Assembly (NCBI GenBank): GCA_963668695.2
Contig: CAXXLQ010000004.1
Location: forward strand, 2,080,001-2,144,000
Origin: Vicinamibacteria bacterium
GTDB taxonomy: Bacteria; Acidobacteriota; Vicinamibacteria; Marinacidobacterales; Marinacidobacteraceae
Reading direction: 5' to 3'
DNA length: 64,000 nt
Numbering within the stretch: position 1 is the stretch's first letter; each line of letters starts with the position of its first letter. Below are positions 1 to 64,000 of this stretch, in pieces. Under the pieces are notes generated by a model, which worked only from the letters and a program-made list of their open reading frames with translations, had not been told where the DNA came from and made no database searches. A program made the translations under genes and the position numbers.

Positions 1-257
1 GCGCCCTGGCCTTCGGGAGTGCTCCCGCCCGCTCCCACGAGCGAGCGGAGCAGCCCGAACACCTCGCGGCGGAGGTAGATCAGGGCGGCGGCAAGCGTTC
101 CCAGGTGGACCACGATCTCGAAGAGCACCCCCGGACTGCGGAGCGCTTCATCCGGTAGCAGCGCCCGGCCGAGAACCAGGTGTCCCGAACTGGACACTGG
201 CAGGAACTCAGTGAAGCCCTGCACGATTCCAAGAAGCAGCGAAGCGCCGATATTCAT
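1..257 (-). CDS. uppP: Undecaprenyl-diphosphate phosphatase (BacA/UppP), 5' part; runs off the window start
   Basis: Manual translation from ATG at 257: MNIGASLLLGIVQGFTEFLPVSSSGHLVL...FEIVVHLGTLAAALIYLRRE, containing the BacA motif GxxEFLPVSSSGH. Not in the ORF track because it is truncated. Confidence 0.92.
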   Translation of the reverse strand, partial: MNIGASLLLGIVQGFTEFLPVSSSGHLVLGRALLPDEALRSPGVLFEIVVHLGTLAAALIYLRREVFGLLRSLVGAGGSTPEGQG

Positions 258-420
258 CGAATATACCCAAGTACAAGGGTAGGTTACGGTACCAAACCTA
301 AAGCACCGCCGCAAGCCGTCCGGAGGTCCGGAAGGGGCGCGCCTGGTTTGGGAGGGCGCCGTGCGGTTGGTGTGGGGGCTCGCGCCCCCCTTCCGGACCG
401 CCCGGCGCTTCGCGCCGGAT

Positions 421-690
421 TCGAAGTGCGGCGAGAGCCGCCCGGAGACCCCGGAGCGGGAGGGGCAGGGGTCGGGGGACCCGACTCCCAGCCGGTTCTG
501 GCTCGGGCTTCCGAAGTGCGGCGAGAGGCGGACGGAGCCCCCGGAGCGGGAGGGGCAGGGGTCGGGGGACCCGACTCCCAGCCGGTCCTGGCTCGGGTTT
601 CCGAAGTGCGGCGAGAGGCGGACGGAGCCCCCGGAGCGGGAGGGGTAGGGGTCGGGGGACCCGACTCCTACCCCTCCTGGCTCGGGAGTC
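421..690. repeat. Three tandem ~90-bp units with an internal hairpin
   Basis: Units start at 421, 511 and 601 (CGAAGTGCGGCGAGAG...GGAGCGGGAGGGG.AGGGGTCGGGGGACCCGACTCC). Confidence 0.9.
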
Positions 691-821
691 GAAACTTCCT
701 TGCGAGCCTAGGGCCCGCGGCGGCAAGTTCCGTTTCGGCTTCGTTGTCGTGTGAAAGGGGGAGGGCCCCCTTTCACACGTTCCCCCCGGAATCGATCGGC
801 AGCGAACGGAGTTCGCTGCCC
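690..821 (-). repeat. Dispersed structured repeat, TGTGAAAG...CTTTCACA family, copy 1
   Basis: Palindromic core GTGTGAAAGGGGGAGGGCCCCCTTTCACAC plus GGCAGCGAAC..GTTCGCTGCC hairpin; homologous to copies near 970, 6570 and 27740. Confidence 0.75.
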
Positions 822-968
822 GAAGCATTCTCCTGCTGAGACCTGGGGCTCATCGCCTTGGCGGAGGGTTGTACCGGCTGGAGGTCGGCGCTCCTGTGCC
901 TGCTGTCCTTCCGGTGGGTCGGCGTATCGCCGAACGCCAATGACGAAACTAATGGGGGCCGGCGAACC

Positions 969-1113
969 CCTTCGCTGCCCGCCTGACCGGGGGGAAAGTG
1001 TGAAAGGGGGGATCCCCCTTTCACAAAACGGCTACTCCCAATCGGAACTCGCCGCAGTGCGCCTACAGCGCACAAGGGAGTTGGGATTGCCGGCGCGAAG
1101 CGCCGGGCGGTTC
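969..1113 (+). repeat. TGTGAAAG...CTTTCACA family, copy 2 (inverted relative to copy 1)
   Basis: GGGGGAAAGTGTGAAAGGGGGGATCCCCCTTTCACAA...CAATCGGAACTCGCCGC...GCACAAGGGAGTT. Confidence 0.8.
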
Positions 1114-1242
1114 GGACGGGGGCTCACTCTTGAACAAGCGAATGACGAACCACTAATGGGGGCCGGCGCCCCCCTTCCGGACCGCGCGACCTTCAGCCCC
1201 CCTGCCGGACCGCTCCGACGTCGACGCGGCGACAATGACCCC

Positions 1243-2076
1243 GTGACGTTTTTTCCGACCCGGGCGCGCGGGCAGAACTTCCTCCACGACCGGTCGGTCG
1301 CGGAGCGCTTCGTGGCCGCGGCGCTCGGCCCCGGAGAACCGGGGGACATCGTCGAAATCGGGCCCGGGAAGGGGGCGCTCACCTTCCCGCTGCTCGCGGC
1401 CGGCGCCCGGGTGCTGGCCATCGAGGTGGACCCGTGGCTGGCCGGGCGGGTCGAGGAATACGCGAAGGAGCGGGGCGTCGACGAAAACCTGCGCGTGGTG
1501 ACCGGAGACGCGCTCCATTTGGACCTCGGCGCCGCCATCGGCGATTTCGGAGCCGCGCCGCCGCTCCCGATCTGCGGAAACCTCCCGTTTTCGGTGGCGT
1601 CGCCCCTCCTCCTGCGTCTTATCGAGGGACACGCGACCCCTGGCGATCCACCTCTCTTCGATGTTCTGACCCTGACGCTCCAGAAAGAGGTCGCGGACCG
1701 CGTCGTCGCCCGTCGCGGGGAACGCGACTACAGCGCGCTCAGCGTCGTCGTCCAGCAGGCGCTCCGCGCCGAGGTCTGCTTCCGGATCCATCCGGGCGCC
1801 TTCCGGCCGCGGCCGCGGGTCGTGTCCTCGGTGGTCCGCCTCGTCCCCCGCCCGGACCCGCCTCCCATCGGCGGGGAAACCCACTTTCGCTCGCTGGTGC
1901 GCGGCCTCTTCACGCACCGCCGGAAGACCCTCAGGAACTGCGTTGCCCTGCTCCGGGACCAGGAGCTGGCCGGCCGCGTTCGGGGCGCGCTCGAAACGCT
2001 GGGAATCGACCCCGGGCTCCGCCCGGAGCAGCTTGAGGTCTCCGATTTCGCGGAGCTTTCGCGGCTCACCTGCTGA
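1243..2076 (+). CDS. rsmA: 16S rRNA dimethyladenosine transferase RsmA/KsgA
   Basis: GQNFL, EIGPGKGALT, NLPF, QKEVADR and F.P.P.V.S motifs. Start placed at GTG 1243; the longer ORF from 751 runs through repeats. Confidence 0.93.
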   Translation: MTFFPTRARGQNFLHDRSVAERFVAAALGPGEPGDIVEIGPGKGALTFPLLAAGARVLAIEVDPWLAGRVEEYAKERGVDENLRVVTGDALHLDLGAAIGDFGAAPPLPICGNLPFSVASPLLLRLIEGHATPGDPPLFDVLTLTLQKEVADRVVARRGERDYSALSVVVQQALRAEVCFRIHPGAFRPRPRVVSSVVRLVPRPDPPPIGGETHFRSLVRGLFTHRRKTLRNCVALLRDQELAGRVRGALETLGIDPGLRPEQLEVSDFAELSRLTC

Positions 2077-2275
2077 CGGCTGGACGTCCCCGCCGCCTCG
2101 CGTGGCGACGCCTATTTCGCCGCCTTCCGGGCAGCGCTGCCGGTCTGAAGCCCGGCGCTCCCCGTGTTAGGCTCGCGGCGTAACCGACCGACCTGACCAG
2201 ACCGACCTGCACCGCCAGCGAGACCTCCGTCGCCAGCCCGATCCGTAGCCAGCCCGACCCGTAGCGAACCCGATC

Positions 2276-3294
2276 ATGAACGCTGAACCCCGCCGACTTG
2301 TCATCATCGGCAGCGGCCCCGCCGGCTACACCGCGGCGCTGTATGCCGCTCGCGCCGAACTCCAGCCCCTGTTGCTGGCCGGCTCGGGGATGGATCCTGA
2401 CATCGGCCTCCCCGGCGGCCAGCTCATGCTCACCACCGACGTGGAGAACTACCCGGGCTTTCCCGACGGGGTCACCGGCTACGAAATGATGGACCTCTTC
2501 CGGCGTCAGGCCGAGCGCTTCGGCACCGAGATCCACCAGCTCGACGCCACCGCGGTGGACCTCTCCGCGCGCCCCTTCTCGGTCACCGTCGGGGGGAAGA
2601 CCTTCACCGCCGACTCGGTGATCGTCGCCACCGGGGCCCGGGCGCGCTGGCTCGGCCTTCCCTCGGAGAAGGAGTTCATGAACCGCGGGGTGTCGGCCTG
2701 CGCGACCTGCGACGGCGCGCTCTACCGGGGCAAGGAGATGGCCGTGGTCGGAGGGGGTGACACCGCGATGGAAGAAGCCCTCTTCCTCACCCGCTTCGCG
2801 ACCACCGTCCACGTAATCCACCGCCGGGACGCCCTCCGCGCTTCGAAGATCATGGCCAAGCGGGCGCTGGACAACCCGAAGATCCGTTTCGTCTGGGACT
2901 CCGCCGTCGAAGAGGTGCTCGGGGATCAGTACGGGGTCACCGAGCTCCTTTTGTCAAACCTGAAGACCGGCGCGGAGTCCCGGCTCCCGGTGGGAGCCCT
3001 GTTCATCGCCATCGGCCACGTCCCCAACACCGAGATCTTCACCGGGGCCCTCGAACTCGACGAGCGCGGCTACGTGATCGTCACTCCGGGCGCCACCACC
3101 ACCTCGGTGGAAGGGGTCTTCGCCTGCGGAGACGTCATGGATCCCACCTACCGGCAGGCGGTGACCGCCGCCGGGACCGGCTGCATGGCGGCCATCGCCT
3201 CCGAGCGCTGGCTCGCCGAGCAGGAATCCGCCTCCCCCGCCGAAACCGCGCAGCAGGTCTCCGCGCAGCAGGTCTCCGCGCAGGAGGTTTCCGC

Positions 3295-3298
<4 letters not shown>
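2276..3298 (+). CDS. trxB: Thioredoxin-disulfide reductase
   Basis: GSGPAGYTAA, GGQL..TT.VENYPGF, CATCDG, GGGDTAMEEA, GDV.D..YRQA.TAAG.GC. Confidence 0.97.
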
Positions 3299-3849
<551 letters not shown>

Positions 3850-3897
3850 CAGCCAAGCCCTGCCAAGGCTTCACGCCATCATCGGAGAGTCCGAACC

Positions 3898-5196
3898 TTG
3901 CCCGGACTTGCGGTCGTCGGCACCCAGTGGGGTGACGAGGGAAAGGGGAAGTTCGTCGACATCCTCGCTCCCCGTTTCCACACCGTGGTGCGCTTCGGGG
4001 GCGGCCACAACGCCGGACACACGGTGGTGGTCGGAGACGAGCAGTTCATCCTCCATCTTCTTCCTTCGGCGGTGCTCCATCCGGGGGTGCGCTCGATCGT
4101 CGGAAACGGCTGCGTCGTGGACCCGCTCGCCTTCTTCGAGGAAGTCGAGATGCTCGAGCGGGCGGGGCGGGACCCCTCCCCGGACCTGCTGCTCTCCGAC
4201 CGGGCGCAGATCATCCTCCCGGTGCACCGGGCGATCGAGGCGCGGGAAGAGACCCGGCTCGGGAAGCACCGGATCGGCACCACCCGCCGGGGCATCGGTC
4301 CGGCGTACGCGGACAAGGCGGCCCGCCGGGGCGTCCGTCTCGGCGACCTGCGCCATCCGCGCTATCGCGACGAGCGGTTGGCCCACCTGATCGCCGGGCA
4401 CGGCGAGCTGCTCGGCTGGACCGCCGAGCGGATCGAAGAAGAGGTCGCCGGCACGCGCGAACTGCTCGACCGCTTCGCGGACCGGGTGCTGCCGCTGATC
4501 GCCGACACCTCGCTCGTGATCCACCAGACCCTGGAGGCGGGGCACGGCGTCCTGTTCGAGGGGGCGCAGGCCACCCTGCTCGACCTGGATCACGGGACCT
4601 ACCCCTTCGTCACCTCTTCGACCGCGGTGGCGGCGGGGGCCGCGGTGGGGGCCGGGGTCGGCCCGCAGGCCGTCGGCCGGGTGCTCGGGGTGTCGAAGGC
4701 GTACATGACCCGGGTGGGAGAGGGGCCGTTCCCGACCGAGATGGATCCGGAGCAGAACCGGACGATCCGGGAGAAGGGCAAGGAGTTCGGCGCCACCACC
4801 CGGCGGCCGCGCCGCTGCGGCTGGTTCGACAGCGTGGTGCTCCGCTACGCGCGGCGGGTGAACGGCCTCGACGAACTCGCGATCACCAAGCTGGATGTCC
4901 TGGACGGGTTGGCCGAGGTGCGGATCGCGGTCCGCTACCGGCTGGACGGCGACCCCGTCGAGGAATTCCCGGGCGAGTTCGGGGCGCTGGCGCGCTGCGA
5001 GCCCGAGTACCGGACCCTTCCGGGCTGGAACCGGCCCACCGCGGGCGCGACCCGGCTCGAGGACCTCCCGCGGGAGGCCCGGCACTACCTCGACACGCTG
5101 GAGGAGCTTTCCGGCGTTCCGGTCACGCTGGTTTCGACCGGGCCCGATCGGGAGGCGTACCTCAGGCGCCGGGAGACAGAGGTCCTGGGGGACTGA
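3898..5196 (+). CDS. purA: Adenylosuccinate synthetase
   Basis: QWGDEGKGK, GGHNAGHT, GIGPAY.DK, EGAQ..LLD.DHGTYPFVTSS, TKLDVL. Confidence 0.98.
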   Translation: MPGLAVVGTQWGDEGKGKFVDILAPRFHTVVRFGGGHNAGHTVVVGDEQFILHLLPSAVLHPGVRSIVGNGCVVDPLAFFEEVEMLERAGRDPSPDLLLSDRAQIILPVHRAIEAREETRLGKHRIGTTRRGIGPAYADKAARRGVRLGDLRHPRYRDERLAHLIAGHGELLGWTAERIEEEVAGTRELLDRFADRVLPLIADTSLVIHQTLEAGHGVLFEGAQATLLDLDHGTYPFVTSSTAVAAGAAVGAGVGPQAVGRVLGVSKAYMTRVGEGPFPTEMDPEQNRTIREKGKEFGATTRRPRRCGWFDSVVLRYARRVNGLDELAITKLDVLDGLAEVRIAVRYRLDGDPVEEFPGEFGALARCEPEYRTLPGWNRPTAGATRLEDLPREARHYLDTLEELSGVPVTLVSTGPDREAYLRRRETEVLGD

Positions 5197-5282
5197 GAGG
5201 CCGGCACTCCCGACCCGGCGTGCGGGGGGACCCTCAACCGGGCGGTGCGCGTTCGCCCGCGGTCGAAGGCGTGCTGCTTCGC

Positions 5283-5341
5283 GGCGACTTTTCCACCGCG
5301 AGGGCCCGACGCGGGAAGAAACGGAGCCGATTTCCGTCTAT
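5283..5341 (+). promoter_or_regulatory. Conserved upstream motif of the small coiled-coil gene family (box plus ECF-like promoter)
   Basis: GGCGACTTTTCCAC...GGAAG-N16-CGTCTAT; the same layout occurs at 15712, 28468, 35571 and 50043(-). Confidence 0.6.
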
Positions 5342-5509
5342 GAAAATGAGAGGGGCTGCCTGGTACCGCGGCCTTTCTGCAACGAACGACGGAAAGGAGT
5401 CCCCAAGGAGTCCCCAAGGAGTCCCCAAGGAGTCAGATGCCCTCAGCGACCAAGAATCCTCCGCCCGGAGCGGTTGCCGCGCCGTCGGCCGCACCCCTAC
5501 ACTGGCTCG

Positions 5510-5845
5510 GTGAGCGCTGAGAGAACGGCGGCTTCGGCCCCCCGGTGGAAAGACGCCGTGCGGTCCTGGGCGCCGGTGCTGGGCTTCGCGGTGCTGTTGG
5601 TCTTTCAGATGGTGAGCCTGCAGCAGCAGATCGGCGAGCTGCGCACCGACCTCCACCGGGAAATCGGCGATCTCCGGACCGACGTCCAGAAGGAGATCGG
5701 CGATCTCCGGACCGACGTCCAGAAGGGGATAGGCGATCTGAAGGACGACCTTCGCACGGACATCGGCGCGCTGGGAGAACGGATCGCCCGTCTGGAAGCG
5801 TTGATAGAGCGCGCCGAAGGCGCCGCCCCCCGTCCCGGCGGATAG
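5510..5845 (+). CDS. Small protein: N-terminal TM helix plus 11-residue coiled-coil repeats
   Basis: WAPVLGFAVLLVF then IGELRTDLHRE/IGDLRTDVQKE repeats (33 bp) and ERIARLEALI; preceded by TTGCCG-N18-TACACT (5474-5503). Confidence 0.75.
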   Translation: MSAERTAASAPRWKDAVRSWAPVLGFAVLLVFQMVSLQQQIGELRTDLHREIGDLRTDVQKEIGDLRTDVQKGIGDLKDDLRTDIGALGERIARLEALIERAEGAAPRPGG

Positions 5846-5894
5846 CGGCGGCGGGACCCGCCACGCGATTGCGGCCGGTGTTTGTTCGTGGTAT

Positions 5895-6266
5895 TTGTTC
5901 CGCGTTGTGGAGTCCAGCGTCTTCAGGGACTTGGTGCGGTCCAGGCTCCGGGAAACCGGACTGAGCGCCTCTCGGGCAGCCACTCGCGCCGGGCTACCCC
6001 GGGATGCGATTCGGTCAGTTCTCAGAGGTCACCCGCCGGGTGTCACCCGGGCGGCCGAAATCTGTGCCGCGCTGGGCATCGAGTTACGGCTCGGTGCCAA
6101 CAGCGCGCCGCTGCCGGGATCACCGGACACTCGGCTGGCCGCCATCGAGGCTCGGGTGCGGGAGCTCAATCAGGCGATCCTCGACGCCGGAGGGAACCCT
6201 TTCCCCCCGACGTCGCATGCCCCTGCTCTGAAACCAGAAAGCTCCACCACCTCCACTGACGACTGA
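5895..6266 (+). CDS. Probable XRE/Cro-like HTH protein
   Basis: LSASRAATRAGLPRDAIRSVLRGHPPGVTRAAEICAALG resembles an XRE HTH; start uncertain (5895 or 5907). Confidence 0.6.
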   Translation: MFRVVESSVFRDLVRSRLRETGLSASRAATRAGLPRDAIRSVLRGHPPGVTRAAEICAALGIELRLGANSAPLPGSPDTRLAAIEARVRELNQAILDAGGNPFPPTSHAPALKPESSTTSTDD

Positions 6267-6569
6267 TTCGGTTCGACCCTCAGCGTCCCCGTCGGAGCGC
6301 CGTCGAAGCTTCCGGCCCATCGCCGCCTTGGTCATCCCCGCTTCAGCAAAGAGCGGACCGGCACCCGCCGATACCTCGAGCATCGCTTCTCTCCTCTCTG
6401 GGGAGCAGCGCCTTGCTGTCGCGCGGCATCTGCGCGCGGAACAGGACGTGGTCTCGCGGGCCTGCGGGGCGGTGCCGGTCTGAAGGGCCCCACCGGGAGA
6501 ACTGCCCGGGGTTCCCTGCTTGCGCGCCGTGAGGGTGGGTGGCGCGTCCCTGAACGAGTGAAGGTGATG

Positions 6570-6725
6570 GCAGCGAACTCTGTTCGCTGCCCGCGAGATC
6601 GGGGGGAAAGTGTGAAAGTGGGATCCCCCCTTTCACAAGATGACAACGACCAATCGGAACTCGCCGCGGCGCGCGTTAGCGCACAAGGGAGTTTCGATTC
6701 GCGGCGCGGAGCGCCGGGCGGTTCG
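6570..6725 (+). repeat. TGTGAAAG...CTTTCACA family, copy 3
   Basis: GCAGCGAACTCTGTTCGCTGC...GGGGGGAAAGTGTGAAAGTGGGATCCCCCCTTTCACAA...CAATCGGAACTCGCCGC. Confidence 0.8.
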
Positions 6726-6833
6726 GAACCGGAGCCCCACCCGACACAAGCCCATGGCGGCACCCGCCAACGCCCATGCGACGGCCCCGATTCCGAACCG
6801 CTCGATGCTAATATTCGCGCCCTTCTCGCCGCC

Positions 6834-6906
6834 GGGCCGTTAGCTCAGTTGGCAGAGCGCTCGCCTTTTAAGCGAGATGTCGCAGGTTCGAACCCTGCAC
6901 GGCCTA
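6834..6906 (+). tRNA. tRNA-Lys(TTT)
   Basis: Cloverleaf GGGCCGT/ACGGCCT, anticodon arm CTCGC-CTTTTAA-GCGAG, T-loop GGTTCGAA. Confidence 0.96.
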
Positions 6907-6915
6907 CCCTGTCGG

Positions 6916-6988
6916 GTCCCCATCGTCTAGTGGCCCAGGACGTCGCCCTTTCACGGCGAAAACACGGGTTCGACTCCCGTTGGGGATA
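6916..6988 (+). tRNA. tRNA-Glu(TTC)
   Basis: GTCCCCA/TGGGGAT acceptor stem, TCGCC-CTTTCAC-GGCGA anticodon arm, GGTTCGACTCC. Confidence 0.96.
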
Positions 6989-7191
6989 CGGCCTTTCCGG
7001 CCTTGAAACCGGCCTTGAATCCGGCCTTGAAAACCCCGGCCTTGAAACCCCCGGAAAGTCACGCACCGGAGACCGGCCCCCGGACCGGACTTGCGGACCG
7101 GACTTCCGGACCCGCGCTCCGGGCGGGAATCCCGGGCCACTCGAAAGCGCGGCGTTCCGTCATCACGGCCGCCGCCCTATCGTTCCCCTAG

Positions 7192-7425
7192 CAGCCTGTG
7201 GATAAAGTGACGTATGCGCCGAGACCGGCCAGTTCTCCCGGTGGGGGCGAGGCCCAGTTCTCCCGGTGGGGGTCCGGCTGACAAGGCGCGTGAGGGAGGA
7301 ATACCGGGTGTATTTCGACCGAAACGCAACGCAGAGCGACGCGAAGCGCCAGTTCTCCCGGTGGGGGGGCGGTTCAGCCGGGATGCATCGCCGGTCGAAC
7401 GCCGCGTGACTTTGTCCACAGGCTG
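7192..7425 (+). mobile_element. MITE-like element (CAGCCTGTGG...CCACAGGCTG ends)
   Basis: Terminal inverted repeats flanked by CTAG/CTAA; internal blocks shared with the other copies; no transposase. Confidence 0.8.
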
Positions 7426-7443
7426 CTAACCCCGACCCGCCAA

Positions 7444-10400
7444 GTGACGATTTTCCGGCCCGCCCGCACCGTCGGCGAGATCTCCGCCGTCGAGGCGGAG
7501 ATCCGCCGCTTCTGGGAAGAGCAGGGGATCTTCGAAAAGAGCGTCGCGCAGCGCGCCGGCGCCAAGCCCTGGGTCTGGCACGACGGCCCCCCGACCGCCA
7601 ACGGGCGTCCCCACAACGGCCACGTCCTCACCCGCGTCTTCAAGGACGTCTTCCCCCGCTTCCACACCATGCGGGGCCGCTACGCCGAGCGGATCGCCGG
7701 CTGGGACACCCACGGCCTGCCCGTGGAGGTCGAGGTGGAGAAGGAACTCGGCATCCGCGGCCACGCCGGGATCGAGGAATACGGGGTGGGCCCGTTCGTC
7801 GAGCGGTGCATGGCGAGCGTCTTCCGCTACATCCGCGACTGGGAGGAGATGACCTCCCGCATCGGTCACTGGGTGGATCTCGACCACGCCTACGTCACCT
7901 ACCGGCGCTCGTACGTCGAAAGCGTCTGGTGGGCGCTCGCCGAGCTCCAGCGCAAGGGGCTGCTCTACCGGGGCGAGAAGGTGGTCTGGTGGTGGGCCCA
8001 GGGCGGCACCGCCCTCTCTTCCGCCGAGGTCGGCCTCGGCTACCGCGAAGTGGATGACCCGGCGGTGTACGTGGCCCTTCCCCTGGTGGACGATCCGGGC
8101 CTCTCGCTCGTCGTCTGGACCACCACCCCCTGGACGCTCCCCTCGAACCTCTACTCCGCGGTCCGCCCCGGCACCGACTACGTGGAGGTCGAGGACACGC
8201 CCCCAGGCGGCGAACCGCGCCGGCTGGTGCTCGCGGCGGCCCTCCGCGAGGACCTCGCCGGGCGCCTCCGCCGCCCCCTCCGGGTGCTCCGCACCTTCTC
8301 CGGCGAGGACCTCGTCGGCCGCCGCTACCGCCCGCCCTTCGACGACTTCTGGAACCGGCACCACGCTCTCGAAGGCCGCCTTCCGGGCGGCGGGTCGGTC
8401 CCCGCCTTCTGGCGGGTGCTCGCCGCCGACTTCGTGGAACTCGACCAGGGCACCGGCCTCGTGCACGAGGCCCCCGCCTTCGGCGAGGTGGACCACGACC
8501 TCCACAAGAAGACCGTCGCCGCCTACGAGAACGCGGACGAGATCCCGCTCCCCTGCGCGGTCGGCGCGGACGGCTGCTTCACCGCCGAAGTCCCCTGGCT
8601 CGAAGGCCAGTGGGTCAAGCGCGCCGACAAGGAAATCGTCCGCCGGCTCCGCGAGACCGGCCGCCTCATCCACGCCGAGACGATCCGTCACGAGTACCCG
8701 TTCTGCTGGCGCTCCGACCAGGACCCCCTCATCCAGTACGCCCGCCCGGCCTGGTTCATCCGCACCACCGCCCGGAAGGACGCCGCCCTCGCCAACAGCG
8801 GGGCGGTGCACTGGCTCCCCGAGCACATCAAGGAGGGCCGCTTCGGCGACTTCCTCCGGAACAACGTGGACTGGGCGCTCTCCCGCGAGCGGTTCTGGGG
8901 CACCCCGCTCAACATCTGGATCAACGACGAGACCGGCCGGATGGAAGCCCCCGCCTCGGTGGCCGAGATCGAGGCGAAGAACCCGGACGCCTTCGCCCCC
9001 TTCCACCAGGCGCGAAAACAAAGACCCGAGCTCGACCCGGACCTCATGGTCCACAAACCCTGGGTGGACGAGGTCACCTGGACCCGCCCGGGCGAGCCCG
9101 GCGTCTACCGCCGGGTCCCCGAGGTCATCGACTGCTGGTTCGACTCCGGGGCCATGCCCTTCGCACAGTGGGGCTTCCCCCACCAAAACCGCGACCGGTT
9201 CCTCAAGTCCTTCCCTGCCGACTACATCACCGAAGCGGTGGACCAGACCCGGGGCTGGTTCTACTCGCTGCTGATGATCTCGACCCTGCTCTTCGACGAG
9301 GACACCTGCGGCCGGCTCGGGATCCCGGTGCCGGAGGGGCCCCACCCCTACCGCTCCTGCCTGGTGCTCGGCCACGTCACCGACCCCGAGGGCCGGAAGG
9401 AGTCGAAGTCGCGCGGCAACTACACCCCGCCGGAAGAGACGCTCTCCGAGGCCGGGGCCGACGCCTTCCGCTGGTTCTTCCTCGCCGGCGCGGCGCCCTC
9501 GGCCAACAAGCGGCACTCGCTCGCGAACGTGCGCGCCGCCGCCCGCGAGTTCCCGCTGAAGCTCCGAAACGTCTATTCCTTCTTCACCATCTACGCGGAG
9601 ATCGACGGATTCGACCCGCGCACCGACCGCGGGCGCCCGGTCGCCGAGCGCCCCGCGCTCGACCGCTGGATCCTCTCCCACCTCGAGGAGACGACTGCCG
9701 AGGTCACCGCGGGCCTCGAAGAGATCCGGGCCTACGACGCGGCGCGGGCGCTCGCCGCCTTCGCCGAGTCGCTCTCCAACTGGTGGCTCCGCCGCAGCCG
9801 CCGGCGCTTTTGGGAAGCGGGGCGGGACGCCGGCAAGATCGACGCCTACCGGACGCTCTACGACGCCCTGGTCCGCCTCTCGCAGCTCGCGGCCCCCTTC
9901 GTGCCGTTCCTGGCCGAGGAGATCTACCGGAACCTGGCGGCCGGCCCCTACGCCGACACCGCCCCGGACAGCGTCCATCTCACCGATTGGCCCGAACAGC
10001 AGTTCCCCCTCGATTCCGGACTCAACGAGGAGATGGCCGCGGTGCGCGAGATCGCCTCGCTCGGCCTCCGGGTGCGGAAGGAACACGAGATCCGGGTGCG
10101 GCAGCCGCTCGCCGGGGCCAGCGTCGCGGTGGCCGACGAGGGGCTCCGGGCGCGGCTCGACCGCCACCGCGAGCTGCTCGCCGACGAGCTGAACGTCCGG
10201 GAGGTCCGCTTCCGCGAGGACCCCGAGGCCGATCTGGAGTTCGTGGTGAAGCCCAACTTCCGCCGGCTGGGTCCCCGCCTCGGCCGCCGGATGCAGGCGG
10301 CCCGGAAGGCGATCTTCGCGCTCGACGGACGCGAGGTCCGGGACGCGCTCGCCGCCGGCCCGCTCGCGCTCGATCTCTCCGCCGGCGGCTCGCAGCAAGA

Positions 10401-10791
10401 AACCGTGACAATCGACGCGGAAGACGTCGCGATCGAGTCGCGCCCCCGCGAGGGACGCGCCATCGCCGGAAGCTCACGCGCCACCGTGGCCCTCGACACC
10501 GTGCTGACCCCCGAACTCCTCGCCGAAGGCCGCTACCGGGAACTGCTGAACCGCGTGCAGAGCTTCCGGAAGGACCTCGATCTGCCCTACGTGGCGCGTA
10601 TCCGGGTCGCGCTCGACGGCCGCAACGATGAAGACGGCTCCCTGCTCGCGGTGGCCCGCGAGCGCGAGGCCCACTTCCTGAACGAGACCCTCGCGGTGGC
10701 GCTGCTCGACGGGGAGTTGCCCGGAGCCGAACGCCGCGAGATCGAAGTCGAGGGCGAAACCGCCACTCTGTCCCTGGAGGTCGTCGCCTGA
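7444..10791 (+). CDS. ileS: Isoleucyl-tRNA synthetase, type 2 (eukaryote-like)
   Basis: DGPPTANG.PHNGH, GWDTHGLPVE, WTTTPWTLPSN, GTGLVH.APAFGE.D, DW..SR.R.WGTP, WFDSG.MP, EAVDQTRGWFY, KESKS; the C-terminus (VKPNF..LGPR, ALDT.LT.EL..EG) is type 2. Confidence 0.96.
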   Translation: MTIFRPARTVGEISAVEAEIRRFWEEQGIFEKSVAQRAGAKPWVWHDGPPTANGRPHNGHVLTRVFKDVFPRFHTMRGRYAERIAGWDTHGLPVEVEVEKELGIRGHAGIEEYGVGPFVERCMASVFRYIRDWEEMTSRIGHWVDLDHAYVTYRRSYVESVWWALAELQRKGLLYRGEKVVWWWAQGGTALSSAEVGLGYREVDDPAVYVALPLVDDPGLSLVVWTTTPWTLPSNLYSAVRPGTDYVEVEDTPPGGEPRRLVLAAALREDLAGRLRRPLRVLRTFSGEDLVGRRYRPPFDDFWNRHHALEGRLPGGGSVPAFWRVLAADFVELDQGTGLVHEAPAFGEVDHDLHKKTVAAYENADEIPLPCAVGADGCFTAEVPWLEGQWVKRADKEIVRRLRETGRLIHAETIRHEYPFCWRSDQDPLIQYARPAWFIRTTARKDAALANSGAVHWLPEHIKEGRFGDFLRNNVDWALSRERFWGTPLNIWINDETGRMEAPASVAEIEAKNPDAFAPFHQARKQRPELDPDLMVHKPWVDEVTWTRPGEPGVYRRVPEVIDCWFDSGAMPFAQWGFPHQNRDRFLKSFPADYITEAVDQTRGWFYSLLMISTLLFDEDTCGRLGIPVPEGPHPYRSCLVLGHVTDPEGRKESKSRGNYTPPEETLSEAGADAFRWFFLAGAAPSANKRHSLANVRAAAREFPLKLRNVYSFFTIYAEIDGFDPRTDRGRPVAERPALDRWILSHLEETTAEVTAGLEEIRAYDAARALAAFAESLSNWWLRRSRRRFWEAGRDAGKIDAYRTLYDALVRLSQLAAPFVPFLAEEIYRNLAAGPYADTAPDSVHLTDWPEQQFPLDSGLNEEMAAVREIASLGLRVRKEHEIRVRQPLAGASVAVADEGLRARLDRHRELLADELNVREVRFREDPEADLEFVVKPNFRRLGPRLGRRMQAARKAIFALDGREVRDALAAGPLALDLSAGGSQQETVTIDAEDVAIESRPREGRAIAGSSRATVALDTVLTPELLAEGRYRELLNRVQSFRKDLDLPYVARIRVALDGRNDEDGSLLAVAREREAHFLNETLAVALLDGELPGAERREIEVEGETATLSLEVVA

Positions 10792-11999
10792 TGAACTGGA
10801 ACACCCGCTTTTCCGACGCCGCCACCCGGGTGGCCGGCGCCGACACCGTCGTCGGGATCCTGAAGCTCGCCGAACAGCCGGGGATCATCTCGCTCGCCGG
10901 CGGCATGCCCGACCGCGGGGTCTTCCAGCTCGAGGAGACCCGGGAGGCGATGGCGCGGGTCCTCAGGGATCACGCGCCGGAAGCGCTGAACTATTCACCG
11001 AACCCGGGGATCACCCCGCTCCGCGAGTTTCTCGCCGAGCGGATGGCCCGCATCGAGGACATCGTCTGCAGCCCGGAGGAGGTTCTCGTTTGCAGTGGTG
11101 GCCAGGAGGGGATCCGCCACTCCTTCAACGCGCTCGCGAATCCCGGTGACCCGGTGCTGGTCGAAGAGCCGACCTACATGGTCGCGCTGCAGGCCTGCCG
11201 CGAGCTCGGTGGGATTCCGACCGGAATCCCGAGCGACGCCGATGGAATCATTCCGGAGGCGCTCGACGAGACCGCGGTCCGCCTCGAGCGCGAGGGCCGT
11301 CCCGCCCGGATCCTCTACGTGGTCCCCACCTTCCAGAACCCGACGGGCCGCACCTGGAGCCTCGCGCGCCGTCGCGCGGTGCTGGCGGTCGCCGAGCGGC
11401 GGGACCTGGTGGTCGTCGAGGACCACGCCTACGGCGAGCTCCGCTACGACGGCGAGTGGCTGCCTTCGCTGAAGTCGCTCGCCCCCGAGCGGGTCATCTT
11501 CATCCACACCTTCTCGAAGATCTTCGGCCCCGGGCTCCGGCTCGGTTGGGTGGTGGCGGACCGAGGTCTCATCCAGCGCCTCGGCCTGCTGAAGCTCGGG
11601 ACCGACCAGTGTTCGGGCGCGCTGGTCCAGCGGCTCGCGCTCGCCTACGGCGAGGCCGGCGCGCTGGACACCCAGGTGGAACGGGCGCGCGGCCTCTACC
11701 GGAGGAAGCGCGACGCCATGCTCGCGGCGCTCGAGGATTTCCCGACGCGGGTCCCCTGGAGCCGTCCCGACGGGGGTTTTTTCCTCTGGGCGGAGATGGA
11801 CTGCGACACCGAGGCGCTGTTGCTGCGCGCCATCGAGCGCCACGGGGTGGCCTTCGTCGCCGGGAGCTGCTTCTTCGCCGACCCGGGCTCGGCGGCGGCC
11901 CGCGCTTCGCTCCGGCTCTCCTTCAGCTACGCCCCGGAGGACCGCATCCCCGAAGCCATCCGCCGCCTCGGCGACGCCGTCCGGGAGAGCGCCGCCTGA
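10791..11999 (+). CDS. PLP-dependent class I aminotransferase (LysN/2-aminoadipate transaminase-like)
   Basis: ISLAGGMPD, YVVPTFQNPTG, EDHAYGEL, TFSKIFGPGLRLGW, GGFFLW. Confidence 0.9.
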   Translation: MNWNTRFSDAATRVAGADTVVGILKLAEQPGIISLAGGMPDRGVFQLEETREAMARVLRDHAPEALNYSPNPGITPLREFLAERMARIEDIVCSPEEVLVCSGGQEGIRHSFNALANPGDPVLVEEPTYMVALQACRELGGIPTGIPSDADGIIPEALDETAVRLEREGRPARILYVVPTFQNPTGRTWSLARRRAVLAVAERRDLVVVEDHAYGELRYDGEWLPSLKSLAPERVIFIHTFSKIFGPGLRLGWVVADRGLIQRLGLLKLGTDQCSGALVQRLALAYGEAGALDTQVERARGLYRRKRDAMLAALEDFPTRVPWSRPDGGFFLWAEMDCDTEALLLRAIERHGVAFVAGSCFFADPGSAAARASLRLSFSYAPEDRIPEAIRRLGDAVRESAA

Positions 12000-12001
12000 A
12001 T

Positions 12002-12056
12002 CGCCGCTCGAGCCCCCACCGGGAGAACTGGGCCGCGTGACTTTGTCCACCGGCTG
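12002..12056 (+). repeat. Right-end fragment of the MITE family
   Basis: CCCCCACCGGGAGAACTGGGCCGCGTGACTTTGTCCACCGGCTG matches the end of 7192-7425. Confidence 0.7.
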
Positions 12057-12062
12057 CTGACC

Positions 12063-12614
12063 GTGCGCCGCCTCTTTGTCGTCTCCGGCCCCTCGGGAGT
12101 CGGCAAGTCCACGATCCTCCGCAAGCTCGTGGCCCGGGTTCCGGGGCTTTCCTTCGCGATCTCGCACACCACCCGCCCGCAGCGGGCGGGCGAGGTGGAC
12201 GGCCGGGACTACCACTTCGTCACCGCCGAGGAGTTCCAGCGTCTCGTGGACGAAGACGCCTTCGTGGAGTGGGCGTGGGTGCACCTCCACCGCTACGGCA
12301 CGAGCCGGAAGGCGCTCGAAGCGGGCGGGGAGGACGATCTCCTTATAGAAGTAGATGTGCAGGGCGCCGATGCGCTGCGGGTGCAGGTTCCCGACGCCGT
12401 CACCATCTTCATCCAGCCGCCCGTCTTCGAGGATCTCGAAACGCGCCTCACCGGACGGGGCCGCGAATCCGGCCCGGAGGTGGAAAAGCGCCTCCAGACC
12501 GCCACGGCGGAGATGCAGCGCGCGGCGTCTTACGACCACCGGGTCACGAACGACCGCGTGGACGACACCGTCGAGGAGCTGGCCGACCTCGTCCGGAGGG
12601 AACGCCGGCCCTGA
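12063..12614 (+). CDS. gmk: Guanylate kinase
   Basis: SGPSGVGKST, SHTTR..R.GEVDG.DYHFV, YGT, EVDVQGA. Confidence 0.96.
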   Translation: MRRLFVVSGPSGVGKSTILRKLVARVPGLSFAISHTTRPQRAGEVDGRDYHFVTAEEFQRLVDEDAFVEWAWVHLHRYGTSRKALEAGGEDDLLIEVDVQGADALRVQVPDAVTIFIQPPVFEDLETRLTGRGRESGPEVEKRLQTATAEMQRAASYDHRVTNDRVDDTVEELADLVRRERRP

Positions 12615-12757
12615 AACGGGCAGGGTGGCTCGCCGGTCAGGGAACGCCGTCCTCCGGCCGGCGCCGACCGCCGGGAGGCGGTCGAAACCGCGTACCGCTG
12701 TCTCGCGCAGTGGCCCACCGGGAAGGCGCCCGCGCAGCCCCGCCCGGCGGGCGGCGC

Positions 12758-13111
12758 TCAAACCCGCGGACGCGCCAGCCTCAGCAGTGCTCTCCGCTGG
12801 TGTTCCTGCCCGGCTAGGAACACCGCGAGAACGCGGACCAACCGCTCGTCTTCCCGGATCTCGTAGTAGAGGATCGAGCCGTCCCTCGTCAGGTTCCGGA
12901 CTCCAGCAAGCACATCGGCGCACGAGACACCCCGGTAAGGGAAGTCCCCGAGGGACTCCATCGTGTCCTCGATGCCGTGAATCCGATCGGCGGCCCGGTC
13001 CAGCGCTTCCCCCGCACTGTCCCCGAGCGAGCGATAGCTCTTGACCAGAAAGTCGAAGATCGCCTCGAGATCGCGGCCCGCATCCTCGGAGCGCTCAATC
13101 CGGTACGCCAA
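12758..13111 (-). CDS. ParE/RelE-family toxin
   Basis: Y...S..A..DL..I..F, L..FPYRG, IL.Y....VRVLAV; overlaps the upstream antitoxin. Confidence 0.8.
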   Translation of the reverse strand: MAYRIERSEDAGRDLEAIFDFLVKSYRSLGDSAGEALDRAADRIHGIEDTMESLGDFPYRGVSCADVLAGVRNLTRDGSILYYEIREDERLVRVLAVFLAGQEHQRRALLRLARPRV

Positions 13112-13370
13112 CGGCGGCCTTCTTCGCGGCGATCATGCGGGCGGTCCGTTCCCGTCCTTCGGCGAGTCCGATGAAGCGGCCGTGTCGGCGCTCCTCCAGA
13201 AGCGCTCGCAGCGCGGCCAATTCGGCTTCGCGCGCCTCGGTGCCTTCCCGCAGCAGGTCCAGGCCGCGCTGCAGCACCGCGCTGAGGCTCGGATAGCTGC
13301 CCTTGGCTACCAGCGAGCGGGCGTAGGAATCCTGAGTGTCAGTCAAGGAAATCGATGTCTTGACGGTCAT
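13095..13370 (-). CDS. ParD-like ribbon-helix-helix antitoxin
   Basis: MTVKTSISLTD...ARSLV..G.Y.S.SAV.Q.GL.LLR; small palindrome CTACT-C-AGTAG upstream (about 13396-13406). Confidence 0.8.
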   Translation of the reverse strand: MTVKTSISLTDTQDSYARSLVAKGSYPSLSAVLQRGLDLLREGTEAREAELAALRALLEERRHGRFIGLAEGRERTARMIAAKKAAVGVPD

Positions 13371-13439
13371 GGATGGCGCCTCCGCAAAAATCATACTACT
13401 CAGTAGCACCCTCGCCCCCGAGCGCGTCATCTTCATCCA

Positions 13440-14890
13440 CTCCACGCTGAAGCCGCCCAGCTCCACGCTGTAGCGGGATCTGCCGGGGCCAGCTCCACGC
13501 TGGAGCCGCCCAGCTCCACGCTGTAGCGGGATCTGCCGGGGCCAGCTCCACGCTGTAGCCGCGGAACTCCACGCTGTAGGGGGATCTGTTGGCCTGAACT
13601 CCACGCTGTAGCCGCGGAACTCCACGCTGGAGGGGGATCTGTTGGCGTGAACTCCACGCTGTAGCCGCGGAACTCCACGCTGGAGGGGGATCTGTTGGCG
13701 TGAACTCCACGCTGTAGCCGCGGAACTCCACGCTGGAGGGGGGTCTGCCGGCGTGAACTCCACGCTGGTAGCCGCGGAACTCCACGCTGTAGCGGGGTCT
13801 GCTGGCGGAACTCCACGCTGGTGCCGCGGAACTCCACGCTGTGGCGGGGTCTGCGCGCTGTAGCCGCTGTAGCGGCGGAACTCCACGCTGTAGCGGGGTC
13901 TGCTGGCGTGAACTCCACGCTGTAGCCGCGGAACTCCACGCTGTAGCGGGATCTGTCGGCGTGAACTCCACGCTGTAGCCGCGGAACTCCACGCTGGAGG
14001 GGGGTCTGCCGGCGTGAACTCCACGCTGTAGCCGCGGAACTCCACGCTGTAGCGGGGTCTGCTGGCGTGAACTCCACGCTGTAGCCGCGGAACTCCACGC
14101 TGTGGCGGGGTCTGCTGCTGGCGGGAACTCCACGCTGAACTCCACGCTGTACTCCACGCTGTGGCGGGGTCTGCGGCGTGAACTCCACGCTGTAGCCGCG
14201 GAACTCCACGCTGTAGGCGGGAACTCTGTAGGCGGGCGGGGCTGCTGGCGGGAACTCCACGCTGTAGGCGCGGAACTCCACGCTGTGGCGGGGTCTGCTG
14301 GCGGGAACTCCACGCTGTAGGCGCGGAACTCCACGCTGGAGCCGCGGTACTCCACGCTCTGGCGGGGCTGGTCTGGCGTGAACTCCACGCTGTAGCCGCG
14401 GAACTCCACGCTGTGGCGGGGTCTGCTGGCGGGAACTCCACGCTGTAGGCGCGGAACTCCACGCTGTGGCGGGATCTGTTGGCGTGAACTCCACGCTGTA
14501 GGCGCGGAACTCCACGCTGTGGCGGGGTCTGCTGGTGGGAACTCCACGCTGGAGGGGGTGGAACTCCACGCTGTGACTCCACGCTGTGGCGGGATCTGCT
14601 GGCGTGAACTCCACGCTCCACGCGCGGAACTCCACGCTGGAGGGGTTCGGCGGATGGGAACTCCACGCTGTAGCCGCGGGACTCCACGGGCGGGGTCTGC
14701 TGGTGGGAACTCCACGCTGGGAGCCGCGAAGCTCCACGCTGGAGGGGTTCGGCGGATGGGAACTCCACGCTGTGGCGGGATCTGTTGGGTGGAACTCCAC
14801 GCTGGGGCCGCGAAGCTCCACGCTGTAGCGGGGTGCGCTGGTGGGGACTCCACGCTGGAGCTCCGCCGGCGGCCGGGAACTCCACGCTGG
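13440..14890. repeat. Satellite array of about 55 (AA)CTCCACGCTG cores, mostly with alternating 21- and 32-bp periods
   Basis: Hand count of about 55 CTCCACG cores; linkers are TAGCCGCGG (9 nt) and TAGCGGGGTCTGCTGGCGTG-like (20 nt). Confidence 0.95.
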
Positions 14891-14980
14891 AGCGCGTTGC
14901 GCTGTCCCTACGCGCGCTTCACGCACGGCAGCCGTACGCGGTCAGCGGTTCTACCGATGTACTCCATTTATACTCACCCC

Positions 14981-15238
14981 ATGAGTACTCGCCTCCAGGT
15001 CCTCATGGACCCCGTGGAACTGGAGAGCTACCGCAAGACCGCCCGGCGCGAAGGCCTCCGGCTCTCGGAGTGGGTGCGGCTGCGCCTGCGCCAGGCGCAG
15101 CGGGACGCGCCGGTACGGAAGGCGGAGAAAAAGCTCCGCGCCATCGCGGTCGCTACTTCCTACTCCTTCCCGACCGCCGACATTGACCGGATGCTCGACG
15201 AGATCGACGCGGGGCGGAATGCGGGGAATGCGGAATGA
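14981..15238 (+). CDS. VapB-like antitoxin
   Basis: MSTRLQVLMD..EL......ARREG...SEWVR..LR...FPTADID.ML.EI; palindrome TACTCA-N5-TGAGTA over the start (14971-14987). Confidence 0.78.
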   Translation: MSTRLQVLMDPVELESYRKTARREGLRLSEWVRLRLRQAQRDAPVRKAEKKLRAIAVATSYSFPTADIDRMLDEIDAGRNAGNAE

Positions 15239-15633
15239 CGTTCGTGGACTCCACTGTCCCGATGTACCTGGTCGGGAGTCCTCATCCGCTGCGGGACGAA
15301 GCGCGCCGGGCCCTGGAGGCCCTCGTGATCGCCGGGGAGAAGCTGGTGACGAGCGCCGAAGTGCTGCAGGAGATCCTCCACCGCTACACGGCCATCCGCC
15401 GCCTGGACGCAATCCACCCCGCTTTCTCCGTCCTGCTGGACCTGGTGGACGAGGTGTTCCCCGTCACCGTGGAGGACGCCCTCCGGGCTCGTGAAGTCCT
15501 GTTCTCGATCCCCTCGGTCTCTTCCCGTCACGCCTTGCACATCGCCGTGATGGACCGGCGCAAGGTGTCCCGCATCCTGTCATTCGATCGCGGTTTCGAC
15601 CGCGCCCCGGGGTTCCGCCGCCTCCCGGCGTAG
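15235..15633 (+). CDS. VapC PIN-domain toxin
   Basis: FVDSTVPMY, TSAEVLQEI, ALH.A.M, ILSFD.GFD acidic PIN pattern. Confidence 0.88.
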   Translation: MTFVDSTVPMYLVGSPHPLRDEARRALEALVIAGEKLVTSAEVLQEILHRYTAIRRLDAIHPAFSVLLDLVDEVFPVTVEDALRAREVLFSIPSVSSRHALHIAVMDRRKVSRILSFDRGFDRAPGFRRLPA

Positions 15634-15711
15634 GCACCGCACCGAGGTCCACGAACACCGACCTCCCACCCACTCCGGCAGGGGTAGCGCCGAAGGGCCG
15701 CGACCTTCAGC

Positions 15712-15782
15712 CCGACTTGTCCACAAGCCGGCTACCGGGTGAGAAGGATTTGCCTGGATCTTCGTCTGTACGCGGTGGAGGA
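15712..15782 (+). promoter_or_regulatory. Conserved upstream motif plus RBS of the coiled-coil family
   Basis: CCGACTTGTCCACA...AGAAG-N16-CGTCTGTA...GGAGGA. Confidence 0.6.
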
Positions 15783-15789
15783 CTTCGCC

Positions 15790-16209
15790 GTGAACGAGAC
15801 GACCGAGCACCCACCGACTCCGGCCTCTTCGCCGCCGGGACGAACGGACCGCTCCTATACTCCATCACGTGCTGAGCAGGGGGGAGCGATGACGAGCCGC
15901 GGAGCGGGACATTTGGCTGGTCGTCCCGAGCGTTCCCGCGAACCGCTGACCCGGGCGGAGCGAATTCTCATCGGCATGTTCGCTGCGCTCCTTGGGAGCG
16001 GCGTGGTCGGGTTCACGGCGATCAACGGGCAGCTCGTCGGCATACAGAGACAGATCGGTGACCTCCGCGCCGAAATGCACCAGGAGATCGGGGGCCTCCG
16101 TGCGGAAATGCACCGCGAGATCCGCGGACTGAGCGTGGAGATCGGCAAGCTGTCGGACCGGGTCGCCCGGGTCGAAACACGGCTCCCGAGCGGCCCGTCC
16201 GGTTCGTAG
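15790..16209 (+). CDS. Small TM plus coiled-coil family protein
   Basis: SREPLTRAERILIGMFAALLGSGVVGF...IGDLRAEMHQE repeats...RVARVETRL; alternative start ATG 15889. Confidence 0.78.
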   Translation: MNETTEHPPTPASSPPGRTDRSYTPSRAEQGGAMTSRGAGHLAGRPERSREPLTRAERILIGMFAALLGSGVVGFTAINGQLVGIQRQIGDLRAEMHQEIGGLRAEMHREIRGLSVEIGKLSDRVARVETRLPSGPSGS

Positions 16210-16438
16210 TCCGGACCGCGCTGCGCGCTCACGCACGGCGCGCTCACGCGGGTCGGCGCTCACACGGCCCTCCGGAGGACGACGCCGATCCAAACCGGCG
16301 CTCCAACGCCACCGTTTCCTGAAGCGATGGATCACAGAGTGCCAGGCTGAATCGGCGAAGCCACTGGCACTACCACCGGCGAAGCCACCGGCACTACCAC
16401 CGGCAGTATTCGGTCCCGCTCCGTTCCGCGTACACCCC

Positions 16439-17590
16439 ATGAACCCAGACGTGCAGCGTCCCTCAACGCGCATATCGCGAGTCGCGATCCAGGGGTTCCG
16501 TTCGCTTCAGGATGTGTGCATCGAAGACCTCCCGGGGGTGACGGTCTTGATCGGCGCGAACGGCTCCGGGAAGTCGAACCTGATCCGCTTCTTCGAGATG
16601 TTGAGCTGGATGTTGAAATCACGGCGACTCGCCGGGTTCGTCGGCATGCATGGCGGAGGCAGCGACCAACTCTTCGGGGGTAGCGAAACCACCCCCGGAA
16701 TGCGGGCCGATCTGCGGATCGAGACGGACCAAGGGTCCAACGACTACCGGTTCGTTCTCGAGTATGCCCAGCCGGACCGTCTCATCTTTACGGAGGAGGC
16801 GTTCCGCTTCAGCCGGCGCGGCGGGCCGACCGAGGCCCCTTGGCAGTTCCTTCCCGTCGGAGACCCCGAGTCCGGAATCGTCGAAGTCGCGAATTCCGCC
16901 AGAGCGGCCAGCGTCAACGTGACGACGGCGCGGACCATCGTCCATCTTCTTCGCGACTGTGCGCCTTACCAGTTCCACAACACTTCGGCCACCTCCTCGC
17001 TCAGAAAGAAGTGGGATGTCCACGACAACGCGTACCTCCGCAGCGACGGGGGGAACCTGGCCGCCGTCCTCCATCGCCTGCGGGACGAGGATCTGCGGCG
17101 GTATGAGTACATCTGCCGCCAGATTGCCCGCGTTCTGCCCGTCTTCGAGGCATTCGACATCGAGGAGGACTACGGGAGGGTCCTTCTTCGCTGGCGCGCC
17201 AGCGACACCGGCCAGACGATTGGCGCCCATCTGACCTCGGACGGCGCCCTCCGCTTCTTTGCGCTGGCGACTCTTCTGAATCTCCCGCCGGAGGCGCTGC
17301 CGGCCGTGATGCTGTTGGACGAACCGGAACTCGGGCTGCATCCGTCGGCGGTGGACCTGGTGGCGCGGATGATTCGAGCGCTGGGCGCGGATCGACAGGT
17401 GATCGTGGCGACGCAGTCACCCCTCCTGGTGGACGCTTTTGAGCTCGATAGCGTGGTTGTCGTCGAGACGGACGGCTCCCGGAGCCTCCTGAAGACTCTG
17501 CCTACCGGGGACCCGGTTTGGCAGGAATGGCTGGAGGAGTACAGCGTCGGACAACTCTGGGAAAAGAACCTGCTCGGCGGACGCCCGTGA
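16439..17590 (+). CDS. AAA_21/ABC-type ATPase
   Basis: IQGFRS, GANGSGKSN (Walker A), SDG.LRF signature, LLDEPELGLHP (Walker B), ATQSP. Confidence 0.9.
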   Translation: MNPDVQRPSTRISRVAIQGFRSLQDVCIEDLPGVTVLIGANGSGKSNLIRFFEMLSWMLKSRRLAGFVGMHGGGSDQLFGGSETTPGMRADLRIETDQGSNDYRFVLEYAQPDRLIFTEEAFRFSRRGGPTEAPWQFLPVGDPESGIVEVANSARAASVNVTTARTIVHLLRDCAPYQFHNTSATSSLRKKWDVHDNAYLRSDGGNLAAVLHRLRDEDLRRYEYICRQIARVLPVFEAFDIEEDYGRVLLRWRASDTGQTIGAHLTSDGALRFFALATLLNLPPEALPAVMLLDEPELGLHPSAVDLVARMIRALGADRQVIVATQSPLLVDAFELDSVVVVETDGSRSLLKTLPTGDPVWQEWLEEYSVGQLWEKNLLGGRP

Positions 17591-18244
17591 TTCGCGTGGG
17601 CATCGCCGTCGAGGGCCCTACGGAAGAAGATTTCGTCAAGAAGGTTCTTGCGAACCATCTCGCATCCTTTGGTGTGTGGCCGCATCCGACTCTTCCCGGC
17701 CGCCGCGGCGGGAACATTTCCGTCCAGCGCCTTGCATCCGGCATGCGTGAACTCCTGCGCGGCTTCGACGCCGTGACTTCGCTGGTTGACTACTACGGCT
17801 TCAAGAAAAAGGAGAACAAGACGCCGGACGAGCTGCAATCCATGATCCTTTGCCAGTTGAATTGACCAGTTGAACCGGACGGTCACCCGGCCGGTATCAA
17901 CGGGCCGTGTCTTCCCCTATGTGCAGCGCCACGAGTTCGAGGCGCTGCTCTTTTCCGACGTGGAGCGTTTCCGTTGCATACCGCGCGTTTCCGAGACATG
18001 TCTGGAGGGGCTCGTCGAAGTGCGCGGACAGTTTGCTACCCCCGAGGATATTGACGACGGGTCCGAGACAGCCCCGAGCAAGCGGCTCTTTCAGTGGATC
18101 CCCGGCTACGACAAGCGGGTCCACGGGCCTTTGGTGGCGGAGGAGATCGGCATGGGCCGCATCCGCTCCGAGTGCCCTCGATTTGGGGCCTGGCTGAAGA
18201 GACTCGAATCCTTGCCCGCCGTGCTGCGCCCCGAGACTTCCTGA
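17587..18244 (+). pseudogene. DUF4276-family (TOPRIM-like) protein broken by a 13-bp duplication
   Basis: VEGPTEEDFV..VL, LVDYYGF, PYVQ.HEFEALLFSD, PE.I.DG.ETAPSKR, CP.F..W; frame break at 17853-17865. Confidence 0.8.
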
Positions 18245-18454
18245 AACGCGGACGCCGGGGGACCGACAAACCCGGGGGTGCCAGTCTGAAGACTGGCGTT
18301 CCCGGGCTGCGCGTCCTCCGCACGGATTATCTGTACGCGGTTTCGCGGCCCTCTCGGGCTGTGCCGGTCGGAGACTGGCGCTCCGCTGTCGCGCGGCATC
18401 GCGTTGGTTGGGGGTACGGGCGCGCTTCTTCCGGGTTCCACCTAAGATGAGGGG

Positions 18455-19942
18455 GTGGAGAAGAAGGTCGTTCTCGGGGTTACCGGGTGCATCGGGGCCT
18501 ACAAGGCTCCGGACCTGGTGCGCGCCCTCAAAAAGCGCGGGCTCCGGGTTCAGGTCATCCTGACCCGCGCCGCCCGCGAGTTCGTCTCCCCGCTCGCGCT
18601 CGCCACCGTCTCCGGCGAACCCGTCCTCGAACACCTCTTTGCCGACCCGGGCCCCGGCACGGGCCCCGACTCCCCCCCCGACTCCCCCCCCGGACAAACC
18701 CAAGGAGCCGGACCCGACCCCACCGGCGGCATCCGCCACATCTCGCTCACCGAGGAGACCGACGTCTTCGTGGTGGCCCCCGCCACCGCCCACGTCATCG
18801 CCCGGATGGCGCTCGGCCTCGCCGACGACTTCCTCACCACCTTCCACCTCGCGGTCCGGGCCCCGACCCTCATCGCGCCCGCGATGAACACCAACATGCT
18901 GGACCACCCGGCGACCCAGGGCCACCTCAATACCCTCCGCGAACGGGGTGCGACCATCATCGCGCCCGGGGAAGGGGAGCTGGCCTGCGGCTGGCTCGGC
19001 CCCGGACGGCTCGCCGAGATCCCCGACATCGTCGCGGCGGTCGAGCGCGCCCTCGGCGCCCCCGACACCGCCACACCACCCCCGACCCCGCCCCCGACAC
19101 CGCCAACACCGCCCCCGACACCGCCAACACCACCCCGGACACCCCCCCCGACGGCACCGCCAACACCACCCCCCCCGCCGACCCCCGCCAACACCGCCCC
19201 CGCCAACACCGCCCCCCCGGCCACCGCCCACAAAAACCTGACCGCCAGAAACATCGTGATCGCCGCCGGCCCCACCCGCGAGCCGCTCGACCCGGTGCGC
19301 TACCTGACGAACCGCTCCTCCGGCCGGATGGGCGCGGAGCTCGCGGCGGCCGCCGCGGCCCGGGGCGCCAAAGTCACCCTCATCCTCGGCCCCACGGATC
19401 TCGAGCCCAGAAACGGTGCCCACATCGTCCGGGTCGAAACCGCCGTCGAGATGCGGGATGCCGCTTTCGCCGCCGCCGCCACCGCCGACGCGGTGATCAT
19501 GGCGGCCGCCGTCGCCGACTTCCGCCCCGCATTCCACTCGGACACCAAGATCAAGTCCGCCGGCCTCCGCAACCGCGCTGCCGCCGGCTCCATCCCCCTC
19601 GTCCGGAACCCCGACATCCTCGCCGAGCTCGGCGCGGCCCGCGCCGATAACCCCGCCGCCGGCCCCGCGGTGCTCGTCGGGTTCGCCGCCGAGACCGGCG
19701 ACCCCGTAGCCGAGGCGCGAAGAAAACTGCGCACCAAGCAGTGCGATCTGGTCGTCGGAAACCAGGTGGGGCGGGGCCGGGTCTTCGGCCTCGACCAAAC
19801 CCAGGCGGTGCTCGTCGAGCGCCCGGTTGGCGCTTCTGCCGGAGACTCTCCGCGGGTCAGCCGCCGGAAACCCGAATCGAAGCGCTCGCTCGCGGAGGCC
19901 GTCTGCGACGTTGTCGCCCGCCGCCTCGCATCCGGCGCGTGA
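18455..19942 (+). CDS. coaBC: Bifunctional phosphopantothenoylcysteine decarboxylase/synthetase
   Basis: GVTG.I.AYK, APATA, APAMNTNM, LACG..G.GR, GPTRE.LDPVRYLTNRSSGRMG, AAVADF, VGFAAET. Confidence 0.96.
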   Translation: MEKKVVLGVTGCIGAYKAPDLVRALKKRGLRVQVILTRAAREFVSPLALATVSGEPVLEHLFADPGPGTGPDSPPDSPPGQTQGAGPDPTGGIRHISLTEETDVFVVAPATAHVIARMALGLADDFLTTFHLAVRAPTLIAPAMNTNMLDHPATQGHLNTLRERGATIIAPGEGELACGWLGPGRLAEIPDIVAAVERALGAPDTATPPPTPPPTPPTPPPTPPTPPRTPPPTAPPTPPPPPTPANTAPANTAPPATAHKNLTARNIVIAAGPTREPLDPVRYLTNRSSGRMGAELAAAAAARGAKVTLILGPTDLEPRNGAHIVRVETAVEMRDAAFAAAATADAVIMAAAVADFRPAFHSDTKIKSAGLRNRAAAGSIPLVRNPDILAELGAARADNPAAGPAVLVGFAAETGDPVAEARRKLRTKQCDLVVGNQVGRGRVFGLDQTQAVLVERPVGASAGDSPRVSRRKPESKRSLAEAVCDVVARRLASGA

Positions 19943-20020
19943 CAGCCGCGGGGAACGGAACCTGCGCCCCAACTGAACCCCCAACTGAACCCCCCCCCTC
20001 CTGAACCCTCCTGAACGCTC

Positions 20021-20743
20021 ATGCCGGGACCAGACAGAACCGCACCAGCAGGCGACCTCCGCGCCCAGCTCGCCGCCCGCCTGCGCCTGCTCCGGAGCTT
20101 CACCGACTTCCTTCCCACCGATTCGGGGTCGAAGCCGCAAGCCGCCGCGCCCCGCCCGCCCCCCGCCGAAACGCTCGACGCGATCTGGGCGGACCTCGAC
20201 GGCTGCACCCGCTGCCGCCTCTCGGAAAAGCGGCAGAGCATCGTGTTCGGCGTCGGCCGGCCGGACGCCGAGATCATGTTCATCGGCGAAGGCCCCGGCG
20301 GTGAAGAGGACCGCCAGGGCGAACCCTTCGTGGGCCCCGCCGGCGAGCAGCTCAACGAGATGATCGAGAAGTGCTTCCGCCGCCGCCGGTCCGACGTCTA
20401 CATCGCGAACATCGTGAAGTGCCGCCCCCCCGACAACCGGAACCCGTACGCCGACGAGGTCGCGACCTGCCTCCCGTTCCTGGAGCGGCAGATCGCCTCG
20501 ATCCGCCCCCGCGTCATCTGCCTGCTCGGGAGCGTCGCGGTGAAGGCGCTCTTCCCCGGTGTCAAGGGCATCACGGCGGCCCGCGGCACGGTGTACGAGT
20601 TCGCCGGGATCCCGGTGGTGCCGACCTTCCACCCCGCCTACCTGCTCCGCGCCGAGGGGGAGCGGCTTCAGGAACTGAAGCGCCAGGTCCTCGACGACTC
20701 CCGCATCGCCCTTGAGATCCTGGAGCGGTCGGCGGGGACCTAG
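20021..20743 (+). CDS. Uracil-DNA glycosylase family 4 (Fe-S)
   Basis: C..C.L, GEGPG..ED..G.PFVG.AG, NIVKCRPP.NR.P, TFHPAYLLR. Confidence 0.93.
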   Translation: MPGPDRTAPAGDLRAQLAARLRLLRSFTDFLPTDSGSKPQAAAPRPPPAETLDAIWADLDGCTRCRLSEKRQSIVFGVGRPDAEIMFIGEGPGGEEDRQGEPFVGPAGEQLNEMIEKCFRRRRSDVYIANIVKCRPPDNRNPYADEVATCLPFLERQIASIRPRVICLLGSVAVKALFPGVKGITAARGTVYEFAGIPVVPTFHPAYLLRAEGERLQELKRQVLDDSRIALEILERSAGT

Positions 20744-20850
20744 CGGCGCGTGGAGCGGACGTTGGTGTTTTTGTATCTGTGTGCCGTGAGGGTGAGTGGC
20801 GGAGGGAGTTTCGCCTGCTGCGCGGGCAGGCGATGCCGGTCTGAAGACCG

Positions 20851-23306
20851 GTGCTCCTACCGGCACTGCCATCTGAATTGATCGGCGTCGAGGTCGCGGT
20901 TCCGCGCCCGCTGCCGGCCACCTTCACCTACGAGGCGCCGCCCTCCCTGCTGCGCCCCGGCGAGACCACGCTGCCTCCCGGCACCCGGGTGCGGGTCCCC
21001 TTCGGGCCCGGCGAGCTGACCGGCGTGGTGCTCGGCCCCGCCGACCCCCCCCAACCCAAACCCGGAAAAACAACGAAACCCGGAACAACAAACAAAACCA
21101 TAACCCTCAAACCCATCCGCTCGCGCTTCGACGACCCGCTCCCGCCCCTCCCCGAAGATCTCCTCGCGCTCGCCCGCCGCCTCGCCGACGCGACCGTCTG
21201 CCCGCTCGGCCTCGTCCTCCGGGCCATGCTCCCGGCGTCCCAGCCTCCCGGCAGAACCCTCCAGACGGCCCGGATCACCGGGGAGGGCTCCGCGCGCCTC
21301 GGCGAACCCGACGACCAACCCACCAGACATCTCCCCCGCCTGAGCCAGGACGACCGGCGCATCCTCACCCTGCTCGCCGTCTCCGCCGGCTCCGCCGTCT
21401 CCGCCCGCCCGGTGCCGCTGGTCCGGATCCGCCGCGAACTCGACCTCTCGCCCCGCCGGAGCTTCGTCCGCCTCGAGCGCGAAGGTTTCCTCGTCATCGC
21501 CGCCGAGCGCCTCCCCCCGGAGGTAGCAGATCCCGCCCCCCCCACCACCGACCCGACCATCCCCCCGCGGCTCACTGGCCCCCAGCGAGAAGCGGCCGAC
21601 GCCCTCCGAAAGGCCCTCGCCGCCCGCACCTTCGCCGCCTTCCTGCTCGACGGGGTCACCGGCAGCGGCAAGACCGAGGTCTATTTCCAGGCGATCGCCG
21701 CCTGCCTCGAGACCGGCCGGAGCGCCCTCCTGCTCGTCCCCGAGATCGCGCTCGCCTCCCAGCACGAAGCGCTCCTCCGCGCCCGCTTCGGCCCCCAAAC
21801 CCGCGAAGCCCCCAATCCGACCCCCAACCCGACCACCCCCAGCCCCGACCGCACCACTGCCCCGACCCCGCCAGCCCCGACCAAACCGCCCCCGCCTCCC
21901 CCACCGCCCCCGCCATCGCCGTCTTCCACAGCGGACTCGGCGCCGCCGAGCGCCGCGCCGCCTTCTGGCGGATCCGCCGGGGCGAGGCGCGGATCGTGCT
22001 CGGGGCGCGCTCCGCCGTCCTCGCCCCCATCGACAACCTCGGGCTCGTGATCCTCGACGAGGAACACGACGCCGCCTATAAACAGGATGAGGCGCCGCGC
22101 TACCACGCCCGCCAGGCCGCCTGGCTCCGGGCCTCGGCCGCCGGCGCGACCATGATCCTCGGCTCGGCCACCCCCTCGCTCGAAGTGGCCCACGCGGCGG
22201 ACAACGGAAGCCTCACCCGGCTCCGGCTCCCCGCCCGCATCGCCGGCCGGGAGCTCCCCGAAGTCCAAATCGTGGACATGCGCCCCCTCCTCCGCGAGCA
22301 CTACCAAGACCCCGCCCGCCGCGGGCCGCTGATCCTCTCCCCCGACCTCGAAGCCGCGCTCAAGCAAACCGTCGCCGCCGGCCGGCAGGCGCTCGTCCTC
22401 CTGAACCGGCGCGGCTACGGAGGGCGGCTGGCATGCCTGCGCTGCGGCGAGATCGTCGAATGCCGCCGCTGCGGCGTCGCGTTCACCCTCCACCGCCGCG
22501 GGAGCCTCGCCGTCTGCCACGCCTGCGGGGTGGGGATGGCGCCTCCCGAGGACTGCCCGGGATGCGGCGGCAACCTCCTCCGCTCCGAGGGCTTCGGCAC
22601 CGAGCGGGTCGAAGAGGAAGTCGTCCGCCTCCTCCCCGAGACCCGGATCGAGCGCTTCGACCGGGACACCACCCGCGCCCGCGGCAGCCACGCCCGGACG
22701 CTCGACGCCTTCCGCCGGGGCGAGATCCGGGTGCTGGTGGGGACCCAGATGATCGCCAAGGGCCACGACTTTCCCGCTGTCACGCTGGTCGGGGTGGTGG
22801 CCGCCGACGGAGGGCTCGGCGTGCCCGATTTCCGCGCCGCCGAGCGCACCTTCCAGCTCCTCACCCAGGTGGCGGGGCGCGCGGGCCGCGGGGAGAGCCC
22901 CGGCCGCGTCCTGATCCAGACGATGAAGCCCGACCACTACGCGGTCGCCGCCGCCGCCCGCCAGGACTACCCGGCGTTTTTCGCCGTCGAGCTGGAGATG
23001 CGGCGCCGCTTCCGCTACCCCCCGTTCGTGCGCCTCACGAGCCTCACGGTGACCGCGCGCACCTCCCGCGGCGCCGAGGCCGCGGCCACCGAAATCGCCG
23101 AAAACATCGCCACTTCGGACGCTCCTGCGTCGATCGAAATCGTCGGTCCGGCGCCCGCTCCGGGGCCCCGTCCGGAGAAATTTTCCCGCTGGCAGCTACT
23201 CGTCAAGGCGTCCCCCGCGGAACACCCCGCGCTTCGCCGGCGTCTTCGCCGCCTTTTGGAGGCACCGGCGCTCGCCCGCGGACTTACCGTCACCGACTAC
23301 CCCTAG
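20851..23306 (+). CDS. priA: Primosomal protein N', with a frameshift inside a low-complexity insert at about 21795-21915
   Basis: GVTGSGKTEVY and LVPEIAL in ORF 20851-22050; DEEHD..YKQ, SATPS, CxxC pairs and GTQMIAKG.DFP in ORF 21996-23306. Confidence 0.9.
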
Positions 23307-23512
23307 GAAATGCGGCCCTACCCCCTACCCTGGCGGTAAGAAACCACGAACCCTCCCGATAGTCACACCCTTGGAAATGGCGTTGCGCGCTGGCCGTACC
23401 GGCGAGATTACAAATGTAATTTACAGCGCGCATCCGTTGCCCTGCCGACACCCTTTCGTGCCCGGGATCGCATGCGACAGCCATGCTGCGTTTCGCATAC
23501 CATGCCGCCGCC

Positions 23513-23782
23513 ATGGTGAAGGCAGATCTCATCAACCGGGTGATGGCGGCTACGGACTTGTCCGCGCAGGACGCCCGCGACGCCGTAGAGGCGCTTTTCG
23601 AGGAACTCCGGGTGGGTCTCGAACGCGGTCATCGGGTAGTGCTGCGGAGGTTCGGCGTGTTCCACGCCGCTCCGCGCAAGACGGGGGTGGCGCGCAATCC
23701 GCGCACTGGGGAACCGGTAGGGATCCCACGGGGGCGGGTGGTGCGCTTCCGTCCCGGCCAGAACCTCCGCGGCATCAAGTAG
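23513..23782 (+). CDS. HU/IHF-family DNA-binding protein
   Basis: KADLI, FGVF, RK...ARNPRTGE.V.IP....VRF.PG. Confidence 0.92.
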   Translation: MVKADLINRVMAATDLSAQDARDAVEALFEELRVGLERGHRVVLRRFGVFHAAPRKTGVARNPRTGEPVGIPRGRVVRFRPGQNLRGIK

Positions 23783-23813
23783 GCCCCTTCCGGGCTAGGC
23801 GCACGAGCGCTAG

Positions 23814-24047
23814 CAGCCTGTGGTGGAACCCGGGTGAGCGCCGAGAGCGGCGAGTCCTCCCGGTGGGGGCGAGGCGCCCGGCTGACAAGGCGCGTGAGGG
23901 AGGAGCCCCCACCGGGAGAACTGGCCCGAGTGTATTTCGACCGAAACGCAACGCCGAGCGCCGCAAAGCGCCAGTTCTCCCGGTGGGGGGGCGGTTCAGG
24001 CGGGATGGATCGCCGCTCGAACGCCGCCTGGGTTTCGCCACCGGCTG
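23814..24047 (+). mobile_element. MITE-like element
   Basis: CTAG|CAGCCTGTGG...CCACCGGCTG. Confidence 0.8.
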
Positions 24048-24049
24048 CT

Positions 24050-24480
24050 GGGAGCGCCGGCCAGTTCTCCCGGTGGGGCCCTTCAGACCGGCATCGCTCC
24101 TCGCAGGGGAGCGAAACTCCCCTTGCCCGACTCCCTCAAGTCGCGTCCAACTCCGGGGATGGTTCCGCGCCGAAACTCCCGTCGCCACTCCCCGCATGGC
24201 GCCGCACAAAATAAACTCCCATCGCCACTCCCCGCATCGCGCCGCAGGACCAGGAGCGCCGCCAGTCCTCCCGGTGGGGGCCTTCAGACCGGCACCGCTC
24301 CCCGCAGGCTGGGAGCGCTGGGCAGTTCTCCCGGTGGGGCCCTTCAGACCGGCATCGCTCCTCGCAGGGGAGCGAAACTCCCGTTGCCCGACTCCCTCAA
24401 GTCGCGTCCAACTCCGGGGATGGTTCCGCGCCGAAACTCCCGTCGCCACTCCCCGCATGGCGCCGCACAAAATGAATTTC
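24050..24480. repeat. Cluster of a second repeat family (CAGTTCTCCCGGTGGGGCCCTTCAGACCGGCATCGC...GCGAAACTCCC) with a local duplication
   Basis: About 24060-24212 is nearly identical to about 24322-24473. Related copies lie near 6470, 20800, 25905, 29120, 33265, 36690, 42100, 52010, 55310 and 58550. Confidence 0.8.
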
Positions 24481-24500
24481 CGTCGCCCCTCGCGTTGCCC

Positions 24501-25877
24501 ATGAAGACAGTCGCACTCTTCGGGCGGCCGAACGTCGGGAAGTCCACCCTCTTCAACCGCATCGTCGGCGGCCGCCCCGCCATCGTCCACGCCCGGCCCG
24601 GTTCCACCCGCGACGGCCGGCTGGAGCCGTTCGAATGGCGCGGCGTCACCTTCCGCCTCCACGACACCGGCGGGGCGGGGGCGCCGGACGCCTCGCCCTT
24701 TGCCCGCGAGATCCGGGCCCTCGCCGAGAGCACGGCGGCCCGGAGCGACGTCGTCGTCTTTCTGGTGGACGCCCGCGCCGGGATGACTGCCGCGGACGAG
24801 GAACTCGCCGGCGAGCTCCGCCGGCAACCGGGCGGCGCCCCGGTGGTGCTCGTCGCGAACAAGGCCGAGGGGGTCCACGAGGCGTCCGCGGTCGAGTTCC
24901 ACGCGCTCGGGCTCGGGGACCCGTTCCCGATTTCCGCCGAGCACGGGCTCGGGATCGCCGAGGTGCTCGATCGCTTGGTCGAGATCCTCGCCCCAACCTC
25001 CGAAGAATCCCGGGCGCCCGGGGACTCCCCTGCCGAGGACGCTGCCGAGGACGGTGAAGCCCTCCGGGTCGCGATCGTCGGCCGCGCGAACGTCGGCAAG
25101 TCCACCCTGCTGAACCGCTTCGCCGGCTACGAGCGCGCCCTGGTCTCCGCCATCGCCGGCACCACCCGCGATCCGGTGGACGAGCGGCTCGAGGTCGGCG
25201 GCCGCGACGTCGTGCTGGTGGACACCGCCGGCATCCGCCGGATCGCCCGGCGCCGGCCCGTGGTGGGATTCGAGGAAGCCGACGCCCTCGCCGTCGTGAT
25301 GTCGGAGAAGGCGATCCGCCGCGCCGACGTATCTCTATTAATTACTGATGCGGTGAATGGTCCCACCTCGCGGGACGCCCAGATCGCCCGCCTGATCGAG
25401 GACGCGGGCTGCGCGGTCGTGGTTCTCCTGAACCGGTGGGACCTCGTGACCTCGCGTGCGGCGCGCTGGGCGGAACTCCGTCTCGACGTGGGGGAGCGTG
25501 TCCGGCACATCGGCCACGCGCCGCTCCTCCGCATGTCGGCGATGACCGGGCAGGGGGTGGAGGCGATCTGGAAGCAGGTCTTCCGGGTCAGAGCCGAGGG
25601 AACGAAGCGCATTTCCACCCCGGAGGTGAACCGGTTCATGGCCCGCGCCTCGCAGCGCTTCGCCCCCCGCTCGCGCCGGGGCAAGGAGGTGAATCTGCTC
25701 TACGGGTTCCAGTCCGGCGTGGCGCCGCCCCGGTTCCGGATTTTCACGAACTGCCGCCGCGCGGACATCCTGCCCTCCTACCCGCGCTTCCTCATCGGCG
25801 AACTCCGCCGCCGCTACGGCTTCGCCGGCACCCCCGTCCGCCTCACCCTCGAGTACAAGAAAAACCTCTCCCGCTAG
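24501..25877 (+). CDS. der: Ribosome biogenesis GTPase Der (EngA)
   Basis: Two G domains (GRPNVGKS/DTGG/NKAE and GRANVGKS/GTTRD/DTAG) plus a KH-like C-terminus ending GF.GTP. Confidence 0.95.
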   Translation: MKTVALFGRPNVGKSTLFNRIVGGRPAIVHARPGSTRDGRLEPFEWRGVTFRLHDTGGAGAPDASPFAREIRALAESTAARSDVVVFLVDARAGMTAADEELAGELRRQPGGAPVVLVANKAEGVHEASAVEFHALGLGDPFPISAEHGLGIAEVLDRLVEILAPTSEESRAPGDSPAEDAAEDGEALRVAIVGRANVGKSTLLNRFAGYERALVSAIAGTTRDPVDERLEVGGRDVVLVDTAGIRRIARRRPVVGFEEADALAVVMSEKAIRRADVSLLITDAVNGPTSRDAQIARLIEDAGCAVVVLLNRWDLVTSRAARWAELRLDVGERVRHIGHAPLLRMSAMTGQGVEAIWKQVFRVRAEGTKRISTPEVNRFMARASQRFAPRSRRGKEVNLLYGFQSGVAPPRFRIFTNCRRADILPSYPRFLIGELRRRYGFAGTPVRLTLEYKKNLSR

Positions 25878-26223
25878 GCGCAGGAAACACCGCAGGGAAT
25901 AGGAGCGCCGGCCAGTTTTCCCGGTGGGGGCCTTCAGACCGGCATCGCGGTCCGCAGGCCGCGAAACTCCCATCGCCAGTCCCCGCATGGCGCAGCAGGC
26001 AACGGGAATGGCGCAACGTCACCCACGCTTGGAACGCCGACCTCTAGTCGGTTCCGCGGCCCGGAGCCCAGCGGAACCGACTACCGCCCTCTCGTGCAGT
26101 GTCCCACCGGCAAGGGGCTGTCGCGGGCCATCCGGGCTGTCACCGCCACCCCTACCTCCCACTGCCGTACAATTCCCCACGTCCTCCCCCCCTGTAATAA
26201 AAAGGAAGGAACGGGTTTCAACA

Positions 26224-26502
26224 TTGAACAAGGCGGATCTCGCGGCGGCCGTCCGAAGCTTCCACGGCGGCGTTACCGGCGCCGAAGCCCTGCGGATCGT
26301 GGACACCATCTTCCAACGCGCGGCGGACGGTCTGGCTGCCGGCAGAACCCTGAAGATCCGGCGGTTCGGATCGCTCGAGGTCCGCTCGCGCGGTCCCCGG
26401 CGGGGTCGTGATCTCCGCACCGGGCGCATCTTCTTCTCGTCGGCCCTCCGGAAGCCGTTCTTCCGCCCCTCCATCCACCTGCTCAGGAGTCTTCAGTCGT
26501 GA
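26224..26502 (+). CDS. IHF/HU-family protein (IhfA-like position)
   Basis: LNKADL...FG..EVR....R.GR..RTG....FRPS; lies upstream of merR and tRNA-Pro(GGG), the usual ihfA context. Confidence 0.8.
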   Translation: MNKADLAAAVRSFHGGVTGAEALRIVDTIFQRAADGLAAGRTLKIRRFGSLEVRSRGPRRGRDLRTGRIFFSSALRKPFFRPSIHLLRSLQS

Positions 26503-26918
26503 CGCCGGCCAGCGACGGCGGGCTCCAGATCCCGAACAAGCTCTATTTCCGGATCGGCGAGGTCAGCGAGATCACCGGGGTCCAGCCGTACACCCTCCGT
26601 CACTGGGAGATGGAGTTCCCGACGCTGAGCCCCAAGAAGAACGATTCCGGCCAGCGCCTCTACCGCAAGGAAGACATCGAGATGGTGCACACCATCCAGC
26701 GTCTCCTGCACAGCGAGGGGTACACCACCGCGGGCGCCCGCCGCCTGTTGAGCGCGAAGCGCGGACCGCGTCCGGTGGTCCCGCAGCCTCCCCCTCCGCC
26801 CCCGAAACCCGACCCGCCGCGGCTCTCGCCGTCCGCGCTCGGAGCGGTGACCGCGGCCCTCGGGTTGATGGACCGCAACGACGAGCGGCTCGCCCGTCTG
26901 GAGGCTCCGGAGGACTAG
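26499..26918 (+). CDS. MerR-family regulator
   Basis: IPNKLYFRIGEVS....V..YTLR.WE.EF..L.P.K...GQR.Y. Confidence 0.92.
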   Translation: MTPASDGGLQIPNKLYFRIGEVSEITGVQPYTLRHWEMEFPTLSPKKNDSGQRLYRKEDIEMVHTIQRLLHSEGYTTAGARRLLSAKRGPRPVVPQPPPPPPKPDPPRLSPSALGAVTAALGLMDRNDERLARLEAPED

Positions 26919-26934
26919 AATCCGAACGATCCGT

Positions 26935-27011
26935 CGGGACGTGGCGCAGTCTGGTAGCGCACTTGCTTGGGGTGCAAGTGGTCGTCGGTTCAAATCCGGC
27001 CGTCCCGACCA
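26935..27011 (+). tRNA. tRNA-Pro(GGG)
   Basis: CGGGACG/CGTCCCG acceptor stem, CTTGC-TTGGGGT-GCAAG anticodon arm, encoded CCA. Confidence 0.96.
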
Positions 27012-27086
27012 GAGCGATTCCCAGAAGGGGCCCCCACCCGGACTGGATTCGGCCCGTACCGGATTTGGATCGTTTGGTTCGGTGAA

Positions 27087-27712
27087 CAGCCGGTGGTGGA
27101 ACCCGGGTGAGCGCCGAGGTTGGCCAGTTCTCCCGGTGGGGGCGAGGCCCAGTTCTCCCGGTGGGGCCAGTCCTCCCGGTGGGGGCCCGGCTGACAAGGC
27201 GCGTGAGGGAGGAGCCCCCACCGGGAGAACTGGCCCGGGTGTATTCCGACCGAAGCGCAACGATGAGCGGCGCGAAGCGACGCGGTGAACAGCCGGTGGT
27301 GGAACCCACGTGAGCGCCGAGGCCGGCGAGGCGCCCGGCTGACAAGGCGCGTGAGGGAGGAGCCCCCACCGGGAGAACTGGCCCGGGTGTATTTCGACAG
27401 AAACGCAACGATGAGCGGCGCGAAGCGACGCGGTTCAGCCGGGATGGATCGCCGGCCGAGCCCCCACCGAACTGGGCCGCGTGGGTTTCATCACCGGTTG
27501 TTTGGCCGGGATGGATCGCCGGCCGAGCCCCCACCGGGAGAACTGGGCCGCGTGGGTTTCATCACCGGTTGTTTGGCCGGGATGGATCGCCGGCCGAGCC
27601 CCCACCGGGAGAACTGGGCCGCGTGGGTTTCATCACCGGTTGTTTGGCGGGATGGATCGCCGCTCGAGCCCCCACCGGGAGAACTGGGCCGCGTGGGTTT
27701 CACCACAGGCTG
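27087..27712 (+). mobile_element. Composite MITE with internal ~70-bp tandem units
   Basis: Two left ends (27087 and about 27290), repeated GGGATGGATCGCCGGCCGAGCCCCCACCGGGAGAACTGGGCCGCGTGGGTTTCA units, right end CCACAGGCTG|TTAA. Confidence 0.8.
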
Positions 27713-27740
27713 TTAAGTCGAGGCCCCTTTCGGGAATCGC

Positions 27741-27865
27741 CCCGGCGCTGCGCGCCGGGCATCGAAACTCCGACGCGCGCCAGAGGCGCACGTCGGCGAG
27801 TTCCGATTGGTTGTTGTCGATTTGTGAAAGAGGGAAATCCCCTCCTTTCACATTTCCCCCGATCA
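27741..27865 (-). repeat. TGTGAAAG...CTTTCACA family, copy 4
   Basis: GGCGAGTTCCGATTGG...TTGTGAAAGAGGGAAATCCCCTCTTTCACATTTCCCCC. Confidence 0.75.
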
Positions 27866-28151
27866 CGCCGGCGGCGCGCTCGGCCAGGCGCCGCCTGAAC
27901 GCCGATCTCTGGAAAGCTCTATGGGGGTGGATGGCTGCCCGCGGCCGCGGACAAGCACACAACCTCGGACTGACGGGGGCCGCCGGGCAGGGGGACGCCG
28001 GGCAGGGGGACGCCGGGCAGGGGGACGCCGGTATTCACGCCCCCACCGGGAGAGCTGGCCGACCCCGCGGCCCGCAGGGCCCCGAAACCCCCACCGATGC
28101 CGCCAGTCCGACCAGACAACCCGGATTCCCGCCCCGCCGGCGCTCCCGGTG

Positions 28152-28337
28152 GTGATGCCCGACAGCGCTCAGGACCGAATTGAAAGTCGGCTGTCCGGGA
28201 GGTCAGGACCGACCTGAAGGCGGAGATCGCCGTCCGGGCGGACTCTCTTGAGAAGCAGATCCGCCTGACCTGGGTCTTCCTGACGCTGCAAGGCGGTGAC
28301 GCTCACCGCCGTCCTCGTCCGACTCTTTGCCGGCTGA
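28152..28337 (+). pseudogene. Frameshifted remnant of a coiled-coil plus C-terminal TM protein
   Basis: Fragments DLKAEIAVRADSLEKQIRLTWVFL and VTLTAVLVRLFAG* match the C-terminus of 28571-29062. Confidence 0.6.
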
Positions 28338-28467
28338 CCGCGACGGCGCCCGATAGGGACCGCTCGCCCCCGCCCGGCATCGCCCCCGCCCGGCATCGCC
28401 CCCCAAGGGCATCGCTCCCGCCCGGGCCAAAACGCACATGCCGCCCACGCTCACGGCCGGCAACCGC

Positions 28468-28527
28468 GGCGACTTTTCCACATCTACCCCCGGACGCGGG
28501 AAGAAACGGACCCGGTTTCCGTCTGTA
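28468..28527 (+). promoter_or_regulatory. Conserved upstream motif of the coiled-coil family
   Basis: GGCGACTTTTCCACA...GGAAG-N16-CGTCTGTA. Confidence 0.6.
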
Positions 28528-28570
28528 TCCGTAAGGACGGCGTTTGCCGTTCGAACGGAGGAAACACGAC

Positions 28571-29062
28571 TTGCCACGAACCCAACCAACCGACCCCGAA
28601 TCCCAGCCCGTCGCGGCATCCGCTGACAATCCCGCGCGCCGTCCCACTCCGGGCACCGCGACCGATACCCCCACGCCTTCCGGGCCCGAACGACCGGACA
28701 GCGCCCTGTTCCGCGTTCTTCTGGCTGCTGGCGGAGACCCGATGACTACCTATACTGCGATGAAGGAAATGGAAGTCATGGTCGGCCACGGTGTCGTCGC
28801 CCAGCTTGGCGACCAGATCCAGGTGCTTGCCGCGACACTCGACAGGGTGGAGAACAACCTCGCGACGGTCAAGACGGATCTCGCGACGGTCAAGACGGAT
28901 CTCGCGACGGTCAAGACGGATCTCGGGACGGTCAAGACGGATCTCGGGACAGTCAAGACGGATGTGGCGGTGCTCAAGAAAGAGGTCCGCCTGATCTGGG
29001 GCGCCCTCGTCCTGGCGGTTCCGACGCTCACCGCGGTCCTGGTCCGGCTCTTCGGCGGCTGA
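28571..29062 (+). CDS. Heptad-repeat coiled-coil protein with C-terminal TM helix (DUF1640/CCDC90-like topology)
   Basis: TTG after GGAGG; (L.TVKTD) x5 encoded by 21-bp repeats, then LIWGALVLAVPTLTAVLVRLF. Confidence 0.72.
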   Translation: MPRTQPTDPESQPVAASADNPARRPTPGTATDTPTPSGPERPDSALFRVLLAAGGDPMTTYTAMKEMEVMVGHGVVAQLGDQIQVLAATLDRVENNLATVKTDLATVKTDLATVKTDLGTVKTDLGTVKTDVAVLKKEVRLIWGALVLAVPTLTAVLVRLFGG

Positions 29063-29452
29063 ACGCCCCGGTCGGGCAGGGACCCCCGACCTCCGGCGGC
29101 CATCGCGATCCGCACGCTAGGAACGCTGGGCAGTTCTCCCGGTGGGGCCCTTCAGACCGGCATCGCGGCCGAAGGCCGCGAAACTCCCATCGTTATTCCC
29201 CGCATGGCACTACTGGGACTAGGAACTCCCGTCGCCAATCCCCGTATGGCGCCGCCAGGGAAAAGGAGCGCCGGCCCCCCGGCCGTCACCGCGGCCCGCA
29301 GGCCCGGGAACGCTGGGCAGTTCTCCCGGTGGGGCCCTTCAGACCGGCATCGCGCGGGAGCGCGAAACCAGCGCTGATGACGCGCTGCCAGGGAACGCCG
29401 GTGTTCACACCGGCACCGCCCGCCGCAGGCGGGCGGACGACGTAACCCCTAA

Positions 29453-30209
29453 CAGCCGGTGGTGGAACCCGGGTGAGCGCCGAGGCCGGGGAGGCCCAGT
29501 TCTCCCGGTGGGGCCAGTTCTCCCGGTGGGGGCCCGGCTGACAAGGCGCGTGAGGGAGGAGCCCCCACCGGGAGAACTGGCCCGGGTGTATTCCGACCGA
29601 GACGCAACGATGAGCGGCGCGCAGCGATGCGGTTCAGCCGGGATGGATCGCCGGCCGAGCCCCCACCGGGAGAACTGGGCCGCGTGGGTTTCACTGCCGG
29701 CTGTCTGGCCGGGATGGATCGCCGGCCGAACTGGGCCGCGTGGGTTTCACTACCGGCTGTTTGGCCGGGATGGATCGCCGGCCGAGCCCCCACCGGGAGA
29801 ACTGGGCCGCGTGGGTTTCACTGCCGGCTGTTTGGCCGGGATGGATCGCCGGCCGAGCCCCCACCGGGAGAACTGGGCCGCGTGGGTTTCACTACCGGCT
29901 GTTTGGCCGGGATGGATCGCCGGCCGAGCCCCCACCGGGAGAACTGGGCCGCGTGGGTTTCACTACCGGTTGTTTGGCGGGATGGATCGCCGCTCGAACG
30001 CCGCGTGGGTTTCGCCACAGGCTGTTAACAGCCGGTGGTGGAACCCGGGTGAGCGCCGAGAGAGCGGCGAGGCGCCCGGCTGGCAAGGCGCGTGAGGGAG
30101 GAATACCGGGTGTATTTCGACCGAAACGCAACCCAGAACGGAGCGAAGCGGAGTGGTTCAGCCGGGATGGATCGCTGCTCGAACGCCGCCTGGGTTTCAC
30201 CACCGGCTG
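29453..30209 (+). mobile_element. Two MITE copies in tandem sharing TTAA (30025-30028), with internal ~70-bp tandem units
   Basis: CTAA|CAGCCGGTGG...CCACAGGCTG|TTAA|CAGCCGGTGG...CCACCGGCTG|TTCA. Confidence 0.82.
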
Positions 30210-30562
30210 TTCACACCCTTACAGCCCGCGACAGCGGGAACGCCCGCCTCCGACCGGCGCCGCTGCCCGAAGCGCCGCGAAACCGCGTATCGCCGTTCTC
30301 CGGCGGAGGCCGCACGTCGCCAATCCCCGGAAGAGTCCGGCGAAAACCCTCCCCAGCAGAACCGCCCGCCGCCCACCTTCGTTCCCATCCGTGGAGTTCC
30401 TCCCCGTGAAAACCGAACCTTCGAAGGGCTCCGCCGCCCGCCCGCGCGCCGCGCAGAACCGGGGACCCGGCGCACCGCGGCGCGGCTTTCTCCCACCCCC
30501 GAACGGTGCCGCCGACCCGAGGTCCGGCGCCTCTTTTCCCCGCTACAATCCCACCCGGCCGC

Positions 30563-30636
30563 CGGGGCGTGGCTCAGTCTGGCAGAGCACCTGGTTCGGG
30601 ATCAGGGGGTCGCAGGTTCAAATCCTGCCGCCCCGA
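30563..30636 (+). tRNA. tRNA-Pro(CGG)
   Basis: CGGGGCG/CGCCCCG acceptor stem, CCTGG-TTCGGGA-TCAGG anticodon arm; TACAAT -10 at 30544. Confidence 0.96.
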
Positions 30637-31178
30637 CGCGGCCCGTCCCCCAGACGGTTCCGGCAGACGGGTTCCCCCAGACGGGTTCCCCCAGACGGGT
30701 TCGGCAGACGGGTTCCGGCAGACGGGTTTCGGCCCCGAGGCGGCCACGGCATCCGGCCGTTTCGGACGCATTTTTCCCCGCCCCTTCCCACCCAGGAAAG
30801 GGGTGGTCATTTCGGCACTCACCCATGGTTCAAAACGTGTATATTCCGGCGCTCTTGCCGGAGACAGTTCGTCCCGGCGGGTGCCCTTTTTCTTGCTCTT
30901 GCTTCTTGACATTCCCAAATCGGGTGTGATGGAGTTAGCTCGCATGTTCGCCCTGAGCGCCCCTGCCCATTCATTGGTCAGTGTGCGTTCGGAGCCTTAC
31001 TTCGCTGGGTTCTTGCCCCTTGATCCGGTCGCGCATATACTTGCCGCGCGGTTGGCTGGTGCGGGAACGCGGCGGTTTGCCTTGTCCTACCGAAGGTGGG
31101 AATGAATACACGAGACGGTACTTGGCCCCTCCGGGCTTTGAACTTGTCCCCAACGACCTACTACAGGAGGTAGGCGAA

Positions 31179-33113
31179 ATGACGCAGATCACAAGGAAGT
31201 CGGTCCCCAAGCGCGGGCTGATTCTCCTTCTTGCCATGTTCCTGGGTGCCGGTCTCGTGCTCTCGGGTTGCGGTGATGACGACACCACCACCACGCCGGC
31301 TCCGGCTCCGCCGCCGCCGCCAGCGCCAACTCCGGAACCCGAGCCCGAACCCGAACCCGAACCCGAGCCCGAGCCCGAGCCCGAGCCGACACCTTTCGAG
31401 GTGATGTTCATGATGCCGGACGGCGAAGTCCCGACTACCCGGATGGCGGAGAGGACGACGAGGCCACCGCCATGGCAAGGTCAACTCCGACATGATGGTT
31501 TCGGTGAACATGCCGGCCATCGTGTCGGCGACCTTCGTGAGGGCGCCAGCCCGATCGGCCTGATCCCGGGCGACAACTCGCCGTTCACCTACGTGAGCTG
31601 GAACGCCATGCAGAGCATGGTGGTCACCACCGGCGTCACCTTCGCGGTCCAGGCGGTGGAGATCGGGGCGAACCAGGTTGCGATCCCGATCGGCGACGCC
31701 ACCTTCGTGACCTGCGGTCCTTTCGAGTGCGCCATGGGCATGGACGCGCCGGAGATCTCGATCGCCAACTCGGCGGTCTGCAGCGGCTGGGATCCGACGG
31801 TGGACGCTCCATGTCGGCAAGGTCGACAACGACGTCTTTGACGACAAGCAACGGCGGACAACCGTGACGGACACCGCGGACGACGGGCATTGACCTCGGC
31901 TGGGTGACCAGTTCCACGGCCGCCATGACCGTGAGCACACTTCTCCGGTGTCGCGAAGGGCAGCAACTACAGCGTCCGGCCCGGACGCGTCCGAAGAAGG
32001 GTCCGACAGGAACCTCGCCGATGGACAAGGCGGCCGAGGACGACGGCGCCACTTGGGACGACAACGCAGGCTATGGCGCCGGTATCCAGATCAACGTCAC
32101 CGATGGATGATGGCGTGACACCGACCTACGCCTGGCGAGGCCGAGTCGTGTCCCGGAAGGCACCTACGGGACGAAACGATCGGTCTCCAAAGCCGGACAA
32201 CTGTTTCCGGCTCTCCGCCGCTGGTGCGGTCAACTACCTCGACGGCTACGGCATCGAACTTGCGGCCAAGGGTTCCGCGGTCACCTGGGGCAGCAAGGTG
32301 GACTGGGACGAGGATCCGTTCGAGGATCTCAAGTGCGATTCCATGACCTTCATGGCCACGGAGGCCATGGATGTGTGATCTGCGACATGTTCGAGAGGAA
32401 GTGGATCAGGCTCTGGCCGGCGGCTGGGGCGGCCGTACAACGGCGCTGTGGGCGTCACGATCGCGAGCCGGCAGGCCAGCTCGAACGCGAACAATGTCGG
32501 CAAGCTCGGCATGACGGACGGTGGGTGTCCCGGTGCTTCCGCCGATCGGTTCTCGACCCTCTGGTTCGACGACGACCTGGACGGCAAGATCCGAACAACA
32601 GTGCGTGGCGTTCACCACGGCCCGGAATGGGCGGCCTGAACGACCTCTACGACCAACAACGGCGACGAGCGCAACATCGAGGTCGTCTGGCAGTTGCTTC
32701 ACGACAAGGACGGCGACCCGAACCGCGGCGACTTCGGCAAGGTCGATCTTTGACGACCAGGCAACCAGCACAGCGGCCACGGACGAGGACGCATCCGGAC
32801 GGCAAGGCCGACAACTATGCATCCACCGACGACGCGCGGGCCTGCAGCAACGCTGACGGCGACGGTTGCGACGCTGAGTGGTCCGAGACCTTCGAGGTTC
32901 TGTTCGCGGACGGCGTCTTCGGTTGCACGACGAAGCGGGCCGTGACGGTCAGTTGCGAATGGGACGCCGACGGTGAGATGGGCCGCGCGTGGCCAGGACC
33001 ACGGCGACCACCTCGCTTCGACACCGCCGACTGGATTCTTTGCGGATGGACTCCACCGGAACCCCCGGACCCCTGGCTACATTGGCGCTTTCGCCAAGTG
33101 CACCGCGAAGTAA
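31179..33113 (+). CDS. Cys/Asp-rich surface lipoprotein, copy A (has RBS and start); several frameshifts
   Basis: GGAGG RBS, MTQITRKSVPKRGLILLLAMFLGAGLVLSG-C lipobox, PEPEPE linker; fragments in several frames align with 43125-44995; ends FAKCTAK*. Confidence 0.75.
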
Positions 33114-33159
33114 CTTCCTGAAAACGGCATCTGCGCTGAACCGTCGCTGAATCAAACGG

Positions 33160-33196
33160 GAACCCCGGGGCCATCCGGCCCCGGGGTTCTTCCTTT
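33160..33196 (+). terminator. Intrinsic terminator of lipoprotein A
   Basis: GAACCCCGGGGCC-ATCC-GGCCCCGGGGTTC followed by TTCCTTT. Confidence 0.85.
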
Positions 33197-34313
33197 GTTG
33201 TACGGCGCTGGCCGCTACCGGAACGGGACCCCCACCGCAGTGTTATGGGCGCCGAGGCACGCGAGCGCTGGGCCGTTCTCCCGGTGGAGCCCTTCAGACC
33301 GGCACTGCGGCCCGCAGGGCCGCGAAACCGCGTACGGCCGAGCGAGAAGAAGCGCGGGGACGGCTTGGAACGCCGGCCTCCGGCCGGCACCGCGCGGGAG
33401 CGCGAAACCAGCGCCGATGACGCTGCCGCCTGCTGGCGTGAGAGCGCCTTCTCCAGCCCCAGCGGGTACGGCGCCCCTTCGAACCGCATACCGAAAATCC
33501 CTGGACTCCGGACGGACTCGTCGTCCGCTCGAACGTCAACACTCACGCACCCGACAGCTTCACGGGTTGATTTCCACCACGGGAACGACGACCAGGCTCC
33601 CCCAAAAATCGGCAGTGGAAAAGAGTCCAAATCGCCACTGTCAACACAAAACGCAACACCGGATTACAGGCCGTGTAACGTCGGCGTGTCACTTACGACA
33701 GTCACGCCGCCCAGCCCGGGGCGTGCCGCGGCGGGGTCCGTCACCCGACCCGGGGACGGCGTTGGCGCGCTCGGCTGAACACGTTGCGCATTGATCGCGA
33801 CGGCGGGTGACGCTGCCCTACCGGGCGATGAAAGCATGGCCGCCTCCAGGCCGCACTCGTCTCGCCGCTCTTCCCGGAGCTCTACGGGATCCTCTTCGCC
33901 CTCCTGGCGAAGACGGCCTGAGACGCCGGCCCGCGGCCGCTGACGGTGGCTGACTGCGGAAGCGACGACGCCACGCTCACCGGGGACACGGAGGCCCGCC
34001 GACACCGCACACCCCAACCCCTCGATTGTCGGGCGCGTTCCGCCCCGAGGCGGCTCCCGGCCGTCACCGCGCGCCCAGACGCGCCGATTCGTACTCGGGC
34101 CCGCGACGCGGCCCTCCGCGTGTTCCTGGGGCCGCTGAGAGCGGATCAGAGGGCCGGCGCTCCCGGGCCGCGAGAGAGCCGGGCGGAGCGGCACCGCAGG
34201 AAGGAACCGTTGCAATTGCCGCGGGAACCTACCTAGCCGCGCCGGCGTGCGGCGGGCTAGTTCTCGCCGGGACGAAGCTCGCCGGTTTCCTCGTTGTCCC
34301 CGGCGGCGTTGTC

Positions 34314-34655
34314 CTACCGGCGGCGGTTCTTCGCGGCGATGAACTCCTCGCGGCGCTTGTCAACCCGCGCCATGACTTCGGGAATTACATCGCCTTTTAG
34401 CTCCGACACGAAATGTCCAAGTCCTTGATCCGGCGTTTCGTTCGCTGGAGCGTTTTGGTTAACTGGCGCATTTCTTCCGGCGTAGCGCCCCGCATATCCA
34501 AGGGTTCTTGGCAGCGCTTCATGATTCTTTCTATCGCTTGATACGGCGTCGTAGATCAGGGTAGTCGCTACTAGCACTAGCAGGGATTCCCGGGCTTCGT
34601 ACGGCTCTTGGGTTGGATGTCCCTTTCTGCCTTTCCGTTTTGGGCGAATGGCCAT
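34314..34655 (-). CDS. Hypothetical protein in a lower-GC patch
   Basis: ATG after AGGAGG (minus strand); 113 aa; no recognised motif. Confidence 0.45.
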   Translation of the reverse strand: MAIRPKRKGRKGHPTQEPYEARESLLVLVATTLIYDAVSSDRKNHEALPRTLGYAGRYAGRNAPVNQNAPANETPDQGLGHFVSELKGDVIPEVMARVDKRREEFIAAKNRRR

Positions 34656-34759
34656 TGGTGGTGTCCTCCTGCACAAGGTCAGCAACAGGGTAGTGGGCCC
34701 GCGCTCGGGCTGCGGCGGCGGTCCGCGGTCCGCCCCGCTTTGGGGCGCCATGCTAACTC

Positions 34760-35483
34760 CACGGGCTGGAGTTGGTCCAGCGTAAGGAGAAGGTGGTTTT
34801 CCTGGGCCCTCCGGAGGTGGGGAAGACGCACCTGGCGATCGACCCGGAGAATCGAACGACCGAGCGGGGCCGGCGGGTGGTTTCCGGACCGCTGAGGGAT
34901 TTGGTCGGGTCGCTCGAGGGGGCGGACACGAAGGGGGCAGTTGCTGCGCCGGCCGCGGATCCTTACCCACCTCGCCCTCCTGGTGGTGGACGAGAGCGGC
35001 TACCCGCCGGTGACCCGGAACGGGGCCACGCTCTTCTTCCAGCTCATCAACGAGCGTTACGAGCGGGCGTCCACGGTGCTGACTCGAGCAAGGGGTTCGA
35101 GGAGTGGGGGGCGATCCTCGGAGATGAGGTGATGGCGGCGGCGCTCTGGATCGGCTGCTCCACCACTGCCACCTCGTGAACATCCGGGGGAACAGTTACC
35201 GGATGGGTGACCGCCGCAACCTGGCGCGGGCACTGCATCAGGGCCCGGCGAGAAAGAACCCCGAACAAGGGCCGGCTACCCAAGCGGAGACGCCCCGGTA
35301 AAGCGGCACGCGCGTCGGGCGCGGATCTCCGGTCGCTCCGCTCCCTCCGTCCGCGCCCGACGCGCCTATCCCGGAACTCATCCTCCGCCGCCTATCCGAC
35401 CGAAACCCCTCCAGATCCCGTCAACCCACCCCTCCGCCGGCACCCAATCACCCCGAGTGGGACATTTTGGAAGCCCATTGACA
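34760..35483 (+). pseudogene. IS21-family IstB helper ATPase remnant plus right end
   Basis: Frameshifted VVFLGPP.VGKTHLA, LLVVDE.GY, LFFQLIN.RYER.S, SKGFEEWG.I.GDEV.AAA, LLHHCH.VNI.G.SYRM; ends ...CATTGACA. Confidence 0.85.
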
Positions 35484-35570
35484 CAAGGAGGTAGAGGCGA
35501 TCCGGCAGCCTCAACGCGGCGTTCGACCGGCGATGGCAGAGGGGCTGATCTTCATCGGGTTCTGCGTTGA

Positions 35571-35652
35571 GCCGACTTTCCCCACAGTGGGACGGCCGGG
35601 CGTGGGTTTCACCAAGAAGTCACCCCGGGTTCCGTCTGTATATGGTGGAGGA
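35571..35652 (+). promoter_or_regulatory. Conserved upstream motif plus RBS of the coiled-coil family
   Basis: GCCGACTTTCCCCACA...TTCCGTCTGTA...GGAGGA. Confidence 0.55.
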
Positions 35653-35766
35653 GTTCCCCAGTGACCGAACGAACCACTGAAATGCCGGAGACCGGAGACC
35701 GGGGTCCGATTGCCGCAGGGGCCGGACCGTTTCTATACTCCCTCAGGTGATCGACAGGGATACCCG

Positions 35767-36093
35767 ATGACGGGTGCGCGGAGGGGGGAGTTCGCCGGGC
35801 GCAACGCACCGTCCAGGGAACCGCTCACCCGGACAGAGCGGCTCTTGGTCACGATGTTCGTCACCATGTTTGCGACGATGCTCGGGGCCGGCGCGCTCGG
35901 GTTCACGGCGATCAGCAGTCAACTTCTGGACATGCAGAAGCAGATCGGCGGCGTGCAGGCCGAAATCGGCAATCTCCGCACGGAGATGCACAAGGAGATC
36001 GGCGACCTCTCCAACCGCATCACCCGCGTCGAAACGTTGATCCAGGCGCACCTCGTTCCACGGTCGGGCGCGCCGCCCGCGGCGGGCCCCTGA
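35767..36093 (+). CDS. Small TM plus coiled-coil family protein
   Basis: SREPLTRTERLLVTMFVTMFATMLGAGALGF...QKQIG...RVETLI. The upstream GTG 35661 is out of frame because of a 7-bp duplication. TTGCCG-N18-TATACT at 35710-35739. Confidence 0.78.
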   Translation: MTGARRGEFAGRNAPSREPLTRTERLLVTMFVTMFATMLGAGALGFTAISSQLLDMQKQIGGVQAEIGNLRTEMHKEIGDLSNRITRVETLIQAHLVPRSGAPPAAGP

Positions 36094-36368
36094 ACCCTGC
36101 GCGCCTCGGTCAGGTCACACCGGAATCGTCCGCGCTCCCTCCAGGGTCCGCTCGTGTGCGACCGGGATGAGCAGTTCGCCAGCGGGACGCCTTGACCTAG
36201 CCCACCGACGGGGTCCTCCGCCTCATGGCGGGGCGCCCATGCCCATGACCCGCACCCCGGGGTTTCAATGGCCGGCTCGTCCGCGATGTCGACGAACCAG
36301 GGACGGTCCGGGCTCGCGAGGGGGCGGCGATCCTTCAGTCTGCGAAGCGCTGTTCTTACGGAATCGAG

Positions 36369-36500
36369 GGCGACTTCTTCGCAACTCAACTGTAGACCGG
36401 AAAAAAGTCGGCACGGATTCCGTCTCGGATCCGGATCGCCACGTTTGCGGGGTTGGTCACCATGTTCGCTGCGATGCTCGGGGCCGGCGCGCTTTGGGTC
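36369..36500 (+). pseudogene. Degenerate remnant of the coiled-coil family (motif plus TM-coding piece)
   Basis: GGCGACTTCTTC...GGAAAA-N16-CGTCT, then TTGGTCACCATGTTCGCTGCGATGCTCGGGGCCGGCGCGCT. Confidence 0.55.
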
Positions 36501-37144
36501 CGTCGGCGGAACGCGGTTCCGCCCGCGTGCGGCGGGCTGCCGGCCCCCACCCGGAGAAACCCGCATGATCGGGTCCGCCCGTTCACCCCGCCCGCATGAA
36601 AAAGGTGATGCAGCACTCACGTTGGCCGGGCCCGGCGTCACCGAAGCAGGTTTCGCGCTCCCGCGCGATGCCGGCCAGAGGCCGGTGGCCAGTTCTCCCG
36701 GTGGGGGCCCGCTGTCGTGCACCGTCTTGGCCCCAGAGGTACGCGCCGAGAAGAGAGCCATCCCGGCGGTTGGGGTCTGCCGGTTGGGGTCTCTGCCGCC
36801 GCGGCCCTGCGGGCCGCTGTGCCGGCCCCCACCGGGAGAACTGGCCGGAGGTCGGCGTTCCAAGCCGTCCCCGCGCTTCGGCTCAGTCAGCTAGACGCGG
36901 TTCCGCCCGCCTGCGGCGGGCTGCGCCGGGCTGAAGGGCCCCACCGGGAGAACTGCCCAGCGTTCCCTGCCTCTGCACTGGCGTGCCGGTGTGAGGCCGG
37001 GGTTCCCAGCCTCTGCACTGCCAGACGAACTGAGCCGTACATAGAAAACACCCGCCGGGGCGGGTGTCACGGGGAGCGACGATTGCCGCTCCCCGTGGGG
37101 TTCCGGCCGATTTTGGCCGGGGTCAGGTGATCGTCAGGTAATCG

Positions 37145-37480
37145 TCAGCTTGAGGCGTTGATCGAGGTCACCGTGATCGTGTTGGTCGCCTCGTCGAGGG
37201 TGCCCATCACCGTGACTTCCATGCCCAGGTGCTCCAGCGCTGCCTCGTTGGTGATGTCGAGGAGGTGGAAGCCGTCCGGGCTCGCGAGGGCCACACTGTC
37301 GCCCCCGTTCAGGCAGGCGGTGGCGCAGCCCTTGTGGGCTTCGTTGCCGGCCTTGGCGAAGTCCTTCGCGCAGGCCTGATCGGCGACCCAACCGGTGAAG
37401 GTCATGTCCTCGGCGGCGGCCGAGGCGACGAAAGCGCCGCAGGCGAGCAGCGCGAGGGCGAGGATGAGGAGTTTCTTCAT
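37145..37480 (-). CDS. Small secreted protein (OB-fold-like, CxxxC)
   Basis: Signal peptide MKKLLILALALLACGAFVASAAA; G.V.D..C...H..CA.AC...G...V.V.GT pattern; downstream hairpin at about 37068-37097. Confidence 0.75.
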   Translation of the reverse strand: MKKLLILALALLACGAFVASAAAEDMTFTGWVADQACAKDFAKAGNEAHKGCATACLNGGDSVALASPDGFHLLDITNEAALEHLGMEVTVMGTLDEATNTITVTSINASS

Positions 37481-37599
37481 CTGGGTTGTCCTTGATGGCT
37501 GGGACGCCCCGCAGGGCGTGCCCGGAAAGTAAAGGGAGGCGCGCATTGTACCCGGATGGGGGCCAGGGCGACACGGGGTTCTGAGCGCCTCCGGGTACG

Positions 37600-37632
37600 A
37601 AAAAAGCGGGGGCGGCCGAAGCCGCCCCCGCC
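37600..37632 (-). terminator. Intrinsic terminator of the FN3 lipoprotein
   Basis: GC-rich stem GCGGGGGCGG/CCGCCCCCGC followed by a T6 run on the minus strand. Confidence 0.75.
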
Positions 37633-37654
37633 GGGTCTTGCTCGTCAGAAGGTG

Positions 37655-39613
37655 CTAGTTCGTCGTCGTCGCCGGGGTTGGATGGTATAGGCGGAACTGA
37701 AGGCCCACGGGCCAAACCGGGTCTCGTCTCAGCTTCGCCCGAACGCAGACGTTCATACTCGCTGGGTTCCGCACTCTGGGAGTGGTCCCCGTAATCGCTC
37801 GGTCGGGCCGAGGCTGGTCGCCGACCCGGATGATGATTCCGTCCGGGTCATTCGAAATGCTGTTCGGCGACCACATCCGCGATGGTCCACTGCATCTGAT
37901 CACCCTGCGAGCCGCTCTCCGAGAGATCGCAACCGCCGATGGTCGGAGCGGTCACGGTGTCGTCCTTGAGCTCGTCCGCGTCGTCGCCGTTCGTACCGGC
38001 TGGGATACTTGATGGACTTCACCGTGTAGTCATCGTCCATCCGGGGCACGTCCAGGTCGTTGCGAACCGACACGCTCCACACCGGTGAGGCCATGGTATC
38101 CGTCACGTTGGTAAGGGAAGTTGCGATCCGGGGTGTGTTCGGTCTGGCTGGCAGCGTGACTACGTCGGCATTGGAGGGCGGGACCACCCAGTTCGTCGCA
38201 CCGCCGTCGTTCATCAGTCGGAAACACAGCAGATACCCGGTGTAGGCCTGCAGGCTCCGGTCGAGCGTGATCTCGCCGAACATGATGTCGATGTCGGAAT
38301 CGCCGCTGTCCAACTGCGTGCCGGCGGTGCAGGCGTCCTGCACCTTGTCTGCCATCGTCATATCGGTGATCTTGTTGTCTCGGTGCGGATCGGCGGCTAC
38401 GCGGAAGTCGTAGTCGAATCCAGCCTTGATTGTGATCATGCTGATGCTCCAGGTAATGGCGGTGGTCTGGTCGCGCATCGCGTCGTCGCTGGGCACGCCC
38501 ACGGCGGGCTCGTCAGGCGGCATCGCCACGCCCTTCAGGAACGACATGTGCTCCTTGTCCTTCGTGCGAACGCACAGACTCCCAGCTTCTCCCGAGCCGA
38601 CCGTGAGTGGATGCCACGTCGCCAACGCTCCTGCCGTGGGTGAGTCGTACGTCGCAGTCTCACACGCTTTGGCGCTCGTGGCCGTCTGCAACCTCGTATT
38701 CCGTCCCGGAAATCTGATCCCAAGCGAAATTGATCATGGTTTCGCTATCACTGGTCCAGATGAGGTTCAGATCACCGGACCCCATGACGACGGCCGGGCC
38801 GGTGTCGTCCGCGGTCGTTGCGTCGGTCTCGCTCCAGGAACTCGCGGTATGAGCGTCATCGTCCGAAGCGGGCACGGCGCGGACGCGGAACTCGTAGTCG
38901 GTCTCCGGAGTAAGGCCGGTCGCGACGCAGGAGGTGTCCTCCGTCGAACCGCTGCCGCCCTCGCCGCAGGTCGCGTCGCTCCACGAGCCGGTGCCGTCAA
39001 CACGCTGCTCCACCTCGTAGGTTGCGGCGTTCCTCACGTCGTCCCAACTGAGGTTCACCGTGGTCTCACCGGGATTCGATGCGCCCAGGTCGCCCGGAGC
39101 GGAGAGTGGGGCGGCCGGTGGCGGGGCGCTGGTCGTCCCCTGGCGTCCGTCGCTCCAGTCGCTGAAGGTCAGATCGGTCAGGGAAGTCCCGGTGCCGGAA
39201 CGCACCCGGAAATGCCCGGTCATGTTGCCGGGCAGGTTCTCCAACCGGTGGGAGGTCTTTGGGGCGACGGATCAGACACGTCCGGTCGGCTGTCCGTGAA
39301 GGTGGTGTCGTGCTGAACTGGCCCTGGTAGCCGAGCACGCCCTCAACCGCATCCCACGTCCAGGTTATGGAGTTGGAGGTAGCCGCTGACACCCGAACAT
39401 TGCTCGGGCGTTGCGGGACCCGTCGGCTCAGGCTCCGGCTCCGGCTCCGGTGGGTGTGGGGTGGGCGTCGGGGTTGGTGCCGAGCGCCGGGGTGGTCGGA
39501 GCCGGAACCTCTTCGTCCCCGCAGGCCGAAATCATGAGGCCGGCGCCGAGCAGCAGCGCGAGCAACGGGGCCCACCCGCCGACGGATGTGAACTTGCCAG
39601 TGAGCGACTTCAT
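37655..39613 (-). CDS. Fibronectin type III repeat surface lipoprotein; several frameshifts
   Basis: Lipobox LMISA-C; FN3 patterns SNSITWTWDAVEG..GY and TVNLSWD.V..A..Y...GLTPETDYEFRVRA. Confidence 0.72.
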
Positions 39614-39864
39614 GCGACCTACCTCCCGGTGCGGTGCGTGCGGACCAAGTTGAACAAGGTCCAGGCCGATATAGATATGCCCCCAGCCTACCACACTTTG
39701 GGGCCGTTCTTCTACCGCAACCCCGGCGCGCGCGGGGTGCCGGTGAGGGCGTAATTCATGCCCTCCAGATCCTGCAAGAAGCCCATTCTATGCGCTTTCG
39801 AGACGCATTTCCGCCACAACCGGGAGCCGCACCGGACCGGCGGCGGCATGGCATCCGATCCCCG

Positions 39865-40800
39865 TCAGGGGGTGTCGCCTCCGAGAGACGTACTGCAGAC
39901 GGGCCGTTCGGGTGGCGGGAGGGGTTCGCCCTCCGCGAAGACGCGGCAGGCGACGTTCGAGCAGAGTTGGGCCGGGCCGCGTCCCGGGTCGGGACACGGC
40001 CGGAACCGGAAGTCCCATTCGAGGCGGGTCAGCTTCCACCGGACGGTTAGCTCGTGCCGGAAGCCGGCGCCGGCAGGTTCGCTGCGGATGCTCAGGATCT
40101 GTGACGTCGGGTCCGGATCCAGGCGCAGGAAATCCGCCGTGTCCGACTCCACGGTGATGTCCGTCTCGTAGATTCCATGTTGGCAGGACGCCCCGCCTTG
40201 GGACCGGCGCGGCGTGGCGGTGGTCAATCGCACCCCCGAGCACCGGTCCGCCCCGTCGAGGATCACCACCTCGATCTCGGCTCTTCGGAAGGCCACCCGG
40301 ACCGGCCATCCGTAGCGAACGCTTTCCGCGGGGTCGGTTTCGGTGGAAAGGCGGAGCCGCAGGGTTTCCCGTTCTTCCGAGAGGCCGTCCTCCCGCGCCC
40401 GGACGGGGATCACCGCGATGTCGCTTACGGGTGGGGTCCTTCCCGCACCCCATCCATAGACAGCCACCCGCCTCGCCACCACGACATCCTCAGGGGATCC
40501 GCTCTCACCTTCGACGGTGACGCGCAGCGGAACCGTCAGTTGATGGAACCAGGCGCGGCTGAGATTGATGTCGGCGTCGAACCGCACCTCCAGCGGGATG
40601 GTCTGCCCTTCCCGGATCTCGACGCGCTCCTGCGCGAACCCGACCACGATGTCCCCTTCCGGATCGGGCGGCGGCTCCGGAGGCGGAGGCGGTGCGGGCG
40701 TCACCGGGGGCGGCGTGACGGCGGGGGGCGCGGACGGTCCGGAATCGCCGCACCCCCAGACGCAAACGGCGCCCACAACGAAGGCCAGGGCCCGTTTCAA
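39865..40800 (-). CDS. Lipoprotein with a Calx-beta-like domain (paralog of 62806-63741)
   Basis: VWG-C lipobox, Pro-rich linker, VGF....EIREG, A.EDGL.E..E.L.L.L, IEVVILD; Cys-containing C-terminus. Confidence 0.7.
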   Translation of the reverse strand: MKRALAFVVGAVCVWGCGDSGPSAPPAVTPPPVTPAPPPPPEPPPDPEGDIVVGFAQERVEIREGQTIPLEVRFDADINLSRAWFHQLTVPLRVTVEGESGSPEDVVVARRVAVYGWGAGRTPPVSDIAVIPVRAREDGLSEERETLRLRLSTETDPAESVRYGWPVRVAFRRAEIEVVILDGADRCSGVRLTTATPRRSQGGASCQHGIYETDITVESDTADFLRLDPDPTSQILSIRSEPAGAGFRHELTVRWKLTRLEWDFRFRPCPDPGRGPAQLCSNVACRVFAEGEPLPPPERPVCSTSLGGDTP

Positions 40801-40801
40801 C

Positions 40802-41911
40802 TCAGTTCTCCTCGGGTCGCACGTGGATCGTGAGCGGCCCGCTCCGGCTTCCGGCGCGCACTTCGACCGCGCCGAGCACCGTGGTCTCCGGGAACTCCAG
40901 GGTGGCTTCCGGCAACAGGGACTGGTGGGCGCGGGGGATCAGGATGGGATGGACCTTGACGAGATATCGGCCCGGCTCGAGTCCCTCGATGGAAAAGGAA
41001 CCGAACGAGTCCGTGAAGGCGCTCACCCCGAACCGGGACGGCTCCCCGTTCTCGATCCGGCTGGCCAGCACGAGCGCGGAGCGCACCGAGCTTCCATCGT
41101 CCTGAAGGGCAATGCCCCAGAGGCTGCCCGTGGCCTCAAGCCACCCGGCGCGCGGCCGCAACAGGGAGACCCCCACCGCGTCGTCGGGAGTGATCAGGTC
41201 GAGACGACCGCTGCCGTAGCTCACCTCGAACCTCCGGGTGGGGTTCACGCCGTAGGACATCACCGGATCGAGGCCCAGTTGCACTTCGGAGAGCTGCTCG
41301 CGGAATCCGATGTCCGGATACGCCGCCGAATGGCTGAGGCCCAGGCAGTGCCCGAACTCGTGGACCAGGACATAGACCAGGTAGGCGCTGCCGAGACGGT
41401 TGGAGCCGGTCGGGTAGTGATCGGGAATCGTGACTTCGCAGCGGGAGAGGATGATGCGCTCACCGATTCGGCGGATCCGAGCTCCGCCTCTCGCCCGCCC
41501 CAGCGGTCCTTCGTCCGTCAGGGTCACGAACAGGCCGTTTTCAGCGCCCTCGTAGACATCGGGGCTGACCAGCCCGACGGTGAAATCGAGATCCGCGGTT
41601 TCGATTTCGGACCAGTATCCAAGGGCGTCCTCGGTCAGCCGCTTGACTCGCTCGAAGATGGCCGGACCCCAGGTCGGGTCCTCCACGATCCCGACCTCGA
41701 CCGTTTCTCCCAGCGGCCAGAAGTCCGAATCCCAGGTCACGAACGGGGGCCACGAGGAGGCAGTGACGACCGTGTTGTGGGGGCCGAAGCCGAGGAAGCG
41801 GTAGGCGGCCGCTTGATGGGGGAGCGAGCCAGCGGCCAGGAGGAGGGCCGCGAGGGCGGCCTGGAGGAGGATCCCGGAGAGACGGCGCGGCTTCTGTCGC
41901 GTGCGCTTCAC
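40802..41911 (-). CDS. Matrixin/metzincin-like Zn protease with a C-terminal carboxypeptidase-regulatory-like domain
   Basis: Signal peptide, HEFGHCLGLSH, Met-turn PVMSY, G.F.I.GL.PG.Y. Confidence 0.85.
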   Translation of the reverse strand: MKRTRQKPRRLSGILLQAALAALLLAAGSLPHQAAAYRFLGFGPHNTVVTASSWPPFVTWDSDFWPLGETVEVGIVEDPTWGPAIFERVKRLTEDALGYWSEIETADLDFTVGLVSPDVYEGAENGLFVTLTDEGPLGRARGGARIRRIGERIILSRCEVTIPDHYPTGSNRLGSAYLVYVLVHEFGHCLGLSHSAAYPDIGFREQLSEVQLGLDPVMSYGVNPTRRFEVSYGSGRLDLITPDDAVGVSLLRPRAGWLEATGSLWGIALQDDGSSVRSALVLASRIENGEPSRFGVSAFTDSFGSFSIEGLEPGRYLVKVHPILIPRAHQSLLPEATLEFPETTVLGAVEVRAGSRSGPLTIHVRPEEN

Positions 41912-42344
41912 GGGGACCAACGATACGCCCTCGGAAGGCGCGGAGTGTTTCCGGCAGGGGGAGCCGTGAGCGGTTGCCGTCCAGCATCCGGAGAGCGTGC
42001 GGCACTGACGTTGGCAGAGGGCAGCGTCATCGGAGCTGGTTTCGCGCTCCCGCGCGATGCCGGTCGGAGGCCGGCGCTCCGCTGTCGCGCGCCGTGCGGG
42101 TGAGTGGCGGAGGGAGTTTCGCCCGCTGTGCGGGCGATGCCGGTCTGAAGGGCCCCACCGGGAGAACTGGCCAGCGCTCCTGACGTGCGCCGTGCGGGTG
42201 AGTGGCGGAGGGAGTTTCGCCCGCTGCGCGGGCGATGCCGGCGATGCCGGTCTGAAGGGCTCCACCGGGAGAACTGCCCAGCGCTCCAAGCCGTCCCCGC
42301 GCTTCTTCCCGGTCAGCGGTACGCGGCTTCACTACCCGCGTACA

Positions 42345-42381
42345 TACAGAAGAACCCCGGGGCCGGATGGCCCCGGGGTTC
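42345..42381 (-). terminator. Terminator after cassette C (same hairpin as after copy A)
   Basis: GAACCCCGGGGCCATCCGGCCCCGGGGTTC on the minus strand. Confidence 0.8.
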
Positions 42382-42424
42382 CCGTTTGATTTCAGATCAG
42401 ACGGTTTTCAGGAGACGCAGATCC

Positions 42425-42928
42425 TTACTTCGCCGAGCACTTGATGTAGTTGCTTCTGTTGTTGTCGTCGTTGGCTGCGGCGCTGTCGAGGTCAGCGGCG
42501 TTCGGCAAAGCGTTGCGGCCCTGCGTCATTCCGCCATCGGCATCCCACTCACAGGTGACCGTGATGGCCCGGGTCGTGGAGCAACCGAAGGTGCCGTCCG
42601 CGAACAAGATCTCGATGTCGTTCTCCCAGGTCGCGTCGCACTCGGAGCCGTCAGCGTCGTCGCCGCCGTCGTCCTCGCTGCAACCGCGGAAGTCGTCAGC
42701 ACCCGCCAGGCCCGTCGGATAGTTATCCGCCTTGCCGTCAGGATTCAACGCCGTCCTGCCCGTTTGCTCCGTCGCTTCGGCGCCTTCGCATCCAGTATCA
42801 ATACCGGCGGCGTTTGTCGCCACCCAATCGACGCCCGAGGCGCACGCCTCGAGCACAATCGTGGTCTCGTTGTCGGCGGTCCTGGCGTTGTCCAAGTCGC
42901 TGATCATGTCGACCTTGCCGAGGTCGCC
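42425..42928 (-). pseudogene. Cassette C: orphan 3' part of the surface lipoprotein
   Basis: Begins at GDLGKVD; contains PDGKADN, CDA.W, LFADG.FGC.T.R, CEWDADG and ends IKCSAK*; no signal peptide. Confidence 0.8.
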
Positions 42929-43051
42929 CGCCATCCTGAAGGCCGGCGTTCCTTGGCTGCGCGCATTCTGTCCCGCGGGGGGACGTGCCGAGAGGGGCGC
43001 CATCCAGGAACAGGGCGGTACGCGGTTTTGCGGCGGTCACGACCCGCGTAC

Positions 43052-43088
43052 AAAGGAAGAACCCCGGGGCCGGCTGGCCCCGGGGTTC
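43052..43088 (-). terminator. Terminator after cassette B
   Basis: GAACCCCGGGGCCAGCCGGCCCCGGGGTTCTTCCTTT on the minus strand. Confidence 0.8.
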
Positions 43089-43124
43089 CGGTTGGGTTCA
43101 GCGAATCAGACGCAATGTCCAATC

Positions 43125-44995
43125 TTACTTAGCCGTGCACTTCGCGAAGCGCCCGATTCTGTCCTGCGCGAGTTGCCGCGTCCCTCATCGCTGCTCCGCA
43201 GCGCGTTGTCCTCTCACCACTCGCGTCCCACGTGCAACTGATCGTCACGCTGCGGGTCGTCGTGCAGCCGTAAAGGCCGTCCGCGAACAGAACATCGAAG
43301 GTCTCGGACCAGGAAGCGTCGCCTGTTCCGTCGGCGTCATCGCCGCCGTCGTCCTCGGTGCAGGCCCGGACATCACCCTGGGTGCTCGCGGCGGTAATGT
43401 TGTCCGCGTTGCCGTCCGGGTTCCCAGGCGTCGTCGTCTCGTCCGCGCCGGTTGCCAGGTTGTCGCGGTCGCTGACCAGATCAACCTTGCCGAAGTCGCC
43501 GCGCATCAGGTCGCCGTCCTTATCGAGCACGGACTGCCAGATCACCGTGACGTTGTCCGTCGGGCCGTCCACTGCGTCCTCGCTCTCGTCGTAGAGGTCG
43601 TTCAGCATTCCCCGGCCGTAGGTGAACGCAGGCGTCCCCTTCTTCGGGAGCTTGCCGTCCAGGTTGTCGTCAAACCACAGGGTCTTGAAGCGGTAGGACG
43701 AAGCGCTGCGCGCACCGGCCCGCCACTCTGTCACGGCGGCTTCGTCGCCGGTACCGGTCACGATGACGCTGGCCCTTGCCGCGATCACCGCGGTCGGTCG
43801 AATCCCCGTCACCGTTGGCATCGCCAACCCAACCCGCCTCAAGGGCCTGGTCCACTTCCATCTCGAACATCGAGCACATATCCGCCTGGTCCATGGCCGC
43901 GAAGGTCATCGCGTCGCAGGTCAGATCCTCAAACGGATCCTCTTCCCACTCGACTTCACCCCAGGTCACGGTGGAGCCCATGGCGCCAAGCTCGACCGAG
44001 TAACCATCGATGTACTTCGGACTTCCAGCTACCCGGAAACACGTATCGGGCTCGTCAATTCCACGGTCTCCCGCAGTTGGACTGGAGTCCGCCATGTAGT
44101 CCGAGCAGACGAGTGCGTTGGCGTCGTCGATCACGATGGCACCCTTGTAGTCGGTGTTGTCGGTGTTGGCGTTACGGTCAGGATCGTCCGCGGGGGCGGC
44201 GTCCGGAGCACCCTTGTCCATCGCCAGGAGCGAGATCGCTGCCCTTTCCGGCGCTCCGACCCGCGACGTTGAAGTTCGTGCCGCCCTCGACACCGGAGAA
44301 CTGGTGTTCGACGGTCATCCCGACGCTGGACGACGTCAGCCAACCCACGTCGACTCCGTCGTCGTCGACGCCGGGTGGGAGCACATCGTTGTCAACCCGC
44401 CCGACCTGCAGGGTGAGGGACGGATCCCAAGCGTTGCAGACCGCCGAGTTGGCGATCGAGATCTCCGGCGCGTCCATGCCCATGGCGCACTCGAAAGGAC
44501 CGCAGGTCACGAAGGCGGCGTCCCCGATCGGGATCGCAACCTGGTTCGCCCCGATTTCAACCGCCTGGACGGCGAAGGTGACGCCGCTGGTGACCACCAT
44601 GCTCTGCATGGCGTTCCAGCTCACGTAGGTGAACGGCGAGTTCGCGCCCGGAATCAGTCCGATCGGGCTGGCGCCCTCCACGAAGGTCGCCGACACGATG
44701 GCCGGCATGTTCACCGAAACCATCATGTCGCTGTTCACCATGGCCATGGCGGTTTCCTCGTCGTCGTCCCCATCCGGGACCAGCGGGGTTTCGCCGTCCG
44801 GAATCATGAACATCACCTCGAAAGGTGTCGCCTCGGGTTCCGGCTCGGGCTCGGGCTCGGGTTCGGGTTCGGGCTCGGGTTCCGGAGTTGGCGCTGGCGG
44901 CGGCGGCGGAGCCGGAGCCGGCGTGGTGGTGGTGTCGTCATCACCGCAGCCCGAGAGCACGAGACCGGCACCCAGGAACATGGCAAGAAGGAGAA
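43125..44995 (-). pseudogene. Cassette B: near full-length paralog of lipoprotein A lacking its first ~14 codons and RBS; frameshifts
   Basis: Identity to A starts abruptly at 44995 (= A 31222); ends FAKCTAK*. Confidence 0.75.
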
Positions 44996-45176
44996 CCTTT
45001 CCGCCTCCCCCCCACGGGAATGCCACCTGACCAGCACCACGGTTTGCCCCATATATTTGGCGGCCTGTGCGAATGCGAACTCCCCGTAGAAACTCCCTTT
45101 TCCCCGAGAGTTATGCCTCGGGTGCAGATCCCCAGGTTGATCGGGAGCAGGCTTCGCGCCGACCCGTCTTGGCAAC

Positions 45177-46436
45177 GTGACAACCACGTCGCGAAAGCGC
45201 GTCGCCAGGGTCAAGCTGACCCTGACCAAGCGAACGGTCGAGGCCCTGCAGCCCGCCGAGAAGCCCTGGATCGCTTGGGACGACAAGCTGACCGGCTTCG
45301 GGGTTCGCGTCCAGCCCTCCGGCACCAAAGCCTTCGTCGTCAACTACCGGGTCGGACCGGGAGGGCGGAGAGCTCCCAACAAACGCGTCGTCATCGGCCG
45401 TTACGGCCTGGTTGCGCCCGATCAGGCGCGGCGCCTCGCGCAGGAAATCCTGGGCCGGGTCGCCGGAGGCGCCGACCCCGCGCAGGAGCGCGCGAACCGC
45501 CGCGGCATGCCGACCCTCGCCGAGGCCTTCGACGATTACCTGGCCGCGAACCCCACGAGGAAGTCCAGCACCGAGACGCTCTACCGCGGCCAGATGCGCT
45601 ACTGCCTCGGCGACTGGCTCTCACGGCCGCTCGACACGATCACCCGCCGGGACGTGGAGGCGCGCTTCCACCGGATCTCCGAACGGCACGGCTGGGCGGT
45701 GGGGAACCACGCGACCTCCCTGCTGCGGTCGGTGTACCGGAGGCCGTGCGTGGATTTCGAGGGCCTTCGCAACCCCGTCGAGCTGTGGCTCGCCGGCGGC
45801 GGGCGCTACAACCGCACGGTGCGCCGGCGCATCGGGCCCCCGGCGGAGCTGCTGCCGCGCTGGCGCGCGGGCATCGAAGCCGAGGTGCTGGTTCCGGCGA
45901 CGCGGGACATCTTCTGGCTGGGGATGTACACCGGCATGCGCCGGGGCGAGATCCTGACCCTGCGCTGGGATCGGGTGAATCTCGCGGGGCGTATCCTGCG
46001 GGTCGAGGAAACCAAGACCGGAGAGCCGCTGGAACTTCCCGTTACGCGTCAGTTGGCGGCCATCTTCGAGCGGCGGCGGGTTGATGCCGCGGGGTCGAGA
46101 TCGCGGCCCCGGGGCTGGGTGTTTCCGTCCGCGAACAGCGCGTCCGGCCACATCGAGGAGCTTCAGCATCTCTATGACCGCATCGGAGCGGCGGCGGGAA
46201 CGAAGTTCTGGTTCCACGGCTTGCGGAACGCCTTCATCACGGTGGCGGAGCGCGACCTGATGCTGCCCCGCTCGCTCACCAAACGGCTCGTCAACCACGC
46301 GAGGCGGCGCGACGTGACGGAAAGTTACGCCGCCGAGTGGACCGTGGAACAGCTTCGCGAACCCGCCCAGCGGGTCGCGGACCGGATCGACGAGCTGATC
46401 CACGCCGCCGACGACGGGTCCGCGGCGCGCGGCTGA
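45177..46436 (+). CDS. Tyrosine recombinase/integrase with N-terminal arm-binding domain
   Basis: WD..L.GFGVRV..SG.K.F arm domain; TGMRRGE (R), TKTG (K), HGLR, NH and ESY catalytic residues. Confidence 0.93.
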   Translation: MTTTSRKRVARVKLTLTKRTVEALQPAEKPWIAWDDKLTGFGVRVQPSGTKAFVVNYRVGPGGRRAPNKRVVIGRYGLVAPDQARRLAQEILGRVAGGADPAQERANRRGMPTLAEAFDDYLAANPTRKSSTETLYRGQMRYCLGDWLSRPLDTITRRDVEARFHRISERHGWAVGNHATSLLRSVYRRPCVDFEGLRNPVELWLAGGGRYNRTVRRRIGPPAELLPRWRAGIEAEVLVPATRDIFWLGMYTGMRRGEILTLRWDRVNLAGRILRVEETKTGEPLELPVTRQLAAIFERRRVDAAGSRSRPRGWVFPSANSASGHIEELQHLYDRIGAAAGTKFWFHGLRNAFITVAERDLMLPRSLTKRLVNHARRRDVTESYAAEWTVEQLREPAQRVADRIDELIHAADDGSAARG

Positions 46437-46867
46437 GCGTCCTTCGCGGGCGACCGGGCGCCGGAGGACGTTTGCCGCGAAATGGGGGCGCGAGGTTCCT
46501 GGCGGGTCAGGTCGACGCCCGCGAGCGGGACGGCGCGGGGGCGGAGGCGCACTCCCCGGCGAGCGCCGGCCGGGAATTTCGCGGCCGTTTTTCTGTTGCC
46601 ATCGTGTTGACTCGCCGGCTTTGGACGCCGACGTTACAGAAGGGCGTTACACGCGGAATTACAACGCGTTACAGTTGCCGGCACGGCAAGAAAAAGCGGC
46701 ATCCGCCGCGTCGCCGCGCCGTGCGCAGCGACGGCGGCCGGGAGGCCGGCGGTCCCTCCGGTCACTTTCCCTGGCGGCGCGGGCGGCAGGCCGGTTTGGG
46801 GCTGATCGGGCGGGCGCGGTGACCCCGGTCCACCAGCGGGCTAGCGGGGTCGGCTGGAGGGGAACTC

Positions 46868-47088
46868 CATCTCAAGCGAGATCCAGGACCGGGCCACCTG
46901 GCGACAGAACAAACTGGGCCACCCCCGCGGGCGCCAGGTGGAGGCGGGCGATGAGTCGGGGGGTCTGGACTTCCCTGCTGACGCCGGATCGAGGCGTGGG
47001 GAGCGAGGAGATGCGGACACCGGAGGATGTGTTGGAGATGCGGCAGCTCCCTGGACTCGGTTGGGGGGAAATCCGCCGTCCGGTTTGA
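46868..47088 (+). pseudogene. IS21-like left end and IstA N-terminal remnant
   Basis: Repeated GGGCCACC subterminal motifs, then MRTPEDVLEMRQL..LGWG..R, resembling IstA N-termini. Confidence 0.5.
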
Positions 47089-47201
47089 CCGGTGGCCCGC
47101 GGGTTTCGCGGCCGTGTCGGGCTGCGATGCCGGCCTGCGGGCGACGTTCCCGTGCCGGCGTGGCCCGACCAGGATTCGACCGGCGTCGACCAAGAGGCTA
47201 A

Positions 47202-47434
47202 CAGCCTGTGGTGAAACCCACGTGAGCGCCGAGGCCGGGGAGGCCCAGTTCTCCCGGTGGGGCCAGTCCTCCCGGTGGGGGCCCGGCTGACAAGGCGCGT
47301 GAGGGAGGAATACCTGGTGTATTTCGACCGAAACGCAACGATGAGCGGCGCGCAGCGACGCGGTTCAGCCGGGATGGATCGCCGGCCGAGCCCCCACCGG
47401 GAGAACTGGGCCGCGTCGGTTTTGCCACAGGCTG
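47202..47434 (+). mobile_element. MITE-like element
   Basis: CTAA|CAGCCTGTGG...CCACAGGCTG|TTAA. Confidence 0.82.
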
Positions 47435-47452
47435 TTAAAGGCGGTCCCCCAC

Positions 47453-48667
47453 TTGAAGAGCATCCACAGCAAGAGCATCCACCGCATCCGCCTGGACGGC
47501 TTCCTTTCCTTCGCTCCGGGATCCCCGGCCCTGGAACTCGGGCCGCTCAATGTGCTGATCGGGCCGAACGCATCGGGCAAGTCCAATCTCATCGAAGCCT
47601 TCGAGCTTCTCCGGTCCACACCGACCGATTTCGCAGCCGCCATCCGGGATGGGGGTGGGCCGCGCGAATGGATCTGGAAGGGCCAGCCTCGCGTAGGTTC
47701 CGCGACCATGGAAACGGTCCTGGCCAAGGAAAATCCGGCCCGGGATCCGCTGCGCCATCGGTTGGAGTTCTCGACCGTCCAGAACCGCGTCGAAGTGCTC
47801 GACGAGGCCATTGAGGAACTCGAACCCCGTCCCGGGGAAAAGGAACCGTTCTTCTACTACCGGTTCCAGCACGGCAACCCGGTAATCAACATCCGCCAGT
47901 CCGAGGGCGATGATCGGCGGGCCGAACGTCGCCTGCGGCGTGAGGACTTTCGGTCCACTCAGTCGGTGCTGGCCCAAAGGAAGGATCCGGATCTATATCC
48001 GGAGGTGACCTGGGTTGGAAACCAATTCCGCGAGATGCAGCTCTTTCGGGAATGGACGTTCGGGAGGTTTGTGGCACTGAGGACCCCGCAGCCGGCGGAT
48101 CTCCCGGGGGATCGCCTGTTGCCAAATGCAAGCAACCTCGCTCTCGTCCTGAACGAGATCGAGCATCGGGATGGGACTCACTTCAACGCGGCGTTGCGGC
48201 GCTTCTTTCCCCGGTTCAAGCGGATGACAACGCGGGTGGCAGGCGGGACGGTCCAGTTCTACCTGCATGAATCGGATATTGACTCACCGATTCCAGCCAC
48301 CCGGCTCTCCGATGGAACGATCCGGTTCATCGCGATCCTGGCCATTCTGCTCGCGCCCGATCCCCCGTCCTTCGTGTGTATCGAGGAACCGGAACTCGGG
48401 CTCCATCCGGACGCCGTTGCGCAAATGGCCGAGCTTCTGGTTGAGGCGTCGTCGCGCATGCAACTCGTGGTGACGACGCACTCGGAATCTCTTGTCTCGG
48501 CGCTCACCGAATGTCCCGATGCAGTCATCACCTGTGAGCGGCCCGGCCCCGCGACCACGCTACATCGCCTGGATCCGGGCCTGGATCCGGAGCACCTCAA
48601 GGGCTGGCTCAACGACTACAGTCTCGGCGATCTTTGGGGGATGGGCGAACTCGGGGCCAATCCGTGA
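47453..48667 (+). CDS. AAA_21/ABC-type ATPase
   Basis: GFLSF, GPNASGKSN, RLSDGT.RF, IEEPELGLHPD, TTHS. Confidence 0.9.
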   Translation: MKSIHSKSIHRIRLDGFLSFAPGSPALELGPLNVLIGPNASGKSNLIEAFELLRSTPTDFAAAIRDGGGPREWIWKGQPRVGSATMETVLAKENPARDPLRHRLEFSTVQNRVEVLDEAIEELEPRPGEKEPFFYYRFQHGNPVINIRQSEGDDRRAERRLRREDFRSTQSVLAQRKDPDLYPEVTWVGNQFREMQLFREWTFGRFVALRTPQPADLPGDRLLPNASNLALVLNEIEHRDGTHFNAALRRFFPRFKRMTTRVAGGTVQFYLHESDIDSPIPATRLSDGTIRFIAILAILLAPDPPSFVCIEEPELGLHPDAVAQMAELLVEASSRMQLVVTTHSESLVSALTECPDAVITCERPGPATTLHRLDPGLDPEHLKGWLNDYSLGDLWGMGELGANP

Positions 48668-49320
48668 GAGGAATCGCGATCTATCTGGAGGGTGGCGGGC
48701 AGCGCCGAGGAACGAGGCGGCGTCTTCGCGTCGGGATGGGCCGTTTCCTTGGGCAACTGAAGGAAAGAGCATGCAGGAAATCCATGTTCTGGAAGATCGT
48801 GGTGTGCGGAGGTCGGGACCGGGCCTTCCGCGATTGGACCAAGCAGCCACTAGATGCCCGATACCCGATTCGCATCCTGCTGGTTGATGCCGAGGGACCC
48901 GTTTCCGGTGGCGTTCGCGCCCATCTGGAGCTACGAGACTCGTGGATGATCCCGAAAGCGGAGGAAGAGAATGTCCATCTCATGGTGCAGACCATGGAAA
49001 CCTGGATCGGGAAACCTGGATCGGGAAACCTGGATCGGGAAACCTGGATCGCGGCTGATCGGCTGGCGCTCGCGGACTACTACGGCGATCGCTTCCTCGC
49101 TTCCGCACTGCCGGTAGCAGAAGACCTGGAAGCGATTCCCAAAGGCAGCATTCAGGCGGTGCTCACGAGGGCCACGAAGGCCACGCAGAAGCGGGCGTAC
49201 CACAAGACCCGTCATGCTCCCGATCTGTTGGAGAGAATTGATCCAGACTTGGTTCGGAGGCGCTGCCGGATGTGCGATCGCCTCTTCGAGGTGGTGGACG
49301 GCCTTATCCGAGCGGCCTGA
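48664..49320 (+). CDS. DUF4276-family (TOPRIM-like) protein with an in-frame 14-bp x4 repeat
   Basis: IYLEGGG, CGGR, LLVDAEGPV, LMVQ.METW, Y.K..H; coupled to the ATPase (GTGA overlap). Confidence 0.8.
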   Translation: MRGIAIYLEGGGQRRGTRRRLRVGMGRFLGQLKERACRKSMFWKIVVCGGRDRAFRDWTKQPLDARYPIRILLVDAEGPVSGGVRAHLELRDSWMIPKAEEENVHLMVQTMETWIGKPGSGNLDRETWIAADRLALADYYGDRFLASALPVAEDLEAIPKGSIQAVLTRATKATQKRAYHKTRHAPDLLERIDPDLVRRRCRMCDRLFEVVDGLIRAA

Positions 49321-49563
49321 CGCGGCCAGGAAGGCCGGCGCCCGGGAGGATCGGGGGGGCGCCTCGAAGACGGGAGAACTGGGCGGCGCCGCGCGGCCCG
49401 GAGCGCTGCGAAACCGCGTGTCGCTGACTGAGCCGAAGCGCGGGGACGGCTTGAAACGCCGACCTCTCGCGGGCAACGACCGCCCAGGGGCGGTCGAAAC
49501 CGCGTACCGCTTCCCCGCCCGCGTGGGGAAGGCTCAGGAACCCGCCGGGGTCTGGACGGAGGT

Positions 49564-49971
49564 TTACGGGACCAAACGAGTCTCGATCAAGGTTTCGACG
49601 CGAGTCATTCTCTCGGAGAGCTCGCCGATCTGCTTGTGCATGTCCGTGCGGAGATCGCCGATCTCGGTCTGCATGTCCGTGCGGAATTCGCCGATCTGTT
49701 TCTGCATGTCCAGGAGTTGACCGCTGATCGCGGTGAACCCGAGCGCGCCGGCCCCGAGCATCGCGGCGAACATGGTGACGAACATCGTGACGAGGAGCCG
49801 CTCGGTGCGGGTGAGAGGTTCCCTTGACAGTGCGCTGCGGGCGGCGAACTCCTCCCTCGGCGCACCCTTCATCAAGACTCCCTTCCCATCACTTGGGGCA
49901 GTATAGGGACGGTCCGATTCCGGCGGCAATCCGGCCCCGGTTTCGGGGTTCTCGGTGGTTCGTTCGTCCAT
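49564..49971 (-). CDS. Small TM plus coiled-coil family protein
   Basis: GGAGGA then ATG 49971; close paralog of 35767-36093; alternative start 49872 after TTGCCG-N18-TATACT. Confidence 0.8.
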   Translation of the reverse strand: MDERTTENPETGAGLPPESDRPYTAPSDGKGVLMKGAPREEFAARSALSREPLTRTERLLVTMFVTMFAAMLGAGALGFTAISGQLLDMQKQIGEFRTDMQTEIGDLRTDMHKQIGELSERMTRVETLIETRLVP

Positions 49972-49990
49972 ACGGAAGTCCTCCACTACG

Positions 49991-50043
49991 TATAGACGGA
50001 AACCGGATCTTCCCGTGCCGCGGCTCGGTGTGGAAAAGTCGCC
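49991..50043 (-). promoter_or_regulatory. Conserved upstream motif of the coiled-coil family
   Basis: GGCGACTTTTCCACA...GGGAAGA...TTTCCGTCTATA on the minus strand. Confidence 0.6.
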
Positions 50044-50252
50044 CGTAGTCCGGAGAACGGCGACTCCCGGGTTCAGGGATCACCAAACGGATGCTCGCGA
50101 GCTCGGGCGGTTCCGACCTCTTCGACATCACGCGTGAGGCGGCGCGGGAGCACCTGGGCGTGGAGATCGCGGTGACGGGCGCCCTCCTCCGGATGCCGGC
50201 GGCGCCGTCGAGAACGCGACGGGCTCGATCCTCCGGATGCCGGCGGCGGTCC

Positions 50253-51582
50253 TCAGTTCTTCGGCGGCCAGCGGTCCTTCCGGGTCTGATACGCCTGCCG
50301 GCGGCTGTTCGGACGGTCCGGGACTTTGAGTTTGAGCAGGTCCGCCTCCACAAGCGGACGGATATGGCGTGCGACCAGACTGGGCTGGTGCATGGAGACC
50401 CAGCCCGCCAGTTCGGCCGCCGTACTCCACTCCCGCAGGAGACAGATGTCCAGGATGAGGACGCGGAGCACCTCCCGGAGGGGCCGCTGGCTGAGGGCCA
50501 GGACTCGACGGTGCAGCACCTTCGGCAGGTCCGCCAGATCAGGTAGGGGCGGGCTCCGGGGGCGGAGACGGGGGCGCCGCCTTCCGAGACTCCACTGGGC
50601 GCGAGGTGGCGGGATCCGGGTCGGGCGCGGGTTCAGGGGGAAGCGGGTCTGCCGGCGGGTCTGGGGGCGCGGGCTCGGGCTGCGGTTCGGTCGGCGGGTC
50701 TGGGGGCGCGGGCTCAGGGGGAAGCGGTTCTGGCGACGGCTCCGGGGGTGCGGGCCCGGGCTGCGGTTCCGGGGGCGCTGGCTCGGGGGGCGATTCTGGG
50801 GGCGCTGGCTCGGGGGGTAGGGGTGCGGGCAACGGCTCCGGGGGTGCGGGCTCGGGCTGCGGTTCTGGGGGCGCTGGCTCGGGGGGTAGGGGTGCGGGCG
50901 ACGGCCGCGGTGCGGGCGACGGCTCCCGGGGTGCGGGTTCGGTCGGCGGTTCTGGCTGTGGCACTGGTGGTGGTTCCGGTTGTGGCACTGGCTGTGGTTC
51001 CGGCGACGGCAGCGGCCGTCGCGGCGACTCCGACTCCGCCGGCGGGGAAGGACGGGGCGGCGGGGTGTCGTCCGGGGTCTCGGCGGGCTTCGGTGGTTTC
51101 TCGGGGAGGACCGGCGCCGGCGCTTTGGGTTGAAGCAGCTTGCCGACCCCCTCCACGATGGCGAAAACCTTGTCCGCGACGCTGGCAATCGCGGCGATCG
51201 AACGGCCGAGCTGCCGGACGGCGTCAGCGCCTTCCGCGATTTTGGCCTCTGTCTCTCCTGGCTTGTTGGGCGGGTCCCGGAAGGCGGCCGCCGCTACTCG
51301 AGCGCTGGCGCCCAGCTCCACCAACATGCCGCCCAACCACGCCGCCCCCTTCGCCAGGGGTTCGCCTCGGGCCGCGACGCGCCGCAGCAGCTTGGCGGCC
51401 GGTGCGCGCTGCTTCTTGACGAAGTCCCGGGCCTGCGGGAGTCGGGAGAGGATGTGGGGGACCCAGTCCCACGCGCTCCGGAGGAGGGGACGCGGTTTGC
51501 GGATCCAGGCGCGGATGGTCTCGAGCCCCAGCGGCGGCTTTTCCGGTTTCTGAAACAGTCGGAACAGGTCGCGTTCGCTCAT
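50253..51582 (-). CDS. Protein with a helical N-terminus, long PEP-repeat linker and C-terminal winged-HTH; one frameshift near 50550
   Basis: ORF 50539-51582 plus the end of ORF 50253 (S.AELA......S.V..H.RPLV...LL....PDRPNS..Q.Y, resembling Fic-associated C-terminal HTHs). Confidence 0.55.
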
Positions 51583-51774
51583 CGCCGGAATGGGTAGCGG
51601 CCCGCGTCAGGGTGGTCCGCCAGCGCGCCAAGAGTAAGAAATTCACGTGCGTTTTTGGAGCCGAATTCGGGGTGTTTTGGGCGGAAAATGCCCCCGCGGC
51701 CCAATTTATGCGGACCGTAAATTACAGATAAAACTTACACTTGAAGTATTGGGCGCCGCGGAGGTCGGTTGGCG

Positions 51775-51930
51775 GGGACTCCACGCGGTGGCGGGTGGAA
51801 CTCCACGCTGGAGCCGCTGGACTCCACGCTCTGGCGGGGTCTGTTGGTGGGGACTCCACGCTGGAGCGGGTTCCGCAGACGGGAACTCCACGCTCTGGCG
51901 GGATTTGTAGCCGCGGAACTCCACACTGGA
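51775..51930. repeat. Mini-array of the CTCCACGC satellite (about 6 cores)
   Basis: Same cores and linkers as 13440-14890, and a similar downstream flank ACGCGCGCTTCACG.A.GGCAGC.GTACGCG. Confidence 0.85.
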
Positions 51931-52202
51931 GGAGAGCGCTTTGTCTTCCGACGCGCGCTTCACGGAAGGCAGCTGTACGCGTTTCGCGGTCTTCGGCCGC
52001 GGTGCTGGCCAGAAGGGCCCCACCGGGAGAACTGCCCGGCGCTTCAAGTCCCCGCGCTTCTTCTGGGTTAGCGATGGGAGTTTCGCGGCCTGCGGCCGCG
52101 ATGCTGGCCAGTTCTCCCGGTGCTGGCCAGAAGATCGGCGCTCCATCCCCGCGCTTCTTCGCGGGCGGCGTTCCCGTGCGTTACCCGCCCGGCATGCGGT
52201 AA

Positions 52203-52763
52203 CAGCCTGTGGTGAAACCCACGTGAGCGCCGATGCCGGCCAGTTCTCCCGGTGGGGGCGAGGCCCAGTTCTCCCGGTGGGGCCAGTCCTCCCGGTGGGG
52301 GCCCGGCTGACAAGGCGCGTGAGGGAGGAGCCCCCACCGGGAGAACTGGCCCGGGTGTATTTCGACCGAAGCGCAACGATGAGCGGCGCGCAGCGACGCG
52401 GTGAACAGCCGGTGGTGGAACCCGCGTGAGCGCCGAGGCCGGCGAGGCGCCCGCCTGACAAGGCGCGTGAGGGAGGAATACCTGGGTATTTCGACCGAAA
52501 CTGGGCCGCGTGGGTTTCGCACCGGCGGTTTGGCCGGGATGGATCGCCGCCGAACCCCCACCGGGAGAACTGGGCCGCGTGGGTTTCATCACCGGCTGTT
52601 TGGCCGGGATGGATCGCCGGCCGAGCCCCCACCGGGAGAACTGGGCCGCGTGGGTTTCATCACCGGCTGTTTGGCCGGGATGGATCGCCGGCCGAGCCCC
52701 CACCGGGAGAACTGGGCCGCGTGGGTTTTCGCGGTTGTTTGGCCGGGATGGATCGCCGGCCGA
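52203..52763 (+). mobile_element. Composite MITE with ~70-bp tandem units; right end degenerate
   Basis: GTAA|CAGCCTGTGG left end, second left end at about 52406, repeated internal units. Confidence 0.75.
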
Positions 52764-52908
52764 GTGAACCCCGGAACTGGGCGGCGCGTCCGGGCGAGGG
52801 GCGGTACGCGCTTTCGCGGCGCTGTCAGGCCGCGGCGCCGGCCAGTTCTCCCGGTGGGGGCGTGAACCCCGCCGTTCCCGTTCTTCGCGCAGTGCGTTAA
52901 CGTGGGGA

Positions 52909-55296
52909 TTGATGATCCGCCTCGCGTTTTCCTGTCTGATTGTCTTGCTCGCGCTCGGTGGGTGCTCGGCCGGGTCCGGGCCGTCCACCACGCCGCCTAC
53001 CCGGGCCGCGCCGTCGCCCCCGCCTGCTCCGGCTCCCGAGCCGCCCCCCTCGTCCGAGCCGGTCCCGGCGCCCCGCGACCTGCCGGCAGCGCCGGACGAC
53101 ACCTGCGTGACGATCCACACCGGCGAGTGCGTGCCGTCACCGCAGTTCAACGCCATGGCGACCGAGCTTGCCGAGGATTACGCCGCGGACCGCAATTTCG
53201 AGGCGCAGTGGGGTCTCCACGCGATCAACGCCCACGTCGCCTACGGGCACGTGAACCTGTTGGAGGGTCCGGACGTCGCGCCGGGAACCGGCGTGACCAT
53301 CGGGGTGATCGACACCGGGATTGACGCCGAACACCCGATCTTCGAGGGCAAGACGATCCACCAGGAGTTCCTGTTCGGCGCCGTCGGGGACACCGGGGAA
53401 GAGGGATCCCACGGCACCGCGGTGGCGAGCATCGCCGCGGGAGGACAAAACGACAATCCGAACGCCGCCCACGGGGTCGCCTGGGGCGCGGACCTCGCCG
53501 TGTGGGCGATCCCGCTCGGCAGTCCCGACAACGTCTACGACCCGATCACGATCGAAGAACTCGCCGAATCGGACGAGGGGTTCGCCGAGATCTTCAAGTC
53601 GGTCTTCGCCTGGCGCGATGCGGGAGGGGACCTCGACATCCTGAACCTGAGCTTCGGCTACGAGGGCATCATCGACCGCTACGCCGAGGAGGACCTCCGC
53701 GCGAGCTTCTCGGAGATGATCGCGACCCTGGCCCAGGCGGACGCCGCCGAGAAGACGATCCTCGTCTGGGCGGCGGGAAACCAGAACGGCGACCGCTGCG
53801 GGTTCGGCGTCGAACACTGCGTGGACGGCCGGGTCGAGGCCGTCTCGGTCGGCATCCTCCCGGGGCTCCTCGCCTACATGGAGGAACTCCAGGGGCACTC
53901 CATCGCGGTGGTGGCGCTGAGCCCGGACGGCGGCGGGATCGCGAGCTTCTCGAACCGTTGCGGCATCGCCTCCGACTTCTGCATCGCGGCGCCCGGCGAA
54001 GAAGTGAGGTTCGCCTACTACGGGCCCGACGACGAAGTGGACGGCGTCCGGGGCTACGGCGAGGGGGGCGGAACCTCGTTCGCCGCCCCAATGGTGTCCG
54101 GCGGGCTCGCGGTGATGAAGCACCTCTTCCGCGACCAGCTCGCGAACGAGGAGTTGGTCACCCGGCTCTTCCTGACCGCCGACAACACCGGCATCTACGC
54201 CGACCGCGACATCTACGGCAACGGCCGGATGGACCTCGGCGCCGCCACCTCGCCGGTGGGAGTGCTCGACGTGCCCATCACGACCGGGCTGGCCGCCATG
54301 GCGCACGCGTCGCTGAACTCCACCGGGCTGCGCTTCGGCGCCGCGTTCGGCGACGGATTCGGGGAGGCGTTCGGAGACGGCGAGCTGATGGCCCTTGACG
54401 ACTACGGGGCCCCGTTCTGGTACGGCCTGGACAACTTCACGGCGACCAGCGACGGCCCTGCGATGTCGGCGCGCCTGAGGACCTTCCTGGGGCCGGGGTC
54501 CACGCCCGGACTGGCGGTGGCCACCGGCGGCGGGGGCGCCTCGGGTTCGAGCGCCGGAACGCTCGGGATGACGGCGGGCCTTCTCCGGATGCCCACCGCG
54601 GCCGGGAACGGACACCTCGCGCTCGCCGAGGGTGCGGTCATGGTGAGCGCCTTCGAAGCGGGCGGCCTCTCGGCCACTGCCTTCACCACCGGGCCGCTTC
54701 GCCCCTTCATGCCGGCGACCGGCGCGGCGCTGGGCTGGCGGCCGGACGGGCTCCCGGTGGGCTTTACGGCGGGGTGGATCTCGGAGCGGGAGACGATGCT
54801 CGGCAGCATGGGGCTGGGGGCGTTCGGCAGCCTCTCGGCCGGGACCGCCTTCTTCGGCTTCGACGGGGGCTTGGATCTCGGCGGGTGGAACCTCGGGGCG
54901 AGCGGCGAGTTCGGGGTGGTGAACCCGGCAGCGCAGGGCGGAATGATCCAGGAGATCTCCGCGCTCGCGACCAGCACCTTCGCGGTTCACGCAAGCCGCG
55001 CCTTCCAGGGCCGGAGCGCGCTGCATTTCTCGCTGTCGCAGCCGCTCCGGGTGGAAAACGGCTGGGCTTCGCTGACGGTGCCGAATGCCCGGACGAAACG
55101 GGGCGAAGTGCTCCACCGCTCGCTCCGCGCCGACCTCGCGCCCGGGGAGCGCCAGCTCGACCTCGCGGCGCAGTGGAACCGGGCGCTGCCGCTCGGCGAG
55201 TTCCGCCTGGGGGCGATCTGGAGCCACCGGCCCGGCCACCGGGATGTGCTGGGGCCGCAATTCGCGCTGCTCTCCGGCTGGCGCTGGACCTTCTAA
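52909..55296 (+). CDS. Lipoprotein subtilisin (S8) protease with a C-terminal beta-barrel-like domain
   Basis: LGG-C lipobox; DTG, HGT, AAGN, GTSFAAP triad motifs; alternating beta-strands ending WRWTF. Confidence 0.88.
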   Translation: MMIRLAFSCLIVLLALGGCSAGSGPSTTPPTRAAPSPPPAPAPEPPPSSEPVPAPRDLPAAPDDTCVTIHTGECVPSPQFNAMATELAEDYAADRNFEAQWGLHAINAHVAYGHVNLLEGPDVAPGTGVTIGVIDTGIDAEHPIFEGKTIHQEFLFGAVGDTGEEGSHGTAVASIAAGGQNDNPNAAHGVAWGADLAVWAIPLGSPDNVYDPITIEELAESDEGFAEIFKSVFAWRDAGGDLDILNLSFGYEGIIDRYAEEDLRASFSEMIATLAQADAAEKTILVWAAGNQNGDRCGFGVEHCVDGRVEAVSVGILPGLLAYMEELQGHSIAVVALSPDGGGIASFSNRCGIASDFCIAAPGEEVRFAYYGPDDEVDGVRGYGEGGGTSFAAPMVSGGLAVMKHLFRDQLANEELVTRLFLTADNTGIYADRDIYGNGRMDLGAATSPVGVLDVPITTGLAAMAHASLNSTGLRFGAAFGDGFGEAFGDGELMALDDYGAPFWYGLDNFTATSDGPAMSARLRTFLGPGSTPGLAVATGGGGASGSSAGTLGMTAGLLRMPTAAGNGHLALAEGAVMVSAFEAGGLSATAFTTGPLRPFMPATGAALGWRPDGLPVGFTAGWISERETMLGSMGLGAFGSLSAGTAFFGFDGGLDLGGWNLGASGEFGVVNPAAQGGMIQEISALATSTFAVHASRAFQGRSALHFSLSQPLRVENGWASLTVPNARTKRGEVLHRSLRADLAPGERQLDLAAQWNRALPLGEFRLGAIWSHRPGHRDVLGPQFALLSGWRWTF

Positions 55297-55737
55297 GGAG
55301 CACCGCAGGGCAAGGACCGCCGGCCAGTCCTCCCGGTGGGGCCCTGGGAGCGCCGGCCAGTCCTCCCGGTGGGGCCCTTCAGACCGGCATCGCTCCCCGC
55401 AGGGGAGCGAAACTCCCAAACTCAGCCACGCCCCTGGCGGGGACCCATCCGCAGGCCGCGAGACTCCCATCGCCAATCCCCGCATGGCGCCGCCGGGAAC
55501 AAGAACTCCCGCCGCCAATCGTCGAAAATGGCGCACCGCTTGGAAACGCCGTCTGGTGATCGGTCCGTTATACCGGGGCAAATGATTTCACCAGGACGGC
55601 TCTGCCGGTGGGGGCGTTCACACCGGCGCCGCGCGGTCCGTGACCCGCGGAACCGCGCATATTCCACCCGTTACTACGGCGCGTGACAGTGAGAAGAAGT
55701 CGCCAAACCGACGACGGAGTTGACACAATCCCGACTC

Positions 55738-58525
55738 GTGAGACCCCGTTACCGTGGACACTCCATTCTTGGGGTTCCTGCGGAGACCTCACCCCCTGCC
55801 GGGCAGCGCCTCCCGCAGCCCTGGTGGGCCATCCTCGCCGTCGCGCTGTTCGCGGTGTCCGGATGCGGCGCCTCTGCCGGCCGGGAGGCGTTGCCGCCGC
55901 CGCCCACGGTTCAGGCCCCACCGGCGCCGCCTCCCCCCGCGCCGGAGCCACCGCCGCTGACGCCCGAACCACCCCCGGCCCAGCCGGAGTCTCCCCCGCA
56001 ACCCGAGCAGCCGCCCCCGCCGCCAGAGCAGCCGGTGCCGCCGTCATCGGGTGGTGGTGGCGGCGGTGGTGGTAGTGGCGGCGGTGGTGGCGGAGGGGGA
56101 GGAGGGACCACGCCACCTCCACCCCCTCCTCCACCCCCTCCCCCTCCTCCACCCCCTCCTCCACCCCCTCCCCCTCCTCCACCCCCACCCCCTCCTCCAC
56201 CCCCTCCCCCTCCTCCACCGCCACCCCCTCCTCCACCCCCCTCCACCCCCACTCCCTCCTCCACCTCCACCCCCCCCACCCCCTCCTCCACCGCCACCTC
56301 CACCCCCACTCCCACCCCCTCCTCCACCACCGCCCCCTCCTCCGCCCGACCCCTGCATCGAGACCCACGCCGGCGACTGCCTGACGGCACCCCAGTTCGT
56401 GACCCAGGCGGACTTGCTCGCCCCGGCCTACGCCCAGCACGCAAACTTCCAGACCCAGTGGGGTCTGGCGAGCATCAATGCCGACCTCGCCTACGGCAAT
56501 GTGGAGCTGCTGAAGGGCGCGAGCGCCGCGCCGGGTGCCGGGGTGACCATCGGCTTCATCGATACCGGGATCGACGACCAGCACCCGGTGTTCGCCGGGA
56601 AGACCATCTACGAGCAACTACTGAGCGGCGCCTCCCAGGAGACCGGTGACACCGTCTCGCACGGCACCGCGGTGGCCAGCATCGCCGCCGGCGGGAGGAT
56701 CGGGGGCTCCGACGCGGCGCACGGGGTCGCCTGGGGCGCGGACATCGCCATGTTCGCCATCCCGGCCGGAACCGGCAACAACGTCTACAACCCGATCTCG
56801 CTCGCCAGCCTCATGGCATCGGACAGCGGCCGGGCCACCGAATTCGGGACCATACTGGGCTGGCGGGACGGAACCCGGAAAGTGGACGTCCTGAACCTGA
56901 GCGTCGGCTACAACGGGCTCATCGACGCTTACAGCGAAGCGGATTTGCGCGCGAACTTCGGGACCACGATCGCCGCCATCGCCCAGGCCGGCAGCACGGA
57001 CAAGGTGATCTTCGTCTGGTCGGCGGGGAACGCGAACGGGGATGACTGTGAACCCAGCCACGCGAACTGCGTGAACGGCAAGCTGAACGCCGTCTCCGTG
57101 GACATCCTGCCGGGGCTCGTGGCCCGCATCGCGGAACTTCAGGGGCATTCGGTAGCGGTGGCGGGGCTCAGCTCCAGTGGGGAAATCACCAGCTTCTCGA
57201 ACCGGTGCGGCATCGGTGCCGCCTACTGCATCGCGGCGCCCGGGGAGGACATGACGGTCGCCTACTTCGGGCCCGATTCCATGGGCGACCCGATTCGCGG
57301 CTACGGCACCGGCCGGGGCACCTCCTACGCCGCCCCGATGGTCGCCGGCGGCCTCGCGGTGATGCGCCAGCTCTTTCGCGACCAGCTCTCGAACCCGGAG
57401 CTCCTCACCCGGCTTTTCGCGACCGCCGACAAGACCGGCATCTACGCGACCAGCAGCATCTACGGCCAGGGGAAGATGGACCTCGGGGCCGCCACCTCGC
57501 CCGTGGGGGTGTTGGAGGTGCCGATCCTGTTCGGAACGACGACTGCGGCGTACGGCGCCCTGAACTCCACCGGCCTGCGCCTCGGGGCGGCGTTCGGGGA
57601 TGGGCTGGCGGAGGCGCTCGACGGCGGTGAACTCATGGCGCTCGACGACTTCGGCGCCCCGTTCTGGTACGGCCTGGGGAACTTCGCCGCGACCACCGAC
57701 GGCCCCGCGATATCCGCGCGCCTCAGGACCTTCCTCGGGCCGGGAACTTCCGCGGGGTGGCCGTCTGGCGGCGGCGCGGGTCGCTCCGCCCACGGGATCG
57801 CGGCCTCGGTGCTGCGGATGCCCACCGCGGCCGGGAACGGCCATCTCGCGCTCGCGGAGGGCGCGGTGATGGTGAGCGCGTTCGAAGCGGGGGGCTTGTC
57901 GGCAACCGCCTTTACGACCGGAGCGCTGCGGCCCATCATGCCGGCGACCGGCGCGGCGCTCGCGTGGCGGCCCGACGGGCTGGGGATGGGTTTCCGCGCC
58001 GGGTGGATCTCGGAGCGGGAGACCATGCTCGGGAGCCTGGGGCAGGGGGCCTTCGGCAACCTCTCGGCCGGGACGGCGTTCGTCGGCTTCGATGGGGGCG
58101 TGAACCTCGGGGGTTGGCGCTTCGGGGCGGACGGCGAGTTCGGGGTGGTGAACCCGGCGGCGCAGGGCGGCATGATCCAGGAGATCTCCGCGCTCGCGAC
58201 CAGCACCTTCGCGGTCCACGCGAGCCGGGCGTTCGAGAGCGCCGGGTCACTGAGTCTTTCGCTCTCGCAGCCGCTCCGGGTGGAAAACGGGTGGGCGTCG
58301 CTGACGGTGCCCGCCGCCCGCACGAAACAGGGAGAGGTGCTCCACCGCTCGCTCCGCGCCGACCTCGCGCCCGGGGAGCGGCAGCTCGACCTGGCGGCGC
58401 AGTGGAACCGGGCGCTGCCGCTCGGCGAGTTCCGCCTGGGAACGGTCTGGAGCCACCGGCCGGGACACCGGGACGTGCTCGGACCGCAATTCGCCCTCCT
58501 CTCCGGCTGGCGCTGGACCTTCTGA
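55738..58525 (+). CDS. S8 protease paralog 2; frameshift within a poly-Pro tract (about 56100-56345)
   Basis: VSG-C lipobox in the 55720 frame; catalytic and barrel part in ORF 56051-58525. Confidence 0.82.
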
Positions 58526-58771
58526 GGAGCACCGCAGGGCAAGGAGCGCCGGGCACTTCTCCCGGTGGGGGCTAGGAACGCTGGGCAGTCCTCCCGGTGG
58601 GGCCCTTCAGACCGGCATCGCTCCCCACAGGGGAGCGAAACTCCCAAACTCAGCCACACCCCTGGTTGGGACCCATCCGAGGGCCGCGAAACTCCCATCC
58701 CCAACACCCTCACGGCGCGCGACAGCGGAGCAAGTCGCTGTAACGGCCTTGCAATTGACACAATACCGACC

Positions 58772-61488
58772 ATGAGATCTTGCTACCCCGAACACTCCAT
58801 CGTTGGGGTTTCTGCGGAGGTCTCACCCCGGTCCGGACGGCGCCGGCCGCCCTCTCGGTGGGCCATCCTCGCCGCCGTACTATTCGCCGCGTCCGGATGC
58901 GGCGCCTCCGCCGGACGGGAGGCGTTGCCGCCGCCGCCCACGGTTCAGGCCCCACCGGCGCCGCCCCCTTCTGCACCGGAGCCACCGCCACCGGCGCCCG
59001 AACCACCCCCGGCCCAGCCGGAGTCTCCCCCGTCACCCGAACAGCCGCCCCCGCCGCCGGAGCAGCCGGTGCCTCCGTCATCAGGTGGCGGTGGTGGTGG
59101 CGGCGGCGGCTCCGGCGGTGGCGGCGGCGGTGGGGGTGGCGGTGGAACCACGCCACCCGCCACCTCCCCCCCCTCCACCACCTCCCCCTCCACCTCCACC
59201 TCCACCTCCCCCCTCCTCCACCACCACCTCCGCCACCTCCCCCTCCTCCACCACCACCACCACCACCACCTCCTCCTCCTCCTCCTCCTCCGCCCGACCC
59301 CTGCATCGAGACCCACGCCGGCGACTGCGTGACGGCACCCCAGTTCGTGACTCAGGCGGACTTGCTCGCCCCGGCCTACGCCCAGCACGCGAACTTCCAG
59401 ACCCAGTGGGGGCTCGCGACCATCAACGCCAGCCTCGCCTACGGCCACGTGGAGCTGCTGAAGGGCGCGAGCGCCGCGCCGGGCGCCGGAGTCACCATCG
59501 GATTCATCGACACCGGGATCGATGACCAACACCCGGTGTTCGCCGGGAAGACCATTACCGAGCGACTGCTGTCCGGCGCCTCCCAGGAGACCGGTGACAG
59601 GGTCTCGCACGGCACCGCGGTGGCCAGCATCGCCGCCGGCGGGAGGATCGGGGGCTCCGACGCCGCGCACGGGGTCGCCTGGGGCGCGGACATCGCCATG
59701 TTCGCCATTTCGGCCGGAACCGGCAACAACATCTACAACCCGATCTCGCTCGCCAGCCTCTTGGCATTGGACAGCGGCTGGGCCGCCCGATTCGGGACGG
59801 TGCTGGGCTGGCGGAGCGGCAGCCGGAAGGTGGACATCCTGAACCTGAGCGTCGGCTACAGCGGGCTCATCGACATCTACAGCGAAGCCGACCTCCGCGC
59901 GAACCTCGGGACCGTGATCGCCGCCATCGCCCAGGCCGGCAGCACCGACAAGACGATCTTCGTCTGGTCGGCGGGGAACGCGAACGGGGACGACTGCCAG
60001 CCCAGCCACGCCAACTGTGTGAACCGCAAGTTGAACGCCGTCTCCGTGAACATCCTCGCGGGGCTCGTCGCCCGCATCGCGGAGCTTCAGGGGCATTCGG
60101 TAGCAGTGGCGGCGCTCAACTCCGGCGGGGCAATCGCGAGCATTTCGAACCGCTGCGGCATTGCTGCCGCCTACTGCATCGCGGCGCCCGGGGAGGACAT
60201 GACGCTCGCCTACTTCGGGCCCGATTCCATGGGCGACCCGATTCGCGGCTACCGCACCAGCCGGGGCACCTCCTACGCCGCCCCGATGGTCGCCGGCGGC
60301 CTCGCGGTGATGCGCCAGCTCTTTCGGGACCAGCTCTCGAATCCGGAGCTCCTGAGCCGCCTCTTCGCCACCGCCGACAAGACCGGCATCTACGCGACCG
60401 GCAGCATCTACGGCCAGGGGAAGATGGACCTCGGGGCCGCCACCTCGCCGGTGGGGGTGCTGGACGTGCCGATCCTGTTCGGAACCACGACCGCGGCGCA
60501 CGCTTCCCTGAATTCGACCGGGTTGCGTCTCGGGGCGGCGTTCGGGGACGGGCTCGCGGAGGCGCTCGACGGCGGCGAGTTCATGGCGCTCGACGACTTC
60601 GGGGCGCCGTTCTGGTACGGCCTCGGGAACTTCGCGGCGACCACCGACGGGCCCTCGATGGCCGCCCGGCTGCGGAGCTTCCTCGGGCCCCGAACTTCCG
60701 CGGGGTGGCCGTCAGGAGCGGTCGGCGCCGGATCAGGTCCGGGCCCGGGGACCCTCGGGATGAGCGCCGGCGTCCTCCGGATGCCCACCGCGGCCGGGAA
60801 CGGCCACCTCGCGCTCGCCGAGGGCGCGGTGATGGTGAGCGCCTTCGAGCGGGGCGGCCTCTCGGCGACCGCCTTCACCACCGGACCGCTGCGGCCCTTC
60901 ATGCCGGCGACCGGAGCCGTGCTCGGTTGGCGGCCCGAGCGGCTCCCGGTGGGCTTCACCGCCGGTTGGATCGACGAGCGGGAGACCCTGCTCGGGAGCT
61001 TCGGGCAGGGGGCGTTCGGGGGCCTGTCGGCGGGGACGGCCTTCGTCGGCTTCGACGGGGGGGTGGACTTCGGAAGCTGGCGCTTCGGGGCGGGCGGCGA
61101 GTTCGGGGTGGCGAATCCGGGGGTCCAGGGCGGGATGATCCGGGAGATCTCCCCGCTCGCGACCAGCACCTTCGCGGTCCACGCGAGCCGGGCGTTCGCC
61201 CGCCAGGGAGCGTTCCACTTCTCCCTGTCGCAGCCGCTCCGGGTGGAAAACGGGTGGGCGTCGCTGACGGTGCCCGCGGCCCGCACGAAACAGGGAGAGG
61301 TGCTCCAAAGGTCGTTCCGGGCCGACCTCGCCCCCGGGGAGCGTCAGCTTGACGTCGCGGCGCAGTGGAACCGGCCGCTCCCGCTCGGGGAGCTGCGGCT
61401 GGGGGCGGTGTGGAGCCACTGGCCGGGCCACCGGGATATGGTGGGGCCACAATTGGCGGCGCTGGGGGGGTGGAGGTGGGTTTTCTGA
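58772..61488 (+). CDS. S8 protease paralog 3; frameshifts within a poly-Pro tract (about 59150-59295)
   Basis: ASG-C lipobox in the 58565 frame; catalytic and barrel part in ORF 58780-61488, ending WRWVF. Confidence 0.82.
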
Positions 61489-61511
61489 GGCGCGGAGTCC
61501 CCGGAGAGAAC

Positions 61512-62804
61512 ATGATGAGTTTGTTTTGGGAACGGTTCCGGAGCCCCCGCTGGGGCCGGTTCCGCGGGCGCCGCTGGGCGGCGTTCCTCTTCCTTGCCGT
61601 TTTCGCGGGGTGGACCCCGGAGCGCGCCCAGGGCTACCGGTACGTTGACTTCCTGCAGACCCACGTCATCACCGAGTCTTCGTGGCCGCCGTTCCTCCGC
61701 TTCGACCGGAGCGTCTGGCCCCCCGGAGAAGCGATCGAGATTCGCATCGTCCGCGATTCCGCCTTCAGCGAGGCGCTCTACGATCGGTTCGCCCGCCTGG
61801 TCGAAACGGCCCTCGGGCATTGGTCCTCGGTGGCAACGGCGGACCTCCGGTTCACGGTCGCCTTCGCCGGCGCGGAGACCTACGAAGCCGACGAGGGCGG
61901 CTTTTAACAGCCTGTGGTGAAACCCACGCGGCGTTCGAGCGGCGATCCATCCCGCCTGAACCGCGCCGCTTTGCGGCGCTCTGCGTTGCGTTTCGGTCGA
62001 AATACACCAGGTATTCCTCCCTCACGCGCCTTGTCAGCCGGGCGCCTCCCCGCTCTCGGCGCTCACGCGAGTTCCACCACAGGCTGTTAAGTGCGCCTCG
62101 TTGACGAGGACAGGTCGTCGGTGGCGCGAGGAGGGGTGATTCGCCTCCATCTCGAGGACCAGGACCCGCCCGCCTGGGTGGGGTGTCGGGTGACGGTTCC
62201 CGCCCACGCGTTGAGTAGTCCCACCGCCTTCCGGCTCCAGGTCATGGTCCACGAGTTCGGCCACTGCCTGGGACTTGGCCATACGGCGTCGTATCCCGAT
62301 TTTCGATTCCGCGACCGGGTTCGCGCGGCCGAGTTCGGCGTGGATCCGGTCATGTCCTATGGGTGGTCCCTCCACCTGGATGAGATCGCCGAACAGACCC
62401 GCCCGGACCTGATCACCCCGGACGATGCGGCCGGGATCTCGCTCCTGAGGCCGCGGCCCGGATGGCTGGAAGAGACCGGCAGGATCTGGGGCGTGGTCCT
62501 TGGAGGCGACGGCGCCCCGGTCCGCTACGGGGTGGTCATCGCCTTCCGGGTGGAGGACGGACGCGCGGCGAGCGCGGGGGTGAGCGGCTTCACCGACAAC
62601 CAGGGGTTCTTCTCCATTGCGGGGCTCGGGCCGGGCAGCTACGCCGTCCAGGCGCACCCCCTCCAGACCGGGACGGCGCATCCCGACATCTTGCCGGAGG
62701 CGGTGACCGATTTCCGGTACACCACCGCGGTCGAAGCCATCGAGGTACGCGCCGGGGCGCGTACCGGCCCGCTCACCTTCGTGGTGCAGCCGAAGGAGAA
62801 CTGA
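61512..62804 (+). pseudogene. Matrixin-like protease (paralog of 40802-41911) split by a MITE
   Basis: 5' part to 61907 (SSWPPF..., W..V.TADL.FTV); 3' part 62091-62804 with HEFGHCLGLGH and PVMSY. Confidence 0.85.
61908..62086 (-). mobile_element. MITE with a perfect TTAA flanking duplication
   Basis: TTAA (61904-61907)|CAGCCTGTGGTG...CACCACAGGCTG|TTAA (62087-62090). Confidence 0.9.
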
Positions 62805-62805
62805 C

Positions 62806-63741
62806 GTGCCGCGAACGCTCTGCTGCCTGTTCGGTTTGCTGGTCGCGGGAGGGTGCGGCGGATCCGGGACTTCCCCTTCGTCGCCGCCTCCGGCCGCCCC
62901 GGCGCCCCCGGCCACCCCGCCGCCGGATCCCACACCCCCGCCGAACGCTCATGTCGTGGCGGGGTTCGCGCGCGACCGCATCGAGATCCGGGAAGGGGAA
63001 ACGATCCATCTGGAGGTCCCCTTCGATGCCGTCGCCGACCTTCGGTTCTTCGTGTACGACGCCGTGACGATACGGGTTGGGGTCGAGATCCTGGAGGATG
63101 ACGCCTCCGCCGACGACCTGCTGGTGGCGCGCGAGATCGCGGTGTACGGCAACGGCCGCGGGAGGACACCGCCGGTCAGCGATGTCGCCCTCGTCACGAT
63201 CCGGGCGCGGGAGGATGGCCTGGCCGAGCCGCCGGAACGGTTGCGCCTGCGACTCAAGCCCGCCAGCGTGAGTCCGTGGTATCTTGCGGAGCCCTTGAAT
63301 GTCGGCTTGACCCGGCCGGAGATCGAAGTGGTGATCCTTGACGGCGCGAACGAATGTTCGGACATCCGGATCAGCGCCGCCGCGCCCCGGCGGGTCGACA
63401 GCGGGACGGCCTGCGAACGGGGGATCCACGAGACGGAGATCACCGTCGAGACCGGGGAACCCCAGACCGGGGAACACCAGCCGCTGCAAATGGGGTCCTC
63501 CGCCGTTTCCCGGGTCCTGGCGAGGCGCACCGAGCCGGCCGGGGCCGGTTTTCGGCACTCCCTGACGGTCCAGTGGCGGCTCGGACCCGGTCCGGAGCAG
63601 GAGTTCCGCTTTCAGCCGTGCCTGGACCCGGGGCGCGGCCCCACCCTGATCTGCTCGAACCGGGCCTGCGGGGTCTTCGCCGAGGGGGAAGAGGTCCCGC
63701 CGCCGCAGCCCCCGGTGTGCGGCCGCGCCCTCGGGGAGTGA
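62806..63741 (+). CDS. Lipoprotein with a Calx-beta-like domain (paralog of 39865-40800)
   Basis: AGG-C lipobox; shared GRTPPVSD, REDGL.E, IEVVILDGA..CS and EPAGAGFRH blocks. Confidence 0.72.
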   Translation: MPRTLCCLFGLLVAGGCGGSGTSPSSPPPAAPAPPATPPPDPTPPPNAHVVAGFARDRIEIREGETIHLEVPFDAVADLRFFVYDAVTIRVGVEILEDDASADDLLVAREIAVYGNGRGRTPPVSDVALVTIRAREDGLAEPPERLRLRLKPASVSPWYLAEPLNVGLTRPEIEVVILDGANECSDIRISAAAPRRVDSGTACERGIHETEITVETGEPQTGEHQPLQMGSSAVSRVLARRTEPAGAGFRHSLTVQWRLGPGPEQEFRFQPCLDPGRGPTLICSNRACGVFAEGEEVPPPQPPVCGRALGE

Positions 63742-63803
63742 GGAAACGCGGCAATGGATCGCCGGGGCCTGACGGAGCATGGGCGGCTGGCGGAGGCGCG
63801 AGG

Positions 63804-64000
63804 ATGACGTCCGGATCGCGGCGCGGCGTGGCCCACGGGGTTTCGGGGGTCCTCCTGCTGGCGGCGCTGCTCCTCCCCGCCCGGCCCGGCACCGCCTACC
63901 GGTTCTATCGGGCCGAGGGGTTCCACATCCCGCCGGCGGCCTACGCGGCCCGCTGGGACGCGGCGGCGTTCCCGCTGACGTTCCGTGTCCTGGACAACGA
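63804..64000 (+). CDS. Secreted protein, 5' part (probably another matrixin-like gene); runs off the window end
   Basis: Manual translation: signal peptide then AYRFY...RWD...FPL.F, resembling the AYRF N-terminus of 40802-41911. Confidence 0.5.
   Translation, partial: MTSGSRRGVAHGVSGVLLLAALLLPARPGTAYRFYRAEGFHIPPAAYAARWDAAAFPLTFRVLDN

Follow-up and report, generated by a model that had tools for sequence, protein, structure and literature searches.

A candidate acidobacterial locus for exchanging surface lipoprotein bodies at a single expression site

We describe a locus, located in a window of 64,000 nucleotides of acidobacterial DNA (the whole stretch that was analyzed), which looks like a system for changing the surface coat of the cell by recombination. 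In our preferred reading, to which we give a probability of about 0.5, lipoprotein bodies are exchanged at one expression site by integrase-mediated site-specific recombination, here by a 13.8-kb inversion that would swap two bodies, A and B. An expression site next to a tRNA-Pro(CGG) gene, consisting of promoter, ribosome binding site (RBS), ATG and the first 14 codons, would drive a surface lipoprotein. Alternative bodies, each spanning from a fixed point to a conserved terminator hairpin, would join the expression site at this one point within the signal-peptide codons (nt 31222, motif TTCTCCTTCTT...). Bodies away from the expression site are devoid of its promoter and start, and most of them face a divergent P4-like integrase gene across the junction. 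The source genome has just two junctions, which are inverted and 13.8 kb apart; body A adjoins the expression site at one, and body B the integrase at the other. Recombination between the junctions would invert the interval and bring B under the promoter and A next to the integrase, which would probably alter the exposed, variable part of the lipoprotein. An earlier note on this DNA had proposed surface variation by one expression locus, start-less inverted paralogues and a linked tyrosine recombinase. Comparative support for this outline is strong, but the mode of exchange and the role of a third copy, C, differ from the proposal.

Results

The expression site is bordered on its left by tRNA-Pro(CGG) (30563-30637, plus strand; ARAGORN), which adjoins the full-length 5' region in all five loci examined (the source genome G000, and its relatives G001, G014, G004 and G008). 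One sigma70-like promoter match is found upstream of A (31013-31041, plus strand), with 0.2 expected from shuffled sequences. The 5' part of the site (31166-31221, plus strand) contains the RBS GGAGG (31166-31170), the ATG at 31179 and the first 14 codons MTQITRKSVPKRGL, and A (31179-33113, plus strand) starts with a lipoprotein signal peptide ending in LSGC, in agreement with the RBS, start codon and signal peptide noted earlier. A contig from an RNA library covers positions 30983-31234 with 0 differences and a depth of 225, with the bins on both sides below 1. Cassette body A (31222-33113, plus strand) is joined to the expression site and is followed by a conserved terminator-like hairpin (33158-33191, plus strand). 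The body has no continuous open reading frame in the source assembly, where 11-18 frame changes are needed, and the claim that A is an intact expressed gene therefore cannot be read from this assembly.

Cassette body B (43125-44995, minus strand) forms an inverted repeat with A (31222-31835 versus 44995-44383), in which 567 of 618 positions are identical (92%, with 9 gap letters); the ungapped repeat arms are 95% identical, and outside the repeat identity is about 67%. The edge of homology is nt 31222, inside codon 15 of A, and we found no sequence common to A and B upstream of 31222/44995. B consequently lacks the promoter of A and, as had been described, its RBS and first 14 codons. There is no promoter-like match within 42200-45300. 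A possible in-frame GTG for B is located at 45026, so that the absence of a start is not absolute, and RNA-library contigs map to B's part of the window as well. B is followed by the conserved hairpin (43058-43089, minus strand), as are A and C. Fragment C with its hairpin (42352-43003, minus strand; C at 42425-43003, hairpin at 42352-42381) represents the C-terminal third of a cassette only: it is one open frame covering positions 528-697 of the 697-position family profile. C had been put forward as a silent cassette, but it has no junction motif and resembles a gene remnant more than a cassette that could be used. The previously listed sequence blocks (GDxGKVD, PDGxADN, LFADGxxGCxTxR and CxWDAxG) are invariant columns in an alignment of 41 family proteins. 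A search of the 4.1-Mb source genome for further family copies, suggested as a check with the original proposal, returned three only, A, B and C.

The interior cargo between the junctions (36903-42289, minus strand) codes for a DUF5818-like lipoprotein (37148-37546), for an fn3 lipoprotein of a second family (37903-39613) and for a matrixin-like metalloprotease (39868-42289). On the far side of B, an intact tyrosine integrase of 419 amino acids (45177-46436, plus strand), present in a single copy in the source genome, is oriented divergently from B and starts 182 nt from its junction. The tyrosine recombinase of the earlier note is thus present and linked, but its kind is P4-like with an arm-binding domain (Pfam Arm-DNA-bind_3, 61.5 bits; Phage_integrase, 53.2 bits), and relatives carry several per locus. 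The intervening flank (44996-45176, class I-c) is shared with the orthologous module of G001 and contains a C7/G7 run (45007-45013).

The junction is marked by the core motif TTCTCCTTCTTGCC, whose first copy (31222-31235, plus strand) is the start of homology to all other copies, and whose second copy (44982-44995, minus strand) is inverted relative to the first and 13.8 kb away. These two exact 14-nt matches are the only ones in the window and in the source genome; with up to 2 mismatches, 3 matches are found in the window and 0.30 are expected from shuffles. We compared a 331-nt query spanning the junction with 16 genomes of the genus. The upstream/start region of A has exactly one match in 13 of the 16 genomes and two in none; the 3 genomes without a match consist of 110-410 contigs each. 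Partial matches start at exactly query base 223 (nt 31222) in 32 of 41 cases, 3-11 nt earlier in 8 and 19 nt later in 1. At all 24 junctions in the fetched loci, the shared sequence begins at the same nucleotide, with left flanks falling into at least five unrelated classes. No clear core with dyad symmetry was seen at the junction, which counts against the site-specific exchange that we favor.

Integrase homologues with 68-78% identity lie beside junctions in the relatives. At 12 of the 21 non-expression-site junctions scored, a homologue of the window integrase (5'-truncated in one case) starts across the junction at a distance of about 140-310 nt, and at a further 5 a second P4-like integrase is found at 240-249 nt; the remainder are 1 junction at a contig end and 3 without an integrase. 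An integrase within 140-310 nt across the junction thus accompanies 17 of 21 start-less copies.

In relatives, the reading frame runs uninterrupted from the junction to the conserved C-terminus in all 22 cassettes, including 20 of 20 start-less copies, which are still intact ORFs; this argues that they are under selection. In the class I-a copies (4/4), a TGA lies in frame two codons upstream of the junction, with no start beyond it. An in-frame ATG is located upstream of 4 of the 6 class I-b copies and of all 5 in class c3, and some such 'silent' copies may be expressed on their own. One could accordingly regard the copies as an ordinary paralogue family, each with its own promoter and a divergent signal-peptide n-region, with the homology edge reflecting a hydrophobic-core constraint plus gene conversion and the integrases being coincidental neighbors. 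In line with this are the upstream starts, the RNA-library contigs on B and genome G024, where tandem arrays give 41 family matches and such an integrase is absent. We nevertheless consider it improbable, as it conflicts with the sharp boundary, at one nucleotide, between invariant and unrelated sequence, the stop codons of class I-a, the non-random adjacency of divergent integrases, and the missing promoter-like match near B.

Between G000 and G001, the region upstream of the expression site is 97% identical and the integrase module 87%, whereas the A bodies share 71% identity and the B bodies can be aligned over their first 620 nt only (76%). One pair of bodies with different flank classes is 88.9% identical over 1934 nt from the first nucleotide of the junction; bodies are thus uncoupled from their flanks. 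Comparison of related genomes, another check proposed earlier, revealed that G000 carries the interior block (36903-42092) in the opposite orientation to G001 and G004, with the tRNA/expression-site and integrase or right-flank anchors being collinear. G008 has the orientation of G000. In 6 of 6 same-contig cases (G000, G001, G008, G010 and two in G014), the copy beside the integrase has the opposite orientation to the expression site. A-type bodies occupy the expression site in G000, G001 and G004, and could represent a stable resident gene.

The first 600-750 nt of the bodies evolve in concert within a genome. Identity in this part is 92% in G000; in G014 it is 100% over 750 nt between the expression-site copy and its convergent neighbor, which differ beyond that point (86.7% overall), and the best N-terminal matches come from the same genome in G000, G010, G012 and G014. 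These observations, together with the drop in A/B identity beyond the repeat, would also fit homologous recombination or gene conversion between inverted paralogues, producing switching or mosaics with no involvement of the integrase. As the sole explanation we regard this as unlikely, because it accounts neither for the common start of homology in 32 of 41 copies with unrelated flanks nor for the integrase genes just across the junction. The idea that crossovers of A with B or C provide a new C-terminus can be kept as far as exchange at A's site is concerned, but whole bodies would be swapped at the fixed nt 31222/44995, and C has no such site. Mosaics may arise in addition through homologous crossovers within the conserved first 600-750 nt.

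Several P4-like integrases per locus, some beside a relaxase, are found in relatives, so mobile elements are involved. A MobA/VirD2-like relaxase adjoins the second integrase type in G001, G013 and G012, and a direct-orientation series of cassette, integrase, relaxase, integrase, junction and cassette is seen repeatedly, an arrangement which fits element insertion as much as programmed switching. It is thus conceivable, though rather unlikely in our view, that the locus records insertion scars: integrase-bearing elements would prefer an att-like site in the signal-peptide codons, each insertion severing a gene from its promoter and start, with B being a decapitated gene beside an element end. 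There would be no programmed switching, and variation would arise over evolutionary time only, through element traffic. The integrase is indeed of the integrative-element type, and relatives with 62-67% identity occur in alphaproteobacterial MAGs that have no such lipoprotein; both count against our preferred reading. G004 has an expression site and one body but no integrase. Contigs from the same runs have a depth of about 15-30 in the interior (40.0-43.8 kb) and about 105-150 at both anchors, and the cassette content is therefore strain-variable. Insertion alone, however, would not be expected to leave the decapitated copies intact, or exactly one expression site per genome; no second att site or displaced 5' end was found anywhere in the G000 genome, simple integration cannot give rise to the consistently inverted integrase-adjacent copies, and the interval is inverted between genomes.

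The source genome is a 4-contig MAG with an estimated contamination of 9.3%, and 5-6 of 55 conserved genes contain frame breaks. It comes from a sponge-associated acidobacterium. Frameshift-aware alignment to intact homologues placed 11-18 changes in body A and 2-3 in body B, all of +1 nt (for B, 3 with three of the four reference proteins, at about 44201-44225, 43753-43786 and 43146-43182), leaving 205 and 271 open codons from the junction, respectively. These breaks are probably consensus errors, because all copies in relatives are open; if they were real, the system would be dead in the strain behind the source assembly. The quality of the MAG, and the unusual degree to which A and B are frame-broken, could suggest that B and C are haplotype duplicates of A misplaced by the assembler. 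We consider this highly improbable: past the first 600 nt, B and C diverge strongly from A (67%), short contigs obtained independently from three runs are nearly identical to B and C (over 43219-43773 in B, 4 substitutions and 3 gap letters; over 42623-43067, 1 substitution), and G001, G014, G008 and G010 share the architecture of tRNA-Pro, expression site, inverted cassette and integrase. No read or contig with both orientations in one population was found, which counts against switching by inversion, the contigs being too short to bridge the 600-nt repeat; the 15 contig joints listed, of 216, all lie in abundant REP-like repeats.

Discussion

The locus appears to resemble the vsa and vpma systems of Mycoplasma and the 5'-swap shufflons of Bacteroides. 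The vsa locus of Mycoplasma pulmonis encodes variable surface lipoproteins and has one expression site with promoter, start and 5' coding part; its silent genes lack the 5' part and share a short site within the coding sequence, at which they are linked to the expression site by inversion, and the recombinase gene HvsR is linked to the locus. All these elements have counterparts here: lipoproteins, a single expression site, 5'-less silent genes, an in-gene site and a linked recombinase gene. In contrast to vsa, the recombinase of our locus is a P4-like integrase of 419 aa that has an arm-binding domain, the loci of relatives each contain several integrases, which belong to two types and in some cases are accompanied by a relaxase, and the organism is an uncultured acidobacterium for which inversion is seen between related genomes.

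Integrons also combine a fixed platform carrying expression signals with promoter-less cassettes ending in a structured 3' element, and their tyrosine recombinase gene is divergent from the attachment point, features with parallels in our locus. Here, the attachment point lies within coding sequence, and the cassettes are not head-to-tail and mostly have their own integrase. An IntI-like assignment of the integrase was rejected, as it has no hit in NCBIfam and contains Arm-DNA-bind_3. The R64 shufflon (Rci), Campylobacter fetus sap, Borrelia vlsE and Neisseria pilE/pilS likewise vary a surface protein by DNA rearrangement from an unexpressed store. In the R64 shufflon, C-terminal exons are exchanged at numerous short sfx sites, vlsE and pilE undergo RecA-type gene conversion from partial cassettes, and in sap a promoter is moved by recA-dependent inversion. 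None of them is known to join whole bodies at a single signal-peptide point beside P4-like integrases.

In vpma of Mycoplasma agalactiae, each gene has its own start and signal peptide and the promoter alone moves, whereas the junction described here lies inside the signal-peptide codons. Inversion switching of the several vpma surface-lipoprotein genes requires the adjacent site-specific recombinase Xer1 (PMC2268961). As far as that source describes the system, it shares with our proposal multiple surface-lipoprotein genes, an adjacent site-specific recombinase and inversion-based switching. The Bacteroides thetaiotaomicron BT1032-BT1053 shufflon contains the tyrosine recombinase BT1041, one full-length gene and 5'-truncated paralogues, with a short site in the 5' ends of the genes at which recombination shifts the full 5' part to other bodies (bioRxiv 10.1101/521070). 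On the account given in that preprint, these four components recur in our locus, which differs in its single lipoprotein bodies of an undescribed family, the conserved 3' hairpin boundary, and the mobile-element genes in relatives.

Our preferred reading implies that the integrase would catalyze the exchange, which would be reversible and frequent within a population, and that the lipoprotein would be surface-exposed. We infer that its variation would then serve the evasion of recognition by host, phage or grazer.

Anatomy of the locus

We analyzed the locus in its source genome, G000, a metagenome-assembled genome of 4.1 Mb in 4 contigs with 67% G+C (estimated completeness 91.7%, contamination 9.3%); one listed run containing part of the window is labelled a sponge metagenome. 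Gene A (31179-33113, + strand) is preceded by a GGAGG ribosome-binding site (31166-31170) and starts with an ATG at 31179. Its product begins MTQITRKSVPKRGLILLLAMFLGAGLVLSGC..., read by eye as a lipoprotein-type signal peptide, in agreement with the earlier note. Bacterial lipoprotein signals carry a lipobox, L-x-G/A-C, after a hydrophobic core, and LLLAMFLGAG followed by LVLSGC can be read by eye in A, in its paralogue B and in 22 copies from related genomes. A promoter-type scan gave one sigma70-like match upstream of A (31013-31041), and the left neighbour of A is a tRNA-Pro(CGG) gene (30563-30637), directly followed by four overlapping 13-14-nt units similar to CCCCCAGACGGGTT (30646-30727). 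B (44995-43125, - strand) is inverted relative to A; the stretch homologous to A begins at 44995 and extends to 44383, with 92% identity over 618 nt and 9 gap letters, and beyond it identity falls to ~67%. The two have no common sequence upstream of 31222 in A and 44995 in B, so that B indeed, as previously proposed, lacks the 5' part of A. We refer to this point, which lies inside signal-peptide codons, as the junction, to the promoter, ribosome-binding site, ATG and first 14 codons as the expression site, and to the sequence from the junction to the 3' hairpin as the body or cassette. A run of seven C (45007-45013; G on the B coding strand) separates an out-of-frame ATG from the signal-peptide codons of B. 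One extra G here would bring this ATG in frame, and the run could be either an assembly-error site or a slippage tract.

The third copy, C (42425-43003, - strand), consists of an open frame corresponding to no more than the last quarter of the family profile. It had been taken for a silent cassette; its 3' nature stands, and we regard it as a site-less remnant. A, B and C all end in KC..K and a stop codon followed by the same GC-rich hairpin with a T-rich tail, as noted before. Homology of the cassette 3' ends stops abruptly after this hairpin and the following TTCTTCCTTTGTACG (33086-33205, 42340-42455, 43040-43152, and 40 places in loci of relatives), making the cassettes sharp-edged at both ends. 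A, B and C are the only family members in the G000 genome, which adds no further 5'-truncated cassettes.

A fixed junction across the genus

We compared all 16 genomes of the genus using a 331-nt query spanning the sequence upstream of A and the start of the shared region. Exactly one match containing the upstream part was found in 13 of the 16 genomes and two in none, the 3 genomes without a match being fragmented into 110-410 contigs. Another 41 matches reach the shared part: 32 start at query base 223 (nt 31222), 8 start 3-11 nt earlier and 1 starts 19 nt later. In all five loci checked (G000 and the relatives G001, G014, G004 and G008), tRNA-Pro(CGG) adjoins the full-length copy. We then read 24 junctions base by base, and in every one TTCTCCTTCTT... 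begins at the identical nucleotide. The sequence opposite is an expression-site flank in 3 cases, an integrase-side flank of class I-a in 4, of class I-b in 6 and of class I-c in 2 (this window and G001), a flank of class c3 in 5 and a singleton in 4, and these flank classes are mutually unrelated in sequence. A comparison with related genomes, suggested earlier as a check, thus returns a single expression site in most genomes and other copies that mostly begin at one fixed nucleotide. Because the edge is a single nucleotide and recurs across several flank classes, we interpret the switch from invariant to unrelated sequence as the trace of DNA broken and joined again and again at a specific site, an edge that neither constraint nor gene conversion would yield by itself.

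Each of the four class I-a copies carries an in-frame TGA two codons ahead of the junction, and none has a start codon beyond it. In-frame ATGs lie upstream of 4 of the 6 class I-b and all 5 class c3 copies, and some of these copies may therefore be expressed in place. The whole G000 genome contains exactly two junction motifs, inverted and bounding the interval between A and B, and searches on the right-hand side of the integrase and across the rest of this genome found neither a third junction nor a displaced 5' end.

The integrase and its linkage to junctions

The gene divergent from B (45177-46436, + strand) encodes a protein with an N-terminal PF13356 Arm-DNA-bind_3/DUF4102 domain (61.5 bits, cut-off 27) and a PF00589 Phage_integrase domain (53.2 bits, gathering cut-off 27.1, E 4e-14). 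It belongs to the tyrosine recombinase/phage integrase superfamily, as had been recognized from sequence reading, and is P4-like by its arm-type domain. Tyrosine recombinases use the catalytic residues R...H-x-x-R...Y; in the unaligned translation, judged by eye, we find motifs resembling box I (MRRGE), HGLRNAF and a late Tyr. The gene is single-copy in G000. Within the genus, 14 of the 15 other genomes have homologues 68-78% identical, one of them as many as 11 matches, and such homologues also occur in 4 of 12 genomes from other genera of the family; none was found in the 10 genomes searched from two neighbouring families.

At 12 of the 21 junctions outside expression sites, a divergent integrase of this type, in one case 5'-truncated, starts ~140-310 nt away. 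All five class c3 junctions instead have a second P4-like integrase (Arm-DNA-bind_3, Phage_int_M, Phage_integrase) at 240-249 nt, and of the remaining four junctions 1 lies at a contig end and 3 have no integrase. Homology between modules of the same class runs out near the integrase stop codon. Five further integrase copies (L032 ~6100, L034 ~8710, L035 ~550 and ~14975, L036 ~2695, in loci from relatives) lie downstream of a cassette, not beside a junction. Upstream of them lies a conserved region in which GTGATA occurs twice, together with a ~23-nt palindrome-like sequence, GGACACCGGTTCTCCCGTGTTCC, which includes the first six bases of the junction motif. We considered the TTCTCC-containing palindrome upstream of some integrases as a second att site with a displaced gene start and rejected it, the in-frame start not being consistent.

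P4-like islands typically carry the integrase next to a tRNA, with the 3' end of that tRNA directly repeated at the island boundaries. Here, the integrase lies 14.5 kb from the tRNA, no tRNA-derived att repeats were found near it, the best repeat of the tRNA-Pro region being 12 nt long, and the arrangement is not that of a tRNA-bounded island. Direct repeats of 240 nt at 29.4 and 47.2 kb were discarded as island ends; they are a REP-like element with >1,300 genome copies. This element, containing CCCACCGGGAGAACTG, has 1,325 exact copies, divided about evenly between the two strands, and forms clusters with 71-nt spacing. Its stretches in the window (29449-30228, 33248-33454, 36604-37011, 41998-42337, 47198-47435 and 52026-52706) reach depths in the tens of thousands in metagenome contigs.

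Exchange of bodies and inversion of the interval

The class c3 copy of G001 and a class I-b copy of G008 are 88.9% identical over 1934 nt from the first nucleotide of the junction in spite of their different flank classes, and three further cross-class body pairs are 79-81% identical over ~2 kb; bodies are thus uncoupled from flanks. Between G000 and its closest relative G001, the sequence upstream of the expression site is 97% and the integrase module 87% identical, whereas A and the G001 expression-site body are 71% identical, and B aligns with the body at the orthologous G001 integrase only in the first 620 nt (76%). We sought the ancestral expression-site body through orthology among G000, G001 and G004, the sequences being too diverged to decide. 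The first 600-750 nt evolves in concert within genomes: the G014 expression-site copy and its convergent neighbour are 100% identical over 750 nt and 86.7% overall, and A and B are 92% identical in this first part.

In all six cases where an expression site and an integrase-adjacent copy share a contig (G000, G001, G008, G010 and twice in G014), the two have opposite orientations. In addition, an interior block (36903-42092) containing a DUF5818-like gene, the second-family fn3 lipoprotein described below and the 5' end of a metalloprotease gene is inverted in G000 compared with G001 and G004, while the flanks, namely the tRNA-Pro/expression site and the integrase or a gene at 52.9 kb, are collinear in all three. 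The arrangement in relatives, another point raised previously, is thus not one fixed order. G008 has the orientation of G000 with different neighbours, and both orientations are therefore present in the genus. Like the anatomy and its conservation, the inversion is a direct observation; it is seen between species only, and bears most directly on exchange.

Integrase-bearing elements at the junction

In G001, the expression site and a body are followed by an integrase, a MobA/VirD2-like relaxase, a second integrase in reverse orientation, a c3 junction and another body, and all cassettes are in direct orientation. The integrase-relaxase-integrase unit recurs once in G013 and twice in G012. The G001 order fits docking, at the upstream junction, of an 8.4-kb element with a body at its start. 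Alternatively, a ~6-kb integrase-relaxase-integrase element may abut the junction of the downstream body with its end. We favour the ~6-kb element because A remains alignable with the G001 expression-site body over ~2 kb and with the G004 body over ~1.25 kb, at 69-73% identity. Under either reading, the end of an integrase-bearing element would coincide with the junction nucleotide.

Such elements could also have left the junctions as insertion scars only, with no switching of bodies. Two findings are consistent with this: G004 has an expression site and one body without an integrase, and mobile relatives of the integrases exist elsewhere. Integrases 62-67% identical are found in metagenome-assembled genomes titled Rhodospirillales, Alphaproteobacteria, Paracoccaceae, Defluviicoccus and unclassified 'bacterium' (L061-L063, L066, L068, L071; L062 on a 4.6-Mb chromosome record), with neither junction motif nor lipoprotein found near them, indicating that the integrases are part of a mobile lineage. 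We keep insertion scars as a rival to the best-supported reading, a single expression site whose bodies would be exchanged at the signal-peptide junction by linked integrases. A further-reaching and distinctly tentative idea, to which we give less than even odds, is that the cassettes are horizontally exchangeable parts: elements with integrase and relaxase would dock at one fixed point inside the signal-peptide codons of the host gene, and the chromosomal expression site would express whichever bodies are delivered or shuffled.

Frame breaks in A and B

In this assembly both A and B are split and neither is one open reading frame. In frameshift-aware alignments with four intact homologues, A requires 11-18 single-base frame changes, the number varying with the reference, and B requires 2-3, all +1 nt (3 with three of the four references). 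Two of these eight alignments, both against homologue P0005, are flawed, that of A retaining two in-frame stops and that of B missing the last shift. For a background rate, we used ORFs ≥300 aa long in 200 kb of G008, a relative assembled as one contig; 5-6 of their 55 orthologues in G000 are split between frames, corresponding to ~0.07 breaks per kb against ~5 per kb in A. The assembly thus contains indel errors or numerous pseudogenes, and its gene calls outside this locus should be treated with caution. The 22 cassettes examined in relatives all have an uninterrupted frame between the junction and the conserved C-terminus. Short contigs from other runs covering the variable part of A have a low depth (3-8) and differ from it by 23-34 substitutions per 490-630 nt and about as many gap letters (24-25). 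Those at 40.0-42.1 kb and 45.3-47.0 kb match the window near-exactly. Given the background breaks, the open cassettes of relatives and these gap-rich, low-depth contigs, we provisionally attribute the breaks to errors of the consensus where the region is heterogeneous. Should they be real, the system would have decayed in this strain; a near-identical intact B was sought in a large protein collection, where the best homologues are 65-74% identical.

Population and RNA evidence

Read-level evidence came from Logan contigs, mostly <1 kb long, and its interpretation is confined to the parts that they cover. Among the 15 joints listed of 216, all lie in REP-like repeats and none between A and B. 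In three runs, contigs matching at ≥99% have a depth of ~105-150 at 30.2-31.2 kb and 45.3-47.0 kb and only ~15-30 at 40.0-43.8 kb, indicating that the anchors are common to more genomes in these samples than this interior. When metagenomes were scanned with a 41-nt piece of the shared region, 3 contigs were returned, all from other strains, with no informative joints. One RNA-library contig covers 30983-31234 with zero differences at a depth of 225, the bins on either side being <1, although such depth cannot rank genes and DNA may occur in RNA libraries. Other RNA-library contigs lie on B-shared or B-specific parts, and none was found on the integrase gene at 45485-46118.

The cassette protein family

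A search with the C-terminal piece of B found relatives in 22 of the 24 other genomes from its GTDB family, with open frames of 620-900 aa and up to 41 matches in one genome, and none in 16 genomes of two neighbouring families. The large protein collection holds 69 longer homologues, most without a Pfam domain and some with fn3, named, where a name is given, 'hypothetical protein' and mostly from Acidobacteria metagenome-assembled genomes. An alignment of 41 proteins shows 11 invariant cysteines and many invariant Asp, Asn and Gly positions, and the body matches no Pfam or NCBIfam family. Two AlphaFold models have moderate confidence (pLDDT 74.8 and 75.4). The structure matches of the first were filled by an fn3 domain found in some relatives only and absent from A and B. 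Outside fn3, the best structural match, obtained with the AF2 model of P0005 (pLDDT 75.4, pTM 0.72), has Z 5.3 (rmsd 3.2, 89 aligned residues) and is a weak one to a generic beta-sandwich.

Neighbouring genes

A second lipoprotein family, with N-terminus MKS.TGK... and an fn3 domain, is represented in the invertible interval by a seemingly frame-broken copy (37903-39613, - strand). In three relatives (L031 2677/2921, L036 10640/10839, L047 7312/7487), a copy begins ~175-245 nt from a divergent integrase of the second type, and the G014 copy shows signal-peptide homology only from about residue 12 onward; a parallel system may thus exist for this family. Three paralogous small genes with a hydrophobic segment and a repetitive coiled-coil-like tail lie inside (35710-36090, +) and outside (28544-29059, +; 49564-50079, -) the interval, with related sequence near the G008 cassettes. 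Just right of the integrase, an AAA_21/AbiEii-like ATPase gene and an overlapping gene for a DUF4276 protein (47453-49317, +) possibly form a defence pair, the ATPase weakly resembling the MADS3 antiphage ATPase, with a score below the cut-off.

Relation to known systems and significance

We propose that there is one expression site, and that the lipoprotein body would be swapped at a fixed site in its signal-peptide codons, with the linked tyrosine integrases as putative agents. In G000, this would amount to a two-state 13.8-kb inversion placing either A or B at the expression site. The earlier observation thus holds in part, and so does its reading as recombinase-driven variation: the expression site, the start-less copies and the linked integrase are retained, while C now looks like a remnant and the joint is the fixed signal-peptide site. 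Catalysis by the integrases, and the reversibility, frequency and biological purpose of the exchange, are what we infer from these arrangements.

The Mycoplasma vsa system is among the closest analogues. The recombinases HvsR and Xer1 are small Xer/invertase-type enzymes that are not known to have an arm-binding domain. Our locus resembles vsa and vpma in having a single full-length 5' region (13 of 16 genomes, none with two), partial copies starting at the same nucleotide (32 of 41, with sequence shared in 24 of 24 junctions) and a linked recombinase gene. In systems of this type inversion is reversible and frequent, so that both orientations coexist in one population; at our locus the inversion is one between species. 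It differs in that its integrase has an arm-binding domain, and it would thus work like these systems without being a member by descent. The vpma/Xer1 system (PMC2268961) and the 5'-swap shufflon of Bacteroides thetaiotaomicron (bioRxiv 10.1101/521070) are also among the closest analogues. Recombinase type and multiplicity, relaxase-bearing elements, protein family and host lineage set our locus apart from all three.

We also compared the locus with integrons. Integron cassettes carry an attC-like structured 3' element used in recombination. Nearly every cassette here is followed by a conserved hairpin with a sharp 3' homology edge, which may be such an element but also resembles a plain terminator. 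An arm-binding domain is not known from IntI integrases; the window's integrase, which has one, matches no NCBIfam family and is not classed as IntI-type. If the cassettes were horizontally exchangeable after all, they would represent an integron-like capture platform built on P4-type integrases and working within coding sequence in uncultured sponge symbionts.

Surface lipoproteins that vary in a programmed way have been described chiefly in pathogens and in commensals of the gut, among them Mycoplasma, Borrelia and Bacteroides. Our literature search, with incomplete journal coverage, turned up no report of a system of this kind for sponge symbionts or Acidobacteria. If our reading is correct, the principle of one site and swappable cassettes would extend to an uncultured marine animal symbiont, a sponge-associated acidobacterium, with a testable pair of site and integrase and a crossover inside a signal peptide. 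It would also point to a surface protein family under pressure to vary, be it from the host, phages or grazers, and, given the link to relaxase-bearing elements, strains might possibly trade their surface coats.
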